A DNA stretch of 64,000 nt from Eledone cirrhosa (lineage: Eukaryota): assembly GCA_964016885.1 (NCBI GenBank), contig OZ024759.1, positions 2,666,001-2,730,000 on the forward strand, written 5' to 3'. Position numbers and translations under genes: made by a program. Shown piece after piece: positions 1-64,000 of this stretch; within the stretch, counting starts at the first letter, position 1; each line of letters begins with the position of its first letter. Below the pieces are notes generated by a model, which did no database searches, was not told the origin of the DNA, and was given only the letters and a program-made list of their open reading frames with translations.

Positions 1-3000
1 GTTACTCCCTCCTCACTAGTTGAGGTAACAAAGAGGTTAAAGTTCTGTTTCACCCATGTTTCTCCCTCCTCGCTAGTTGAGGTAACAAAGAGGTTAAATT
101 TCTGTTTCACCCATGTTTCTACCTCCTCACTAGTTGAGGTATCAAAGAGGTTAAAGTTCTGTTTCACCCATCTTTCTACCCCTTACTATTTGAGGTAACA
201 AAGAGGTTAAAGTTCTGTTTCACCCATGTTACTCCCTCCTCACTAGTTGAGGTAACAAAGAGGTTAAAGTTCTGTTTCACCCATGTTTCTCCCTCCTCAC
301 TAATTGAGGTAACAAAGAGGTTAAAGTTCTGTTTCACCCATGTTTCTACCTCCTCACTATTTGAGGTAACAAAGAGGTTAAAGTTCTGTTTCACCCATGT
401 TTCTCCACCCCTTACTAGTTGAGGTAACAAAGAGGTTTCTCACTCCATGCTTCTCCCTCCTTACTAGTTGAGGTAACAAAGAGGTTAAAGTTCTGTTTCA
501 CCCATGTTTCTCCCCCCTCACTAGTTGAGGTAAGAAAGAGGTTAAAGTTCTGTTTCACCCATGTTTCTCCCTCATCACTAGTTGAGGTAACAAAGAGGTT
601 AAAGTTCTGTTTCACCCATGTTTCTCCCTCCTCACTAGTTGAGGTAACAAAGAGGTTAAAGTTCTGTTTCACCCATGTTTCTCCTTCCTCACTAGTTGAG
701 GTAACAAAGAGGTTAAAGTTCTGTTTCACCCATGTTTCTCCCTCCTCACTAGTTGAGGTAACAAAGAGGTTAAAGTTCTATTTCACCCATGTTTCTCCCT
801 CCTCACTAGTTGAGGTAACAAAGAGGTTAAAGTTCTATTTCACCCATGTTTCTCTCGCCTTACTAGTTGGGGTAACAAAGAGGTTAATGTTCTGTTTCAC
901 CCATGTTTCTCCCTCCTCACTAGTTTAGGTAACAAAGAGGTTAAAGTTCTGTTTCACCCATGTTTCTACCTCCCCACTAGTTGAGGTAACAAAGAGGTTA
1001 AAGTTCTATTTCACCCATGTTTCTCTCTCCTTACTAGTTGGGGTAACAAAGAGGTTAATGTTCTGTTTCACCCATGTTTCTCCCTCCTCACTAGTTTAGG
1101 TAACAAAGAGGTTAAAGTTCTGTTTCACCCATCTTTCTTCCTCCACACCAGTTGAGGTAACAAAGAGGTTTCTCACTCCATGCTTCTCCCTCCTTACTAG
1201 TTGAGGTAACAAAGAGGTTAAAGTTCTGTTTCACCCATGTTGCTCCCCCCTCACTAGTTGAGGTAACAAAGAGGTTAAAGTTCTGATTCACCCATGTTTC
1301 TCCCCCCTCACTAGTTGAGGTAACAAAGAGGTTAAAGTTCTGTTTCACCCATGTTTCTCCCTCATCACTAGTTGAGGTAAAAAAGAGGTTAAAGATCTGT
1401 TTCACCCATGTTTCTCCCTCCTCCCTAGTTTAGGTAACAAAGAGGTTAAAGTTCTGTTTCAGCCATGTTTCTCCCTCCTCACTAGTTGAGGTAACAAATA
1501 GGTTCAAGTTCTGTTTCACCCATGTTTCTCCCTCCTCACTAGTTGAGGTAACAAAGAGGTTAAAGTTCTGTTTCACCCATGTTTCTCCCTCCTCACTAGT
1601 TGAGGTAACAAAGAGGTTAAAGTTCTGTTTCACCAATGTTTCTCCCTCCTCGCTAGTTGAGGTAACAAAGAGGTTAAAGTTCTGTTTTACCCATGTTTCT
1701 CCCTCCTCACTAGTTGAGGTAACAAAGAGGTTAAAGTTCTATTTAACCCATGTTTCTCCCTCCTTACTAGTTGAGGTAACAAAGAGGTTAAAGTTCTGTT
1801 TCACCCATGTTTCTCCCTCCTCACTAGTTTAGGTAACAAAGAGGTTAAAGTTCTGTTTCAGACATGTTTCTACCTCCTCACTAGTTGAGGTAGCAAAGAG
1901 GTTAAAGTTCTGTTTCACCCATGTTTCTACCTCCTCACTAGTTGAGGTAACAAAGAGGTTAAAGTTCTGTTTCACCCAGGTTTCTCCCTCCTTACTAGTT
2001 GAGGTAACAAAGAGGTTAAAGTTCTGTTTCACCCATGTTTCTCCCTCCTCACTAGTTTAGGTAACAAAGAGGTTAAAGTTCTCTTTCACCCATGTTTCTC
2101 CCTCCTCATTAGTTGAGGTAACAAAGAGGTTAAAGTTCTGTTTCACCCATGTTTCTCCCTCCTCACTAGTTGAGGTAACAAAGAGGTTAAAGTTCTGTTT
2201 CACCCATGTTTTTCCCTCCTCACTAGTTGAGGTAACAAAGAGGTTAAAGTTCTGTTTCACCCATGTTTCTACCTCCTCACTAGTTGAGGTAACAAAGAGG
2301 TTAAAGTTCTGTTTCACACATGTTTCTACCTCCTCACTATTTGAGGTAACAAAGAGGTTTCTCACTCCATGCTTCTCCCTCCTTACTAGTTGAGGTAACA
2401 AAGAGGTTAAAGTTCTGTTTCACCCATGTTTCTCCCCCCTCACTAGTTGAGGTAACAAAGAGGTTAAAGTTCTGTTTCACACATGTTTCTACCCCCTCAC
2501 TAGTTGAGGTAACAAAGAGGTTAAAGTTCTGTTTCACCCATGTTTCTCCCTCCTCACTAATTGAAATAACAAAGAGGTTAAAGTTCTGTTTCACCCATGT
2601 TTCTCCCTCCTCACTAATTGAGGTAACAAAGAGGTTAAAGTTCTGTTTCACCCATGTTTCTCCCTCCTCACTAATTGAGGTAACAAAGAGGTTAAAGTTC
2701 TGTTTCACACATGTTTCTACCCCCTCACTAGTTGAGGTAACAAAGAGGTTAAAGTTCTGTTTCACCCATGTTTCTCCCTCCTCACTAATTGAAATAACAA
2801 AGAGGTTAAAGTTCTGTTTCACCAATGTTTCTCCCTCCTCACTAATTGAGGTAACAAAGAGGTTAAAGTTCTGTTTCACCCATGTTTCTCCCTCCTCACT
2901 AATTGAGGTAACAAAGAGGTTAAAGTTCTGTTTCATCCATGTTTCTCCCTCCTCACTAGTTGAAGTAACAAAGAGGTTAAAGTTCTGTTTCACCCATGTT

Positions 3001-6000
3001 TCTCCCTCCTCACTAGTTGAGGTAATAAAGAGGTTAAAGTTCTATTTAACCCATGTTTCTCCCTCCTTACTAGTTGAGGTAACAAAGAGGTGAAAGTTCT
3101 GTTTCACCCATGTTTCTCCCTCCTCACTAGTTGAGGTAACAAAGAGGTTAAAGTTCTGTTTCACCAATGTTTCTCCCTCCTCGCTAGTTGAGGTAACAAA
3201 GAGGTTAAAGTTCTGTTTTACCCATGTTTCTCCCTCCTCACTAGTTGAGGTAACAAAGAGGTTAAAGTTCTATTTAACCCATGTTTCTCCCTCCTTACTA
3301 GTTGAGGTAACAAAGAGGTTAAAGTTCTGTTTCACCCATGTTTCTCCCTCCTCACTAGTTTAGGTAACAAAGAGGTTAAAGTTCTGTTTCAGCCATGTTT
3401 CTACCTCCTCACTAGTTGAGGTAGCAAAGAGGTTAAAGTTCTGTTTCACCCATGTTTCTACCTCCTCACTAGTTGAGGTAACAAAGAGGTTAAAGTTCTG
3501 TTTCACCCAGGTTTCTCCCTCCTTACTAGTTGAGGTAACAAAGAGGTTAAAGTTCTGTTTCACCCATGTTTCTCCCTCCTCACTAGTTTAGGTAACAAAG
3601 AGGTTAAAGTTCTCTTTCACCCATGTTTCTCCCTCCTCATTAGTTGAGGTTATAAAGAGGTTAAAGTTCTGTTTCACCCATGTTTCTCCCTCCTCACTAG
3701 TTGAGGTAACAAAGAGGTTAAAGTTCTGTTTCACCCATGTTTTTCCCTCCTCACTAGTTGAGGTAACAAAGAGGTTAAAGTTCTGTTTCACCCATGTTTC
3801 TACCTCCTCACTAGTTGAGGTAACAAAGAGGTTAAAGTTCTGTTTCACACATGTTTCTACCTCCTCACTATTTGAGGTAACAAAGAGGTTTCTCACTCCA
3901 TGCTTCTCCCTCCTTACTAGTTGAGGTAACAAAGAGGTTAAAGTTCTGTTTCACCCATGTTTCTCCACCCTCACTAGTTGAGGTAACAAAGAGGTTAAAG
4001 TTCTGTTTCACCCATGTTTCTACCCCCTCACTAGTTGAGGTAACAAAGAGGTTAAAGTTCTGTTTCACCCATGTTTCTCCCTCCTCACTAATTGAGATAA
4101 CAATGAGGTTAAAGTTCTGTTTCACCCATGTTTCTCCCTCCTCACTAATTGAGGTAACAAAGAGGTTAAAGTTCTGTTTCACCCATGTTTCTCCCTCCTC
4201 ACTAATTGAGGTAACAAAGAGGTTAAAGTTCTGTTTCACCCATTTTCTCCCTCCTCACTAATTGAGGTAACAAAGAGGTTAAAGTTCTGTTTCATCCATG
4301 TTTCTCCCTCCTCACTAGTTGAAGTAACAAAGAGGTTAAAGTTCTGTTTCACCCATGTTTCTCCCTCCTCACTAGTTGAGGTAATAAAGAGGTTAAAGTT
4401 CTATTTAACCCATGTTTCTCCCTCCTTACTAGTTGAGGTAACAAAGAGGTGAAAGTTCTGTTTCACCCATGTTTCTCCCTCCTCACTAGTTTAGGTAACA
4501 AAGAGGTTAAAGTTCTGTTTCACCCATGTTTCTACCTCCTCACTAGTTGAGGTAACAAAGAGGTTAAAGTTCTGTTTCACCCATGTTTCTACCTCCTCAC
4601 TAGTTGAGGTAACAAAGAGGTTAAAGTTCTGTTTCACCCATGTTTCTCCCTCCTCACTAGTTGAGGTAACAAAGAGGTTAAAGTTCTGTTTCACCCATGT
4701 TTCTCCCTCCTCACTAGTTTAGGTAACAAAGAGGTTAAAGTTCTGTTTCACCCATGTTTCTACCACCTCACTATTTGAGGTAACAAAGAGGTTAAAGTTC
4801 TGTTTCACCCATGTTTCTCCCTCCTCGCTAGTTGAGGTAACAAAGAGGTTAAAGTTCTGTTTCACCCATGTTTCTCCCTCCTCACTAGTTGAGGTAACAA
4901 AGAGGTTAAAGTTCTGTTTCACCCATCTTTCTACCCCTTACTATTTGAGGTAACAAAGAGGTTAAAGTTCTGTTTCACCCATGTTTCTCCCTCCTCACTA
5001 GTTGAGGTAACAAAGAGGTTAAAGTTCTGTTTCACCCATGTTTCTCCCTCCTCGCTAGTTGAGGTAACAAAGAGGTTAAAGTTCTGTTTCACCCATGTTT
5101 CTACCTCCTCACTAGTTGAGGTAACAAAGAGGTTAAAGTTCTGTTTCACCCATCTTTCTACCCCTTACTATTTGAGGTAACAAAGAGGTTAAAGTTCTGT
5201 TTCAGCCATGTTACTCCCTCCTCACTAGTTGAGGTAACAAAGAGGTTAAAGTTCTGTTTCACCCATGTTTCTCCCTCCTCACTAATTGAGGTAACAAAGA
5301 GGTTAAAGTTCTGTTTCACCCATGTTTCTACCTCCTCACTATTTGAGGTAACAAAGAGGTTAAAGTTCTGTTTCACCCATGTTTCTCCACCTCTTACTAG
5401 TTGAGGTAACAAAGAGGTTTCTCACTCCATGCTTCTCCCTCCTTACTAGTTGAGGTAACAAAGAGGTTAAAGTTCTGTTTCATCCATGTTGCTCCCCCCC
5501 TCACTTACTGAGGTAACAAAGAGGTTAAAGTTCTGTTTCACCCATGATTCTCCCCCCTCACTAGTTGAGGTAACAAAGAGGTTAAAGTTCTGTTTCACCC
5601 ATGTTTCTCCCTCATCACTAGTTGAGGTAACAAAGAGGTTAAAGTTCTGTTTCACCCATGTTTCTCCCTCCTCACTAGTTGAGGTAACAAAGAGGTTAAA
5701 GTTCTGTTTCACCCATGTTTCTCCTTCCTCACTAGTTGAGGTAACAAAGAGGTTAAAGTTCTGTTTCACCCATGTTTCTCCCTCCTCACTAGTTGAGGTA
5801 ACAAAGAGGTTAAAGTTCAATTTCACCCATGTTTCTCCCTCCTCACTAGTTGAGGTAACAAAGAGGTTAAAGTTCTATTTCACCCATGTTTCTCTCTCCT
5901 TACTAGTTGGGGTAACAAAGAGGTTAATGTTCTGTTTCACCCATGTTTCTCCCTCCTCACTAGTTTAGGTGACAAAGAGGTTAAAGTTATGTTTCACCCA

Positions 6001-9000
6001 TCTTTCTTCCTCCTCACTAGTTGAGGTAACAAAGAGGTTTCTCACTCCATGCTTCTCCCTCCTTACTAGTTGAGGTAACAAAGAGGTTAAAGTTCTGTTT
6101 CACCCATGTTGCTCCCCCCTCACTAGTTGAGGTAACAAAGAGGTTAAAGTTCTGATTCACCCATGTTTCTCCCCCCTCACTAGTTGAGGTAACAAAGAGG
6201 TTAAAGTTCTGTTTCCCCCATGTTTCTCCCTCATCACTAGTTGAGGTAAAAAAGAGGTTAAAGATCTGTTTCACCCATGTTTCTCCCTCCTCACTAGTTG
6301 AGGTAACAAAGAGGTTAAAGTTCTGTTTCACCCATGTTTCTCCCTCCTCACTAGTTGAGGTAACAAAGAGGTTAAAGTTCTGTTTCACCCATGTTTCTAC
6401 CCCCCTCACTAGTTGAGGTAAAAAAGAGGTTAAAGTTCTCTTTCACCCATGTTTCTCCCTCCTCACTAATTGAGGTAACAAAGAGGTTACAGTTCTATTT
6501 AACCCATGTTTCTCCCTCCTTACTAGTTGAGGTAACAAAGAGGTTAAAGTTCTGTTTCACCCATGTTTCTCCCCCCTCACTAGTAGAGGTAACAAAGAGG
6601 TTAAAGTTCTATTTAACCCATGTTTCTCCCTCCTTACTAGTTGAGGTAACAAAGAGCTTAAAGTTCTGTTTCACCCATGTTTCTCCCTCCTCACTAGTTT
6701 AGGTAACAAAGAGGTTAAAGTTCTGTTTCAACCATGTTTCTACCTCCTCACTAGTTGAGGTAACAAAGAGGTTAAAGTTCTGTTTCACCCATGTTTCTAC
6801 CTCCTCACTAATTGAGGTAACAAAGAGGTTAAAGTTCTGTTTCACCCATGTTTCTCCCTCCTTACTAGTTGAGGTAACAAAGAGGTTAAAGTTCTGTTTC
6901 ACCCATGTTTCTTCCTCCTCACTAGTTTAGGTAACAAAGAGGTTAAAGTTCTGTTTCACCCATGTTTCTACCTCCTCACTAGTTGAGGTAACAAAGAGGT
7001 TAAAGTTCTGTTTCACCCATGTTTCTCCCTCCTCACTAGTTGAGGTAACAAAGAGGTTAAAGTTCTGTTTCACCCATGTTTCTCCCTCCTCACTAGTTGA
7101 GGTAACAAAGAGGTTAAAGTTCTGTTTCACCCATGTTTCTCCCTCCTCACTAGTTGAGGTAACAAAGAGGTTAAAGTTCTGTTTCACCCATGTTTCTCCC
7201 TCCTCACTAGTTGAGGTAACAAAGAGGTTAAAGTTCTGTTTCACCCATGTTTCTACCACCTCACTATTTGAGGTAACAAAGAGGTTAAAGTTCTGTTTCA
7301 CCCATGTTTCTCCCTCCTCGCTAGTTGAGGTAACAAAGAGGTTAAAGTTCTGTTTCACCCATGTTTCTCCCTCCTCACTAGTTGAGGTAACAAAGAGGTT
7401 AAAGTTCTGTTTCACCCATCTTTCTACCCCTTACTATTTGAGGTAACAAAGAGGTTAAAGTTCTGTTTCACCCATGTTACTCCCTCCTCACTAGTTGAGG
7501 TAACAAAGAGGTTAAAGTTCTGTTTCACCCATGTTTCTCCCTCCTCGCTAGTTGAGGTAACAAAGAGGTTAAATTTCTGTTTCAACCATGTTTCTACCTC
7601 CTCACTAGTTGAGGTATCAAAGAGGTTAAAGTTCTGTTTCACCCATCTTTCTACCCCTTACTATTTGAGGTAACAAAGAGGTTAAAGTTCTGTTTCACCC
7701 ATGTTACTCCCTCCTCACTAGTTGAGGTAACAAAGAGGTTAAAGTTCTGTTTCACCCATGTTTCTCCCTCCTCACTAATTGAGGTAACAAAGAGGTTAAA
7801 GTTCTGTTTCACCCATGTTTCTACCTCCTCACTATTTGAGGTAACAAAGAGGTTAAAGTTCTGTTTCACCCATGTTTCTCCACCCCTTACTAGTTGAGGT
7901 AACAAAGAGGTTTCTCACTCCATGCTTCTCCCTCCTTACTAGTTGAGGTAACAAAGAGGTTAAAGTTCTGTTTCACCCATGTTTCTCCCCCCTCACTAGT
8001 TGAGGTAAGAAAGAGGTTAAAGTTCTGTTTCACCCATGTTTCTCCCTCATCACTAGTTGAGGTAACAAAGAGGTTAAAGTTCTGTTTCACCCATGTTTCT
8101 CCCTCCTCACTAGTTGAGGTAACAAAGAGGTTAAAGTTCTGTTTCACCCATGTTTCTCCTTCCTCACTAGTTGTGGTAACAAAGAGGTTAAAGTTCTGTT
8201 TCACCCATGTTTCTCCCTCCTCACTAGTTGAGGTAACAAAGAGGTTAAAGTTCTATTTCACCCATGTTTCTCCCTCCTCACTAGTTGAGGTAACAAAGAG
8301 GTTAAAGTTCTATTTCACCCATGTTTCTCTCTCCTTACTAGTTGGGGTAACAAAGAGGTTAATGTTCTGTTTCACCCATATTTCTCCCTCCTCACTAGTT
8401 TAGGTAACAAAGAGGTTAAAGTTCTGTTTCACCCATGTTTCTACCTCATCACTAGTTGAGGTAACAAAGAGGTTAAAGTTCTATTTCACCCATGTTTCTC
8501 TATCCTTACTAGTTGGGGTAACAAAGAGGTTAATGTTCTGTTTCACCCATGTTTCTCCCTCCTCACTAGTTTAGGTAACAAAGAGGTTAAAGTTCTGTTT
8601 CACCCATCTTTCTACCTCCACACCAGTTGAGGTAACAAAGAGGTTTCTCACTCCATGCTTCTCCCTCCTTACTAGTTGAGGTAACAAAGAGGTTAAAGTT
8701 CTGTTTCACCCATGTTGCTCCCCCCTCACTAGTTGAGGTAACAAAGAGGTTAAAGTTCTGATTCACCCATGTTTCTCCCCCCTCACTAGTTGAGGTAACA
8801 AAGAGGTTAAAGTTCTGTTTCACCCATGTTTCTCCCTCATCACTAGTTGAGGTAAAAAAGAGGTTAAAGATCTGTTTCACCCATGTTTCTCCCTCCTCAC
8901 TAGTTGAGGTAACAAAGAGGTTAAAGTTCTGTTTCACCCATGTTTCTACCTCCTCACTAGTTGAGGTAACAAAGAGCTTAAAGTTCTGTTTCACCCATGT

Positions 9001-12000
9001 TTCTACCTCCTCACTAGTTGAGGTAACAAAGAGGTTAAAGTTCTGTTTCACCCATGTTTCTCCCTCCTCACTAGTTGATGTAACAAAGAGGTTAAAGTTC
9101 TGTTTCACCCATGTTTCTCCCTCCTCACAAGTGAGGTAACAAAGAGGTTAAAGTTCTGTTTCACCCATCTTTCTACCTCCTCACTAGTTTAGGTAACAAA
9201 GAGGTTAAAGTTCTGTTTCACCCATGTTTCTACCTCCTCACTAGTTGAGGTAACAAAGAGGTTAAATTTCTGTTTCACCCATGTTTCTCCCTCCTTACTA
9301 GTTGAGGTAACAAAGAGGTTTCTCACTCCATGCTTCTCCCTCCTTACTAGTTGAGGTAACAAAGAGGTTAAAGTTCTGTTTCACCAATCTTTCTCCCTCC
9401 TCACTAATTGAGGTAACAAAGAGGTTAAAGTTCTGTTTCATCCATGTTTCTCCCTCCTCACTAGTTGAGGTAACAAAGAGGTTAAAGTTCTATTTAACCC
9501 ATGTTTCTACCTCCTTACTAGTTGAGGTAACAAAGAGGTTAAAGTTCTGTTTCACCAATGTTTCTCCCTCCTCACTAGTTTAGGTAACAAAGAGGTTAAA
9601 GTTCTGTTTCGCCCATGTTTCTACCTCCTCACTAGTTGAGGTAACAAAGAGGTTAAAGTTCTGTTTGACCCATGTTTCTACCTCCTCACTAGTTGAGGTA
9701 ACAAAGAGGTTAAAGTTCTGTTTCACCCATGTTTCTCCCTCCTTACTATATGAGGTAACAAAGAGGTTAAAGTTCTGTTTCACCCATGTTTCTCCCTCCT
9801 CACTAGTTGAGGTAACAAAGAGGTTAAAGTTCTGTTTCACCCGTGTTTCTCCCTCCTCACTAGTTGAGGTAACAAAGAGGTTAAAGTTCTGTTTCACCCA
9901 TGTTTCTACCTCCTCACTATATGAGTTAACAAAGAGGTTAAAGTTCTGTTTCACCCATGTTTCTCCCCCCTCACTAGTTGAGGTAACAAAGAGGTTAAAG
10001 TTCTGTTTCACCCATGTTTCTCCCTCATCACTAGTTGAGGTAACAAAGAGTTTAAAGTTCTGTTTCACCCATGTTTCTCCCTCCTCACTAGTTGAGGTAA
10101 CAAAGAGGTTAAAGTTCTATTTCACCCATGTTTCTCTCTCCTTACTAGTTGAGGTAACAAAGAGGTTAAAGTTCTGTTTCACCCATGTTTCTCCCTCCTC
10201 ACTAGTTTAGGTAACAAAGAGGTTAAAGTTCTGTTTCACCCATGTTTCTACCTCCTCACTAGTTGAGGTAACAAAGAGGTTAAAGTTCTGTTTCACCCAT
10301 GTTTCTACCTCCTCACTAGTTGAGGTAACAAAGAGGTTAAAGTTCTGTTTCACCCATGTTTCTCCCTCCTCACTAGTTGATGTAACAAAGAGGTTAAAGT
10401 TCTGTTTCACCCATGTTTCTCCCTCCTCACTAGTTGAGGTAACAAAGAGGTTAAAGTTCTGTTTCACCCATCTTTCTACCTCCTCACTAGTTTAGGTAAC
10501 AAAGAGGTTAAAGTTCTGTTTCACCCATGTTTCTCCACCTCTTACTAATTGAGGTAACAAAGAGGTTTCTCACTCCATGCTTCTCCCTCCTTACTAGTTG
10601 AGGTAACAAAGAGGTTAAAGTTCTGTTTCATCCATGTTGCTCCCCCCCTCACTTACTGAGGTAACAAAGAGGTTAAAGTTCTGTTTCACCCATGATTCTC
10701 CCCCCTCCCTCGTTGAGGTAACAAAGAGGTTAAAGTTCTGTTTCACCCATGTTTCTCCCTCATCACTAGTTGAGGTAACAAAGAGGTTAAAGTTCTGTTT
10801 CACCCATGTTTCTCCCTCCTCACTAGTTGAGGTAACAAAGAGGTTAAAGTTCTGTTTCACCCATGTTTCTCCTTCCTCACTAGTTGAGGTAACAAAGAGG
10901 TTAAAGTTCTGTTTCACCCATGTTTCTCCCTCCTCACTAGTTGAGGTAACAAAGAGGTTAAAGTTCAATTTCACCCATGTTTCTCCCTCCTCACTAGTTG
11001 AGGTAACAAAGAGGTTAAAGTTCTATTTCACCCATGTTTCTCTCTCCTTACTAGTTGGGGTAACAAAGAGGTTAATGTTCTGTTTCACCCATGTTTCTCC
11101 CTCCTCACTAGTTTAGGTGACAAAGAGGTTAAAGTTATGTTTCACCCATCTTTCTTCCTCCTCACTAGTTGAGGTAACAAAGAGGTTTCTCACTCCATGC
11201 TTCTCCCTCCTTACTAGTTGAGGTAACAAAGAGGTTAAAGTTCTGTTTCACCCATGTTGCTCCCCCCTCACTAGTTGAGGTAACAAAGAGGTTAAAGTTC
11301 TGATTCACCCATGTTTCTCCCCCCTCACTAGTTGAGGTAACAAAGAGGTTAAAGTTCTGTTTCCCCCATGTTTCTCCCTCATCACTAGTTGAGGTAAAAA
11401 AGAGGTTAAAGATCTGTTTCACCCATGTTTCTCCCTCCTCACTAGTTGAGGTAACAAAGAGGTTAAAGTTCTGTTTCACCCATGTTTCTCCCTCCTCACT
11501 AGTTGAGGTAACAAAGAGGTTAAAGTTCTGTTTCACCCATGTTTCTACCCCCCTCACTAGTTGAGGTAAAAAAGAGGTTAAAGTTCTCTTTCACCCATGT
11601 TTCTCCCTCCTCACTAATTGAGGTAACAAAGAGGTTACAGTTCTATTTAACCCATGTTTCTCCCTCCTTACTAGTTGAGGTAACAAAGAGGTTAAAGTTC
11701 TGTTTCACCCATGTTTCTCCCCCCTCACTAGTAGAGGTAACAAAGAGGTTAAAGTTCTATTTAACCCATGTTTCTCCCTCCTTACTAGTTGAGGTAACAA
11801 AGAGCTTAAAGTTCTGTTTCACCCATGTTTCTCCCTCCTCACTAGTTTAGGTAACAAAGAGGTTAAAGTTCTGTTTCAACCATGTTTCTACCTCCTCACT
11901 AGTTGAGGTAACAAAGAGGTTAAAGTTCTGTTTCACCCATGTTTCTACCTCCTCACTAATTGAGGTAACAAAGAGGTTAAAGTTCTGTTTCACCCATGTT

Positions 12001-15000
12001 TCTCCCTCCTTACTAGTTGAGGTAACAAAGAGGTTAAAGTTCTGTTTCACCCATGTTTCTTCCTCCTCACTAGTTTAGGTAACAAAGAGGTTAAAGTTCT
12101 GTTTCACCCATGTTTCTACCTCCTCACTAGTTGAGGTAACAAAGAGGTTAAAGTTCTGTTTCACCCATGTTTCTCCCTCCTCACTAGTTGAGGTAACAAA
12201 GAGGTTAAAGTTCTGTTTCACCCATGTTTCTCCCTCCTCACTAGTTGAGGTAACAAAGAGGTTAAAGTTCTGTTTCACCCATGTTTCTCCCTCCTCACTA
12301 GTTGAGGTAACAAAGAGGTTAAAGTTCTGTTTCACCCATGTTTCTCCCTCCTCACTAGTTGAGGTAACAAAGAGGTTAAAGTTCTGTTTCACCCATGTTT
12401 CTACCACCTCACTATTTGAGGTAACAAAGAGGTTAAAGTTCTGTTTCACCCATGTTTCTCCCTCCTCGCTAGTTGAGGTAACAAAGAGGTTAAAGTTCTG
12501 TTTCACCCATGTTTCTCCCTCCTCACTAGTTGAGGTAACAAAGAGGTTAAAGTTCTGTTTCACCCATCTTTCTACCCCTTACTATTTGAGGTAACAAAGA
12601 GGTTAAAGTTCTGTTTCACCCATGTTACTCCCTCCTCACTAGTTGAGGTAACAAAGAGGTTAAAGTTCTGTTTCACCCATGTTTCTCCCTCCTCGCTAGT
12701 TGAGGTAACAAAGAGGTTAAATTTCTGTTTCAACCATGTTTCTACCTCCTCACTAGTTGAGGTATCAAAGAGGTTAAAGTTCTGTTTCACCCATCTTTCT
12801 ACCCCTTACTATTTGAGGTAACAAAGAGGTTAAAGTTCTGTTTCACCCATGTTACTCCCTCCTCACTAGTTGAGGTAACAAAGAGGTTAAAGTTCTGTTT
12901 CACCCATGTTTCTCCCTCCTCACTAATTGAGGTAACAAAGAGGTTAAAGTTCTGTTTCACCCATGTTTCTACCTCCTCACTATTTGAGGTAACAAAGAGG
13001 TTAAAGTTCTGTTTCACCCATGTTTCTCCACCCCTTACTAGTTGAGGTAACAAAGAGGTTTCTCACTCCATGCTTCTCCCTCCTTACTAGTTGAGGTAAC
13101 AAAGAGGTTAAAGTTCTGTTTCACCCATGTTTCTCCCCCCTCACTAGTTGAGGTAAGAAAGAGGTTAAAGTTCTGTTTCACCCATGTTTCTCCCTCATCA
13201 CTAGTTGAGGTAACAAAGAGGTTAAAGTTCTGTTTCACCCATGTTTCTCCCTCCTCACTAGTTGAGGTAACAAAGAGGTTAAAGTTCTGTTTCACCCATG
13301 TTTCTCCTTCCTCACTAGTTGTGGTAACAAAGAGGTTAAAGTTCTGTTTCACCCATGTTTCTCCCTCCTCACTAGTTGAGGTAACAAAGAGGTTAAAGTT
13401 CTATTTCACCCATGTTTCTCCCTCCTCACTAGTTGAGGTAACAAAGAGGTTAAAGTTCTATTTCACCCATGTTTCTCTCTCCTTACTAGTTGGGGTAACA
13501 AAGAGGTTAATGTTCTGTTTCACCCATATTTCTCCCTCCTCACTAGTTTAGGTAACAAAGAGGTTAAAGTTCTGTTTCACCCATGTTTCTACCTCATCAC
13601 TAGTTGAGGTAACAAAGAGGTTAAAGTTCTATTTCACCCATGTTTCTCTATCCTTACTAGTTGGGGTAACAAAGAGGTTAATGTTCTGTTTCACCCATGT
13701 TTCTCCCTCCTCACTAGTTTAGGTAACAAAGAGGTTAAAGTTCTGTTTCACCCATCTTTCTACCTCCACACCAGTTGAGGTAACAAAGAGGTTTCTCACT
13801 CCATGCTTCTCCCTCCTTACTAGTTGAGGTAACAAAGAGGTTAAAGTTCTGTTTCACCCATGTTGCTCCCCCCTCACTAGTTGAGGTAACAAAGAGGTTA
13901 AAGTTCTGATTCACCCATGTTTCTCCCCCCTCACTAGTTGAGGTAACAAAGAGGTTAAAGTTCTGTTTCACCCATGTTTCTCCCTCATCACTAGTTGAGG
14001 TAAAAAAGAGGTTAAAGATCTGTTTCACCCATGTTTCTCCCTCCTCACTAGTTGAGGTAACAAAGAGGTTAAAGTTCTGTTTCACCCATGTTTCTACCTC
14101 CTCACTAGTTGAGGTAACAAAGAGCTTAAAGTTCTGTTTCACCCATGTTTCTACCTCCTCACTAGTTGAGGTAACAAAGAGGTTAAAGTTCTGTTTCACC
14201 CATGTTTCTCCCTCCTCACTAGTTGATGTAACAAAGAGGTTAAAGTTCTGTTTCACCCATGTTTCTCCCTCCTCACAAGTGAGGTAACAAAGAGGTTAAA
14301 GTTCTGTTTCACCCATCTTTCTACCTCCTCACTAGTTTAGGTAACAAAGAGGTTAAAGTTCTGTTTCACCCATGTTTCTACCTCCTCACTAGTTGAGGTA
14401 ACAAAGAGGTTAAATTTCTGTTTCACCCATGTTTCTCCCTCCTTACTAGTTGAGGTAACAAAGAGGTTTCTCACTCCATGCTTCTCCCTCCTTACTAGTT
14501 GAGGTAACAAAGAGGTTAAAGTTCTGTTTCACCAATCTTTCTCCCTCCTCACTAATTGAGGTAACAAAGAGGTTAAAGTTCTGTTTCATCCATGTTTCTC
14601 CCTCCTCACTAGTTGAGGTAACAAAGAGGTTAAAGTTCTATTTAACCCATGTTTCTACCTCCTTACTAGTTGAGGTAACAAAGAGGTTAAAGTTCTGTTT
14701 CACCAATGTTTCTCCCTCCTCACTAGTTTAGGTAACAAAGAGGTTAAAGTTCTGTTTCGCCCATGTTTCTACCTCCTCACTAGTTGAGGTAACAAAGAGG
14801 TTAAAGTTCTGTTTGACCCATGTTTCTACCTCCTCACTAGTTGAGGTAACAAAGAGGTTAAAGTTCTGTTTCACCCATGTTTCTCCCTCCTTACTATATG
14901 AGGTAACAAAGAGGTTAAAGTTCTGTTTCACCCATGTTTCTCCCTCCTCACTAGTTGAGGTAACAAAGAGGTTAAAGTTCTGTTTCACCCGTGTTTCTCC

Positions 15001-18000
15001 CTCCTCACTAGTTGAGGTAACAAAGAGGTTAAAGTTCTGTTTCACCCATGTTTCTACCTCCTCACTATATGAGTTAACAAAGAGGTTAAAGTTCTGTTTC
15101 ACCCATGTTTCTCCCCCCTCACTAGTTGAGGTAACAAAGAGGTTAAAGTTCTGTTTCACCCATGTTTCTCCCTCATCACTAGTTGAGGTAACAAAGAGTT
15201 TAAAGTTCTGTTTCACCCATGTTTCTCCCTCCTCACTAGTTGAGGTAACAAAGAGGTTAAAGTTCTATTTCACCCATGTTTCTCTCTCCTTACTAGTTGA
15301 GGTAACAAAGAGGTTAAAGTTCTGTTTCACCCATGTTTCTCCCTCCTCACTAGTTTAGGTAACAAAGAGGTTAAAGTTCTGTTTCACCCATGTTTCTACC
15401 TCCTCACTAGTTGAGGTAACAAAGAGGTTAAAGTTCTGTTTCACCCATGTTTCTACCTCCTCACTAGTTGAGGTAACAAAGAGGTTAAAGTTCTGTTTCA
15501 CCCATGTTTCTCCCTCCTCACTAGTTGATGTAACAAAGAGGTTAAAGTTCTGTTTCACCCATGTTTCTCCCTCCTCACTAGTTGAGGTAACAAAGAGGTT
15601 AAAGTTCTGTTTCACCCATCTTTCTACCTCCTCACTAGTTTAGGTAACAAAGAGGTTAAAGTTCTGTTTCACCCATGTTTCTACCTCCTCATTAGTTGAG
15701 GTAACAAAGAGGTTAAAGTTCTGTTTCACCCATGTTTCTCCCTCCTCACTAGTTGATGTAACAAAGAGGTTAAAGTTCTGTTTCACCCATGTTTCTCCCT
15801 CCTCACTAGTTGAGGTAACAAAGAGGTTAAAGTTCTGTTTCACCCATCTTTCTACCTCCTCACTAGTTTAGGTAACAAAGAGGTTAAAGTTCTGTTTCAC
15901 CCATGTTTCTACCTCCTCACTAGTTGAGGTAACAAAGAGGTTAAATTTCTGTTTCACCCATGTTTCTCCCTCCTTACTAGTTGAGGTAACAAAGAGGTTT
16001 TTCACTCCATGCTTCTCCCTCCTTACTAGTTGAGGTAACAAAGAGGTTAAAGTTCTGTTTCACCCATCTTTCTCCCTCCTCACTAATTGAGGTAACAAAG
16101 AGGTTAAAGTTCTGTTTCATCCATGTTTCTCCCTCCTCACTAGTTGAGGTAACAAAGAGGTTAAAGTTCTGTTTCACCCATGTTTCTCCCTCCTCACTAG
16201 TTGAGGTAACAAAGAGGTGAAAGTTCTATTTAACCCATGTTTCTCCCTCCTTACTAGTTGAGGTAACAAAGAGGTTAAAGTTCTGTTTCACCAATGTTTC
16301 TCCCTCCTCACTAGTTTAGGTAACAAAGAGGTTAAAGTTCTGTTTCACCCATGTTTCTACCTCCTCACTAGTTGAGGTAACAAAGAGGTTAAAGTTCTGT
16401 TTCACCCATGTTTATACCTCCTCACTAGTTGAGGTAACAAAGAGGGTAAAGTTCTGTTTCACCCATGTTTCTCCCTCCTCACTAGTTGAGGTAACAAAGA
16501 GGTTAAAGTTCTGTTTCACCCATGTTTCTACCTCCTCACTATATGAGGTAACAAAGAGGTTAAAGTTCTGTTTCACCCATGTTTCTCCCTCCTCACTAGT
16601 TGAGGTAACAAAGAGGTTAAAGTTCTGTTTCACCCATGTTTCTCCCTCATCACTAGTTGAGGTAACAAAGAGTTTAAAGTTCTGTTTCACCCATGTTTCT
16701 CCCTCCTCACTAGTTGAGGTAACAAAGAGGTTAAAGTTCTATTTCACCCATGTTTCTCTCTCCTTACTAGTTGAGGTAACAAAGAGGTTAAAGTTCTGTT
16801 TCACCCATGTTTCTCTCTCCTCACTAGTTTAGGTAACAAAGAGGTTAAAGTTCTGTTTCACCCATGTTTCTACCTCCTCACTAGTTGAGGTAACAAAGAG
16901 GTTAAAGTTCTGTTTCACCCATGTTTCTCCCTCCTCACTAGTTGAGGTAACAAAGAGGTTAAAGTTCTGTTTCACCCATGTTTCTCCCTCCTCACTAGTT
17001 GATGTAACAAAGAGGTTAAAGTTCTGTTTCACCCATGTTTCTCCCTGCTCACTATTTGAGGTAACAAAGAGGTTAAAGTTCTGTTTCACCCATGTTTCTA
17101 CCTCCTCACTAGTTTAGGTAACAAAGAGGTTAAAGTTCTATTTCACCCATGTTTCTACCTCCTCACTAGTTGAGGTAACAAAGAGGTTAAAGTTCTGTTT
17201 CACCCATGTTTCTCCCTTCTCACTAGTTTAGGTAACAAAGAGGTTAAAGTTCTGTTTCACCCATGTTTCTACCTCCTCACTAGTTTAGGTAACAAAGAGG
17301 TTAAAGTTCTGTTTCACCCATGTTTCTCCCTCCTCACTAGTTTAGGTAACAAAGATGTTAAAGTTCTGTTTCACCCATGTTTCTACCTCCTCACTAGTTG
17401 AGGTAACAAAGAGGTTAAAGTTCTGTTTCACCCATGTTTCTCCCTCCTCACTAGTTTAGGTAACAAAGAGGTTAAAGTTCTGTTTCACCCATGTTTCTAC
17501 CTCCTCACTAGTTGAGGTAACAAAGAGGTTAAAGTTCTGTTTCAACCATGTTTCTACCTCCTCACTAGTTGAGGTAACAAAGAGGTTAAAGTTCTGTTTC
17601 ACCCATGTTTCTCCCTCCTCACTAGTTTAGGTAACAAAGAGTTTAAAGTTCTGTTTCACCCATGTTTCTACCTCCTCACTAGTTTAGGTAACAAAGAGGT
17701 TAAAGTTCTGTTTCACCCATGTTTCTCCCTCCTCACTAGTTTAGGTAACAAAGAGGTTAAAGTTCTGTTTCACCCATGTTTCTACCTCCTCACTAGTTGA
17801 GGTAACAAAGAGGTTAAAGTTCTGTTTCACCCATGTTTCTCCCTCCTCACTAGTTTAGGTAACAAAGAGGTTAAAGTTCTGTTTCACCCATGTGTCTACC
17901 TCCTCACTAGTTTAGGTAACAAAGAGGTTAAAGTTCTGTTTCACCCATGTTTCTCCCTCCTCACTAGTTTAGGTAACAAAGAGGTTAAAGTTCTGTTTCA

Positions 18001-18481
18001 CCCATGTTTCTACCTCCTCACTAGTTTTAGGTAACAAAGAGGTTAAAGTTCTGTTTCACCCATGTTTCTACCTCCTCACTAGTTGAGGTAACAAAGAGGT
18101 TAAAGTTCTGTTTCAGCCATGTTTCTCCCTCCTCACTAGTTTAGGTAACAAAGAGGTTAAAGTTCTGTTTCACCCATGTTTCTACCTCCTCACTAGTTGA
18201 GGTAACAAAGAGGCTAAAGTTCTGTTTCACCCATGTTTCTCCCTCCTCACTAGTTGTGGTAACAAAGAGGTTAAAGTTCTGTTTCACCCATGTTTCTCCC
18301 CCCTTACTAGTTGAGGTAACAAACAGGTTAAAGTTCTGTTTCACCCATGTTTCTACCTCCTCACTAGTTGAGGTAACAAAGAGGTTAAAGTTCTGTTTCA
18401 CCCATGTTTCTACCTCCTCACTAGTTGAGGTAACAAAGAGGTTAAAGTTCTGTTTCACCCATGTTTCTCCTCCCTCACTAG
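1..18481. repeat. 57-bp tandem satellite array (~325 units in window, continues off the left edge), intronic
   Basis: Consensus GTAACAAAGAGGTTAAAGTTCTGTTTCACCCATGTTTCTCCCTCCTCACTAGTTGAG repeats continuously. About 15 copies of a 49-bp variant (GGTTTCTCACTCCATGC) are interspersed. The array ends at CTAG 18478-18481. Confidence 0.98.
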
Positions 18482-18633
18482 TCGCCACCTTCAATTCAGA
18501 ATATTATAAAACTATGCTTGATGAGGAGACTGACTTTATGAGACCAAACTCTCTGAAGGCTTTCAAGAAAGAAGAGCGGTTGATGAAGATTGAAGAACAG
18601 AAATCCAAAAGATCAATTAAATCACCTCCAAAG
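18482..18633 (+). CDS. SPAG17: Coding exon, probable SPAG17/PF6 central-apparatus protein
   Basis: ctag|TCGCC acceptor and AAG|gtaaga donor; 152 nt encoding xATFNSEYYKTMLDEETDFMRPNSLKAFKKEERLMKIEEQKSKRSIKSPPK. It ends in phase 0, compatible with the exon at 32589. Gene identity is inferred from the downstream exons. Confidence 0.62.
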
Positions 18634-18720
18634 GTAAGAGATTTAACTTCCATATATATCATCATCATAATCATCATCACCATTGTCATCGACATTGTAT
18701 TTGGCAAGTTATTTAAAGGG

Positions 18721-19025
18721 TGCACACATACACACACACACACATACACACATACACACGCATACAGACACACGTACAGATGCACACACACATATACACA
18801 CACATGCACACACACACACCCATACACACACATACACATACACCCATACATACACACACAAACACACATACATACACGTACACGCATACACACACATACA
18901 CGCACACACATACACACACATACACACATACATACACACACATACACACACATACATGCACACACATACACATACACACACGCACACACACCCACACATA
19001 TACATGTATGTATATATATATATAA
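18721..19025. repeat. (CA)n/(CATA)n compound microsatellite
   Basis: Read directly. Confidence 0.9.
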
Positions 19026-19029
19026 TAAA

Positions 19030-20100
19030 AGAAAACAAAGAGCACTTATAACATCAATCAATTTTTATTCGCTGATAGTGTTTCATCCATACCATGGGGC
19101 AGGACTCATCAGAGCGTTGAAAACAAAAATACAATAATGAAGATAAGCTCTACCGACCTACATCATAAGAACAATAGATATATGGTACAGGATCATAGGA
19201 TAATAGGGAGAATGGAGATGATACATAATAAGGTTGTTAGTCAGAGTAAGGAAAAATAAGGAAAAATAAGGAAAAATAAAGTAAAATGAAATAATCACAC
19301 AAGAGATAGATGCATGTGAAGGAACATGAAATCAGTCAAGGCGATAAAGAAAAAAGAAAGAATACTCAAAAATATTTAAAATATAAATTAAAAAAATAAT
19401 AATTAATGAAACAATAATTAAAAAATAAAAAAATAAAAAAATAATTAAAGATAATTAAAAAAATAAAAATTAAAAAGTTACAAAAAGAAATTAAAAATTA
19501 ATAAAAAAAAATAATAAAAAAATATATATTTAACAAAATAATAAACAAGAGAGAGGGGAAGGCATAGATGCGTATGAGGGCACACAACAAACGCAAGGAG
19601 AGGAAGCATGCATTGGTCACAGTCGAATAGATATATAGGCCAGATGATTTCCCATGACAAAGAGTCTTATATCCTATAGTTTCACAGGGTGAACCACAGT
19701 GCACTCAAATATTACAGTTGTCAAAGTAGGGATATCCAGCAGATAAATTACAGTAGGACTAGGCATCAACCGGGATGTCATAGAAAAGTGCCATGTAGCC
19801 CTTAAAGTATGGTAATAAGGTTCAGAGGGGATTTAGTATTCTCCAAATTCAGCACGGTTAGGGTAACCATAAGGTAGTGGAGCTGTGCGGATAAGAGGTG
19901 TTAGTCTTGCATAATGATGGGTACAACACAGGCAGAAGCAGGAACACAAGCAAAGCAGGGTAAATGTAGAGAAGAAGCTGAAGCAGTCAATTCACAACGA
20001 AAAATTCATAACAGACAATTCATACATGGTTTAAACAATGTTTGAGGCATATCCGGCGAGGGGAACAAAAAACATAAATATCGTCAGTAGATGGTAACTC
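19030..20100 (-). mobile_element. Degraded Penelope-like element 3' part with hammerhead-like motif
   Basis: The minus strand reads cgct-CTGATGA-gtcc...ggat-GAAA-cactatc-agcg at 19070-19116. A decayed FKPCMNCLL-like motif lies near 20010-20040. Boundaries are approximate. Confidence 0.4.
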
Positions 20101-20425
20101 ACGAAATGTCACAACATATATACACACATGTATATATATATCCTTCATAGATGGTATTCCAGTTATGTTCATACATCCACATGTACATATCATAACGTAT
20201 GGTACTATATGTTATGAGCCGGTGTTCAAATCGAAATCCTCATATAAGTAGTGCTCCAGATTGCGGTATTATACTATTCACACTCACCCACAGTAATGTA
20301 CATCTAATTCCGTGTTCCAAGGGTATTATTGTCCGAGCATTGCATGAACACACATTATAGCAGTAGCTTGTTGACTATTCACATGAAGCACGTGGTTAGA
20401 CAAACAAACTTAAAATATAATATAA

Positions 20426-20611
20426 TTGTTTCTACTTTAGGCACAAGGCCAGCAATTACCCAGTACATTACTGGTACTTTATTTTATCGACCCCGTAAGG
20501 ATGAAAGGCAAAGTTAACCTCGGCGGGATTTGAACTCAGATCGTAAAGAGACATAACTATGCTGGAAAGTATGGCGTCCGACCCTCTACCGATACTGCCA
20601 ATCCACCGCCC
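20426..20611 (-). mobile_element. tRNA-derived SINE, family 1
   Basis: Minus strand has A-box-like TGGCAGTATCGG and B-box GAGTTCAAATCC. Homologous copies occur at 23809, 49500 and 52903. Confidence 0.8.
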
Positions 20612-20757
20612 TTACAATATAAAACTTAAAATATAATATAATATAACATGACATATAACATGACATAAAATATACAAGAACGAATCAGTAATTCTGCCCA
20701 GTGCAACTGTGAGTCAATTCACTCATACATGTGTTCATTAACTAAACAAGACAGCGA

Positions 20758-20812
<55 letters not shown>

Positions 20813-20839
20813 AATATATATATATAAATAAATATATAT

Positions 20840-21335
20840 CCAGACGGAACTTGAACTGTTAAGGTCTCGTTCCTGGATATGTCAATATTTATAAAACAAA
20901 CTTTGTATTTTATCTGATGGGAGCGTACCAAATATATATAATAAAATAAATATGGTTTTATAAATATAGTTTCCATTTATTAATATCATTGTTATATATA
21001 TATATATATAAAGGTTAAACAAGGTTCAATGAATAAATCAAAGAATGAGTTTTACAATAGATTGGAAGCACTCCACAGATATGGTTTTGTGTATTATATG
21101 TAATTTTTTCATGTCTCAATCTTAAGGTATATAAATATTGAGTTTTGTCATATCTTATTCACTACCATGACTGGATCTTAACCATCTACTAAGTCAGGGT
21201 ATGTCATGCATCATCTTATTTTATCTGATGAGGACGTACTGTTGAAGATAGCTCAGTACCTCTGAAATATATATAATAAAATATACTTGATCACACGAAT
21301 ATCTATTTTTTGTTAATATTTTGAATTAATATATA
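20840..21335 (+). mobile_element. Two short Penelope-associated terminal fragments, one with an intact hammerhead motif
   Basis: TATTTTAT-CTGATG motif near 20906 (decayed) and at 21217 (intact). Related to the 31470-31843 palindrome arms and to 44050-44220. Confidence 0.55.
21217..21283 (+). ncRNA. Minimal type I hammerhead ribozyme motif
   Basis: Stem I TATTTTAT/ATAAAATA (8 bp); core CTGATGA 21225-21231; stem II GGACGTACTG/CAGTACCTCT; GAAA 21264-21267; 1-bp stem III with palindromic ATAT loop; predicted cleavage after AUA at 21275. Confidence 0.7.
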
Positions 21336-21344
21336 TAAATATCT

Positions 21345-22885
21345 GACAGAGTCCCCCGCTCCATTATCTGGTGGGCCCTTAGAAAACTAGGTGTAGATGA
21401 ATGGCTTGTGAGAGCTATACAAGCTATGTATAATGAAACAGTCAGTAAGGTTAGAATTAACAATGAATATTGTGAAGAATTTAGTGTAAAAGTTGGCGTT
21501 CATCAAGGCTCTGTCCTTAGTCCCCTCTCATTTATTATTGCGCTTCAGGCTATAACAGAGGAGTTCAAGACCGGCTGCCCTTATGAACTCCTATATGCAG
21601 ATGATCTAACTCTCATAGCTGAATCTATGGCTGAACTAGAGAAGAAATTCTAAACATGGAAGCATGGCCTAGAATCAAAAGGCCTTAAAGTTAACTTGTC
21701 TAAGACTAAACTTATAGTTTGTAGTAAGGAAAATAGGGCACAGATGCCCTCAAGGAAATGGCCATGCTCAGTGTGTAGGAAAGGAGTAGGCAGAAATTCC
21801 ATTTTATGTCCCAAATATGGGTACATAAAAAATGTAGTGGGGTCACAGGTTAACTATCTAAGAACGTAGACTTTATATGTGGCCAATGCTCAGGTGCAAT
21901 AAGTAGCAAGTGCCCACAGGATACTAGCTCCTTCTATTGCCCAGTTGGTTCTATAGAAATAGTAGACACTTTCCGTTACCTGGGTGACGAAATCAGCAGT
22001 GGGGGAGGGTGCTCTGAAAGTACAGTAGCCAGAGTCAGAACGGGATGGAAAAAGTTCAGAGAGCTTATACCGCTATTGGCCACAAAAGGTTTCTCTCTAA
22101 AATTGAAAGGCAGATTGTATGATGCCTGTATACGAACAGCAATGCTACATGGCAGCTAGACATGGGCATTACGTGCAGAGGATATACGCAGACTGGAAAG
22201 GAACGAAGCATGCATGCTCTGTTGAATGTGTAATAGTAATATACGTGAACTGCAAAGCATAAATGAACTAAGTGAGAAATTAGGAATAAGAGGGATCAGA
22301 TGATGTTTACTTGAGAGAAGACTACATTGGTATGGTCATGTGATGCGCATGAAAGACGACAGCTGCATAAAAAAGTGCAGGGCGATCAAAATTGATGGTA
22401 GTTACGGAGTAGGTAGACCCAGAAAAATCTGGGACGACTTGATAAATTCCGACCTCACTCACTTGCATCTCTCTAAGACAATGTCTCTGGACCGAGATCT
22501 TTGGCGCTACGCAGTAATACAGAAGACCTGCCTTACCTATGTACAAAGCAAAACCTACAGTCAGTAGGCAACTCTTAACCAAATATACACCCCAATCCAC
22601 TACCCCTACCCTATCCTCCCACTCCCACCAACAGCACGAGAAAATGAGATCAAGATCGTGTAGGTGTCATGACAAAAAAACACACAGTCCACGCTGTAAT
22701 GTGCCCGTGTAGGTAAAATGGTCAAAAGTCCCAGTTCCACACTGTAAATGTGGTTGGTGTTAGGAAGGGCATCCAGCCGTAGAAAACCTGCCAGATAGTC
22801 CTATATGAGTGAGACACGGTCACCCGACCAGCCTTGCCTCACGTGGGGCAACTCCCGTCTAATGGACATTAAACGAAGATGATGA
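21345..22885 (+). mobile_element. 5'-truncated, decayed RTE LINE (subfamily A-like)
   Basis: GVHQGSVLSP and LLYADD motifs with several stops. The 3' UTR is homologous to 43645-44037, and there is a degenerate (GAT)n tail. Confidence 0.92.
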
Positions 22886-23158
22886 AATATCTCTCTATAT
22901 ATAAAACGGAAGATGTCTGTGTGTGTGTAATTTTTATGCATTTCCACATTTCTCTACCGATTTAGATGATTTTTTTTCCAATGTGCTCCAAATTTACCAA
23001 CGATGGTCAACGTGTAATAAACTTTGCCAAAAATTTCCTGCTTCTATGAAAAAAATCGCTAAAACTAAATACATGCTGTAACCCTCTCTCTTACATGCTT
23101 AATCCTTCTCTCTACTACCCTCAAAAATCGATGAAACAACATACATGTTGCAGCTCTC

Positions 23159-23430
23159 TTTAAAAGGTTCATCCCTCCCTCTATTCCCCCTCTCAACCTC
23201 CTCTGCAACTCTCTTTAAAAGGTTCATCCCTCCCTCTACTCCCCTCTCAATCTCCTCTGCAACTCCCTTTAAAAGGTTCATCCCTCCCTCTACTCCCCTC
23301 TCAATCTCCTCTGCAACTCCCTTTAAAAGGTTCATCCCTCCCTCTACTCCCCTCTCAATCTCCTCTGCAACTCCCTTTAAAAGGTTAATCCCCCCCTCTA
23401 CTCCCCTCTCAATCTCCTCTACTCCCCTCT
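23159..23430. repeat. 54-bp minisatellite (~5 copies) inside the Helitron-like element
   Basis: Unit TTTAAAAGGTTCATCCCTCCCTCTACTCCCCTCTCAATCTCCTCTGCAACTCCC. Confidence 0.9.
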
Positions 23431-23808
23431 CACATCAATTTATACAACACCAAACATAGTCATAACAACGCTCAGACATCAAATAACAAAACTTAAAATG
23501 CCGATAAAACTAAATACATTTCATTCAAAACATTTTCTAAGTGAGTTAATATTTGTATACAACAACTACAATGGTACGCGATGGGGGACCGAATGGAGAA
23601 TTCGTGTCCCCGGACGACGGCAAGGGAGATGCGCTGGAAAAGCCACTCCAACTCGCGGAGCTCACACCTGCGGCTGGTCAGCTCAGCACCTATAGTGGTG
23701 AGTAGGGAGGTAGCCCTAGGACACCAGAAGTCTCCAGTGCCAGGGGTACGACCGCAAACCTGTCAGAGAGCGACCGGTATTTTACCATTACATTTTACAT
23801 CAAATAAC

Positions 23809-23995
23809 TGTTTCTATTTTTGGCACAATGCCAGCATTTACCCAGTACATTACTGGTACTTTATTTTATCGACCCCGTAAGAATGAAAGGCAAAGTTAAC
23901 CTCGGCGGGATTTGAACTCAGATCATAAAGGGTCGTAACTCTATGCTTCAAAGCATGGTGTCCGACTCTCTACCGATACTGCCAATCCACCGCCC
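23809..23995 (-). mobile_element. tRNA-derived SINE, family 1, with 16-bp target-site duplication
   Basis: TSD TTTTACATCAAATAAC at 23793-23808 and 23996-24011; A/B boxes on the minus strand. Confidence 0.88.
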
Positions 23996-24546
23996 TTTTA
24001 CATCAAATAACACATAAAGCAACAGATGAATTTATACAACAAATGTAGTCTAACGACGCTTAAGCATTTATTTACTTGAATCTCAAGAAAGACATATTTT
24101 ATTGTTGTCCTTTTTGTAATTTTTTTTCTGATTTTAGCAATATGAAACAAAAAAATAATGAGAAACTTTTTTCAGGAACGTCCGATTTTGATGATTTTTT
24201 CTCCAGTGTGCTCCAAATTATCGCCCCTGTTTACGCTCTTTTGTGCTATAACTCAGATGGGCTTGGCTTACAGGTTTGACCTACTATTTGACGTGCATTC
24301 TTCATACAACTTACTTAGTACTCACTTTCCACTTATTCGCTGTTCAATTGAAATTTTTCGCTACCCCTCCTTCCTTGCTTACCCGTATTTACTTTGTTTG
24401 CCTCAATAAGCATAATTGAGTGGAATCATTAAGAGCACTTTAAAGCAATTAAACTCCGAGCAACGCCGAGCACTTCTGCTAGTATTTATATATATAGAAT
24501 AAGGAAATACAAAGTAGTTTAAATGATAAAGTCTTTTATTGATAAG

Positions 24547-24614
24547 GCTGTGATACATATTTCAATGACAACAGTAGCCATGTAGTACCCGGTGCCATGA
24601 TCTCATCAGACAGC
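24547..24614 (-). ncRNA. Minimal hammerhead ribozyme motif (Penelope-type terminal repeat)
   Basis: Minus strand GCTGT-CTGATGA-[stem II]-GAAA-T-ATGT-A-TC-ACAGC. Stem I is a perfect 5 bp; stem II is weak. Confidence 0.55.
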
Positions 24615-25480
24615 TTCTTACATAATAAGGTTTCAATCATAATAAGGTTTCAATCCCTGTATCAACTATCCTGACATGTATATATGTGTAAAAACCTTGA
24701 TTGTGTATGTGATAGAATTTTTCTTTGTTATTTTCATTGCTTTATCATTTTTTCATTTCTTTGATTGTTTTTCATTGTTAATTTCATGTGACAGAGGATA
24801 TTAACTTAGTATTTGTTTAAATTTTCACGCTCCACACTTTAGGCTATATTCTTTACTTAAAACAGGGTTCTCTATTTTAATTCTTATCTCTCATTCATAT
24901 TGCTAACTCTAATTTCTATTATGAAAACATAATATCTAGACGATGAAATAATTCTATTTGTGGGGAACAATCAATTCTATTGTCTAAGTATAATTAAGCC
25001 TAGTGTTAAACCTGTAGCAGGAGTTGCCTCCCTTGTTGTGACACTCACATCCCAATAGATTAACGCTCTCTAGACAGAAAGTAGAACCCTTTCTGTAACT
25101 TCCGGTCAGAACCCTATAAAACTAACAACTTTAAGTTCCCTCTCTCTCATTTGCCTTTTCGGCTCCTGGCCTTAGCCAGCCGTCTTCTGCCAGGCGCGTT
25201 CGCCTGGCAACCAAAATGGTAACTAATAACTTTGCTTCATTCTCTCATCTATTCATTGACATGTCAACTATACTGTTCTATATATCCACAAATTGTTAAT
25301 TAAATATTATACACACAAACCAATCGTCTTTGTTATATTCATACAACCCAGTATTTTGTTATAAACCTATCAAATGTTAATAATTCGAGAATGTAGTGTT
25401 AATCACTATATTTACCAATTCTACCCTATTTCTATCTTAATATACATGCCTGTGTATATGGGTATGTGTTTATGTCTATA

Positions 25481-27697
25481 TCATCACCATCATCATCATT
25501 TTACGTCCACTTTTCCCTGCTTAGAAGAGTTGGACGGGTCTTATTCAGCACAACATCTCTCCACTTTTCACGGTCCTTCGTCATCTCCTCGGTAAGTTTC
25601 AGCGATCTGAGGTCTGCTCTCACCACCTCCACCCATGTTTTCCGTGGTCTACCTCTACCGCGTCTTCCTTCTACTGGGAATTCTTGGTACTTCTTTACCC
25701 ATGAGTCATCCTCCATGCGCATCACATGTCCATACCATCTCAGCCTTTTCTCCTGCACTCTACAACTTATCCCTCTTATACCCAGTTTCTCTCTCAACTC
25801 GTCTATGCTGGGTCATTCACGCACATTGACATTGCACATCCAACGGAGCATGCTTGCCTCATTTCTCTCCAGCTGTCGCATATCTTCAGCAGTTGCTGCC
25901 CATGTCTCACTACCATCCAGCATCGCGCATCTCACACAGGCATCATATAACCGGCCTTTCGTACGCAGTGAGAAACCCTTCTTTGTCAACAGAGGAAGCA
26001 GCTCCCTAAACTTCTTCCAACCCATCCTTATTCTAGATACTATGACCTCGGAACACCCCCACTCCCATGCTAATCTGATCACCTAGGTACCGGAAGTTAT
26101 CAACCACTTCTATAGAACCCACCTGCATTAGAAAAATGAGTCTATCACAGCGATTACTACTGCCAACTTTCCCTGTACATCTATTGCATACATAGTTTTC
26201 CCTACCTGTTAGTTTGCCTGCTATCCCACTACATCTCTTGTGTACCCAAGATCTGCATTGCATACATTTTATGGAATTTATGCCAGTTCCTTTCCTACAT
26301 ATCGAACATGGCCATTTCCCTGATGGAATCAGAGTATTATCCTCTCTTCTACTTATCAACACTTTTGTTTTAGCTAGGTTCACTCTCAGTCCTCCTGATT
26401 CCAACTGCTGTTTTCATAGCCAGAATTTATTCTCTAGCTCCTCTACTGATTCTGCTATAAGAACCAGATCATCAGCATAGAGAAGTTCCCATGGACAGCC
26501 AGTCTTATACTCCTCTGTTATGGCTTGGACGATTATAATGAACAAGAGTGGGCTGAGGACCGAACCTTGATGTACACTTACTTGTATCCGGAATTCCTCA
26601 CTAAACTCCATTCCTATTCTCACTTTACTGACAGCACCCTTGTACATAGCTCACAAGCCATTCCTCTACACCTAGTTTCCTTAGGGACCACCAGATGACA
26701 GATCGGAGTACCCTATCATAGGCCTTCTCTAGGTCAACAAAAGCTAAGTATAGTGGCTTATTCTTCTCTAAGAACCTCTCTTGTAGTTGTCTCACTAAGA
26801 AGAGGGCATCTGTTGTACTTTTCCCAGGCACAAAACCAAACTGCATCTCATCTAAATTGACCCTTTCTCTAATCATTTGCGCTAATATTCTCTCTGCCAC
26901 CTTCATAACCTGATCCATCAGTTTTATGCCCCTATAATTGCTCCTCTCTAGAGCATCCCCTTTACCTTTGGAGCAATTTATGAGAATACTGCTGCACCAG
27001 TCTTTGGGTATGACACCGCCATATATAGCCTGATTGATGATGCGTGCAACTAGTTTAGTGCCTACTTCTCCTGATGCCTTCAGCATTACAGCAACTATCC
27101 CTGACAGTCCAGCGGCCTTACCATTCTTCATTTCCTTAATTGCCTCTTGTACCCTATATTCGTCAATCTCAATAGCTGGTCCCTGTCGGGTCTACTGAGG
27201 GTAATTTCTCTCTCTCCCATTCGTTCTCCACATTCATCAGTCTCTCATAATGACATTTCCAGGCCTCCTTTTTCTGATCATTTGTGACACTAAGTACCCC
27301 GGCATCATTTCAGACACGCTTATCTCCAACAACATCCTGATTTGTACTAACACACTGCAATGCAGAACACGGCAAGTCTCTGATCTTCCCGTCGCAGAAC
27401 ATTGGCAACCCTCCTACTCTCAGCCTCCCTGCATGCTAAGTACACCTGACGTCTAGCTTTTCTCTTAGCGGCTGTGTATCCGTCTCTACTTCCACCATTT
27501 TTCCAAGGCTTCTATGCCAGTCTTTTGTCTCTAATGACCCTATCTACCGTGCTGTTCCACCACCAGGTCACTCTCTGTCTGGTTGAAGCTCTGCCCCAAC
27601 CACAAGTTTCTTCAGTAGCCTGCAGTAAGTTGTCACACAAGAAATTCCAGTTATCATTTATGTCATACAACTCTAAATCGTCTTCTTTTTCGTTGTA
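25481..27697 (-). mobile_element. 5'-truncated RTE LINE (subfamily B), frameshifted
   Basis: ORF fragments carry YRGIKL, FVDLEKAYD, LLYADD, WPCSIC and RLRWYGHV. (CAT)n tail at 25481. Confidence 0.95.
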
Positions 27698-27771
27698 TAT
27701 TTGTGTATATATATATGTGTCTGTATGTATGTGTGTGTATGTATATGTATATATATATATATATATATGTA

Positions 27772-27821
27772 CCGTCCAAACCCATGCAAGTGTGGAAGAT
27801 GGACATTAAACGATGATGATG
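27772..27821 (+). mobile_element. ~50-bp RTE subfamily A 3' tail fragment
   Basis: CCGTCCAAACCCATGCAAG...GGACATTAAACGATGATGATG matches the end of the 40453 element. Confidence 0.75.
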
Positions 27822-27850
27822 TGTATGTATATATATATATATGCATATGT

Positions 27851-28252
27851 GGAGGCACATGGCTTAGTGGTTAGAGCATTGGCCTTGCAATCGAAAAGTT
27901 GTGAGTTCAATTCTCAGACCGGGTGATGTGTTGTTTCCTTGAGCAAGACACTTTATTTCACATTGCTCCAGTTTACTCAGCTGTAGAAATGAGATGATAG
28001 GGACTCCAGTCTCTATCATTCCACTGCAAAGTGGTCGTGGAGGTGCCACGGCAAAAAAAGCACCCAGCACTCACTGTAAATGAGGTTGGTGTTAGGAAGG
28101 GCATCCAGCTGTAGAAATCAAACTAGAATCAGTTCCCATATGAGCAAGACAAGGTCAGCTGACCGGACACAGCCCACAACAGGACACCCGACTAACCCAT
28201 GCTACATTGGAAGAACAGACGTAAAATGGTGATGATGATGAACGGTGATGAT
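27851..28252 (+). mobile_element. tRNA-derived SINE, family 2 (V-domain-like core, RTE-derived tail)
   Basis: A box TGGCTTAGTGG, B box GAGTTCAATTC, core TCCTTGAGCAAGACACTT. The 3' half matches the RTE subfamily C 3' UTR (46225-46500). (GAT)n tail. Confidence 0.82.
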
Positions 28253-28270
28253 ATATATATATATATATAT

Positions 28271-28520
28271 AATAAGGAGTTGAAGGACCCAGCATATTTA
28301 TCAATGCCAGTACCAGTTGTATCTCAGTGTACTCAATAGGTAATGTAAGATACACATAGTTATTCACTTCAATACAACACACGTAAAACGGGTGTCTTAT
28401 AGGGTTCCCGGACTCGAGTTTCGAATGCAGCAGTAAGGTGCACTGCACCATGCATCTGCATATATTATGCAACAATGCACAATCGGCTTATGCGGCTTCA
28501 TCGTGGGTATCGCCTAATCA
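28271..28520 (-). mobile_element. Interspersed repeat with decayed hammerhead motif (second copy at 32045-32320)
   Basis: Shares AATAAGGAGTTGAAGGACCCAGCATATTTATCAATGCCAG with 32045. Minus strand contains GAAACTCGAGTC. Confidence 0.65.
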
Positions 28521-29454
28521 ATAACCAATCGATCGACAGAATCCAAACCCCAGCCCATGCCGGTCATGACTGTTTGTGACAACTGACACGGTAAAGCTAT
28601 TAGCAACTGGCACCCGACAGGACTCTCTCTCGACTAGCCATCGATTTACAAATTTTACATGGTGGCGGGAGAATAGCAAACCAATCTTGTGTACATTGAG
28701 TTTTGGTATATGTACGTTTGGTGAACATATGTGTATTTACCTGTAGGTATGTGTGCATTTGCGTTATATGCGTATTTATGTGTGTATATTTATATACATT
28801 TATATAATTATATGTATATATACACACACAGACATTTTTTTATGTGTATTTGGTGTATACGTTCGTATGTGTGCGGGTACAGGTGTCGCGCGGGTTTATG
28901 TATGTGTGCGCGTGTTTATGTGTACGTGCTTGTATATGCCTGCATGGCGGGTGTTTTCGCGTATGCATGTGTATGTACGTATATGGATGCGTGTTTGTAT
29001 ATATTTAATTATTGTTGATTTCAATAACGTCTGTCATTTTTGTTCTACAAAGTTATTTACATTATTCTTAACTCTGAGGCCTAGAATCATTCGGTTTCCT
29101 AAATAGAATTTTAGTGCACGACTTCAGTTTACCATAAAAGTGGTTTTGGCTTTGCGTGTAATTGTTCTCATCGCTCCACATAACAACGTATTATCTTTGT
29201 TTTTTCCATTCATTGCCATTAAACGTCTTCACGAACCACCTAAATAGAGTATAAGTCTACGACTTTATTTTTACCATAAACGTGGTTTTGTCTTTACTAG
29301 TAATTGTTCTCACCGCTCCACATAATGACGTATTATCTTCGCTTTTTTTCCGTCTATTGCTAGAGAACATCTTCACGAACCAAAGTATTGTCTTTCTGTT
29401 TTCCTTCGGTTGCAACATTTTTCGAAATATTTACTTCTGCGTTCACAAATGCTA

Positions 29455-29485
<31 letters not shown>

Positions 29486-29654
29486 ACAAATACATTCACA
29501 AATGCTAATATATATATATATATATATACACACACAACAAATACGCATGCACATACATATATATGAAATAGACACATACGTATAAACACACTTGCCTACA
29601 TACATATACATACGTAAAATAGAAAAATATAAAATAAAATAAAAATTAATCAGT

Positions 29655-29925
29655 CAGACTACATATATACACACACTCCTACATAGACACACACATAAGT
29701 AGGAGGTAAACATGTACATATATACACACACACTCCTACATAGACACACACACATAAGTAGGAGATAGACGTGTACATTTATACACACACACTCCTACAT
29801 ACACACACATAAGTAGGAAATAAACATGTACATATATACACACACACTCCTACATAGACACACACACATAAGTAGGAGATAAACGTGTACATATATACAC
29901 ACACCCCTACATACACACACACAGA
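29655..29925. repeat. ~58-60-bp minisatellite (4-5 copies)
   Basis: Unit ~GTACATATATACACACACACTCCTACATAGACACACACACATAAGTAGGAGATAAAC. Confidence 0.8.
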
Positions 29926-30387
29926 AGTGTGTGTCCAAAAAATAAATATGTCAAAATGCCATACGGATATATGCATATATACAAATGCATGCATATATAT
30001 ATATACATATATACACATGCATACACACACACAAACATAAGTATATAGATAGAGAGAAGAAAGTAACTAACACACGATAAAAATACATACATACTAAAAT
30101 ACTCATAACAGGGATAAAAAATAAGATATACATAAAAACACATACATATAAAACCATAGACATATACTTACATATATGCATACGTACACATATACACACA
30201 CACGCACGCACGTAAAATATACACATACATATACACATATATTCGTGCAAAGAAAGTAACAAAAACAAAAAAATATAAAATATATATAAATAATTATACG
30301 CACACACACGTGCATACACATATGCTCATGCACACGTGTATATATATACACACATATACATACACACACATATATATACATATATAT

Positions 30388-30482
30388 ATCATCATCATCA
30401 TCATTTTACGTCCGCTTTTCCCTGCTTGCAATGGTGGGACCGGTCTTATTCAGCACAGCATCTCACCACTTGTCACGGTCCT
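30388..30482 (-). mobile_element. ~95-bp RTE subfamily B 3' tail fragment within (TA)n
   Basis: (CAT)n-TTTTACGTCCGCTTTTCCCTGCTTGCAA matches the reverse complement of ~51960-52057. Confidence 0.85.
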
Positions 30483-30502
30483 ATATATATATATACACAT
30501 AC

Positions 30503-30579
<77 letters not shown>

Positions 30580-30876
30580 CATACATACACATACATATAC
30601 ATATACACACATAACAATACATACACACATATTAATATAAAGAAACACTCACATACATATAAAAAATATGTAATTACACAATTACGGAAAAGTTTTGCAA
30701 TAATTAGAAATGAGAGTAAACACTTATATTACATAGGGCAGACTATAGGAGACAACCTGTGTATGTTTATATGAACACATGTATAACACACAACTACAGA
30801 TACACACCTACATGTATACACACAGGTACACATACACACACAGACAATAAATACGCACACATAAGTACACACAAAG

Positions 30877-30919
<43 letters not shown>

Positions 30920-30922
<3 letters not shown>

Positions 30923-31839
30923 ATATATCTAAAACAGAGAATGTCTGTCTGTCTGACTCCCTAAAACTCGAGAACCACCCAACCGATTGTTTTCAAACTT
31001 TACACATGTAATACTTATGGTCCTGTGAGTGTTTGTGATCAAAGAATATTTCAAATTTTCAATGCCCTAGAGACCGCATTAGGCGATTTAGCGATCTCTC
31101 TCTATAATTCTTAGTCTTTCTTTTTAGATAGATACATAGATATAACGTTGCACCCTTATAATATCTGTCTGTATGTCTGGCAGTCTACATTACGACATTA
31201 TGACGTTATATGCGTGTGTGTGTGTGTGTATATATATATAGTGTGTAACGTTTTTCGAAATATTTATTTCTGCGTTCACAGATTGATTTTTTTAGTTTCA
31301 GAAGATCCCGTCAAGGGTGAAAGCAGCGATACTTTGCTTAAACTTTAATCTGTTATTTTAATATATATATATATATATATATGTAAAGTTATATTTAAAA
31401 TTGTTGGGTTATAACTAGTAAATATTTATAACTGATATAAAAGCACTCGACAAATATTTGGAGTATATTTACAATATTAAATAAATGGAAAACTATATTT
31501 ATAAAACCATATCTATTTCATTATATATATTTCGGGGATATCATATTAACAATATGCTATGCCTTCATCAGACAAAATACAATATAAACAGTTTTATAGA
31601 TAAATATATTCGACATACCGTAATAAACATCAACTTCATTTGAAGAGGTTTACGCTAGCGTAAACCTCTTCAAATGAAGTTGATGTTTATTACGGTATGT
31701 CGAATATATTTATCTATAAAACTGTTTATATTGTATTTTGTCTGATGAAGGCATAGCATATTGTTAATATGATATCCCCGAAATATATATAATGAAATAG
31801 ATATGGTTTTATAAATATAGTTTTCCATTTATTTAATAT

Positions 31840-31876
<37 letters not shown>

Positions 31877-32009
31877 TCATGTACAGATATTTTTGCATAC
31901 ACAATAACAAAATATAAACATACGTATTTATTTCAAGAGGCTCGATAAGGATAAACAAATATATAAGAACCCTAGAGCAAATCCCGAGCAAAGCCGGGCC
32001 ATTCTGCTA

Positions 32010-32010
<1 letters not shown>
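30920..32010 (+). mobile_element. Non-autonomous Helitron-like element with nested insertions
   Basis: 5' AAAACAGAGAATGTCTGTCTG resembles the start of the 22890 element. 3' end is CCCGAGCAAAGCCGGG...CTGCTAG|T. Confidence 0.55.
31470..31843. repeat. 374-bp perfect palindrome with no spacer
   Basis: Centre TACGCT|AGCGTA at 31656/31657. The 187-bp arms are reverse complements as far as I can read, and each carries a CTGATGA...GAAA motif. Confidence 0.93.
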
Positions 32011-32044
<34 letters not shown>

Positions 32045-32045
<1 letters not shown>

Positions 32046-32320
32046 ATAAGGAGTTGAAGGACCCAGCATATTTATCAATGCCAGAACCGGTTGTATGTCA
32101 GCGTACTCAATAGGTAATGTAGGATACATTCCCAGAGTATACACATAGTTATTTACTTCAATACAACACACGTAAATGGGTGCCTGTAGTAGTTTCAGGA
32201 CTCGAGTTTCGGCCACACTTAATGTAGCAGTAGGCTGCACTGCACCATCCATCTGCATATATTATGCAACAATGTATAACCAGTGCATGTGGCTTCATCA
32301 GTGGGTATCACCTTTCTTAA
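32045..32320 (-). mobile_element. Interspersed repeat with hammerhead-like core
   Basis: Minus strand CTGATGA (32295-32301), stem II GCCACA/TGTGGC, then GAAA-C-TCGA-G-TC (32199-32210). Stem I is decayed. Confidence 0.6.
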
Positions 32321-32588
32321 CCATTTACTTTAACTATATACATATATATAAGATTCAAAAGTAAAAGGTTAAGGAAGGTAAAAGAGTGCAATTATGTATA
32401 GAAAGGAGAAGTTTTCGGTGCATAAAAAGACTCAGTAAAGGGAAGAAGTCAATAAGTGAATAATATAGGTGTAATATAAAATAAGTGTTGAATGTGTGTG
32501 TTGGGTGTGATGAAAGTGGAGGCTGATTGAAATAAGAGAGAGTGTTGAAGGTAAAATAGTGTAATTATATATATCTGCTATATTTCAG

Positions 32589-32735
32589 TTGGATAAATCC
32601 CCAGATAAAGACAGAAGGATTACTAGCAGAGCCAGTATCAGGAGTACAAGAATTGGTCGAGTCAAGTCAAATTATGATAGTGTTACGGACCTTGGAGCCT
32701 TTGCAGACTCTGATATTGAGGAAACTGATTTACCT
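32589..32735 (+). CDS. SPAG17: Coding exon, probable SPAG17
   Basis: tatttcag|TTG acceptor and CCT|gtaatt donor; 147 nt, phase 0-0. Encodes LDKSPDKDRRITSRASIRSTRIGRVKSNYDSVTDLGAFADSDIEETDLP. Confidence 0.68.
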
Positions 32736-32749
32736 GTAATTATCTCACC

Positions 32750-32935
32750 TCTCTCATCCATATCTCTCTCTCTCTGTCTCTCTTTCATCCCTCTCTCACT
32801 CTCTCTCTCTCTCTTTCTCATCCCTCTTTCTCTCTCTCTCATCCTCCTCTCTCTCTTATCCCTTATTTCTCTCTCATCCATGTCTCTCTCTCTCTCTCTC
32901 TGTCACATTTACCTTCTCTCCCTGTCCCTCTCTTC
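32750..32935. repeat. Degenerate (CT)n low-complexity tract
   Basis: Read directly. Confidence 0.8.
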
Positions 32936-33049
32936 TAATACACATGATATACAGAATATATTACTACGTTTTATATATATGTAGTATCTTATATTACTAC
33001 ATGTTATATATATAATATCTCATTATAGTTCATCGTAATACACTTATGT

Positions 33050-33976
33050 TGCCATGTTATATGCATGTGACATTTCACAATACTACGTGATGTTTCACTA
33101 TATATTCTATATGGTATCTCACAATTGTACATGTGATATTTCACAATACTACATGTGATGTCTCACTATATATACTATATGGTATCTCACAATGTTACAT
33201 GTTACACTACATGTAATATCTCACACCTATATGTGACACTAAATGTGATATCTCACACCTATATGTGACACTAAATGTGATATTTCACTTTATGCAACAT
33301 TTATGCTACATTTTGTAATACCTCACTATACTACATGCTGTAATACCTCTCTATACTACATGTAATACCTCACTATACTATGTGTTGTAATACCTCACTA
33401 TACTACATATTGTAATACCTCACTATACTACAGGTAATACCTCTATACTACATGTAATACCTCTATACTACATGTAATACCTCTATACTACATGTAATAC
33501 CTCACTATACTACATGCTGTAATACCTCACTATACTACATGTTGTAATACGTCACTATACTACATGTTGTAATACCTCACTATACTACATGTTGTAATAT
33601 GTCACTATACTACATGTTGTAATACCTCACTATACTACATGTAATGCCTCACTATACTACATGTTGTAATACCTCTCTATACAACATGTAATACCTCACT
33701 ATACTACATGTTGTAATACCTCTCTATACAACATGTAATACCTCACTATACTACATGTTGTAATACCTCTCTATACAACATGTAACACCTCACTATGCTA
33801 CATGTTATAACACCTCACTATGCTACATGTTATAACACCTCACTATGCTACATGTTATAACATCTCACTATGCTACATGTTATAACACCTCACTATGCTA
33901 CATGTTATAACATCTCACTATGCTTCATGTTTTAATACCTCACTATGCTACATGTAATATCTCACACCCTCTACAG
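33050..33976. repeat. 22/25-bp minisatellite filling most of the 1241-bp intron
   Basis: Unit GTAATACCTCACTATACTACAT(GTT). The terminal unit GTAATATCTCACACCCTCTACAG (33954-33976) ends at the acceptor. Confidence 0.9.
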
Positions 33977-34088
33977 TTCTCAGGTTACAGGATGGACGAC
34001 AACCTCACCAAATTAACCAGTAAATGTTATACGTTGTTTCCCTATGATGGATCCCAGATCCGTGTCTTATCGGAGCAGTTCCTATGTG
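33977..34088 (+). CDS. SPAG17: Coding exon, SPAG17/PF6-like
   Basis: ctacag|TTC and TGTG|gtaaac; 112 nt, phase 0-1. FSGYRMDDNLTKLTSKCYTLFPYDGSQIRVLSEQFLC resembles the SPAG17 segment GYxMG...(F/Y)PSDGGQI as I recall it. Confidence 0.78.
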
Positions 34089-34203
34089 GTAAACCAACCA
34101 TTTAAACTTGTTCTTTATTTATTTATTCATTTATTTATTATTCACAGTTGCTTATTTTTCACTTATGAAAACAGTAAAAAAACATCCTGTGGGATAAAAC
34201 TTC

Positions 34204-34409
34204 TTAACCCGTTAGCATTTAAACTGGCCAGAATTTTCTCACATCTCTCTGTTCAAACCAGCTGTAACTGGCTACTCATACTGATGTTAAAGTATTGTTC
34301 TCAATAATATCAAAATTTCATAGATTCGATATTATGTGAGATAATTTTAAAGCCTTTACCATGGAAATATAATAGTATATAGAGAGTATTGTAAATGATA
34401 AAGGGTTAA
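34204..34409. mobile_element. TTAA-flanked MITE (piggyBac-type ends)
   Basis: TTAACCCGTTAGCATTTA ... TAAATGATAAAGGGTTAA inverted termini (2 mismatches in 18). Confidence 0.72.
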
Positions 34410-34723
34410 ACAACCTGCTGAACATTCAGGTGTGAGCTGTGTCAACAACAATAAGATGCTAGGACTGCAGCCCCTATCATTAAAACACCTGAGAAACCTT
34501 TTATGAGAAACCAGCTAAACATACATAGGTGTGAGCTGTAACAACATGAGAGGACTGGAGCCCCTATCATTAAAGCACCTGAGAAACCTCCAATGAGATA
34601 TAACCTCATAGAAAGACAGCTAGACCTACATAAGTGTGTGTCATAAATTTTATATTTTTCTTCCCATTAGACCCAGTGATCATATATTCTCCATCCCCAC
34701 CCATCCCTACACTCTGTAACATC

Positions 34724-34934
34724 TTAAAACCTTTAACATTTAAACCAGTCATATCCGGCCAGAATTTTCTCACCTCTTTCTCTTCAAACTAGCTGTAACT
34801 GGCCTCTCATACTGAGGTTAAGGTATTGTTCTCAAAATAAATGATAGCAAAATCTTGTAGATTCAATATTATGTGAGATAATTATGTGAGGTAAAGACTT
34901 TACCACGAAAATGTAATAGTAAATATAATGTTAA
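34724..34934. mobile_element. Second, more decayed copy of the same MITE
   Basis: Shares GGCCAGAATTTTCTCAC, AGCTGTAACTGGC and ATATTATGTGAGATAATT with 34204-34409. Confidence 0.65.
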
Positions 34935-35028
34935 ACTGTAACCCTGTCATTGTTGGTCCCCCTCTTCCTCTACACCTCCAATGACTACAGAGACATCAAT
35001 ATAATAAAGGGTTTCTTGTAATGTCCAG

Positions 35029-35166
35029 GTCCAAAGCATGTGAGATGTTCGGTGTTAGTAAATGGCCACGTGTTCACTGTACACCTGATGAACCCAACAG
35101 ATGATGAAGCTCTTGAACCTGATGTCTTCCCTTCATCTCCCATGAAACTTAGTTCACCAAGTTCAG
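35029..35166 (+). CDS. SPAG17: Coding exon, SPAG17/PF6-like
   Basis: gtccag|GT and TCAG|gtaagc; 138 nt, phase 1-1. (G)PKHVRCSVLVNGHVFTVHLMNPTDD... continues the recalled SPAG17 motif GPxxxxxxVxKDxHxFxxHLxDP. Confidence 0.78.
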
Positions 35167-35301
35167 GTAAGCTTTGACTACTTTTATTGAGGTAATTTTC
35201 TTAGATATTTGACTGTGGGCTTATTGACTTATTGATAATATATGCTAAGGCATACATTTAATGGTGTGTGTATGCATATCTGTCTCTCTCTCTATATATA
35301 T

Positions 35302-38035
35302 ATCATCATCACCATTTTATGTCCACTTTTCCCTGCTTGCAAGGGTGGGACGGGTCCTATTCAGCACCGCATCTCTCCACTTGTCACAGTCCTTCGTTAT
35401 CTCCTCTGTGAGCTTCAGCGATCTGAGGTCTGCTCTCACCACGTCAGCCCATGTTTTTCGTGGTCTTCCTCTACTGCATCTTCCTTCTACTGGCATTTCT
35501 TGGCACTTCTTTACCCAGCGGTCATCCTCCATGCACATCACATGTCCATACCATCTCAGCCTTTTCTCCTGCACTCTACAACTTATCCCTCTTATACTCA
35601 GTTTCTCTCTCAACTCGTCCATGCTTGGTCGTTCATGCACATTGACATTACACATCCAACGGAGCATACTTGCTTCATTTCTCTCCAGCCGTTGCATATC
35701 CTCTGCAGTTGCTACCCATGTCTCACTACCATGCAGCATCGTGCATCTCACACAGGCATCATATAACCAGCCTTTCATATGCAGGGAGAAACCCTTCTTT
35801 GTCAACAGAGGAAGCAGCTCCCTAAACTTCTTCCAACCCATCCTTATTCTAGATACTATGGCCTCCGAACACCCCCCCCCCATGCTAATCTGATCACCTA
35901 GCTACCAGAAGCTATCAACCACTTCTATAGAACCCACCTGCATTGGAAAAATGTGTCTATCACATTGATTACTACTGTCAAATTTCCCTGTACATCTACT
36001 GCATACATAGTTTTCCCTACCCGTTAGTTTGCCTGCTATCCCACTACATCTCTTGTGTACCTAAGATCTGGGTTGTCTACATTTTATAGAATTTATGTCA
36101 GTTCGTTTTCTACATATCAAACATGGCCATTTCCCTGATGGAATCAGAATATTATCCTCTCTTCTACTTATCAAGACTTTTGTCTTAGCTATGTTCACTC
36201 TCAGTCCTCCTGATTCCAACTGCTGTTTCCATAGCCAGAATTTATTCTGTAGCTCCTCTACTGATTCTGCTATAAGAACCTGATCATCAGCATGGAGAAA
36301 TTCCCTGTTATGGCTTGAAGGACTATAATGAACAAGAGCGGGCTGAGGACCGAACCCTGATGTACTCCTACTTGTATCTGGAATTCCTCACTAAACTCCA
36401 TTCCTACCCTCACTTTACTGACAGCACCTCTGTACATAGCTTTCACTGTCCTCACAAAGCATTCCTCTACACCTAGTTTCCTTATGGACCACCAGATGAC
36501 AGATTGGGGTACCCTATCAAAGGCCTTCTCTAGGTCAATAAAAGCAAAGTATATTCTTCTCTAAGAACCTCTCTTGTAGTTGTCTCACTAAGAACAGGGC
36601 ATCTATTGTACTTTTGCCAGACACAAAACCAAACTGCATCTCATCTAGTTTGACCCTTTCTCTAATTAGTTGCGGTAATTTCTGTAATTTGCGGTAATTT
36701 CTGCCACTTTCATAACCTTATCCATCAGTTTTATACCCCCTATAATTGTTCCTCTCCAGAGCATCCCCTTTACCTTTGTAGCAATTTATGAGAATACTGC
36801 TGCACCAGTCTTTGGGTATGACACCACCATATATAGCCTGATTGATGATGCGTGCAACCAGTTTAGTGCCTACTTCTCCTGATGCCTTCAGCATCTCAGC
36901 AACTATCCCCGACTGTCCAGCTGCCTTACCACTTTTCATTTCCTTAATCGCCTCTTGGACCCTATATTCGTTAATCTCAATAGCTGGTCCCTCTGTCGGA
37001 TCTACTGAGGGTAATTTCTCTCTCTCCCATTCGTTCTCCACATTCATCAGTCTCTCATAATGACATTTCCAGGCCTCCTTTTTCTGATCATTCGTGACAC
37101 TAAGTACACCGGCATCATTCCGGACACATTTATCTCCAACAACATCCTGATTTGCATTGACACACTGCCTTGCAATGTGGAACACCGCACGCCTCTGATC
37201 TTCCCGTTGCAGAACATTAGCAACCCTCCTACTCTCAGCCTCCCTGCGTACTAAGTACACCTGATGTCTAGCTTCTCTCTTAGCGGCTGTATATTCTTCC
37301 CTACTCCCACCCTTTTTCCAAGCCTTCCATGCTAGTCTTTTGTCTCTAATGGCCTTATCTACTGTGCTGTTCCACCAGCAGGTAACTCTCTGTCTGGTTG
37401 GAGCTCTGCTCCAGCCACAAGTTTCATCAGTACCCTGCAGTAAGTTGTCACGTAAGAAATTCCAGTTATTATCTGTCATACGTCTCTAAATCGTCTTCTT
37501 TTTCGTCATATACATCTTGAAGGGCTTTCCTCAATTTGTATTTTAGTGAAAGGTCTTTTAGCTTCCAGACCTTTCTTCTCCACACCTTCCTCTATGTCTC
37601 ATTCCATCTCTTGCTTACTGAGATATCACTAACGACTAGCCTATGCTGTGGGGTACATTCTTCCCCAGGGTATGCCTTGGTATAGATAATATCTGCCTGT
37701 CCCTATGCCTAACTAGTAAGAAGTCAATCTGGCTTATGTGCTCGCCAGATTTGTAGGTTATTAGGTGATTGGCAGGTTTCTGGAAGTTAGTGTTGCAAAT
37801 GGTTAGTGTACTTGCATCACAAAATTCAAGAAGCCTCACTGCTTCCTCATTTCTTGAGGTGTAACCATGCCCACCATGTACCCCAGTGTAACCATCCTGG
37901 AGCTGTCCAACATGACCATTGAAGTCCCCTGCTAGCATAATGATGTCGCCGTCCTCTATCATTGTGGTTGTTTGTAAAAGTTGCTCGTAAAAGCAGTCTT
38001 CCTAGGCCTGCTTGGGGAGCATAGGCAGAGATGAT
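35302..38035 (-). mobile_element. RTE LINE subfamily B, 5'-truncated within the endonuclease, decayed
   Basis: [14 protein letters not shown] and RT fragments; (CAT)n tail. Both ends abut (TA)n. Confidence 0.95.
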
Positions 38036-38049
38036 ATATATATATATAT

Positions 38050-38091
<42 letters not shown>

Positions 38092-38144
38092 GTGTATATA
38101 TATATATATATATATGTGTGTGTCCATATATATATATATATATA

Positions 38145-39601
<1,457 letters not shown>

Positions 39602-39605
39602 CCAT

Positions 39606-39814
39606 GGAGGCACATTGCTTAGTGGTTAGAACATTGGCCTTGCAATCGAAAGGTTGTGAGTTCAATTCTCAGACCGGGTGATGTGTTGTTTCCTTGAGCA
39701 AGACACTTTATTTCACATTGCTCCAGTTTACTCAGCTGTAGAAATCAAGCCAGAATCAGTTCCCGTCGCACCCTTGCAAGCAGGGAAAAGCAGACATAAA
39801 ATGATGATGATGAT
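39606..39814 (+). mobile_element. SINE family 2, short chimeric copy
   Basis: Head nearly identical to 27851, but the 3' end is an RTE subfamily B tail. Confidence 0.8.
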
Positions 39815-39817
39815 ATA

Positions 39818-39897
<80 letters not shown>

Positions 39898-39905
39898 TGT
39901 GTGTC

Positions 39906-39947
<42 letters not shown>

Positions 39948-39964
39948 GACACACACTCACACTC

Positions 39965-40036
<72 letters not shown>

Positions 40037-40039
40037 GTC

Positions 40040-43000
40040 CCTCTCTCTCTCTCTCACTCCCTACTTGCACCAAATATAAATAAGCATGTTACGAAGGACA
40101 AAACTCAGAATTTGTCAACTCTTTTTAAATGGTCAGTCGACTTCTACGAAAATGTAATGTGTAATATAACATTTTCTTCTTGTCTCCTCAACCTTCGATT
40201 CATTCATCCATATATCTACAATCGTTGCTATCCTATAATTCTGTCTCACTGTTCCAAATAATCTTCTCCATGCTTGTTCTAAATAATCTTCTCTTTGCTA
40301 ACTACCCCATACCCCTCCCTCCCGCCCCCACTCTCCACCTTTATTATTTGGACCAATCACAAGTCAACGGCCTATCTATCACTTCTGGCTGCTTTTCGAT
40401 ATGATGGATGGACTAAGGAATTTCTGGAGAGTCTGAAGAATCTGGACACTCGATGACAATGCCAAAGATGACGACAAATTCACCTCATGCTGCCGGACGA
40501 AAGGGCAAGGCCGCCTCCTCTTTGTTTTGGAAGCGGATGGGTAAAATAACCCCAACCCCATCCCCCTCACCCCTCCCTGCGCCCCATCCTCCAAACACAA
40601 TCCAAAATTTCAGAGTTGGTACCATGAATGTAGGCACCTTAAAAGGTCGCTCTAACGAGGTTGTAGAAATGCTTGAACGTAAGGAGGTTGATGTTTGCTG
40701 TATCCAAGAGACCAGGTGGAGGGGCGGGTCTGCTAGATTCATTGTGGGTAAAGAACGTTGCTATAAGCTTTTCTGGGTGGGAAATGACAATGGGATGGGT
40801 GGGGTAGGAATCATGTTAGCAGAAAAGTGGGCAGATAAGATAATAAATGTAAATAGAGTGAATGACAGAATAATGAAAATAAGACTTGTCTTCAATAGAA
40901 CTACTGTGACAGTAATATCTGCGTACGCACCGCAAACCGGACTGCCTGGCGCTATAAAAGATAGATTCTATGAGACACTGATGCTCACTACCTCCCAAAT
41001 AACCGACAGTGACTATATAATTATTGTTGGCGACCTAAATGGCCACGTTGGACAACATTGTGATGGCTATGACGGAATCCATGGAGGCTATGGGTTTGGT
41101 ACTAGAAATGAGGAAGGTTCCAGAATCCTGGAATTCTGTGATGCAAATAACCTAACTATCTGTAACACTAACTTCAAAAAACGAGACAATCACTTGATCA
41201 CCTACAGATCAGGGGAACATACCAGCCAGGTAGATTATATCCTTACCAGAAGACGTCACAGAGTGTCTGTTGTAAACACTAAATCCCTCCCCCATGAAGA
41301 ATGCACCTCCCAACATAGAGTGATAATTAGCGACCTAATAGTCAGGACGAGACGTACTAGACAGCAGAAGAGGACTATCCTCAGGAGAAAAATATGGAAG
41401 CTAAAGGACCCCACAGCCAGTAATAAATTTAAAAGCATATTACTTGATGCTTTCGACAGTAAGGAAGAGCAATTAGAATCGTACAATATAGAGGAACAGT
41501 GGGAATTCCTGAAAGCAAACCTGCTGATGGCGGCAGACAAAGTCTGTGGCTGGAGCAGGCCTGTAGGCAGGAGGAGAGTAACATGGTGGTGGAACAGTAA
41601 GGTGGAGGAGTCAATTAAGGCCAAAAAGCAGGCTTGGAAAGCATGGCGGGATGGGGGAAGTAGAAAAGACTATCAAGTGGCCAGGAGGGAAGCTAGGAGA
41701 CAAGTGTACTTCGCAAGAAGGGAAGCAGAAGAAAGAAAGTTCAAGCATGTTCTACAACGCGAGGACCAAAAATGTGAGCTGTTCAGGATTGCTAGGCAAT
41801 GTGTCAAGGAAAACCGTGATATTGTCGGGGAGAAGTGTGTACTTAATGATGATGGCGTACTTGCCATCACTGACGCTGATAAGAAGGTAGCTTGGAAGTG
41901 TCACTACGAAAGGCTACTAAATGAGGAGAATAAATGGGAGAAAGACAGTCTCCCCCACATCGACCCAATAGAGGGACCAGCAGTGTTAGTCGAAGGTAGT
42001 ATAATAAGTAAGGCAATCAAAGATATGAAGACGGGTAAGGCGGCTGGGCCTTCGGAAATAGTTGCTGAGATGCTGAAAGCCTCTGGAACGGTGGGACACA
42101 CCATGGTCACCCGGATAGTAAACCAAGTCATACAGAATGGGGTTGTTCCGAAGGACTGGCGTAGCAGCATCATCATTAATTGTTACAAGGGTAAAGGAGA
42201 TGCCCTAGATAGGAATAACTATAGAGGCATTAAATTAATCGACCAGGTCATGAAGGTCACGGAAAAAGTAATAGCGCAACTAATCAGAGAGAGAATTGAT
42301 CTAGATGAAATGCAATTCGGGTTAGTGTCAGGCAAAAGTACCACAGACGCTCTTTTCATTGTACGACAACTACAGGAGAAGTACCTAGCTAAAAGTAAAC
42401 CCCTATACTTAGCTTTTGTCGACTTGGAGAAAGCCTTCGACAGAGTCCCTCGTTACATTATCTCGTGGGCTCTTAGAAAACTTGGTGTTGATGAATTGCT
42501 TGTGAGAGCTATACAAGCCATGTATAAAGAAACAGTCAGCAAGGTTAGAATTAACAACGAATATAGTGAAGAGTTTAGCGTAAAAGTTGGTGTTCATCAG
42601 GGCTCTGTTCTTAGCCCCCTATTATTTATTATTGCCCTTCAGGCTATAACAGTGGAGTCCAAGACCGGCTGCCCATGGGAACTCCTATACGCAGATGATC
42701 TAACGCTCATAGCTGAATCAATGGCCGAGCTAGAGAAGAAATTCCAAACATGGAAGCACGGCTTAGAATCAAAAGGCCTTAAAATTAACCTGGCTAAGAC
42801 TAAAGTTCTAGATTGTAGGAAAGAAAATAAGGCGCCGGTCCCTTCCGGGAAATGGCCATGCTCAGTGTGTAGGAAAGGCGTAGGTAGAAACTCCATTTTA
42901 TGTCCCAAATGCAAAGTATGGGTGCATAAAAGATGTAGTGGGATCACAGGTAAGCTAACTAAGAACATAGATTTTACATGTGGCTGGTGCTCTGGTGCAA

Positions 43001-44037
43001 TAAGTAGCAGCAAGTGTCCACAAAATACTAGCTCTTTCAATTGTGCAGAGGGTTCTATAGAAACAGTGGACACCTTCCGTTACCTGGGTGACAAAATCAG
43101 CAGTGGGGGAGGGTGCTCTGAAAGTACAGTAGCTAGAGTCAGAACTGGATGGAAAAAGTTCAGAGAGCTTATACCACTATTAGCCTCTAAAGGGTTCTCC
43201 CTAAAAATGAAAGGCAGTTTGTATGATGCCTGCATATGAACAGCAATGTTGCATGGCAGTGAGACCTGGGCATTGTGTGCAGAGGATATACGCAGACTAG
43301 AGAGGAACGAAGCTTGCATGCTCCGCTAGATGTGTAATAGTAATATACATGAACGGCAAAGCATAAATGAACTAAGGGAAAAATTAGAAATAAGAGGGAT
43401 CAGATATTGTTTACTTGAGAGAAGGCTACATTGGTATGGTCACGTGATGCGCATGAAAGACGACAGCTGTATAAAAAAGTGCAGGGCAATAAAGATAGAC
43501 GGTAGCCACGGAGTAGGCAGACCCAGAAAAACCTGGGACGACCTGATAAATTCCGACCTCACACACTTACACCTCTCCAAGACAATGTCACTGGACCGAG
43601 ATCTTTGGCGGTACTCAGTAATAGAGAAGACCCGCCTTACCTAAATACAAAGTAAAACCTACTACAGTCAGTAGGCACCTCTAACAAAATACACCCCCGT
43701 CCCCCCACCCCACCCCATCCACACCGCCCCTTTCAATGTAAAGTTATGTTGGTGCCACAACATCCAGGCCAAAACAAATGAGATCGTGTAGGTGTCACGA
43801 CAAAAAAACACACAGTCCACGCTGTAATGTGGCCGTGTAGGCAACACGGTAAAAACCTCCCAGTCCCACACTGTAAATGTGGTTGGTGTTAGGAAGGGGA
43901 TCCAGCTGTAGAAAACCCGCCAGACAGTCCTATGCGAGCAAGACAACCACTCTTGCCTCAAGTGGGAAAACTCCCGTCCAAACCTATGCAAGCGTGGAAC
44001 ATGGACGTTAAACGATGATGATGATGATGATGATGAT
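40040..44037 (+). mobile_element. Near full-length RTE LINE, subfamily A
   Basis: 5' leader, a single APE-RT ORF, ~370-bp 3' UTR and a (GAT)n tail, following a (TA)n tract. Confidence 0.96.
40453..43644 (+). pseudogene. RTE polyprotein: AP endonuclease + reverse transcriptase + PHD-like finger; two in-frame stops
   Basis: Motifs GTMNVGTL, CIQETRW, SAYAPQ, GDLNGHVG, FVDLEKAFD, GVHQGSVLSP and LLYADD. TGA at 43237 (CGA in other copies) and TAG at 43327 (TGG in others); the frame is otherwise continuous. Confidence 0.93.
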
Positions 44038-44044
44038 ATTATAT

Positions 44045-44735
44045 CAATGATATTAATAAATGGAAACAATATTTATAAAACGATATTTATTTTATTATAT
44101 ATATTTCAAGGGTACCAAAATTTTGGTATGCCCTTATAAGATAAAATACAAAATTTGTTTTATAAATAGTGACATACCCAAGAAACCAGACCTTATCAGT
44201 TCAGGCTCAGTTTGGATAGTGTAAGAAAAATTTCAAATATTTAGGATGAATATGTAAATAAGGTTGAAATGTAAGACTGAAAAAAGATTACATTTAGACA
44301 CTAGGTAAATTTAAATAATTATTAGGATAATTTATAAAGGGAAGAAGAGAAAAATCTCTTTGCTTATATATATATATATACATATATATAATTTATAAGG
44401 GAAGAAGAAAGAAAAAGAGAGGCCAATATTAATACAAGAAAAAATTATAGTTAGAAATACACTATTATTATTAAGATAAAATTGTATGGATCATATCAGT
44501 GATGGTGTAAGGAGAGTTATATAATTATATTTAATTATATAATCATATATTTTGGTAGTATTTATAAAATAATATGAGAGTTAAAAATGCTTTCAAGTGG
44601 TAGAATACCAATTTAAAATTTTTAAAAATTGAGATATACAACTAATTATTGGATCTATTCAAATTATGAGTTATAATATTATATAGATAATATTTATAAG
44701 TATATTTTAAGGTTGTAAGCATATTTTAGTTTATT
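44045..44735 (-). mobile_element. Penelope-associated terminal fragment, decayed hammerhead
   Basis: Reverse homology to 20900-21290 and the 31470 arm; the core has mutated to CTTATAA. The right boundary is uncertain. Confidence 0.45.
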
Positions 44736-45105
44736 ATATTACAACATGTATATATATATATATATACATGTGTGTATATATATACATGTGTATATATATA
44801 CATGTGTGTATATATATATATACATGTGTATATATATACATGTATTTATATATACATGTGTATATATATTTCGTTTCTGAATTTGTTTAGCAAGATTCTT
44901 TATCTGAAAACATGTGTTGAAACCGATATTGTTATACTTTGGGAGGGTTATGTTGCAAATAAGAAACACACGCACCAGTTGCTTTCACTTCAATGTGCAA
45001 CCCCAAAGAACTAGACAGACACATACAACACTTCATCCACCGTATGCAGTTCTCTGGTTACAATCAGAGAGATAAAATCAGAGTATATAGAGGAGCCAGA
45101 ACCAA

Positions 45106-45792
45106 ATGGGAAAAAAAAAAAAAAAAAAAAAGGTAAATAAAGACACAAATGGGACCTGCCCCTTGTATAGGAGCAAATTCTGGAATAGAATAGAAAGAAC
45201 TAGGAATAAGGTTAATAGAATAAACTCATGTTATGATAGCAATAAATACCAGAGTGTAATGTTCATCGATACAACCCCTAGAGGTGAATTAGCTTACAAA
45301 TTTAGAAGGGCCCTAGATAAACATAAACCTAATATTAAGATAGTAGAAAAACCAGGTACCTCCATAAAAACACTTATTAGCAATACATACCCTTTCCAAA
45401 GACCTCCCTGTATAGATAAGAAATGTATAATCTGTAAATTAAGCCCCCACATTAACTGTAAAACTAGAAATGTAGTATATAGCATAAGATGTACTGAATG
45501 ACAATGTAGAGATAAGAATATAATGTACATAGGTGAGACAGCTCGTAGTATAGGGGAACGGATAAATGAACACTGGCGAGACCTTCAATATAGTAAAGAA
45601 TCATCTGTACTCTACCAACATGCTAAAATAGAACATAAGGGTAAATTAGAGAACATAGAAATAAAAATAGAATCTACACACAGAAAAGACGCAATGTTTA
45701 GACAAATCACAGAGGCAATAAACATAAATGAACTCCAACCAAAATTAAATAGAAAATATGAATGGAACAGCAACATCACAACTTACAATTAA
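45106..45792 (+). pseudogene. GIY-YIG endonuclease region of Penelope-like ORF with one in-frame TGA
   Basis: ORFs 45106-45501 and 45523-45792 share a frame and are separated only by TGA at 45499-45501. Confidence 0.8.
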
Positions 45793-45993
45793 GGACAAAA
45801 TGAAAACACACACGCACATAGAACAAACAACCAACCAGTAACATGTAAATAAACAAATAAATAAACAAATATAAACACACACACAGACACCCGGATGTAA
45901 CACGTGCGCAAACTAAGCACGCAACACACAAAAAAACAAGATGGTGTAGGACAGAACAAAGGAGAGGCACAAAAACAAAGAAAAGAATCCCCA

Positions 45994-46036
45994 GTCACTG
46001 AAGAGGTCACAGAATGTGTGACGAAAGAACTTTGAC
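45994..46036 (+). ncRNA. Hammerhead-like motif
   Basis: GTCA-CTGAAGA-G-GTCACA/TGTGAC-GAAA-GAACTT-TGAC. Confidence 0.5.
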
Positions 46037-46182
46037 AATATATAAACAATCATCTGGTTGTGGAACCAACCAACCGGAAATTTATAAATTCCTAAATTTA
46101 TAAATTTATTATAATAAATTGAAGTGAAAGCAACTGGTGCATGTGTTTCTTATTGGCAACATGACCCTCCCAAAGTATAACA

Positions 46183-46224
<42 letters not shown>

Positions 46225-46228
<4 letters not shown>

Positions 46229-48893
46229 TCATCATCACCATTTTACATCCGTTCTTCCTTGCTAACATGGGTTAGACGGGTTGCCCTGTTGTGGGCAGTG
46301 TCTGGTCGGCTGAACATGCCTTGCTCATACAGGAACTGATTTGGCTTGATTTCTACAGCTGGATGCCCTTCCTAACACCAACCTCATTTACAGTGAGTGC
46401 TGGGTGCTTTTTTCCGTGGTGCCTACACGTCTACTTTACAGTGTGGGCTGGGTGCTTTTTTGCCGTGGTACCTCCGCAACCACTTTGCAGTGGGAGGGTG
46501 TGGGGGCTATTTATCTATGCTTCAGCTTGGGCTTGTACCCATGGGAGGCCGAGTACTCTGTATTACTGCGTGACGCCAGAGGTGTAATTTGGTAAGGTCG
46601 GCTTTTATCACCTCATCCCAGGTCTTCTTGGGTCTCCCCACTCCGCGCTTTCCATTGACTTCTAGTGCTCTGCACCTTTTTATGCAGCTGTCATCCTTCA
46701 TACACATCACATGTCCATACCAATGCAACCGCCTCTCCTGCACACAGCATTTGATTCCTCTTATGCTCAGTCTCTCTCTCAATTCATTTATGCTTTGCCG
46801 TTCGCGTATATTACTATTACACATCCATCGGAGCATGCAGGCTTTGTTTCTTTCTAATCTACGTAAGTCTTTCACCTTCAGCGCCCAGGTCTCACTACCA
46901 TGTAACATTGCTGTTTGTATACACGCATCTTACAGTCTGCCTTTCATTTTGAGGGAAAAGCCTTTTGCAGCTAGCAGTGGCAGTAGCTCCCTGAACTTCT
47001 TACATCCCATTCTTACCCTAGTTATTGTACTTTCTGAACACCCACCTCCGCTGCTAATTCGGTCACCTAGGTAACAGAAGCTGTCTACTGTTTCTACAGA
47101 GCCCTCCCAGAGGTTGGTGGTACTTGTTTCCTGTGGCTGTTTGCTGCTTGCTGTCCCAGCACAGCTACTACATTCTTAATTTAGCTTCCTGAGATCCCGC
47201 TACATCTCTTGTGTACCCATTGTTTGCTTTTTGGGCAGAGAATGGAGTTCCTACCTACACCTTTCCTACATACTGAGCAAGGCCATTTCCCTGAGGGGAT
47301 CTGGGTTCTGTTTTCTCGTCTACTTACAAGGACCTTAGTCTTTGTCAGGTTGACTTTGAGACCCTTTCTTTCTAGTCCCTGCTTCCAAGTTTGGAATTTC
47401 TTCTCTAGTTCTACCATAGATTCAGCTATAAGTGCGAGGTCATCAGCATACAGGAGTTCCCATGGGCATCCGGTCTTAAACTCCTCCGTTATTGCCTGCA
47501 GGACTATGATGAACAGGAGAGGGCTAAAAACAGAGCCCTGGTGGACACCGACCTGTATGCTAAATTCCTCGCTATACTCTTTGCTAAACCTAACTTTGCT
47601 GACTGCTCCCCTATACATGGCTTGTACAGCTTTCACAAGCCATTCATCTACTCCTAGTTTTCTAAGAGCCCACCAGATTATAGCACGTGGAACTCTGTCA
47701 AAGGATTTCTCGAGATCGACGAAGCCAGGTAGAGTGGCTTACTTTTAGCTAGGTACTTTTCCTGTAACTGCCTCACAAGGAAGAGGGCATCAGTGGTGCC
47801 TCTTCCTAGTACACACCCAAATTGCATCTTATCTAGTTTCACCCGGTCCTTAATCAAATGTGCTATAACTCTTTCTGTTACTTTCATGACCTGGTCCATC
47901 AACTTTATACCTCTATAGTTTCCTCTATCTAGTGCATCACTTTTACCTTTGTAGCAGTTGGCAATGATGCTACTGCACCAATCTTTTGGTATGACACCTT
48001 CTAGTATTACCTGGTTCACAATACGTGTGGTTATAGTGTGACCTACAGACCCAGATGCCTTCAGCATCTCGGCAGCTATACCCGATGGACCGGTTGCCTT
48101 CCCCATCTTCATATCTTGATTTCCTTACTTACTACACTGCTGCTGACTTGTACTGCTGGCCCCTCTATAGGGTCTACTTGGGGTAGGGTCTCTTCTTCCC
48201 ATGCATTCTCATTTAGTAATCTATCATAATGGCTCTTCCATGCATCTTTCTTCTCAGCACTTGTGAGGGCAAGCTCACCTTTATCATTCCGGATACACTT
48301 CTCTCCAATGACATCACAATTCTCTCTGACACACTGCCTCGCAATCTTGAACACCTCCTGTTTCTGGTCCTCACGTTGCAAAACATGCTTGAATTTTCTA
48401 TCCTCTGCTTCCCTCCTAGTTAAGTATACTTGTCGCCTAGCTTCCCTCCTGGTCTTTATGTAATGTACCCTGCTTCCCTCGTTCTTCCATTCTTTCCATG
48501 CCTGTCTCTTGGCCTAAACTGCCTCATCTACCTTATTGTTCCACCACCAAGTCACTCTCCTCCTACGTGTGGTCTTACTCCACCTACAGTCATCATCTGT
48601 CGCCTCTAGTAAGTTATTTTTAGGGACTCCCAGTGCTCTTCTACATTGAATGTCTCTATCTGTTCTTCTTTACTGTCATAGGCATTGAGTAAAATATCTT
48701 TAAATCTGTTACTGGCCGAGGGGTCTTTCAGCTTCCAGATCTTTCTTCTCCAGGTTGGCCTCTGTTTCCGGGTTCGTCTAGTTCTGACCATGAGGTCGCT
48801 GACAACTAAACTATGTTGGGAGGTACATTCCGCACTAGGGAAGACTTTTGTGTTTACGACTGTCCATCTGTCACATCCTCTGATGAGGATAAA
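46225..48893 (-). mobile_element. RTE LINE subfamily C, 5'-truncated, frameshifted
   Basis: RT fragments YRGIKL, GVHQGSVFSP, LLYADD and WPCSVC; a distinct 3' UTR; (CAT)n tail. Confidence 0.93.
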
Positions 48894-48935
48894 ATGTATA
48901 TATATATATATACATGTATGTATATATATATATGC

Positions 48936-48985
<50 letters not shown>

Positions 48986-49199
48986 GTGTATATATATATA
49001 TATATACATGTGTATATATATATATATATATACATGTGTATATATATATATATATACATGTGTAGCAAAGAATATCTAGACTCTCAGCTAATAGAAATAT
49101 ATTTGATAACAAAACAGAATATTACAATGATGCTCTACACAGAGCTGGATACAATACTAAAATTAACTACATAGATAAGAATAGTATACACCAACCTCC

Positions 49200-49950
49200 T
49201 AAAGTTTATTATAATATTAATAATAAACTAGAAATATAATTTGGTATTCTCCTCCAATTTCATTAGGAATTAAGACACCTTTAGCACACCAATTCTTTAA
49301 GGCGTTAGATAAATGTTTTCCATTTTTAACAGACATACAGTCAAACTCTCTTACTCTACTACTATGAATATAGCACAAAATATTAATAGAATTAATAATA
49401 GGAATTTAAAATTAAACTCAAACCAAATAAACTCAAATAGCAATAACAATATAACTAAGAACGTTCCGTATAATAATAATAATAATAATAATAGCGAATG
49501 CATAAATAATTGTTTCTACTTTTGGCACAAGGCCAGCAATTATCCCAGTGTATCACTGGTACTTTATTCTATCAGTAATACACTGAAATAATTGCTGGTC
49601 TTGTGCGAAAAGTAGAAACGGTTTTATTATTTATGCAAATGCATAAATAATAATACCGTTTCTCTAAACAGCAATATTAGAAAATGTAATTGCAAAAATA
49701 ACATACCATGCCCTTTACAGAATAATTGCCTTGATAGAAATTTAGTATACAAATGCACCATAAAAACTAGAGATAGATTATATAATTATATAGGAGCTAC
49801 TTCTAAAAATTTAAGGACTGTTGGTATAATCATAAACATACATTCAAACAATCAGACAAAAAATTCTTAACCTCACTATCACAATTAATTTGGTCTTTAA
49901 AAGACAGTTAACTGACAAATTGATCTCTTGGTGAAGGATATCGAAAGCGC
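49200..49950 (+). mobile_element. Decayed Penelope-like fragment interrupted by a SINE-derived fold-back
   Basis: IFNRHTVKLSYS, then CNCKNNIPCPLQNNCLDRNLVYKCTI...YIGATS (GIY-YIG) at ~49685-49805. Confidence 0.72.
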
Positions 49951-50193
49951 CTGTTTACCAAAATATGGCTCTCTCAAGAATTTGTCATCGCTCTATTTCA
50001 AAAAAGGAAATATTTAATTCTTCTTTGCATCGATTCTCCAGAACATTTCACAATATTTACAATTTATAGAAAATACTACACATGCTATATATATATGTGG
50101 CCTATGTACAATATATATCTATTTGGTTTTCTTTAAAAGTTCTTAAATTTATACATAGAAATATCTACTATTATCAAATTTATATACAGATAT

Positions 50194-50249
<56 letters not shown>

Positions 50250-50251
<2 letters not shown>

Positions 50252-52057
50252 AAGGAGGCCTGGAAATGTCATTATGAGAGACTGATGAATGTGGAGAACG
50301 AATGGGAGAGAGAGAAATTACCCTTGGTAGATCCGACAGAGGGACCAGCTATTGAGATTGACGAATATAGGGTCCAAGAGGCGATTAGGGAAATGAAAAA
50401 TGGTAAGGCGGCTGGACCATCGGGAATAGTTGCTGAGATGCTGAAGGCATCAGGGGACGTAGGCACTAAACTGGTTGCACGCATCATCAATCAGGCTATA
50501 TATGGTGGTGTCATACCCAAAGACTGGTGCAGCAGTATTCTCATAAATTGCTACAAAGGTAAAGGGGATGCTTTGGAGAGGAGCAATTATAGGGGTATAA
50601 AACTGATAGATCAGGTTATGAAAGTGGCAGAAAGGATTTTAGCACAACTAATTAGGGAAAGGGTCAAACTAGATGAGATGCAGTTTGGTTTTGTGCCTGG
50701 GAAGAGTACAACAGATGCCCTCTTCTTGGTGAGACAAATGCAAGAGAGGTTCTTAGAGAAGAATAAGCCACTATACTTAGCCTTTGTTGACCTAGAGAAA
50801 GCCTTTGATAGGGTACCCCGATCTGTCATCTGGTGGTCCCTAAGGAAGCTGGGTGTTGAGGAATGGCTTGTGAGGACAGTGCAAACTTTGTACAGAGGTA
50901 CTCTCAGTAAAGTCAGGGTAGGAATGGAGTTTAGTGAGGAATTCCAGATACAAGTAGGAGTACATCAGGGTTCGGTCCTCAGCCCGCTCTTGTTCATTAT
51001 AGTCCTCCAAGCCATAACAGAGGAGTTTAAGACTGGCTGTCCATGGGAACTTCTCTATGCTGACGATCTGGCTCTTATGGCAGAATCAGTAGAGGAGCTG
51101 GAGAATAAATTCCGGCTATGGAAACAGCAGTTGGAAGCAAGAGGACTGAGAGTAAATCTAGCTAAGACAAAAGTGTTGATGAGTAGAAAAGAGGACAAAA
51201 CCCTGATTCCGTCAGGGAAATGGCCATGTTCGATATGCAGAAAAGGAACTGGCATAAATTCTATAAAATGCACACAATGCAGGTCCTGGGTACACAAGAG
51301 ATGTAGCAGGATAGCAGGCAAACTAACAGGTAGGGAGAAATATGTATGCAGTAGATGTACAGGGAAATTAGACAGTAGAAGTCGCACTGATAGACACATT
51401 TTTCAAATGCGAGAGGGCGCTATAGAAGTGGTGGATAGCTTCCGGTACCTAGGAGATCAGATTAGCATGGGAGGAGGGTGTTCCGAGGCCATAGTATCTA
51501 GAATAAGGACGGGTTGGAAGAAGTTTAGGGAGCTGCTTCCTCTGTTGACGAAGAAGGGTTTCTCCCTGCGTACGAAAGGCCGGTTGTATGATGCCTGTGT
51601 GAGGAGCGCGATGCTGCATGGTAGTGAGACATGGGCAGCAACCGCAGAAGATATGCGACGGCTGGAGAGAAATGAGGCAAGCATGCTCCGTTGGATGTGC
51701 AGTGTAAATGTGCGTGAACGACCCAGCAAAAATGTGTTGAGAGAGAAACTGTGTCTGAGAGGGATAGAATGTAGTGTACGGGAGAGGAGACTGAGGTGGT
51801 ATGGACATGTGATGCGCATGGAGGATGACCGATGGGTGAAGAAGTGCCAGGAAATGCCAGTTGAAGGAAGACGTGGTAGAGGTAGACCACGAAAAACATG
51901 GGCGGAGGTGGTGAGAACAGACCTCAGATCATTGAAGCTCATGGTGGAGATGACGAGGGACCGTGACGAGTGGAGAGATGCTGTGCTGAATAAGACCCGT
52001 CCCACCCTTGCAAGCAGGGAAAAGCGGACGTAAAATGATGATGATGATGATGATGAT
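50250..52057 (+). mobile_element. Young 5'-truncated RTE LINE, subfamily B
   Basis: Uninterrupted 582-aa frame running directly into a (GAT)n tail; flanked by (TA)n. Confidence 0.96.
50285..52033 (+). CDS. RTE reverse transcriptase + PHD-like finger (endonuclease missing by truncation)
   Basis: Motifs YRGIKL, QFGF, FVDLEKAFD, GVHQGSVLSP, LLYADD and RLRWYGHV, with no stops. Confidence 0.85.
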   Translation: MNVENEWEREKLPLVDPTEGPAIEIDEYRVQEAIREMKNGKAAGPSGIVAEMLKASGDVGTKLVARIINQAIYGGVIPKDWCSSILINCYKGKGDALERSNYRGIKLIDQVMKVAERILAQLIRERVKLDEMQFGFVPGKSTTDALFLVRQMQERFLEKNKPLYLAFVDLEKAFDRVPRSVIWWSLRKLGVEEWLVRTVQTLYRGTLSKVRVGMEFSEEFQIQVGVHQGSVLSPLLFIIVLQAITEEFKTGCPWELLYADDLALMAESVEELENKFRLWKQQLEARGLRVNLAKTKVLMSRKEDKTLIPSGKWPCSICRKGTGINSIKCTQCRSWVHKRCSRIAGKLTGREKYVCSRCTGKLDSRSRTDRHIFQMREGAIEVVDSFRYLGDQISMGGGCSEAIVSRIRTGWKKFRELLPLLTKKGFSLRTKGRLYDACVRSAMLHGSETWAATAEDMRRLERNEASMLRWMCSVNVRERPSKNVLREKLCLRGIECSVRERRLRWYGHVMRMEDDRWVKKCQEMPVEGRRGRGRPRKTWAEVVRTDLRSLKLMVEMTRDRDEWRDAVLNKTRPTLASREKRT

Positions 52058-52222
52058 ATATATATTTATATATATAGTAATAATAATAAATTCGAAGACT
52101 AAAATCCAAAGAGGGCTCGATAAGGATAAATATATATCAAATATATAAGAACCGTAGAGCAAATATTTATTAAAATAACAGATTAAATTTTAAGCAAAGA
52201 ATCGCTGTCATTTATATATATA

Positions 52223-52276
<54 letters not shown>

Positions 52277-52317
52277 TATATATATATATATATACAGATA
52301 TATATATATATATGTAC

Positions 52318-52390
<73 letters not shown>

Positions 52391-52429
52391 TATATATATA
52401 TATGTACAGATATATATATATATATGTAC

Positions 52430-52500
<71 letters not shown>

Positions 52501-52575
52501 GAAGGAAATGTGGTAAGGAACCAGGTGGACCATAACGCACCAAAGTACTCAATACTTGAGGTAGTAGAGTGGGTA

Positions 52576-52635
52576 ATAGGAACCAGTAAGACCCCGACAG
52601 CTGAGCTCAGCTGTCGGGGTCTTACTGGTTCCTAT
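52576..52635. repeat. 60-bp perfect palindrome
   Basis: ATAGGAACCAGTAAGACCCCGACAGCTGAG|CTCAGCTGTCGGGGTCTTACTGGTTCCTAT. Confidence 0.92.
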
Positions 52636-52902
52636 ATATATATATATATATATACAGGTATATATATATATGTACAGATATATATATATATATGTACAGA
52701 TATATATATATATATGTACAGATATATATATATATATGTACAGATATATATATACATACATATATATATATACACATATATATATACATATATATATATA
52801 TTTATGTATATATATATAAACGGAAAAAATGAAACAAAATTTCATTTCTCACTCTTAGTACGGCTGTTACTTAAATATAAGTATGTATACGTACATACAT
52901 AA

Positions 52903-53010
52903 TTGTTTCTACTTTAGGCACAAGGCCAGCAATTACCCAGTGCATTACTGGTACTTTATTTTATCGACCCCGTAAGGATGAAAGGCAAAGTCAACCTCGG
53001 CGGGATTTGA
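52903..53010 (-). mobile_element. SINE family 1, truncated at the B box
   Basis: Matches 20426-20535 and is joined directly to an RTE fragment. Confidence 0.8.
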
Positions 53011-53013
53011 TAC

Positions 53014-55676
53014 ATAATGATGATGGGTTAGGGCGAGTAGGCATTTTCCTGGCTGAGAGATAGATCGATAAGACAATAGAAGTAGTTAGAGTCAGTAATT
53101 GAATAATTAAGCTTAGATTAGTTGTAGGCAGGAGAATACTGACAATCATCTCTGCCTATGTTCCCCAGGCAGGCCTAGGTAAAGAAGAGAAAGACTGCTT
53201 TTACGAGCAACTTTTACAAATAGCCGCAATGACAGAGGACGGCGACATCATTATGCTAGCAGGAGACTTCAATGGTCATGTTGGACAGCTCAAGGATGGT
53301 TACACTGGGGTACATGGTGGGCATGGTTACGACTCAAGAAATCAAGAAGGAGTGAGACTTCTTGAATTTTGTGATGCAAGTGAACTAATCCTTTGCAACA
53401 CTAACTTCAAGAAACCTGCCAACCACCTAATAACCTACAAATCAGGCGAGCACATAAGCTAGATTGACTTCTTACTAATTAGGCAGTAGGACAGGCAGAT
53501 GGTGTTAAATACTAAGGCATACCCTGGGAAAGGATGTACCCCACAGCATAGGTTAGTCGTTAGTGATATCTCAGTAAGCAAGAGATGGAATGAGACATAC
53601 AGGAAGGTGTGGAGAAGAAAGGTCTGGAAGCTAAAAGACCTTTCACTAAAATACAAATTTAGGAAAGCCCTTCAAGATGTATATGACGAAAAAGAAGACG
53701 ATTTACAGTCGTATGACATAGATGATAACTGGAATTTCTTACGTGACAACTTACTGCAGGGTACTGATGAAACTTGTGGCTGGAGCAGAGCTCCAACCAG
53801 ACAGAGTGACCTGGTGGTGGAACAGCACAGTAGATAAGGCCATTAGAGACAAAAGACTAGCATGGAAGGCTTGGAAAAATAGTAGGAGCAGGGAAGAATA
53901 TACAGCCGCTAAGAGAGAAGCTAGACGTCAGGTGTATTTAGCACGTAAGAAGGCTGAGAGTAGGAGGTTTGCCAATGTTCTGCCACGGGAAGATCAGAGA
54001 CGTGCGGTGTTCCAGATTGCAAGGCAGTGTGTCAATGTGAATCAGGATGCTGTTGGAGTTAAATAAGTCTGGAATGATGCTGGTGTACTTAGTGTCACGA
54101 ATGATCAGAAAAAGGAGGCCTGGAAATGTCATTATGAGAGACTGATGAATGTGGAGAACGAATGGGAGAGAGAGAAATTACCCTCAGTAGATCCGACAGA
54201 GGGACCAGCTATTGAGATTGACGAATATAGGGTCCAAGAGGTGATTAAGGAAATGAAAAATGGTAAGGCCACTGGACCGTCGGGGATAGTTGCCGAGATG
54301 CTGAAGGCATCAGGGGACGTAGGCACTAAACTGGTTGCACGCATCATCAATCAGGCTATATATGGTGGTGTCATACCCAAAGACTGGTGCAGCAGTATTC
54401 TCATAAATTGCTACAAAGGTAAAGGGGATGCTCTGGAGAGGAGCAATTATAGGGGTATAAAACTGATGGATCAGGTTATGAAAGTGGCAGAAACGATACT
54501 AGCACAACTAATTAGAGATTGGGTCAAACTAGATGAGATGCAGTTTGGTTTTGTGCCTGGGAAAAGTACAACAGAGAAGGCCTTTGATAGGGTACTCTGA
54601 TCTGTCAGCTGGTGGTCCCTAAGGAAACTAGGTGTTGAGGAATGGCTTGTGAGCACTGTGCAAACTTTGTACAGAGGTGCTGTCAGTAAAGTGAGGAATT
54701 CCAGATACAAGTAGGAGTATATCAAAGTTCGGTCCTCGGCCTGCTCTTGTTCATTATAGTCCTCCAAGACATAACAGAGGAATTTAAGACTGGCTGTCCA
54801 TGGGAACTTTTCTATGCTGACAATCTGGTTCTTATAGCAAAATCAGTAGAGGAGCTAGAGAATAAATTCTGGCTATGGAAATAGCAGTTGGAATCAAGTG
54901 GACTGAAAGTGAACCTAGCTAAGACAAAAGTGTTCCATCAGGGAAATGGCCATGTTCGACATGCAGAAAAGGAACTGGTATAAATTCCTTAAAATGCACA
55001 CAATGCAGATCTTGGGTACACAAGAGATGTAGTGGGATAGTAGAAGTTGCATTGATAGACACATTTTTCAAATGCAGGTGGGTGCTATAGAAGTGGTTGA
55101 TAGCTTCCGGTACCTAGGAGATCAGATTAGCATGGGAGGGGAGGTGTTCCGAGGCCATAGTATCTAGAATAAGGACGGGTTGGAAGAAGTCTAGGGAGCT
55201 TCTTCCTCTGCTGACAAAGAAGGGTTTCTCCCTGCGTACGAAAGGCCAGTTATATGATGCCTATGTGAGGAGCGCGATGCTGCATGGTAGTGAGACATGG
55301 GCAGCAACTGCAGAGGATATGCAACAGCTGCAGAGAAATGAGGCAAACATGCTCCATTGGATGTGCAATGTCAATGTGCGTGAACGACCGTGCATGGATG
55401 TGTTGAGAGGGAAACTGTGTCTGAGCGGGATAGAATGTAGTGTGTGAGACAGGAGACTGAAGTGGTATGGACATGTGATGTGCATGGAGGATGACCGCTG
55501 GGTGAAGAAGTGCCAGGAAATTCCAGTTGAAGGAAGATATATAGTGGGATGGGTCCTATTCAGCACAGCATCTCTCCACTTGTCACGAAGGGCCGTGACA
55601 AGTGGAGAGATGATGTGCTGAATAGGACCCATCCCACCCTTGCAAGCAGGGAAAAGCGGACGTAAAATGATGATGA
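53014..55676 (+). mobile_element. RTE LINE subfamily B, decayed with many small deletions
   Basis: APE and RT fragments; fold-back at 55544-55637; (GAT)n tail. Confidence 0.93.
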
Positions 55677-55764
55677 TATATATATATATATATATGTGTA
55701 CATGTATATGTATATGTATATATATATGTATGTGTACATATATATGTATACATACATATGTATG

Positions 55765-55809
<45 letters not shown>

Positions 55810-55989
55810 GTATATATGTATATGTATGTATATATATATGTATATATATAGATATATGTATATATATATATATATATCTTCCCTTATTACATATATATGT
55901 ATATGTATGCATATAAAAAAAAAAAAAATGCTAGGGTTGATAAAATGGCCTCTTATCCTTTATCCCCCGTCCCCACTATAGCGTGTTAC

Positions 55990-58544
55990 GCGCTGGCTAG
56001 TTCACCCCTTCAATCACTCCCTTCTCTCTCTCCAAATATAAATAAACCTGTAGCGAGGTAAGAATCCCAGAATTTGTCAACGCTCAAAAGTGGGGAGACC
56101 TCGTTCCTGCGAATTATAATGTAAATGCCATTTTTCTGATCTCTCTCCAGCCTATCGGTTCATTCATTCATATTTATTCTATTCTATAATTCTGTCTGGT
56201 TGTTTCTAAATAATCTTCTTGTATTTTTAACTATATTTTTAACTACCCCACTTTGCTAACTACACCATACCCCTCCCGCCCCCACTCTCCACCTTATTAT
56301 TTGGACCAATCACAAGTCAACAGCCTATGCTATCACTTCTGGCTGCTTTTCGATATGATGGATGGACTAAGGAATTTCTGGAGAGTCTGAAGAATCTGGA
56401 CACTCGATGACAATGCCAAAGATAGCGACAAATTCACCTCATGCTGCCGGACGAAAGGGCAAGTCCCCCTCTTTGTTTCGGCCGCGGATGGCCAACATAA
56501 CCCCAACCCCATCCCCCTCACCCATCCCTGCGCCTCATCCTCCAAACACAATCCAAAACTTCAGAGTTGGTACCATGAATGTAGGCACCTTAAAAGGTCG
56601 CTCTAACAAGGTTGTAGAAATGCTTGAACGTAAAGAGGTTGATGTTTGCTGTATCCAAGAGACCAGGTGGAGGGGCGGGTCTGCTAGATTCATTGTGGGT
56701 AAAGAACGTTGCTATAAGCTTTTCTGGGTGGGAAATGACAATGGGATAGGTGGGGTAGGAATCATGTTAGCAGAAAAATGGGTGGATAAGATAATAGATG
56801 TAAATAGAGTCATCATCATCATCATCAACGTTTAACGTCCGTGTTCCACGCTTGCATGGGTTTGGACGGGGGTAGTCCCACTTGAGGCAAGAGTGATTGT
56901 CTTGCTCACATAGGACTGTCTGGCAGGTTTTCTACAGTTGGATGCCCTTCCTAACACCAACCACATTTACAGTGTGGGTCTGGGAGGTTTTTACCGTGTT
57001 GCCTACACGGCCACATTACAGCGTGGCCTGTGTGTTTTTTTGTCGTGACACCTACACGATCTCATTTGTTTCGGCCTGGATGGCGCGGCACCAACATAAC
57101 TTTACATAGAACGGGGTGGTGTGGATGGGGTGGGGGGGGGGTATTTTGTTAGAGATGCCTACTGGCAAGGCGGGTCTTCTCTGTTACTGAGTACCGCCAA
57201 AGGTCTCGGTCCAGTAAATAACAGAATAATGAAAATAAGACTTGTTCTAAATAGAACTACTGTGACAGTAATATCGGCATACGCTCCCCAATCCGGACTG
57301 CCTGGCGCTATAAAAGACAGATTCCATGAGACACTGATGCTCACTACCTCCCAAATAACCGACAATGACTATATAATTATTGCTGGCGACCTAAATGGCC
57401 ACGTTGGTCCTAAATGCAAAGTATGGGTGCATAAAAGATGTAGTGGGATCACAGGTAAGCTAACTAAGAACATAGATTTTACATGTGGCCGGTGCTCTGG
57501 TGCAATAAGTAGCAGCAAGTGCCCACAAAATACTAGCTCTTTCAATTGCGCAGAGGGTTCTATAGAAATAGTGGACACCTTCTGTTACCTGGGTGACAAA
57601 ATCAGCAGTGGGGGAGGGTGCTCTGAAAGTACAGTAGCTAGAGTCAGAACTGGATGGAAAAAGTTCAGAGAGCTTATTCCACTATTAGCCACTAAAGGGT
57701 TCTCCCTAAAAATGAAAGGCAGGTTGTATGATGCCTGCATACGAACAGCAATGTTGCATGGCAGTGAGACCTGGGCATTGTGTGCAGAGGATATACGCAG
57801 ACTAGAGAGGAACGAAGCTTGCATGCTCCGTTGGATGTGTAATAGTAACATACGTGAACGGCAAAGCATAAGCGAACTAAGGAAAAAATTAGAAATAAGA
57901 GGGATCAGATGTTTTTTCTCGAGAGAAGGCTACGTTGGTATGGTCATGTGATGCGCATGAAAGACGACAGCTGTATAACAAAGTGCAGGGCAATAAAGAT
58001 AGACGGTAGCTACGGAGTAGGCAGACCCAGAAAAACCTGGGATGAGCTGATAAATTCCGACCTCACACACTTACACCTCTCCAAGACAATGTCACTGGAC
58101 CGAGACCTTTGGCGGTACTCAGTAATAGAGAAGACCCGCCTTACCTAAATACAAAGTAAAACCTACTACAGTCAGTAGGCATCTCTAACAAAATACACCC
58201 CCGTCCCACCACCCCCACCCCATCCACACCGCCCCTTTCAATGTAAAGTTATGTTGGTGCCACAACATCCAGGCCGAAACAAATGAGATCGTGTAGGTGT
58301 CACAACAAAAAAACACACAGTCCATGCTGTAATGTGGCCGTGTAGGCAACACGGTAAAAACCTCCCAGCCCCACACTGTAAATGTGGTTGGTGTTAGGAA
58401 GAGCATCCAGCTGTAGAAAACCTGTCAGACAGTCCTATGCGAGCAAGACAATCACTCTTGCCTCAATTGGGAAAACCCCCGTCCAAACCCATGCAAGCGT
58501 GGAACACGGACGTTAAACGATGATGATGATGATGATGATGATGA
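55990..58544 (+). mobile_element. RTE LINE subfamily A with internal deletion and antisense self-insertion
   Basis: 5' leader and MTMPK start; inverted tail at 56811-57215; NGHVG fused to PKCKVW; intact 3' UTR and (GAT)n tail. Confidence 0.93.
56811..57215 (-). mobile_element. RTE subfamily A 3' fragment nested in antisense
   Basis: (CAT)n followed by the reverse complement of ~58093-58520. Confidence 0.9.
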
Positions 58545-58587
58545 TATGTATATATATAGATATATGTATATATATATATATATATAT

Positions 58588-59351
58588 CTTCCCTTATTAC
58601 ATATATATATATATCTTCCCTTATTACATATATATATATATATATCTTCCCTTATTACATATATATATATATATATATCTTCCCTTATTACATATATATA
58701 TATATATATATCTTCCCTTATTACACATATATATATATATATATCTTCCCTTATTACATATATATATATATATATATCTTCCCTTATTACATATATATAT
58801 ATATATCTTCCCTTATTACATATATATATATATATCTTCCCTTATTACATATATATATATATATATATATATATCTTCCCTTATTACATATATATATATA
58901 TATCTTCCCCTATTACATATATATATATATCTTCCCTTATTACATATATATATATATATATCTTCCCTTATTACATATATATATATATCTTCCCTTATTA
59001 CATATATATATATATATATCTTCCCTTATTACATATATATATATATATATCTTCCCTTATTACATCTATATATATATATATATCTTCCCTTATTACATAT
59101 ATATATATATATATATATATATCTTCCCTTATTACATATATATATATATATATCTTCCCTTATTACATATATATATATATATCTTCCCTTATTACATATA
59201 TATATATATATATATATATCTTCCCTTATTACATATATATATATATATATCTTCCCTTATTACATATATATATATATATCTTCCCTTATTACATATATAT
59301 ATATATATCTTCCCTTATTACATATATATATATATATATATCTTCCCTTAT

Positions 59352-59386
<35 letters not shown>

Positions 59387-59430
59387 TCCCTTATTACATA
59401 TATATATATATATATATCTTCCCTTATTAC
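58588..59430. repeat. Array of 27 x CTTCCCTTATTAC separated by variable (AT)n
   Basis: Counted directly; one copy reads CTTCCCCTATTAC. Confidence 0.93.
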
Positions 59431-59579
59431 AGTTATATGCTCGTTCGATTATGGCCAAAAATTCGTGGATTTTATTCTATAAACTTCTCTCGATTTTTAT
59501 TTTTATAAACACGCTCGTTTAAATATGGTCGAAATTCTAGGATTTTATAAATTAACCTTCCTGCTCCCTACTATTCTCC

Positions 59580-62500
59580 CCCCCCCCCCGCCCCATACAT
59601 TGTATACATGCCTGCTGGCTCTCTTTCAATCCCATCCCCTCTCTCTTCAAACATAAAATAAACTGTTGTGGGGTACGAAACTCAGAATTTGTCGACCCAT
59701 ATTCTTGGCTACGTCGCTCACTCGAACTTCTGTGAAATGTAAAGTAATGTACGAATCCTATTTTCTCATCTCTCCATGTTTACCTGGTCCATTCATCTAT
59801 CTGTATCATATCGTCCAGAATACAACCTTTTCTTTTTTCTTTTTCAATGCTATTCGATAATTCTGTCTGATTGTTCAAAATAATCTTCTTGTATTTTAAA
59901 ATCCCATAATTCTTCCCTTATTACAGTTATATGCTCGTTCAATTATGGCCAAAATTTTGTGGATTTTCTTTTATAACCTTCTCACTAACTACCCCAGATC
60001 CCTCCCGCCCCCACTCACCATCATTATTATTATTTGGACCAATCATAAGTCATCGGCCTATGTTATCACTTAAGTTTAGACCTGGTTGCCTTTCGATATG
60101 ATGGATGGACTACGGAATTCTGGAGAGTCTGAAAAATCTGGACACTCAGTAACAATGCCAAAGATAAAGACAAATTCACCTCATGCTGCCGGACGTGAAT
60201 GCAAGGACTCCTCCTCTTTATTTAGGCCACAGACGACTAACATAGCCCCATCTCCCTCACCCCTCCCTGCGCCCTGTCCTCCCCACCTACCAAACGCAAT
60301 CCAAAATTTCAGAGTTGGTACCATGAATATAGGCACCTTAAAAGGTCGCTCTAACGAGGTTGTAGAAATGCTTGAACGTAAAGTGGTTGATGTTTAGTGC
60401 TGTATTCAAGAGACCAGGTGGAGGCGTGGGTCTGCTAGATTCATTGTGGGTAAAGAACGATGCTATAAGATTTTCTGGGTGGGAAATGACAATGGGCTGG
60501 GTGGAGTAGGAATCATGCTAGCAGAAAAATGGGTAGATAAGATAATAGATGTAAATAGAGTGAACGACAGAATAATTAAAATAAGACTTGTCCTCAATAG
60601 AACTACTGTGACAATAATATCTGCATACGCGCCCCAATCTGGACTGTCTGGCATTATGAAAGACAGATTCTATGAATCGTTAATGCTCACTACCTCCCAA
60701 ATAGCCGACAGTGACTATATAATTATTGCTGGCGATCTAAACGGTCACGTTGGACAACATTGTGATGGCTATGACGGAATCCATGGAGGCTATGGGTTTG
60801 GTACTAGAAATGAGGAAGGCGCCAGAATCCTGGAATTCTGTGATGCAAATAATCTAACTATCTGTAACACACACTTCAAAAAACAAGACAATCACTTGAT
60901 CACCTATAGATCAGGGGAACACGCCAGTCAGATAGATTATATCCTTACCAGAAGAAAAATATGGAAGTTAAAGAACCCCACAGCCAGAAATAAATTTCAA
61001 AGCATATTACTTGATGCTTTCGACAGTAAGGAAGAGCAATTAGAGTCATATAATATAGAGGAACAGTGGGAATTCCTGAAAGCAAACCTGCTGACGGCGG
61101 CAGACGAAGTCTGTGGCTGGAGCAGGCCTGTAGGTAGGAGGAGAGTAACATGGTGGTGGAACAGTAAGGTGGAGGAGTCAATTAAGGCCAAAAAGCAGGC
61201 TTGGAAAGTATGGTGGGATGGGGGAAGTAGAGAAGACTATCAAGTGGCCAGGAGGGAAGCTAGGAGACAAGTGTACTTCGCAAGAAGAGAAGCAGAGGAA
61301 AGAAAGTTCAAGCATGTTCTACAACACGAGGACCAAAAACGTGAGGTGTTCAGGATTGCTAGACAATGTGTCAAGGAAAACCATGATATTGTCGGGGAGA
61401 AGTGTGTACTTAATGATGAAGGCGTACTTGCCATCACTGACGCTGATAAGAAGGTAGCTTGGAAGTGTCACTACGAAAGGCTTCTAAATGAGGAGAATAA
61501 ATGGGAGAAAGACAGTCTCCCCCACATTGACCCAATAGAGGGACCAGCAGTGTTAGTCGAAGGTAGTATAATAAGTAAGGCAATCAAAGATATGAAGGCG
61601 GGTAAGGCGGCTGGGCCTTCGGAAATAGTTGCTGAGATGCTGAAAGCCTCTGGAACGGTGGGACACACCATGGTCTCCCGGATAGTAAACCAAGTCATAC
61701 AGAATGGGGTTGTTCTGAAGGACTGGCGTAGCAGTATCATCATTAACTGTTACAAGGGTGAAGGAGATGCCCTAGATAGGTGTAACTATAGAGGCATTAA
61801 ATTAATCGACCAGGTCATGAAGGTCACGGAAAAAGTAATAGCGCAACTAATCAGAGAGAGAATTGATCTAGATGAAATGCAGTTTGGGTTTGTGTCAGGC
61901 AAAAGTACCACAGACGCTCTTTTCATTGTACGACAACTACAGGAGAAGTACCTAGCTAAAAGTAAACCCCTATACTTAGCTTTTGTTGACTTGGAGAAAG
62001 CCTTCGACAGAGTCCCCCGTTCCATTATCTGGTGGGCTCTTAGAAAACTAGGTGTTGACGAATGGCTTGTCAGAGCTATACAAGCCATGTATAAAGAAAC
62101 AGTCAGCAAGGTTAGAATTAACAACGAATATAGTGAAGAGTTTAGCGTAAAAGTTGATGTCCATCAGGGCTCTGTTCTTAGCCCCCTCTTATTTATTATT
62201 GCCCTTCAGGCTATAACAGAGGAGTTCAAGACCAGCTGCCCATGGGAACTCCTATAAGCAGATGATCTAACGCTCATAGCTGAATCAATGGCCGAGCTAG
62301 AGAAGAAATTCCAAACATGGAAGCACGGCCTAGAATCAAAAGGCCTTAAAATTAACCTGGCTAAGACTAAAGTTCTAGTTTGTAGGAAAGAAAATAAAGC
62401 GCCGGTCCCTTCCGGGAAATGGCCATGCTCAGTGTGTAGGAAAGGCGTAGGTAGAAACTCCATTTTATGTCCCAAATGCAAAGTATGGGTGCATAAAAGA

Positions 62501-62993
62501 TGTAGTGGGATCACAGGTAAGCTAACTAAGAACATAGATTTTACATGTGGCCGGTGCTCTGGTGCAATAAGTAGCAGCAAGTGCCCACAAAATACTAACT
62601 CTTTCAATTGTGCAGAGGGTTCTATAGAAATAGTGGACAGCTTCCGTTACCTGGGCGACAAAATCAGCAGTGGGGGAGGGTGCTCTGAAAGTACAGTAGC
62701 TAGAGTCAGAACTGGTTGGAAAAAGTTCACTATTAGCCGCTAAAGGGTTCTCCCTAAGAATGAAAGGCAGGTTGTATGATGCCTGCATACGAACAGCAAT
62801 GTTGCATGGCAGTGAGACCTGGGCATTGTGTGCAGAGGATATACGCAGACTAGAGAGGAACGAAGCTTGCATGCTCCGCTGGATGTGTAATAGTAATATA
62901 CGTGAACGGCAAAGCATAAGCGAACTAAGGAAAAAATTAGAAATAAGAGGGATCAGATGTTGTTTACTTGAGAGAAGGCTACGTTGGTATAGT

Positions 62994-62996
<3 letters not shown>
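59580..62996 (+). mobile_element. RTE LINE subfamily A, 3'-truncated pseudogene
   Basis: APE-RT ORF 60446-62257, an in-frame 135-bp deletion near 60955 and TAA in place of the Y of YADD. Ends in (CA)/(TA)n. Confidence 0.94.
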
Positions 62997-63040
<44 letters not shown>

Positions 63041-63042
<2 letters not shown>

Positions 63043-63372
63043 CATCATCATCATGATCACTGTTTTACGTCCGTTCTTCCACGCTCGCATGGGTTAGATG
63101 GGTTGTCGTGTTGTGGGCAGTGTCCAGTCAGTTGACCTTGTCTTGCTCATACGGGAACTGATTCTGGCTTGATTTCTACAGCTGGATGCTCTTCCTAACA
63201 CCAACCTCATTTACAATGAGTGCTGGGTGGTTTTTTTACGTGGCGCCTACACGTCGACTTTACAGTCGGAGGGTGTGGGGGCATGTTGTGGGGTCGGGTC
63301 TTCTGTATTACTGCGTGACGCCATAGGTCACGGTCGTGTGTCATCGCCTTTGCGAGGTGTAATTGGGTAAGG
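63041..63372 (-). mobile_element. RTE subfamily C-like 3' fragment
   Basis: Homologous to 46225-46600; (CAT)n tail. Confidence 0.85.
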
Positions 63373-63604
63373 TATGTATGTATATATATAAATGTATATA
63401 TATATATAGATATCATATAGATAGATGAGTGTATATATATATATATGGGATAACAAATTATCGTTATAGGTAATCCAGTTAGAGGTTGTGAATACTCCGT
63501 ATTGTGGATAGTTTTAACGTATGGCGTGGTTTGACTCAACAAGAGGTTTCCTTAGTTAGGCTGCGAGTTCTCGGCATTCCCATACAGGTTATACTTGGAG
63601 TAAT

Positions 63605-64000
63605 AATAGTGAAAGAGTGAAGAATAACATGGTGAATAGTACAAAAAGGGTTTTATTTACAGTATTAACAATTATTTCATTGATTAGGTTGTCTAAAAAT
63701 TGTTAATCACTTGAAGTTGTGTCACTCAATTTTAAATACATGCATGCCTAATCAAATCATCGTAAAAACTGATTAAAATTATACACGGCGTTTGTAATAT
63801 ACTAGGAAAATTCAAATTACATCAGTAATAAAGAAAGTAGACAAAAGAAAAAGAGAGAAACATAAAAGAGAAAAAATAAAAATAAAAATAAATAAAAATA
63901 AAAATAAAAAAAATATTAAATAAATTATTATTTATTTGTTTATTTTTATTTTTATTTTTTTCTCTTTTATTTTTCTCTCCTTTTTTCTTCTTTCTTTATT
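63605..64000 (-). mobile_element. Penelope-like 3' terminus (same family as 38145-39466)
   Basis: AGTACAAAAAGGGTTTTATTTACAGT is close to the reverse complement of 39409-39435. Confidence 0.65.

Follow-up and report, generated by a model that had tools for sequence, protein, structure and literature searches.

A 57-nt satellite in an Eledone cirrhosa SPAG17 intron ends on the predicted acceptor of the following exon

Introduction

How does an intron come to be filled with near-copies of its own 3′ splice site, and which of them would be used? The question arises from a 64,000-nt stretch of the Eledone cirrhosa genome (the window; contig OZ024759.1, hereafter C20, positions 2,666,001-2,730,000, in an assembly of 3.0 Gb), in which a 57-nt tandem array runs up to a coding exon. 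Should splicing follow the predicted exons, the spliceosome would travel past about 3,000 sites nearly identical to the true acceptor, spread over 244 kb, before settling on the final one. The locus would then set exon definition against first-come acceptor choice in an extreme form provided by nature. An earlier note on this DNA took the array for an 18-kb satellite built from a miniature intron of a SPAG17-like gene, and offered silent decoys, poison microexons and stepping stones as possible uses of its units. Here, we established the extent of the array, its confinement to a single locus, both of its ends, the identity of the gene, the exon phases and the spectrum of unit variants, and we weighed how such an array may have formed.

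Results

A single-locus satellite of 244 kb

Tandem Repeats Finder (TRF) on the window gave a period of 57 at positions 1-18482 with 326.4 copies and 92% matches, and the unit, TTGAG/GTAACA...TTTCACCCATGTTTCTCCCTCCTCACTAG, agreed with the one described before, as did the estimate of about 325 units. The AG/TTGAG/GT junction that had been ascribed to each of these units is indeed present, but not in every one: the window contains exact AG-TTGAG-GT 213 times and AG-TTTAG-GT 42 times. The length of 18 kb was an underestimate. The whole array occupies C20:2,440,119-2,684,481, that is 244,363 nt or about 4,300 units (4,295 parsed), uninterrupted and with zero N, and the window shows its last 7.6%. 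The median identity of the units to the commonest copy is 55/57, and a search of the 4,295 units for a higher-order period found none (best lag 0.138 versus a median of 0.097). Since a 23-nt word from the unit has 2,384 exact matches genome-wide, and all 2,384 fall inside this array, the 57-mer is a single-locus satellite. The array starts with ATGTTTCTACCTCCTCACTA and ends with ATGTTTCTCCTCCCTCACTAG, both on the same ~21-nt pyrimidine-tract block, the first unit is truncated, and the variant seen in the terminal unit occurs once in the whole array.

Of the three sense frames of the unit, that of the exon is the one without a stop, and 57 nt correspond to 19 codons. The terminal in-frame run comprises four acceptors, and as many are found at 22% of sites. 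A coding satellite was considered and rejected, as the lengths of open runs are geometric and the terminal run is ordinary.

The array lies within SPAG17

The features of the window, with the kind of evidence for each, are as follows.

1..18481, plus strand: last 18.5 kb of the 57-nt-unit array, which fills a 244,517-nt SPAG17 intron with its donor at C20:2,439,965, outside the window
18425..18481, plus strand: terminal unit with the predicted exon acceptor and a pyrimidine-tract variant found once in the array (sequence, variant count)
18429..18445, minus strand: 17-mer (holding the donor-like GAG/GTAACA on the plus strand) resembling the terminus of a dispersed TTAA-CCC-type repeat family (15/17 match)
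18453..18481, plus strand: predicted branch point TTTCAC (A at 18457, position -25), pyrimidine tract and TAG (sequence; acceptor score 6.0)
18482..18633, plus strand: SPAG17 coding exon (open frame, homology, in phase with the upstream exon)
32589..32735, plus strand: next SPAG17 exon (homology, phase)
33977..34088, plus strand: SPAG17 exon, its acceptor preceded at 22 nt by the end of a 25/47-mer minisatellite (homology, phase)
35029..35166, plus strand: SPAG17 exon, followed by a 51-kb intron (homology, phase)

In a stricter first look, whose count is a floor, 20 of 20 matches of Octopus sinensis SPAG17 isoform X1 lay on the plus strand of C20 in protein order. An exon upstream of the array matched mouse SPAG17 (9IJJ, E = 8.5e-6) as well as SPAG17 of O. 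vulgaris and O. sinensis, and exon identities to the Octopus proteins were 40-87%, which fits another octopod. The colinear matches and the mouse match together confirm the gene as SPAG17 (PF6), a gene of the sperm tail. A second SPAG17 locus was sought in the genome and not found, in a search that is itself a floor.

The window exon is 152 nt long, has one of three frames open (ATFNSEYY...KSPPK) and ends in AAG/GTAAGA. It shares 26 of 51 residues (51%) with O. sinensis isoform X2 in a pairwise comparison (E = 2e-11), starting where SNVNSE of X2 starts, and the phase-1 upstream exon fits onto it (C/TC = Leu), in keeping with the phase compatibility claimed previously. On its own the window exon gave nothing in the homolog search, nothing in PDB and one weak Pfam match below the cut-off; one upstream exon was also unmatched in PDB. 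Because O. sinensis isoforms vary at this junction, with one residue more or less and a form shorter by 25 residues, the junction is already alternatively spliced in the RefSeq annotation of that species.

Placing 25 exons by hand near tblastn ends, we obtained 23 in-phase junctions of 24 between open exons; for one acceptor, near C20:2,757,890, no site could be assigned. The matched exons span C20:111,745-2,857,654, at least 2.75 Mb, within 0.11 Mb of the scaffold end, and about 350 C-terminal residues were not located. With a coding length of ~6 kb, taken from the O. vulgaris protein, the locus is more than 99% non-coding. Between window positions 21339 and 62740, the 14-kb and 51-kb introns contain many retroelement-like open frames on both strands, the longest of 940 codons (40417-43236), which we take to be of LINE type from their motifs.

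The donor lies outside the array

The upstream exon (C20:2,439,759-2,439,964) ends in CGC/GTAAGT, phase 1, and not in TTGAG. The true donor junction at C20:2,439,964/5 is 154 nt before the first 57-mer unit, and the array opens on the pyrimidine-tract block of ATGTTTCTACCTCCTCACTA instead of a GT. Because the array starts 154 nt past the donor and not at a GT, the donor of this intron was not amplified. As such, the left end does not coincide with the GT of the previous exon, and a satellite built from a miniature intron is contradicted by a true GTAAGT donor outside the array and an upstream exon without a TTGAG end. The shortest of the 24 introns measured in SPAG17 is 449 nt. Short-read contigs from two of three runs bridged the exon, the donor and the array start; these contigs are DNA-like, unspliced and from one sample, possibly that of the assembly itself, and so may not be independent. 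The ~60 nt immediately left of the array had very deep short-read contig cover and therefore belong to another abundant repeat, which has a few bases in common with the array start.

The last unit carries the predicted acceptor, and the spare acceptors are eroded

The array stops exactly at the AG before the exon (18480-18481), as had been noted. The predicted branch point, the pyrimidine tract and the AG of the exon all lie within the last unit, which would thus supply the 3′ splice region as proposed, and this acceptor half of the earlier idea appears to be real; TTTCAC at -25 is taken to be the branch point by its resemblance to the consensus. Splice sites were scored with matrices built from the 25 donors of SPAG17 and its 24 other acceptors, a small training set. 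The terminal acceptor scored 6.0, within the range of the real acceptors of the gene.

Upstream of it, the array holds about 3,000 near-identical acceptors, consistent with the previous description. YAG is kept in 3,001 of 4,295 units and GT is intact in 4,194 of 4,295, and the spare YAG acceptors score like weak real ones (4.5, the 25th percentile). The acceptor G is altered in 27.4% of the 4,295 units (T 804, gap 139, C 133, A 102) in comparison to 1.7-6.0% for the other nine G columns of the unit, a result that did not change when the alignment phase was rotated. Such erosion does not fit a needed signal and argues against one. It may be drift, considering that the copies of an array are not independent and that unit position 45, a C/A site, varies even more (40%), and selection is not proven. 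When independent AG losses were estimated by clustering, position 57 came second among the 57 positions, but the method over-splits common alleles and was not used as proof of selection. The units closest to the exon keep the AG best: among the 40 exact-length units at this end 39 have it, where the median is 29 (39 is reached in 0.4% of windows). This is the reverse of selection against nearby competitors. Pseudo-exons within the array would be 5+57k nt long, and all of them shift the frame. At the consensus AG/GT junction (GAG/GT) the acceptor score was only -0.5, and the TAG 5 nt upstream shadows it; a TAG/GTAA variant is present in 130 of the 4,295 units.

The donor-like motif probably came from a transposon end

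The donor-like GAG/GTAACA of the unit scored 6.4, compared with a median of 6.0 for real donors. Among 5,000 shuffles 6.8% reached this score, and so did 4 of the gene's 33 other arrays; the motif is only modestly unusual. The unit acceptor (4.5) was matched by 26% of shuffles, and both scores jointly by 1.7%. The 17-mer that holds the motif agrees on the minus strand at 15 of 17 positions with the end of a dispersed repeat family, a fit equalled by none of 20,000 shuffles in a post hoc test for which the repeat-end motif was picked after the unit had been seen. This repeat-end motif has 2,556 exact genome matches versus 0 for its reversed control. Exact copies of the 17-mer number 2,685 in the array and 14 outside it, and all 12 of the listed copies outside C20 continue into the interior of the dispersed repeat; the likeness of the unit to the repeat end stops at 17 nt. 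Based on these matches, the 17-mer likely originated from a transposon end, presumably of a piggyBac-type MITE given its TTAA-CCC terminus, and the donor-like motif is likely a passenger from it, not a duplicated donor.

Other arrays of the gene and a 2.29-Mb intron

A second intron of SPAG17 is larger still. One exon ends at C20:145,624 and the next starts at 2,430,885, leaving a phase-0 intron of 2,285,260 nt that is filled by a 23-mer array (C20:155,252-2,427,948, 2.27 Mb). Reading covered ~5% of the array, and 45 of 45 spot samples consisted of the 23-mer, always in the same orientation and free of N. The 32,909 forward matches counted across the genome agree with extrapolations of 31,400-35,100. 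The 23-mer contains no splice-like sites (donor 0.6, acceptor -4.1). The unit is confined almost wholly to this intron: reverse-strand matches number 605 genome-wide, and a small second array lies on the reverse strand of another contig, C1, from 437,826,300 to at least 437,841,000, and is absent by 437,855,001.

Smaller arrays sit at splice sites of the same gene. A 63-mer of 3.2 copies at C20:136,181-136,380 duplicates a SPAG17 acceptor with ~20 exon bases three times, and one of its two decoys has changed AG to AT; it is a classic 'mirage' minisatellite of the amphioxus kind (see Discussion), an older, small-scale example in the same gene. A 43-mer of 2.9 copies (C20:2,752,542-2,752,663) lies just past the donor at 2,752,525, and its CACAG/GT-like sites resemble that junction. 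Since 5 of the 33 other SPAG17 arrays overlap an acceptor or end within 40 nt of one, the birth of repeats near splice sites is routine in this gene. A 48-mer built on the end of the dispersed repeat is found as three arrays in introns (C20:2,795,505-2,819,981, 2,758,100-2,758,886 and 2,761,938-2,762,162), the largest with 512 copies over 24.5 kb and ending 35 nt before an acceptor; part of this 48-mer resembles the 23-mer. Five further, unrelated intron arrays on C20, of 2-17 kb each, have units of 15 nt (112,261-125,828), 15 nt (2,775,037-2,791,620), 30 nt (2,746,917-2,752,243), 35 nt (2,831,082-2,835,726) and 48 nt (2,436,000-2,438,170).

As a control, we paired dynein heavy-chain loci by hand, and 19 of 19 spanned 36-453 kb (median 110 kb), measured from DHC_N2 to Dynein_C with the N-terminal third excluded and one Dynein_C match unpaired. 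Given these spans, gigantism is not general among the dynein genes here, and their ordinary size suggests that repeats grew locally, near a scaffold end, and not under a programme. At C19:6.70-6.84 Mb, two dynein heavy-chain copies in opposite orientation have equal scores for several exons, next to an unpaired C-terminal match; the pair is either a recent inverted duplication or an assembly duplicate.

Discussion

We consider it probable that an originally short intron had its last 57 nt duplicated in tandem, that the array grew to about 4,300 copies by unequal exchange and that its spare acceptors are skipped. The first duplication may have occurred between short direct repeats, as one and the same ~21-nt pyrimidine-tract block stands at both ends of the array, and the direction, from a short intron to an array, would follow the same reading. 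Growth to ~4,300 copies was likely by unequal exchange. Early on, choice of a wrong upstream acceptor would merely have lengthened the protein, because 57 nt make 19 codons and the unit is stop-free in the frame of the exon; this openness is weak evidence for a softened first duplication, given that the terminal open run is ordinary (22% of sites). At present, silence would be explained by the surroundings of the last acceptor, the only one followed by a purine-rich exon of 152 nt with its own AAG/GTAAGA donor (purines make up 58% of the exon, which has 3 GAAGA, and 44% of the unit, which has none), and by the pseudo-exons inside the array, which shift the frame and would be degraded. Considering that the G of the spare acceptors is the most eroded G of the unit and that internal pseudo-exons shift the frame, the spare acceptors are likely silent. 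Among the three uses proposed in the earlier note, silent decoys thus seem the likeliest, and use as stepping stones or microexons is disfavored.

The case for stepping stones, in which AG...GT pairs would excise the 244-kb intron piecemeal by recursive splicing or intra-splicing, is built on the donor-like 9-mer of every unit (6.4 against the real median of 6.0), the GT intact in 4,194 of 4,295 units, the rarity of donor and acceptor together (1.7% of shuffles) and the 130 units whose TAG/GTAA looks like a ratchet point. We regard it as unlikely, seeing that the consensus GAG/GT acceptor reaches only -0.5 in the shadow of the TAG 5 nt upstream and that the acceptor G has eroded more than any other G. 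Moreover, giant introns here apparently do without such sites, since the 2.29-Mb intron of the same gene lacks them (donor 0.6, acceptor -4.1). Leaky or regulated use, by which in-frame extensions of 19 residues or frame-shifting poison exons would tune SPAG17, for example outside the testis, is improbable to about the same degree. Within 340 nt upstream there are four acceptors that are in frame and free of stops, the AG is kept in the units beside the exon (39/40), and pseudo-exons of 62, 119 and 176 nt are on offer thousands of times; against this, the in-frame run is no longer than chance (22%), the O. sinensis and O. vulgaris isoforms examined, from other species, contain no such insert, and pseudo-sites are reported to be silent in the mirage and F7 precedents.

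It is quite unlikely, in our estimation, that a satellite with its origin in a transposon end expanded as far as the exon and displaced an older acceptor, the exon then taking the AG of the unit. Such a capture would account for the 17 nt shared with a dispersed repeat end, has a parallel in the repeat-end 48-mer that fills 24.5 kb of another intron and halts 35 nt from an acceptor, and would ask little of chance, as 26% of shuffled units have an equally good acceptor. The repeat-end match is limited to 17 nt, however, the unit is found nowhere else in the genome (2,384/2,384 matches in the array), and the junction is positioned as in O. sinensis isoform X2. That SPAG17 is no longer one transcript, having been silenced or split by the arrays, or that the array lengths are assembly errors, we hold to be very unlikely. 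The lengths do come from one assembly, and a small second 23-mer array exists on C1, but the examined exons are open, ordered and on one strand, with no second locus found in a floor search, the 57-mer array is gap-free with heterogeneous units, the 45 of 45 samples of the 23-mer array share one orientation with no N, and short-read contigs of 2/3 runs, possibly from the sample of the assembly, bridge exon, donor and array start.

A bolder view, to which we give slender but slightly better odds than to stepping stones, is that the SPAG17 of this octopod corresponds, in a mollusc, to the Drosophila Y-loop genes, whose satellite introns form transcribed loops in spermatocytes; transcription would run through 2.5 Mb of satellite, with thousands of AG-GT pairs of the 57-mer working as stepping stones or poison exons. 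If a stepping-stone or poison-exon reading were true, a satellite would be working as splicing machinery. Under runaway duplication with silent decoys, which we prefer, mirage-type duplication is extended from a handful of amphioxus units to satellite scale in a cephalopod.

A recursive splice site, or ratchet point, is a strong YAG directly followed by a donor within a long intron, and its use is marked by saw-tooth nascent RNA and junction reads. The 57-mer resembles such sites in having AG and GT close together inside a long intron. It differs in that the strong AG is 5 nt from the GT, the direct AG/GT has a weak GAG acceptor, and the AG is eroded, not conserved.

The mirage unit of the Adh gene is reportedly self-complementary, and mirages vary in length among haplotypes. 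The 57-mer forms no hairpin and is not self-complementary (folding -7.1 versus -7.4 +/- 2.5 for shuffles).

Splice signals within repeat units have been described before. Amphioxus mirage minisatellites are known in Adh3, the globins BflGb6 and BflGb9, TnC and PGBD5, and are reported not to disturb splicing (PMC3087553, PMC3902484). The literature we covered, which leaves most subscription papers outside, showed neither a satellite-filled intron in a cephalopod nor an acceptor-bearing array that reaches this size. As in mirages, a splice boundary is duplicated head-to-tail, many but not all units keep AG/GT, the unit size is in range (10-72 bp in Adh3) and the boundary units are unlike the interior. 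The tandem units carry the signal of the adjacent real boundary, with the last unit ending at the exon AG and YAG in 3,001/4,295, and they evolve in concert with distinct boundary units (median 55/57, terminal variant once, first unit truncated). In contrast, there are ~4,300 units over 244 kb here, compared with the 3-6 units given for BflGb6, the unit ends at the AG with at most 1-3 exon bases (exon TCGCC, units TTGAG), the host is a cephalopod, and splicing is predicted from sequence. Exon sequence is part of the globin mirage unit and of the separate 63-mer of SPAG17, but not, beyond these 1-3 nt at most, of the 57-mer. As two mirage features are missing, exon sequence in the unit and self-complementarity, the 57-mer is a mirage variant rather than a member.

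In the 37-bp VNTR of intron 7 of human F7, the unit also holds a real splice site, and identical donor copies are reported to be silent (PMC1557585). The 57-mer shares with it a repeat unit that contains a splice site, here a predicted acceptor. F7 presents the donor side, few copies and a true site that is met first, whereas the true acceptor of the 57-mer intron comes last of ~3,000.

Megabase satellite introns in axonemal genes are documented for kl-3 and kl-5 on the Drosophila Y (PMC6508621, PMC11207136). SPAG17 is similar to what these sources describe in encoding an axonemal protein, being more than 99% non-coding and having a megabase single-satellite intron, of 2.29 Mb, and it spans at least 2.75 Mb compared with at least 4.3 Mb for kl-3. 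Its units of 23 and 57 nt are not simple 5-mers, and the dynein genes of this genome, unlike the Drosophila case, are not gigantic. With its 2.29-Mb single-satellite intron, this axonemal gene apparently extends Drosophila-like intron gigantism to another phylum.
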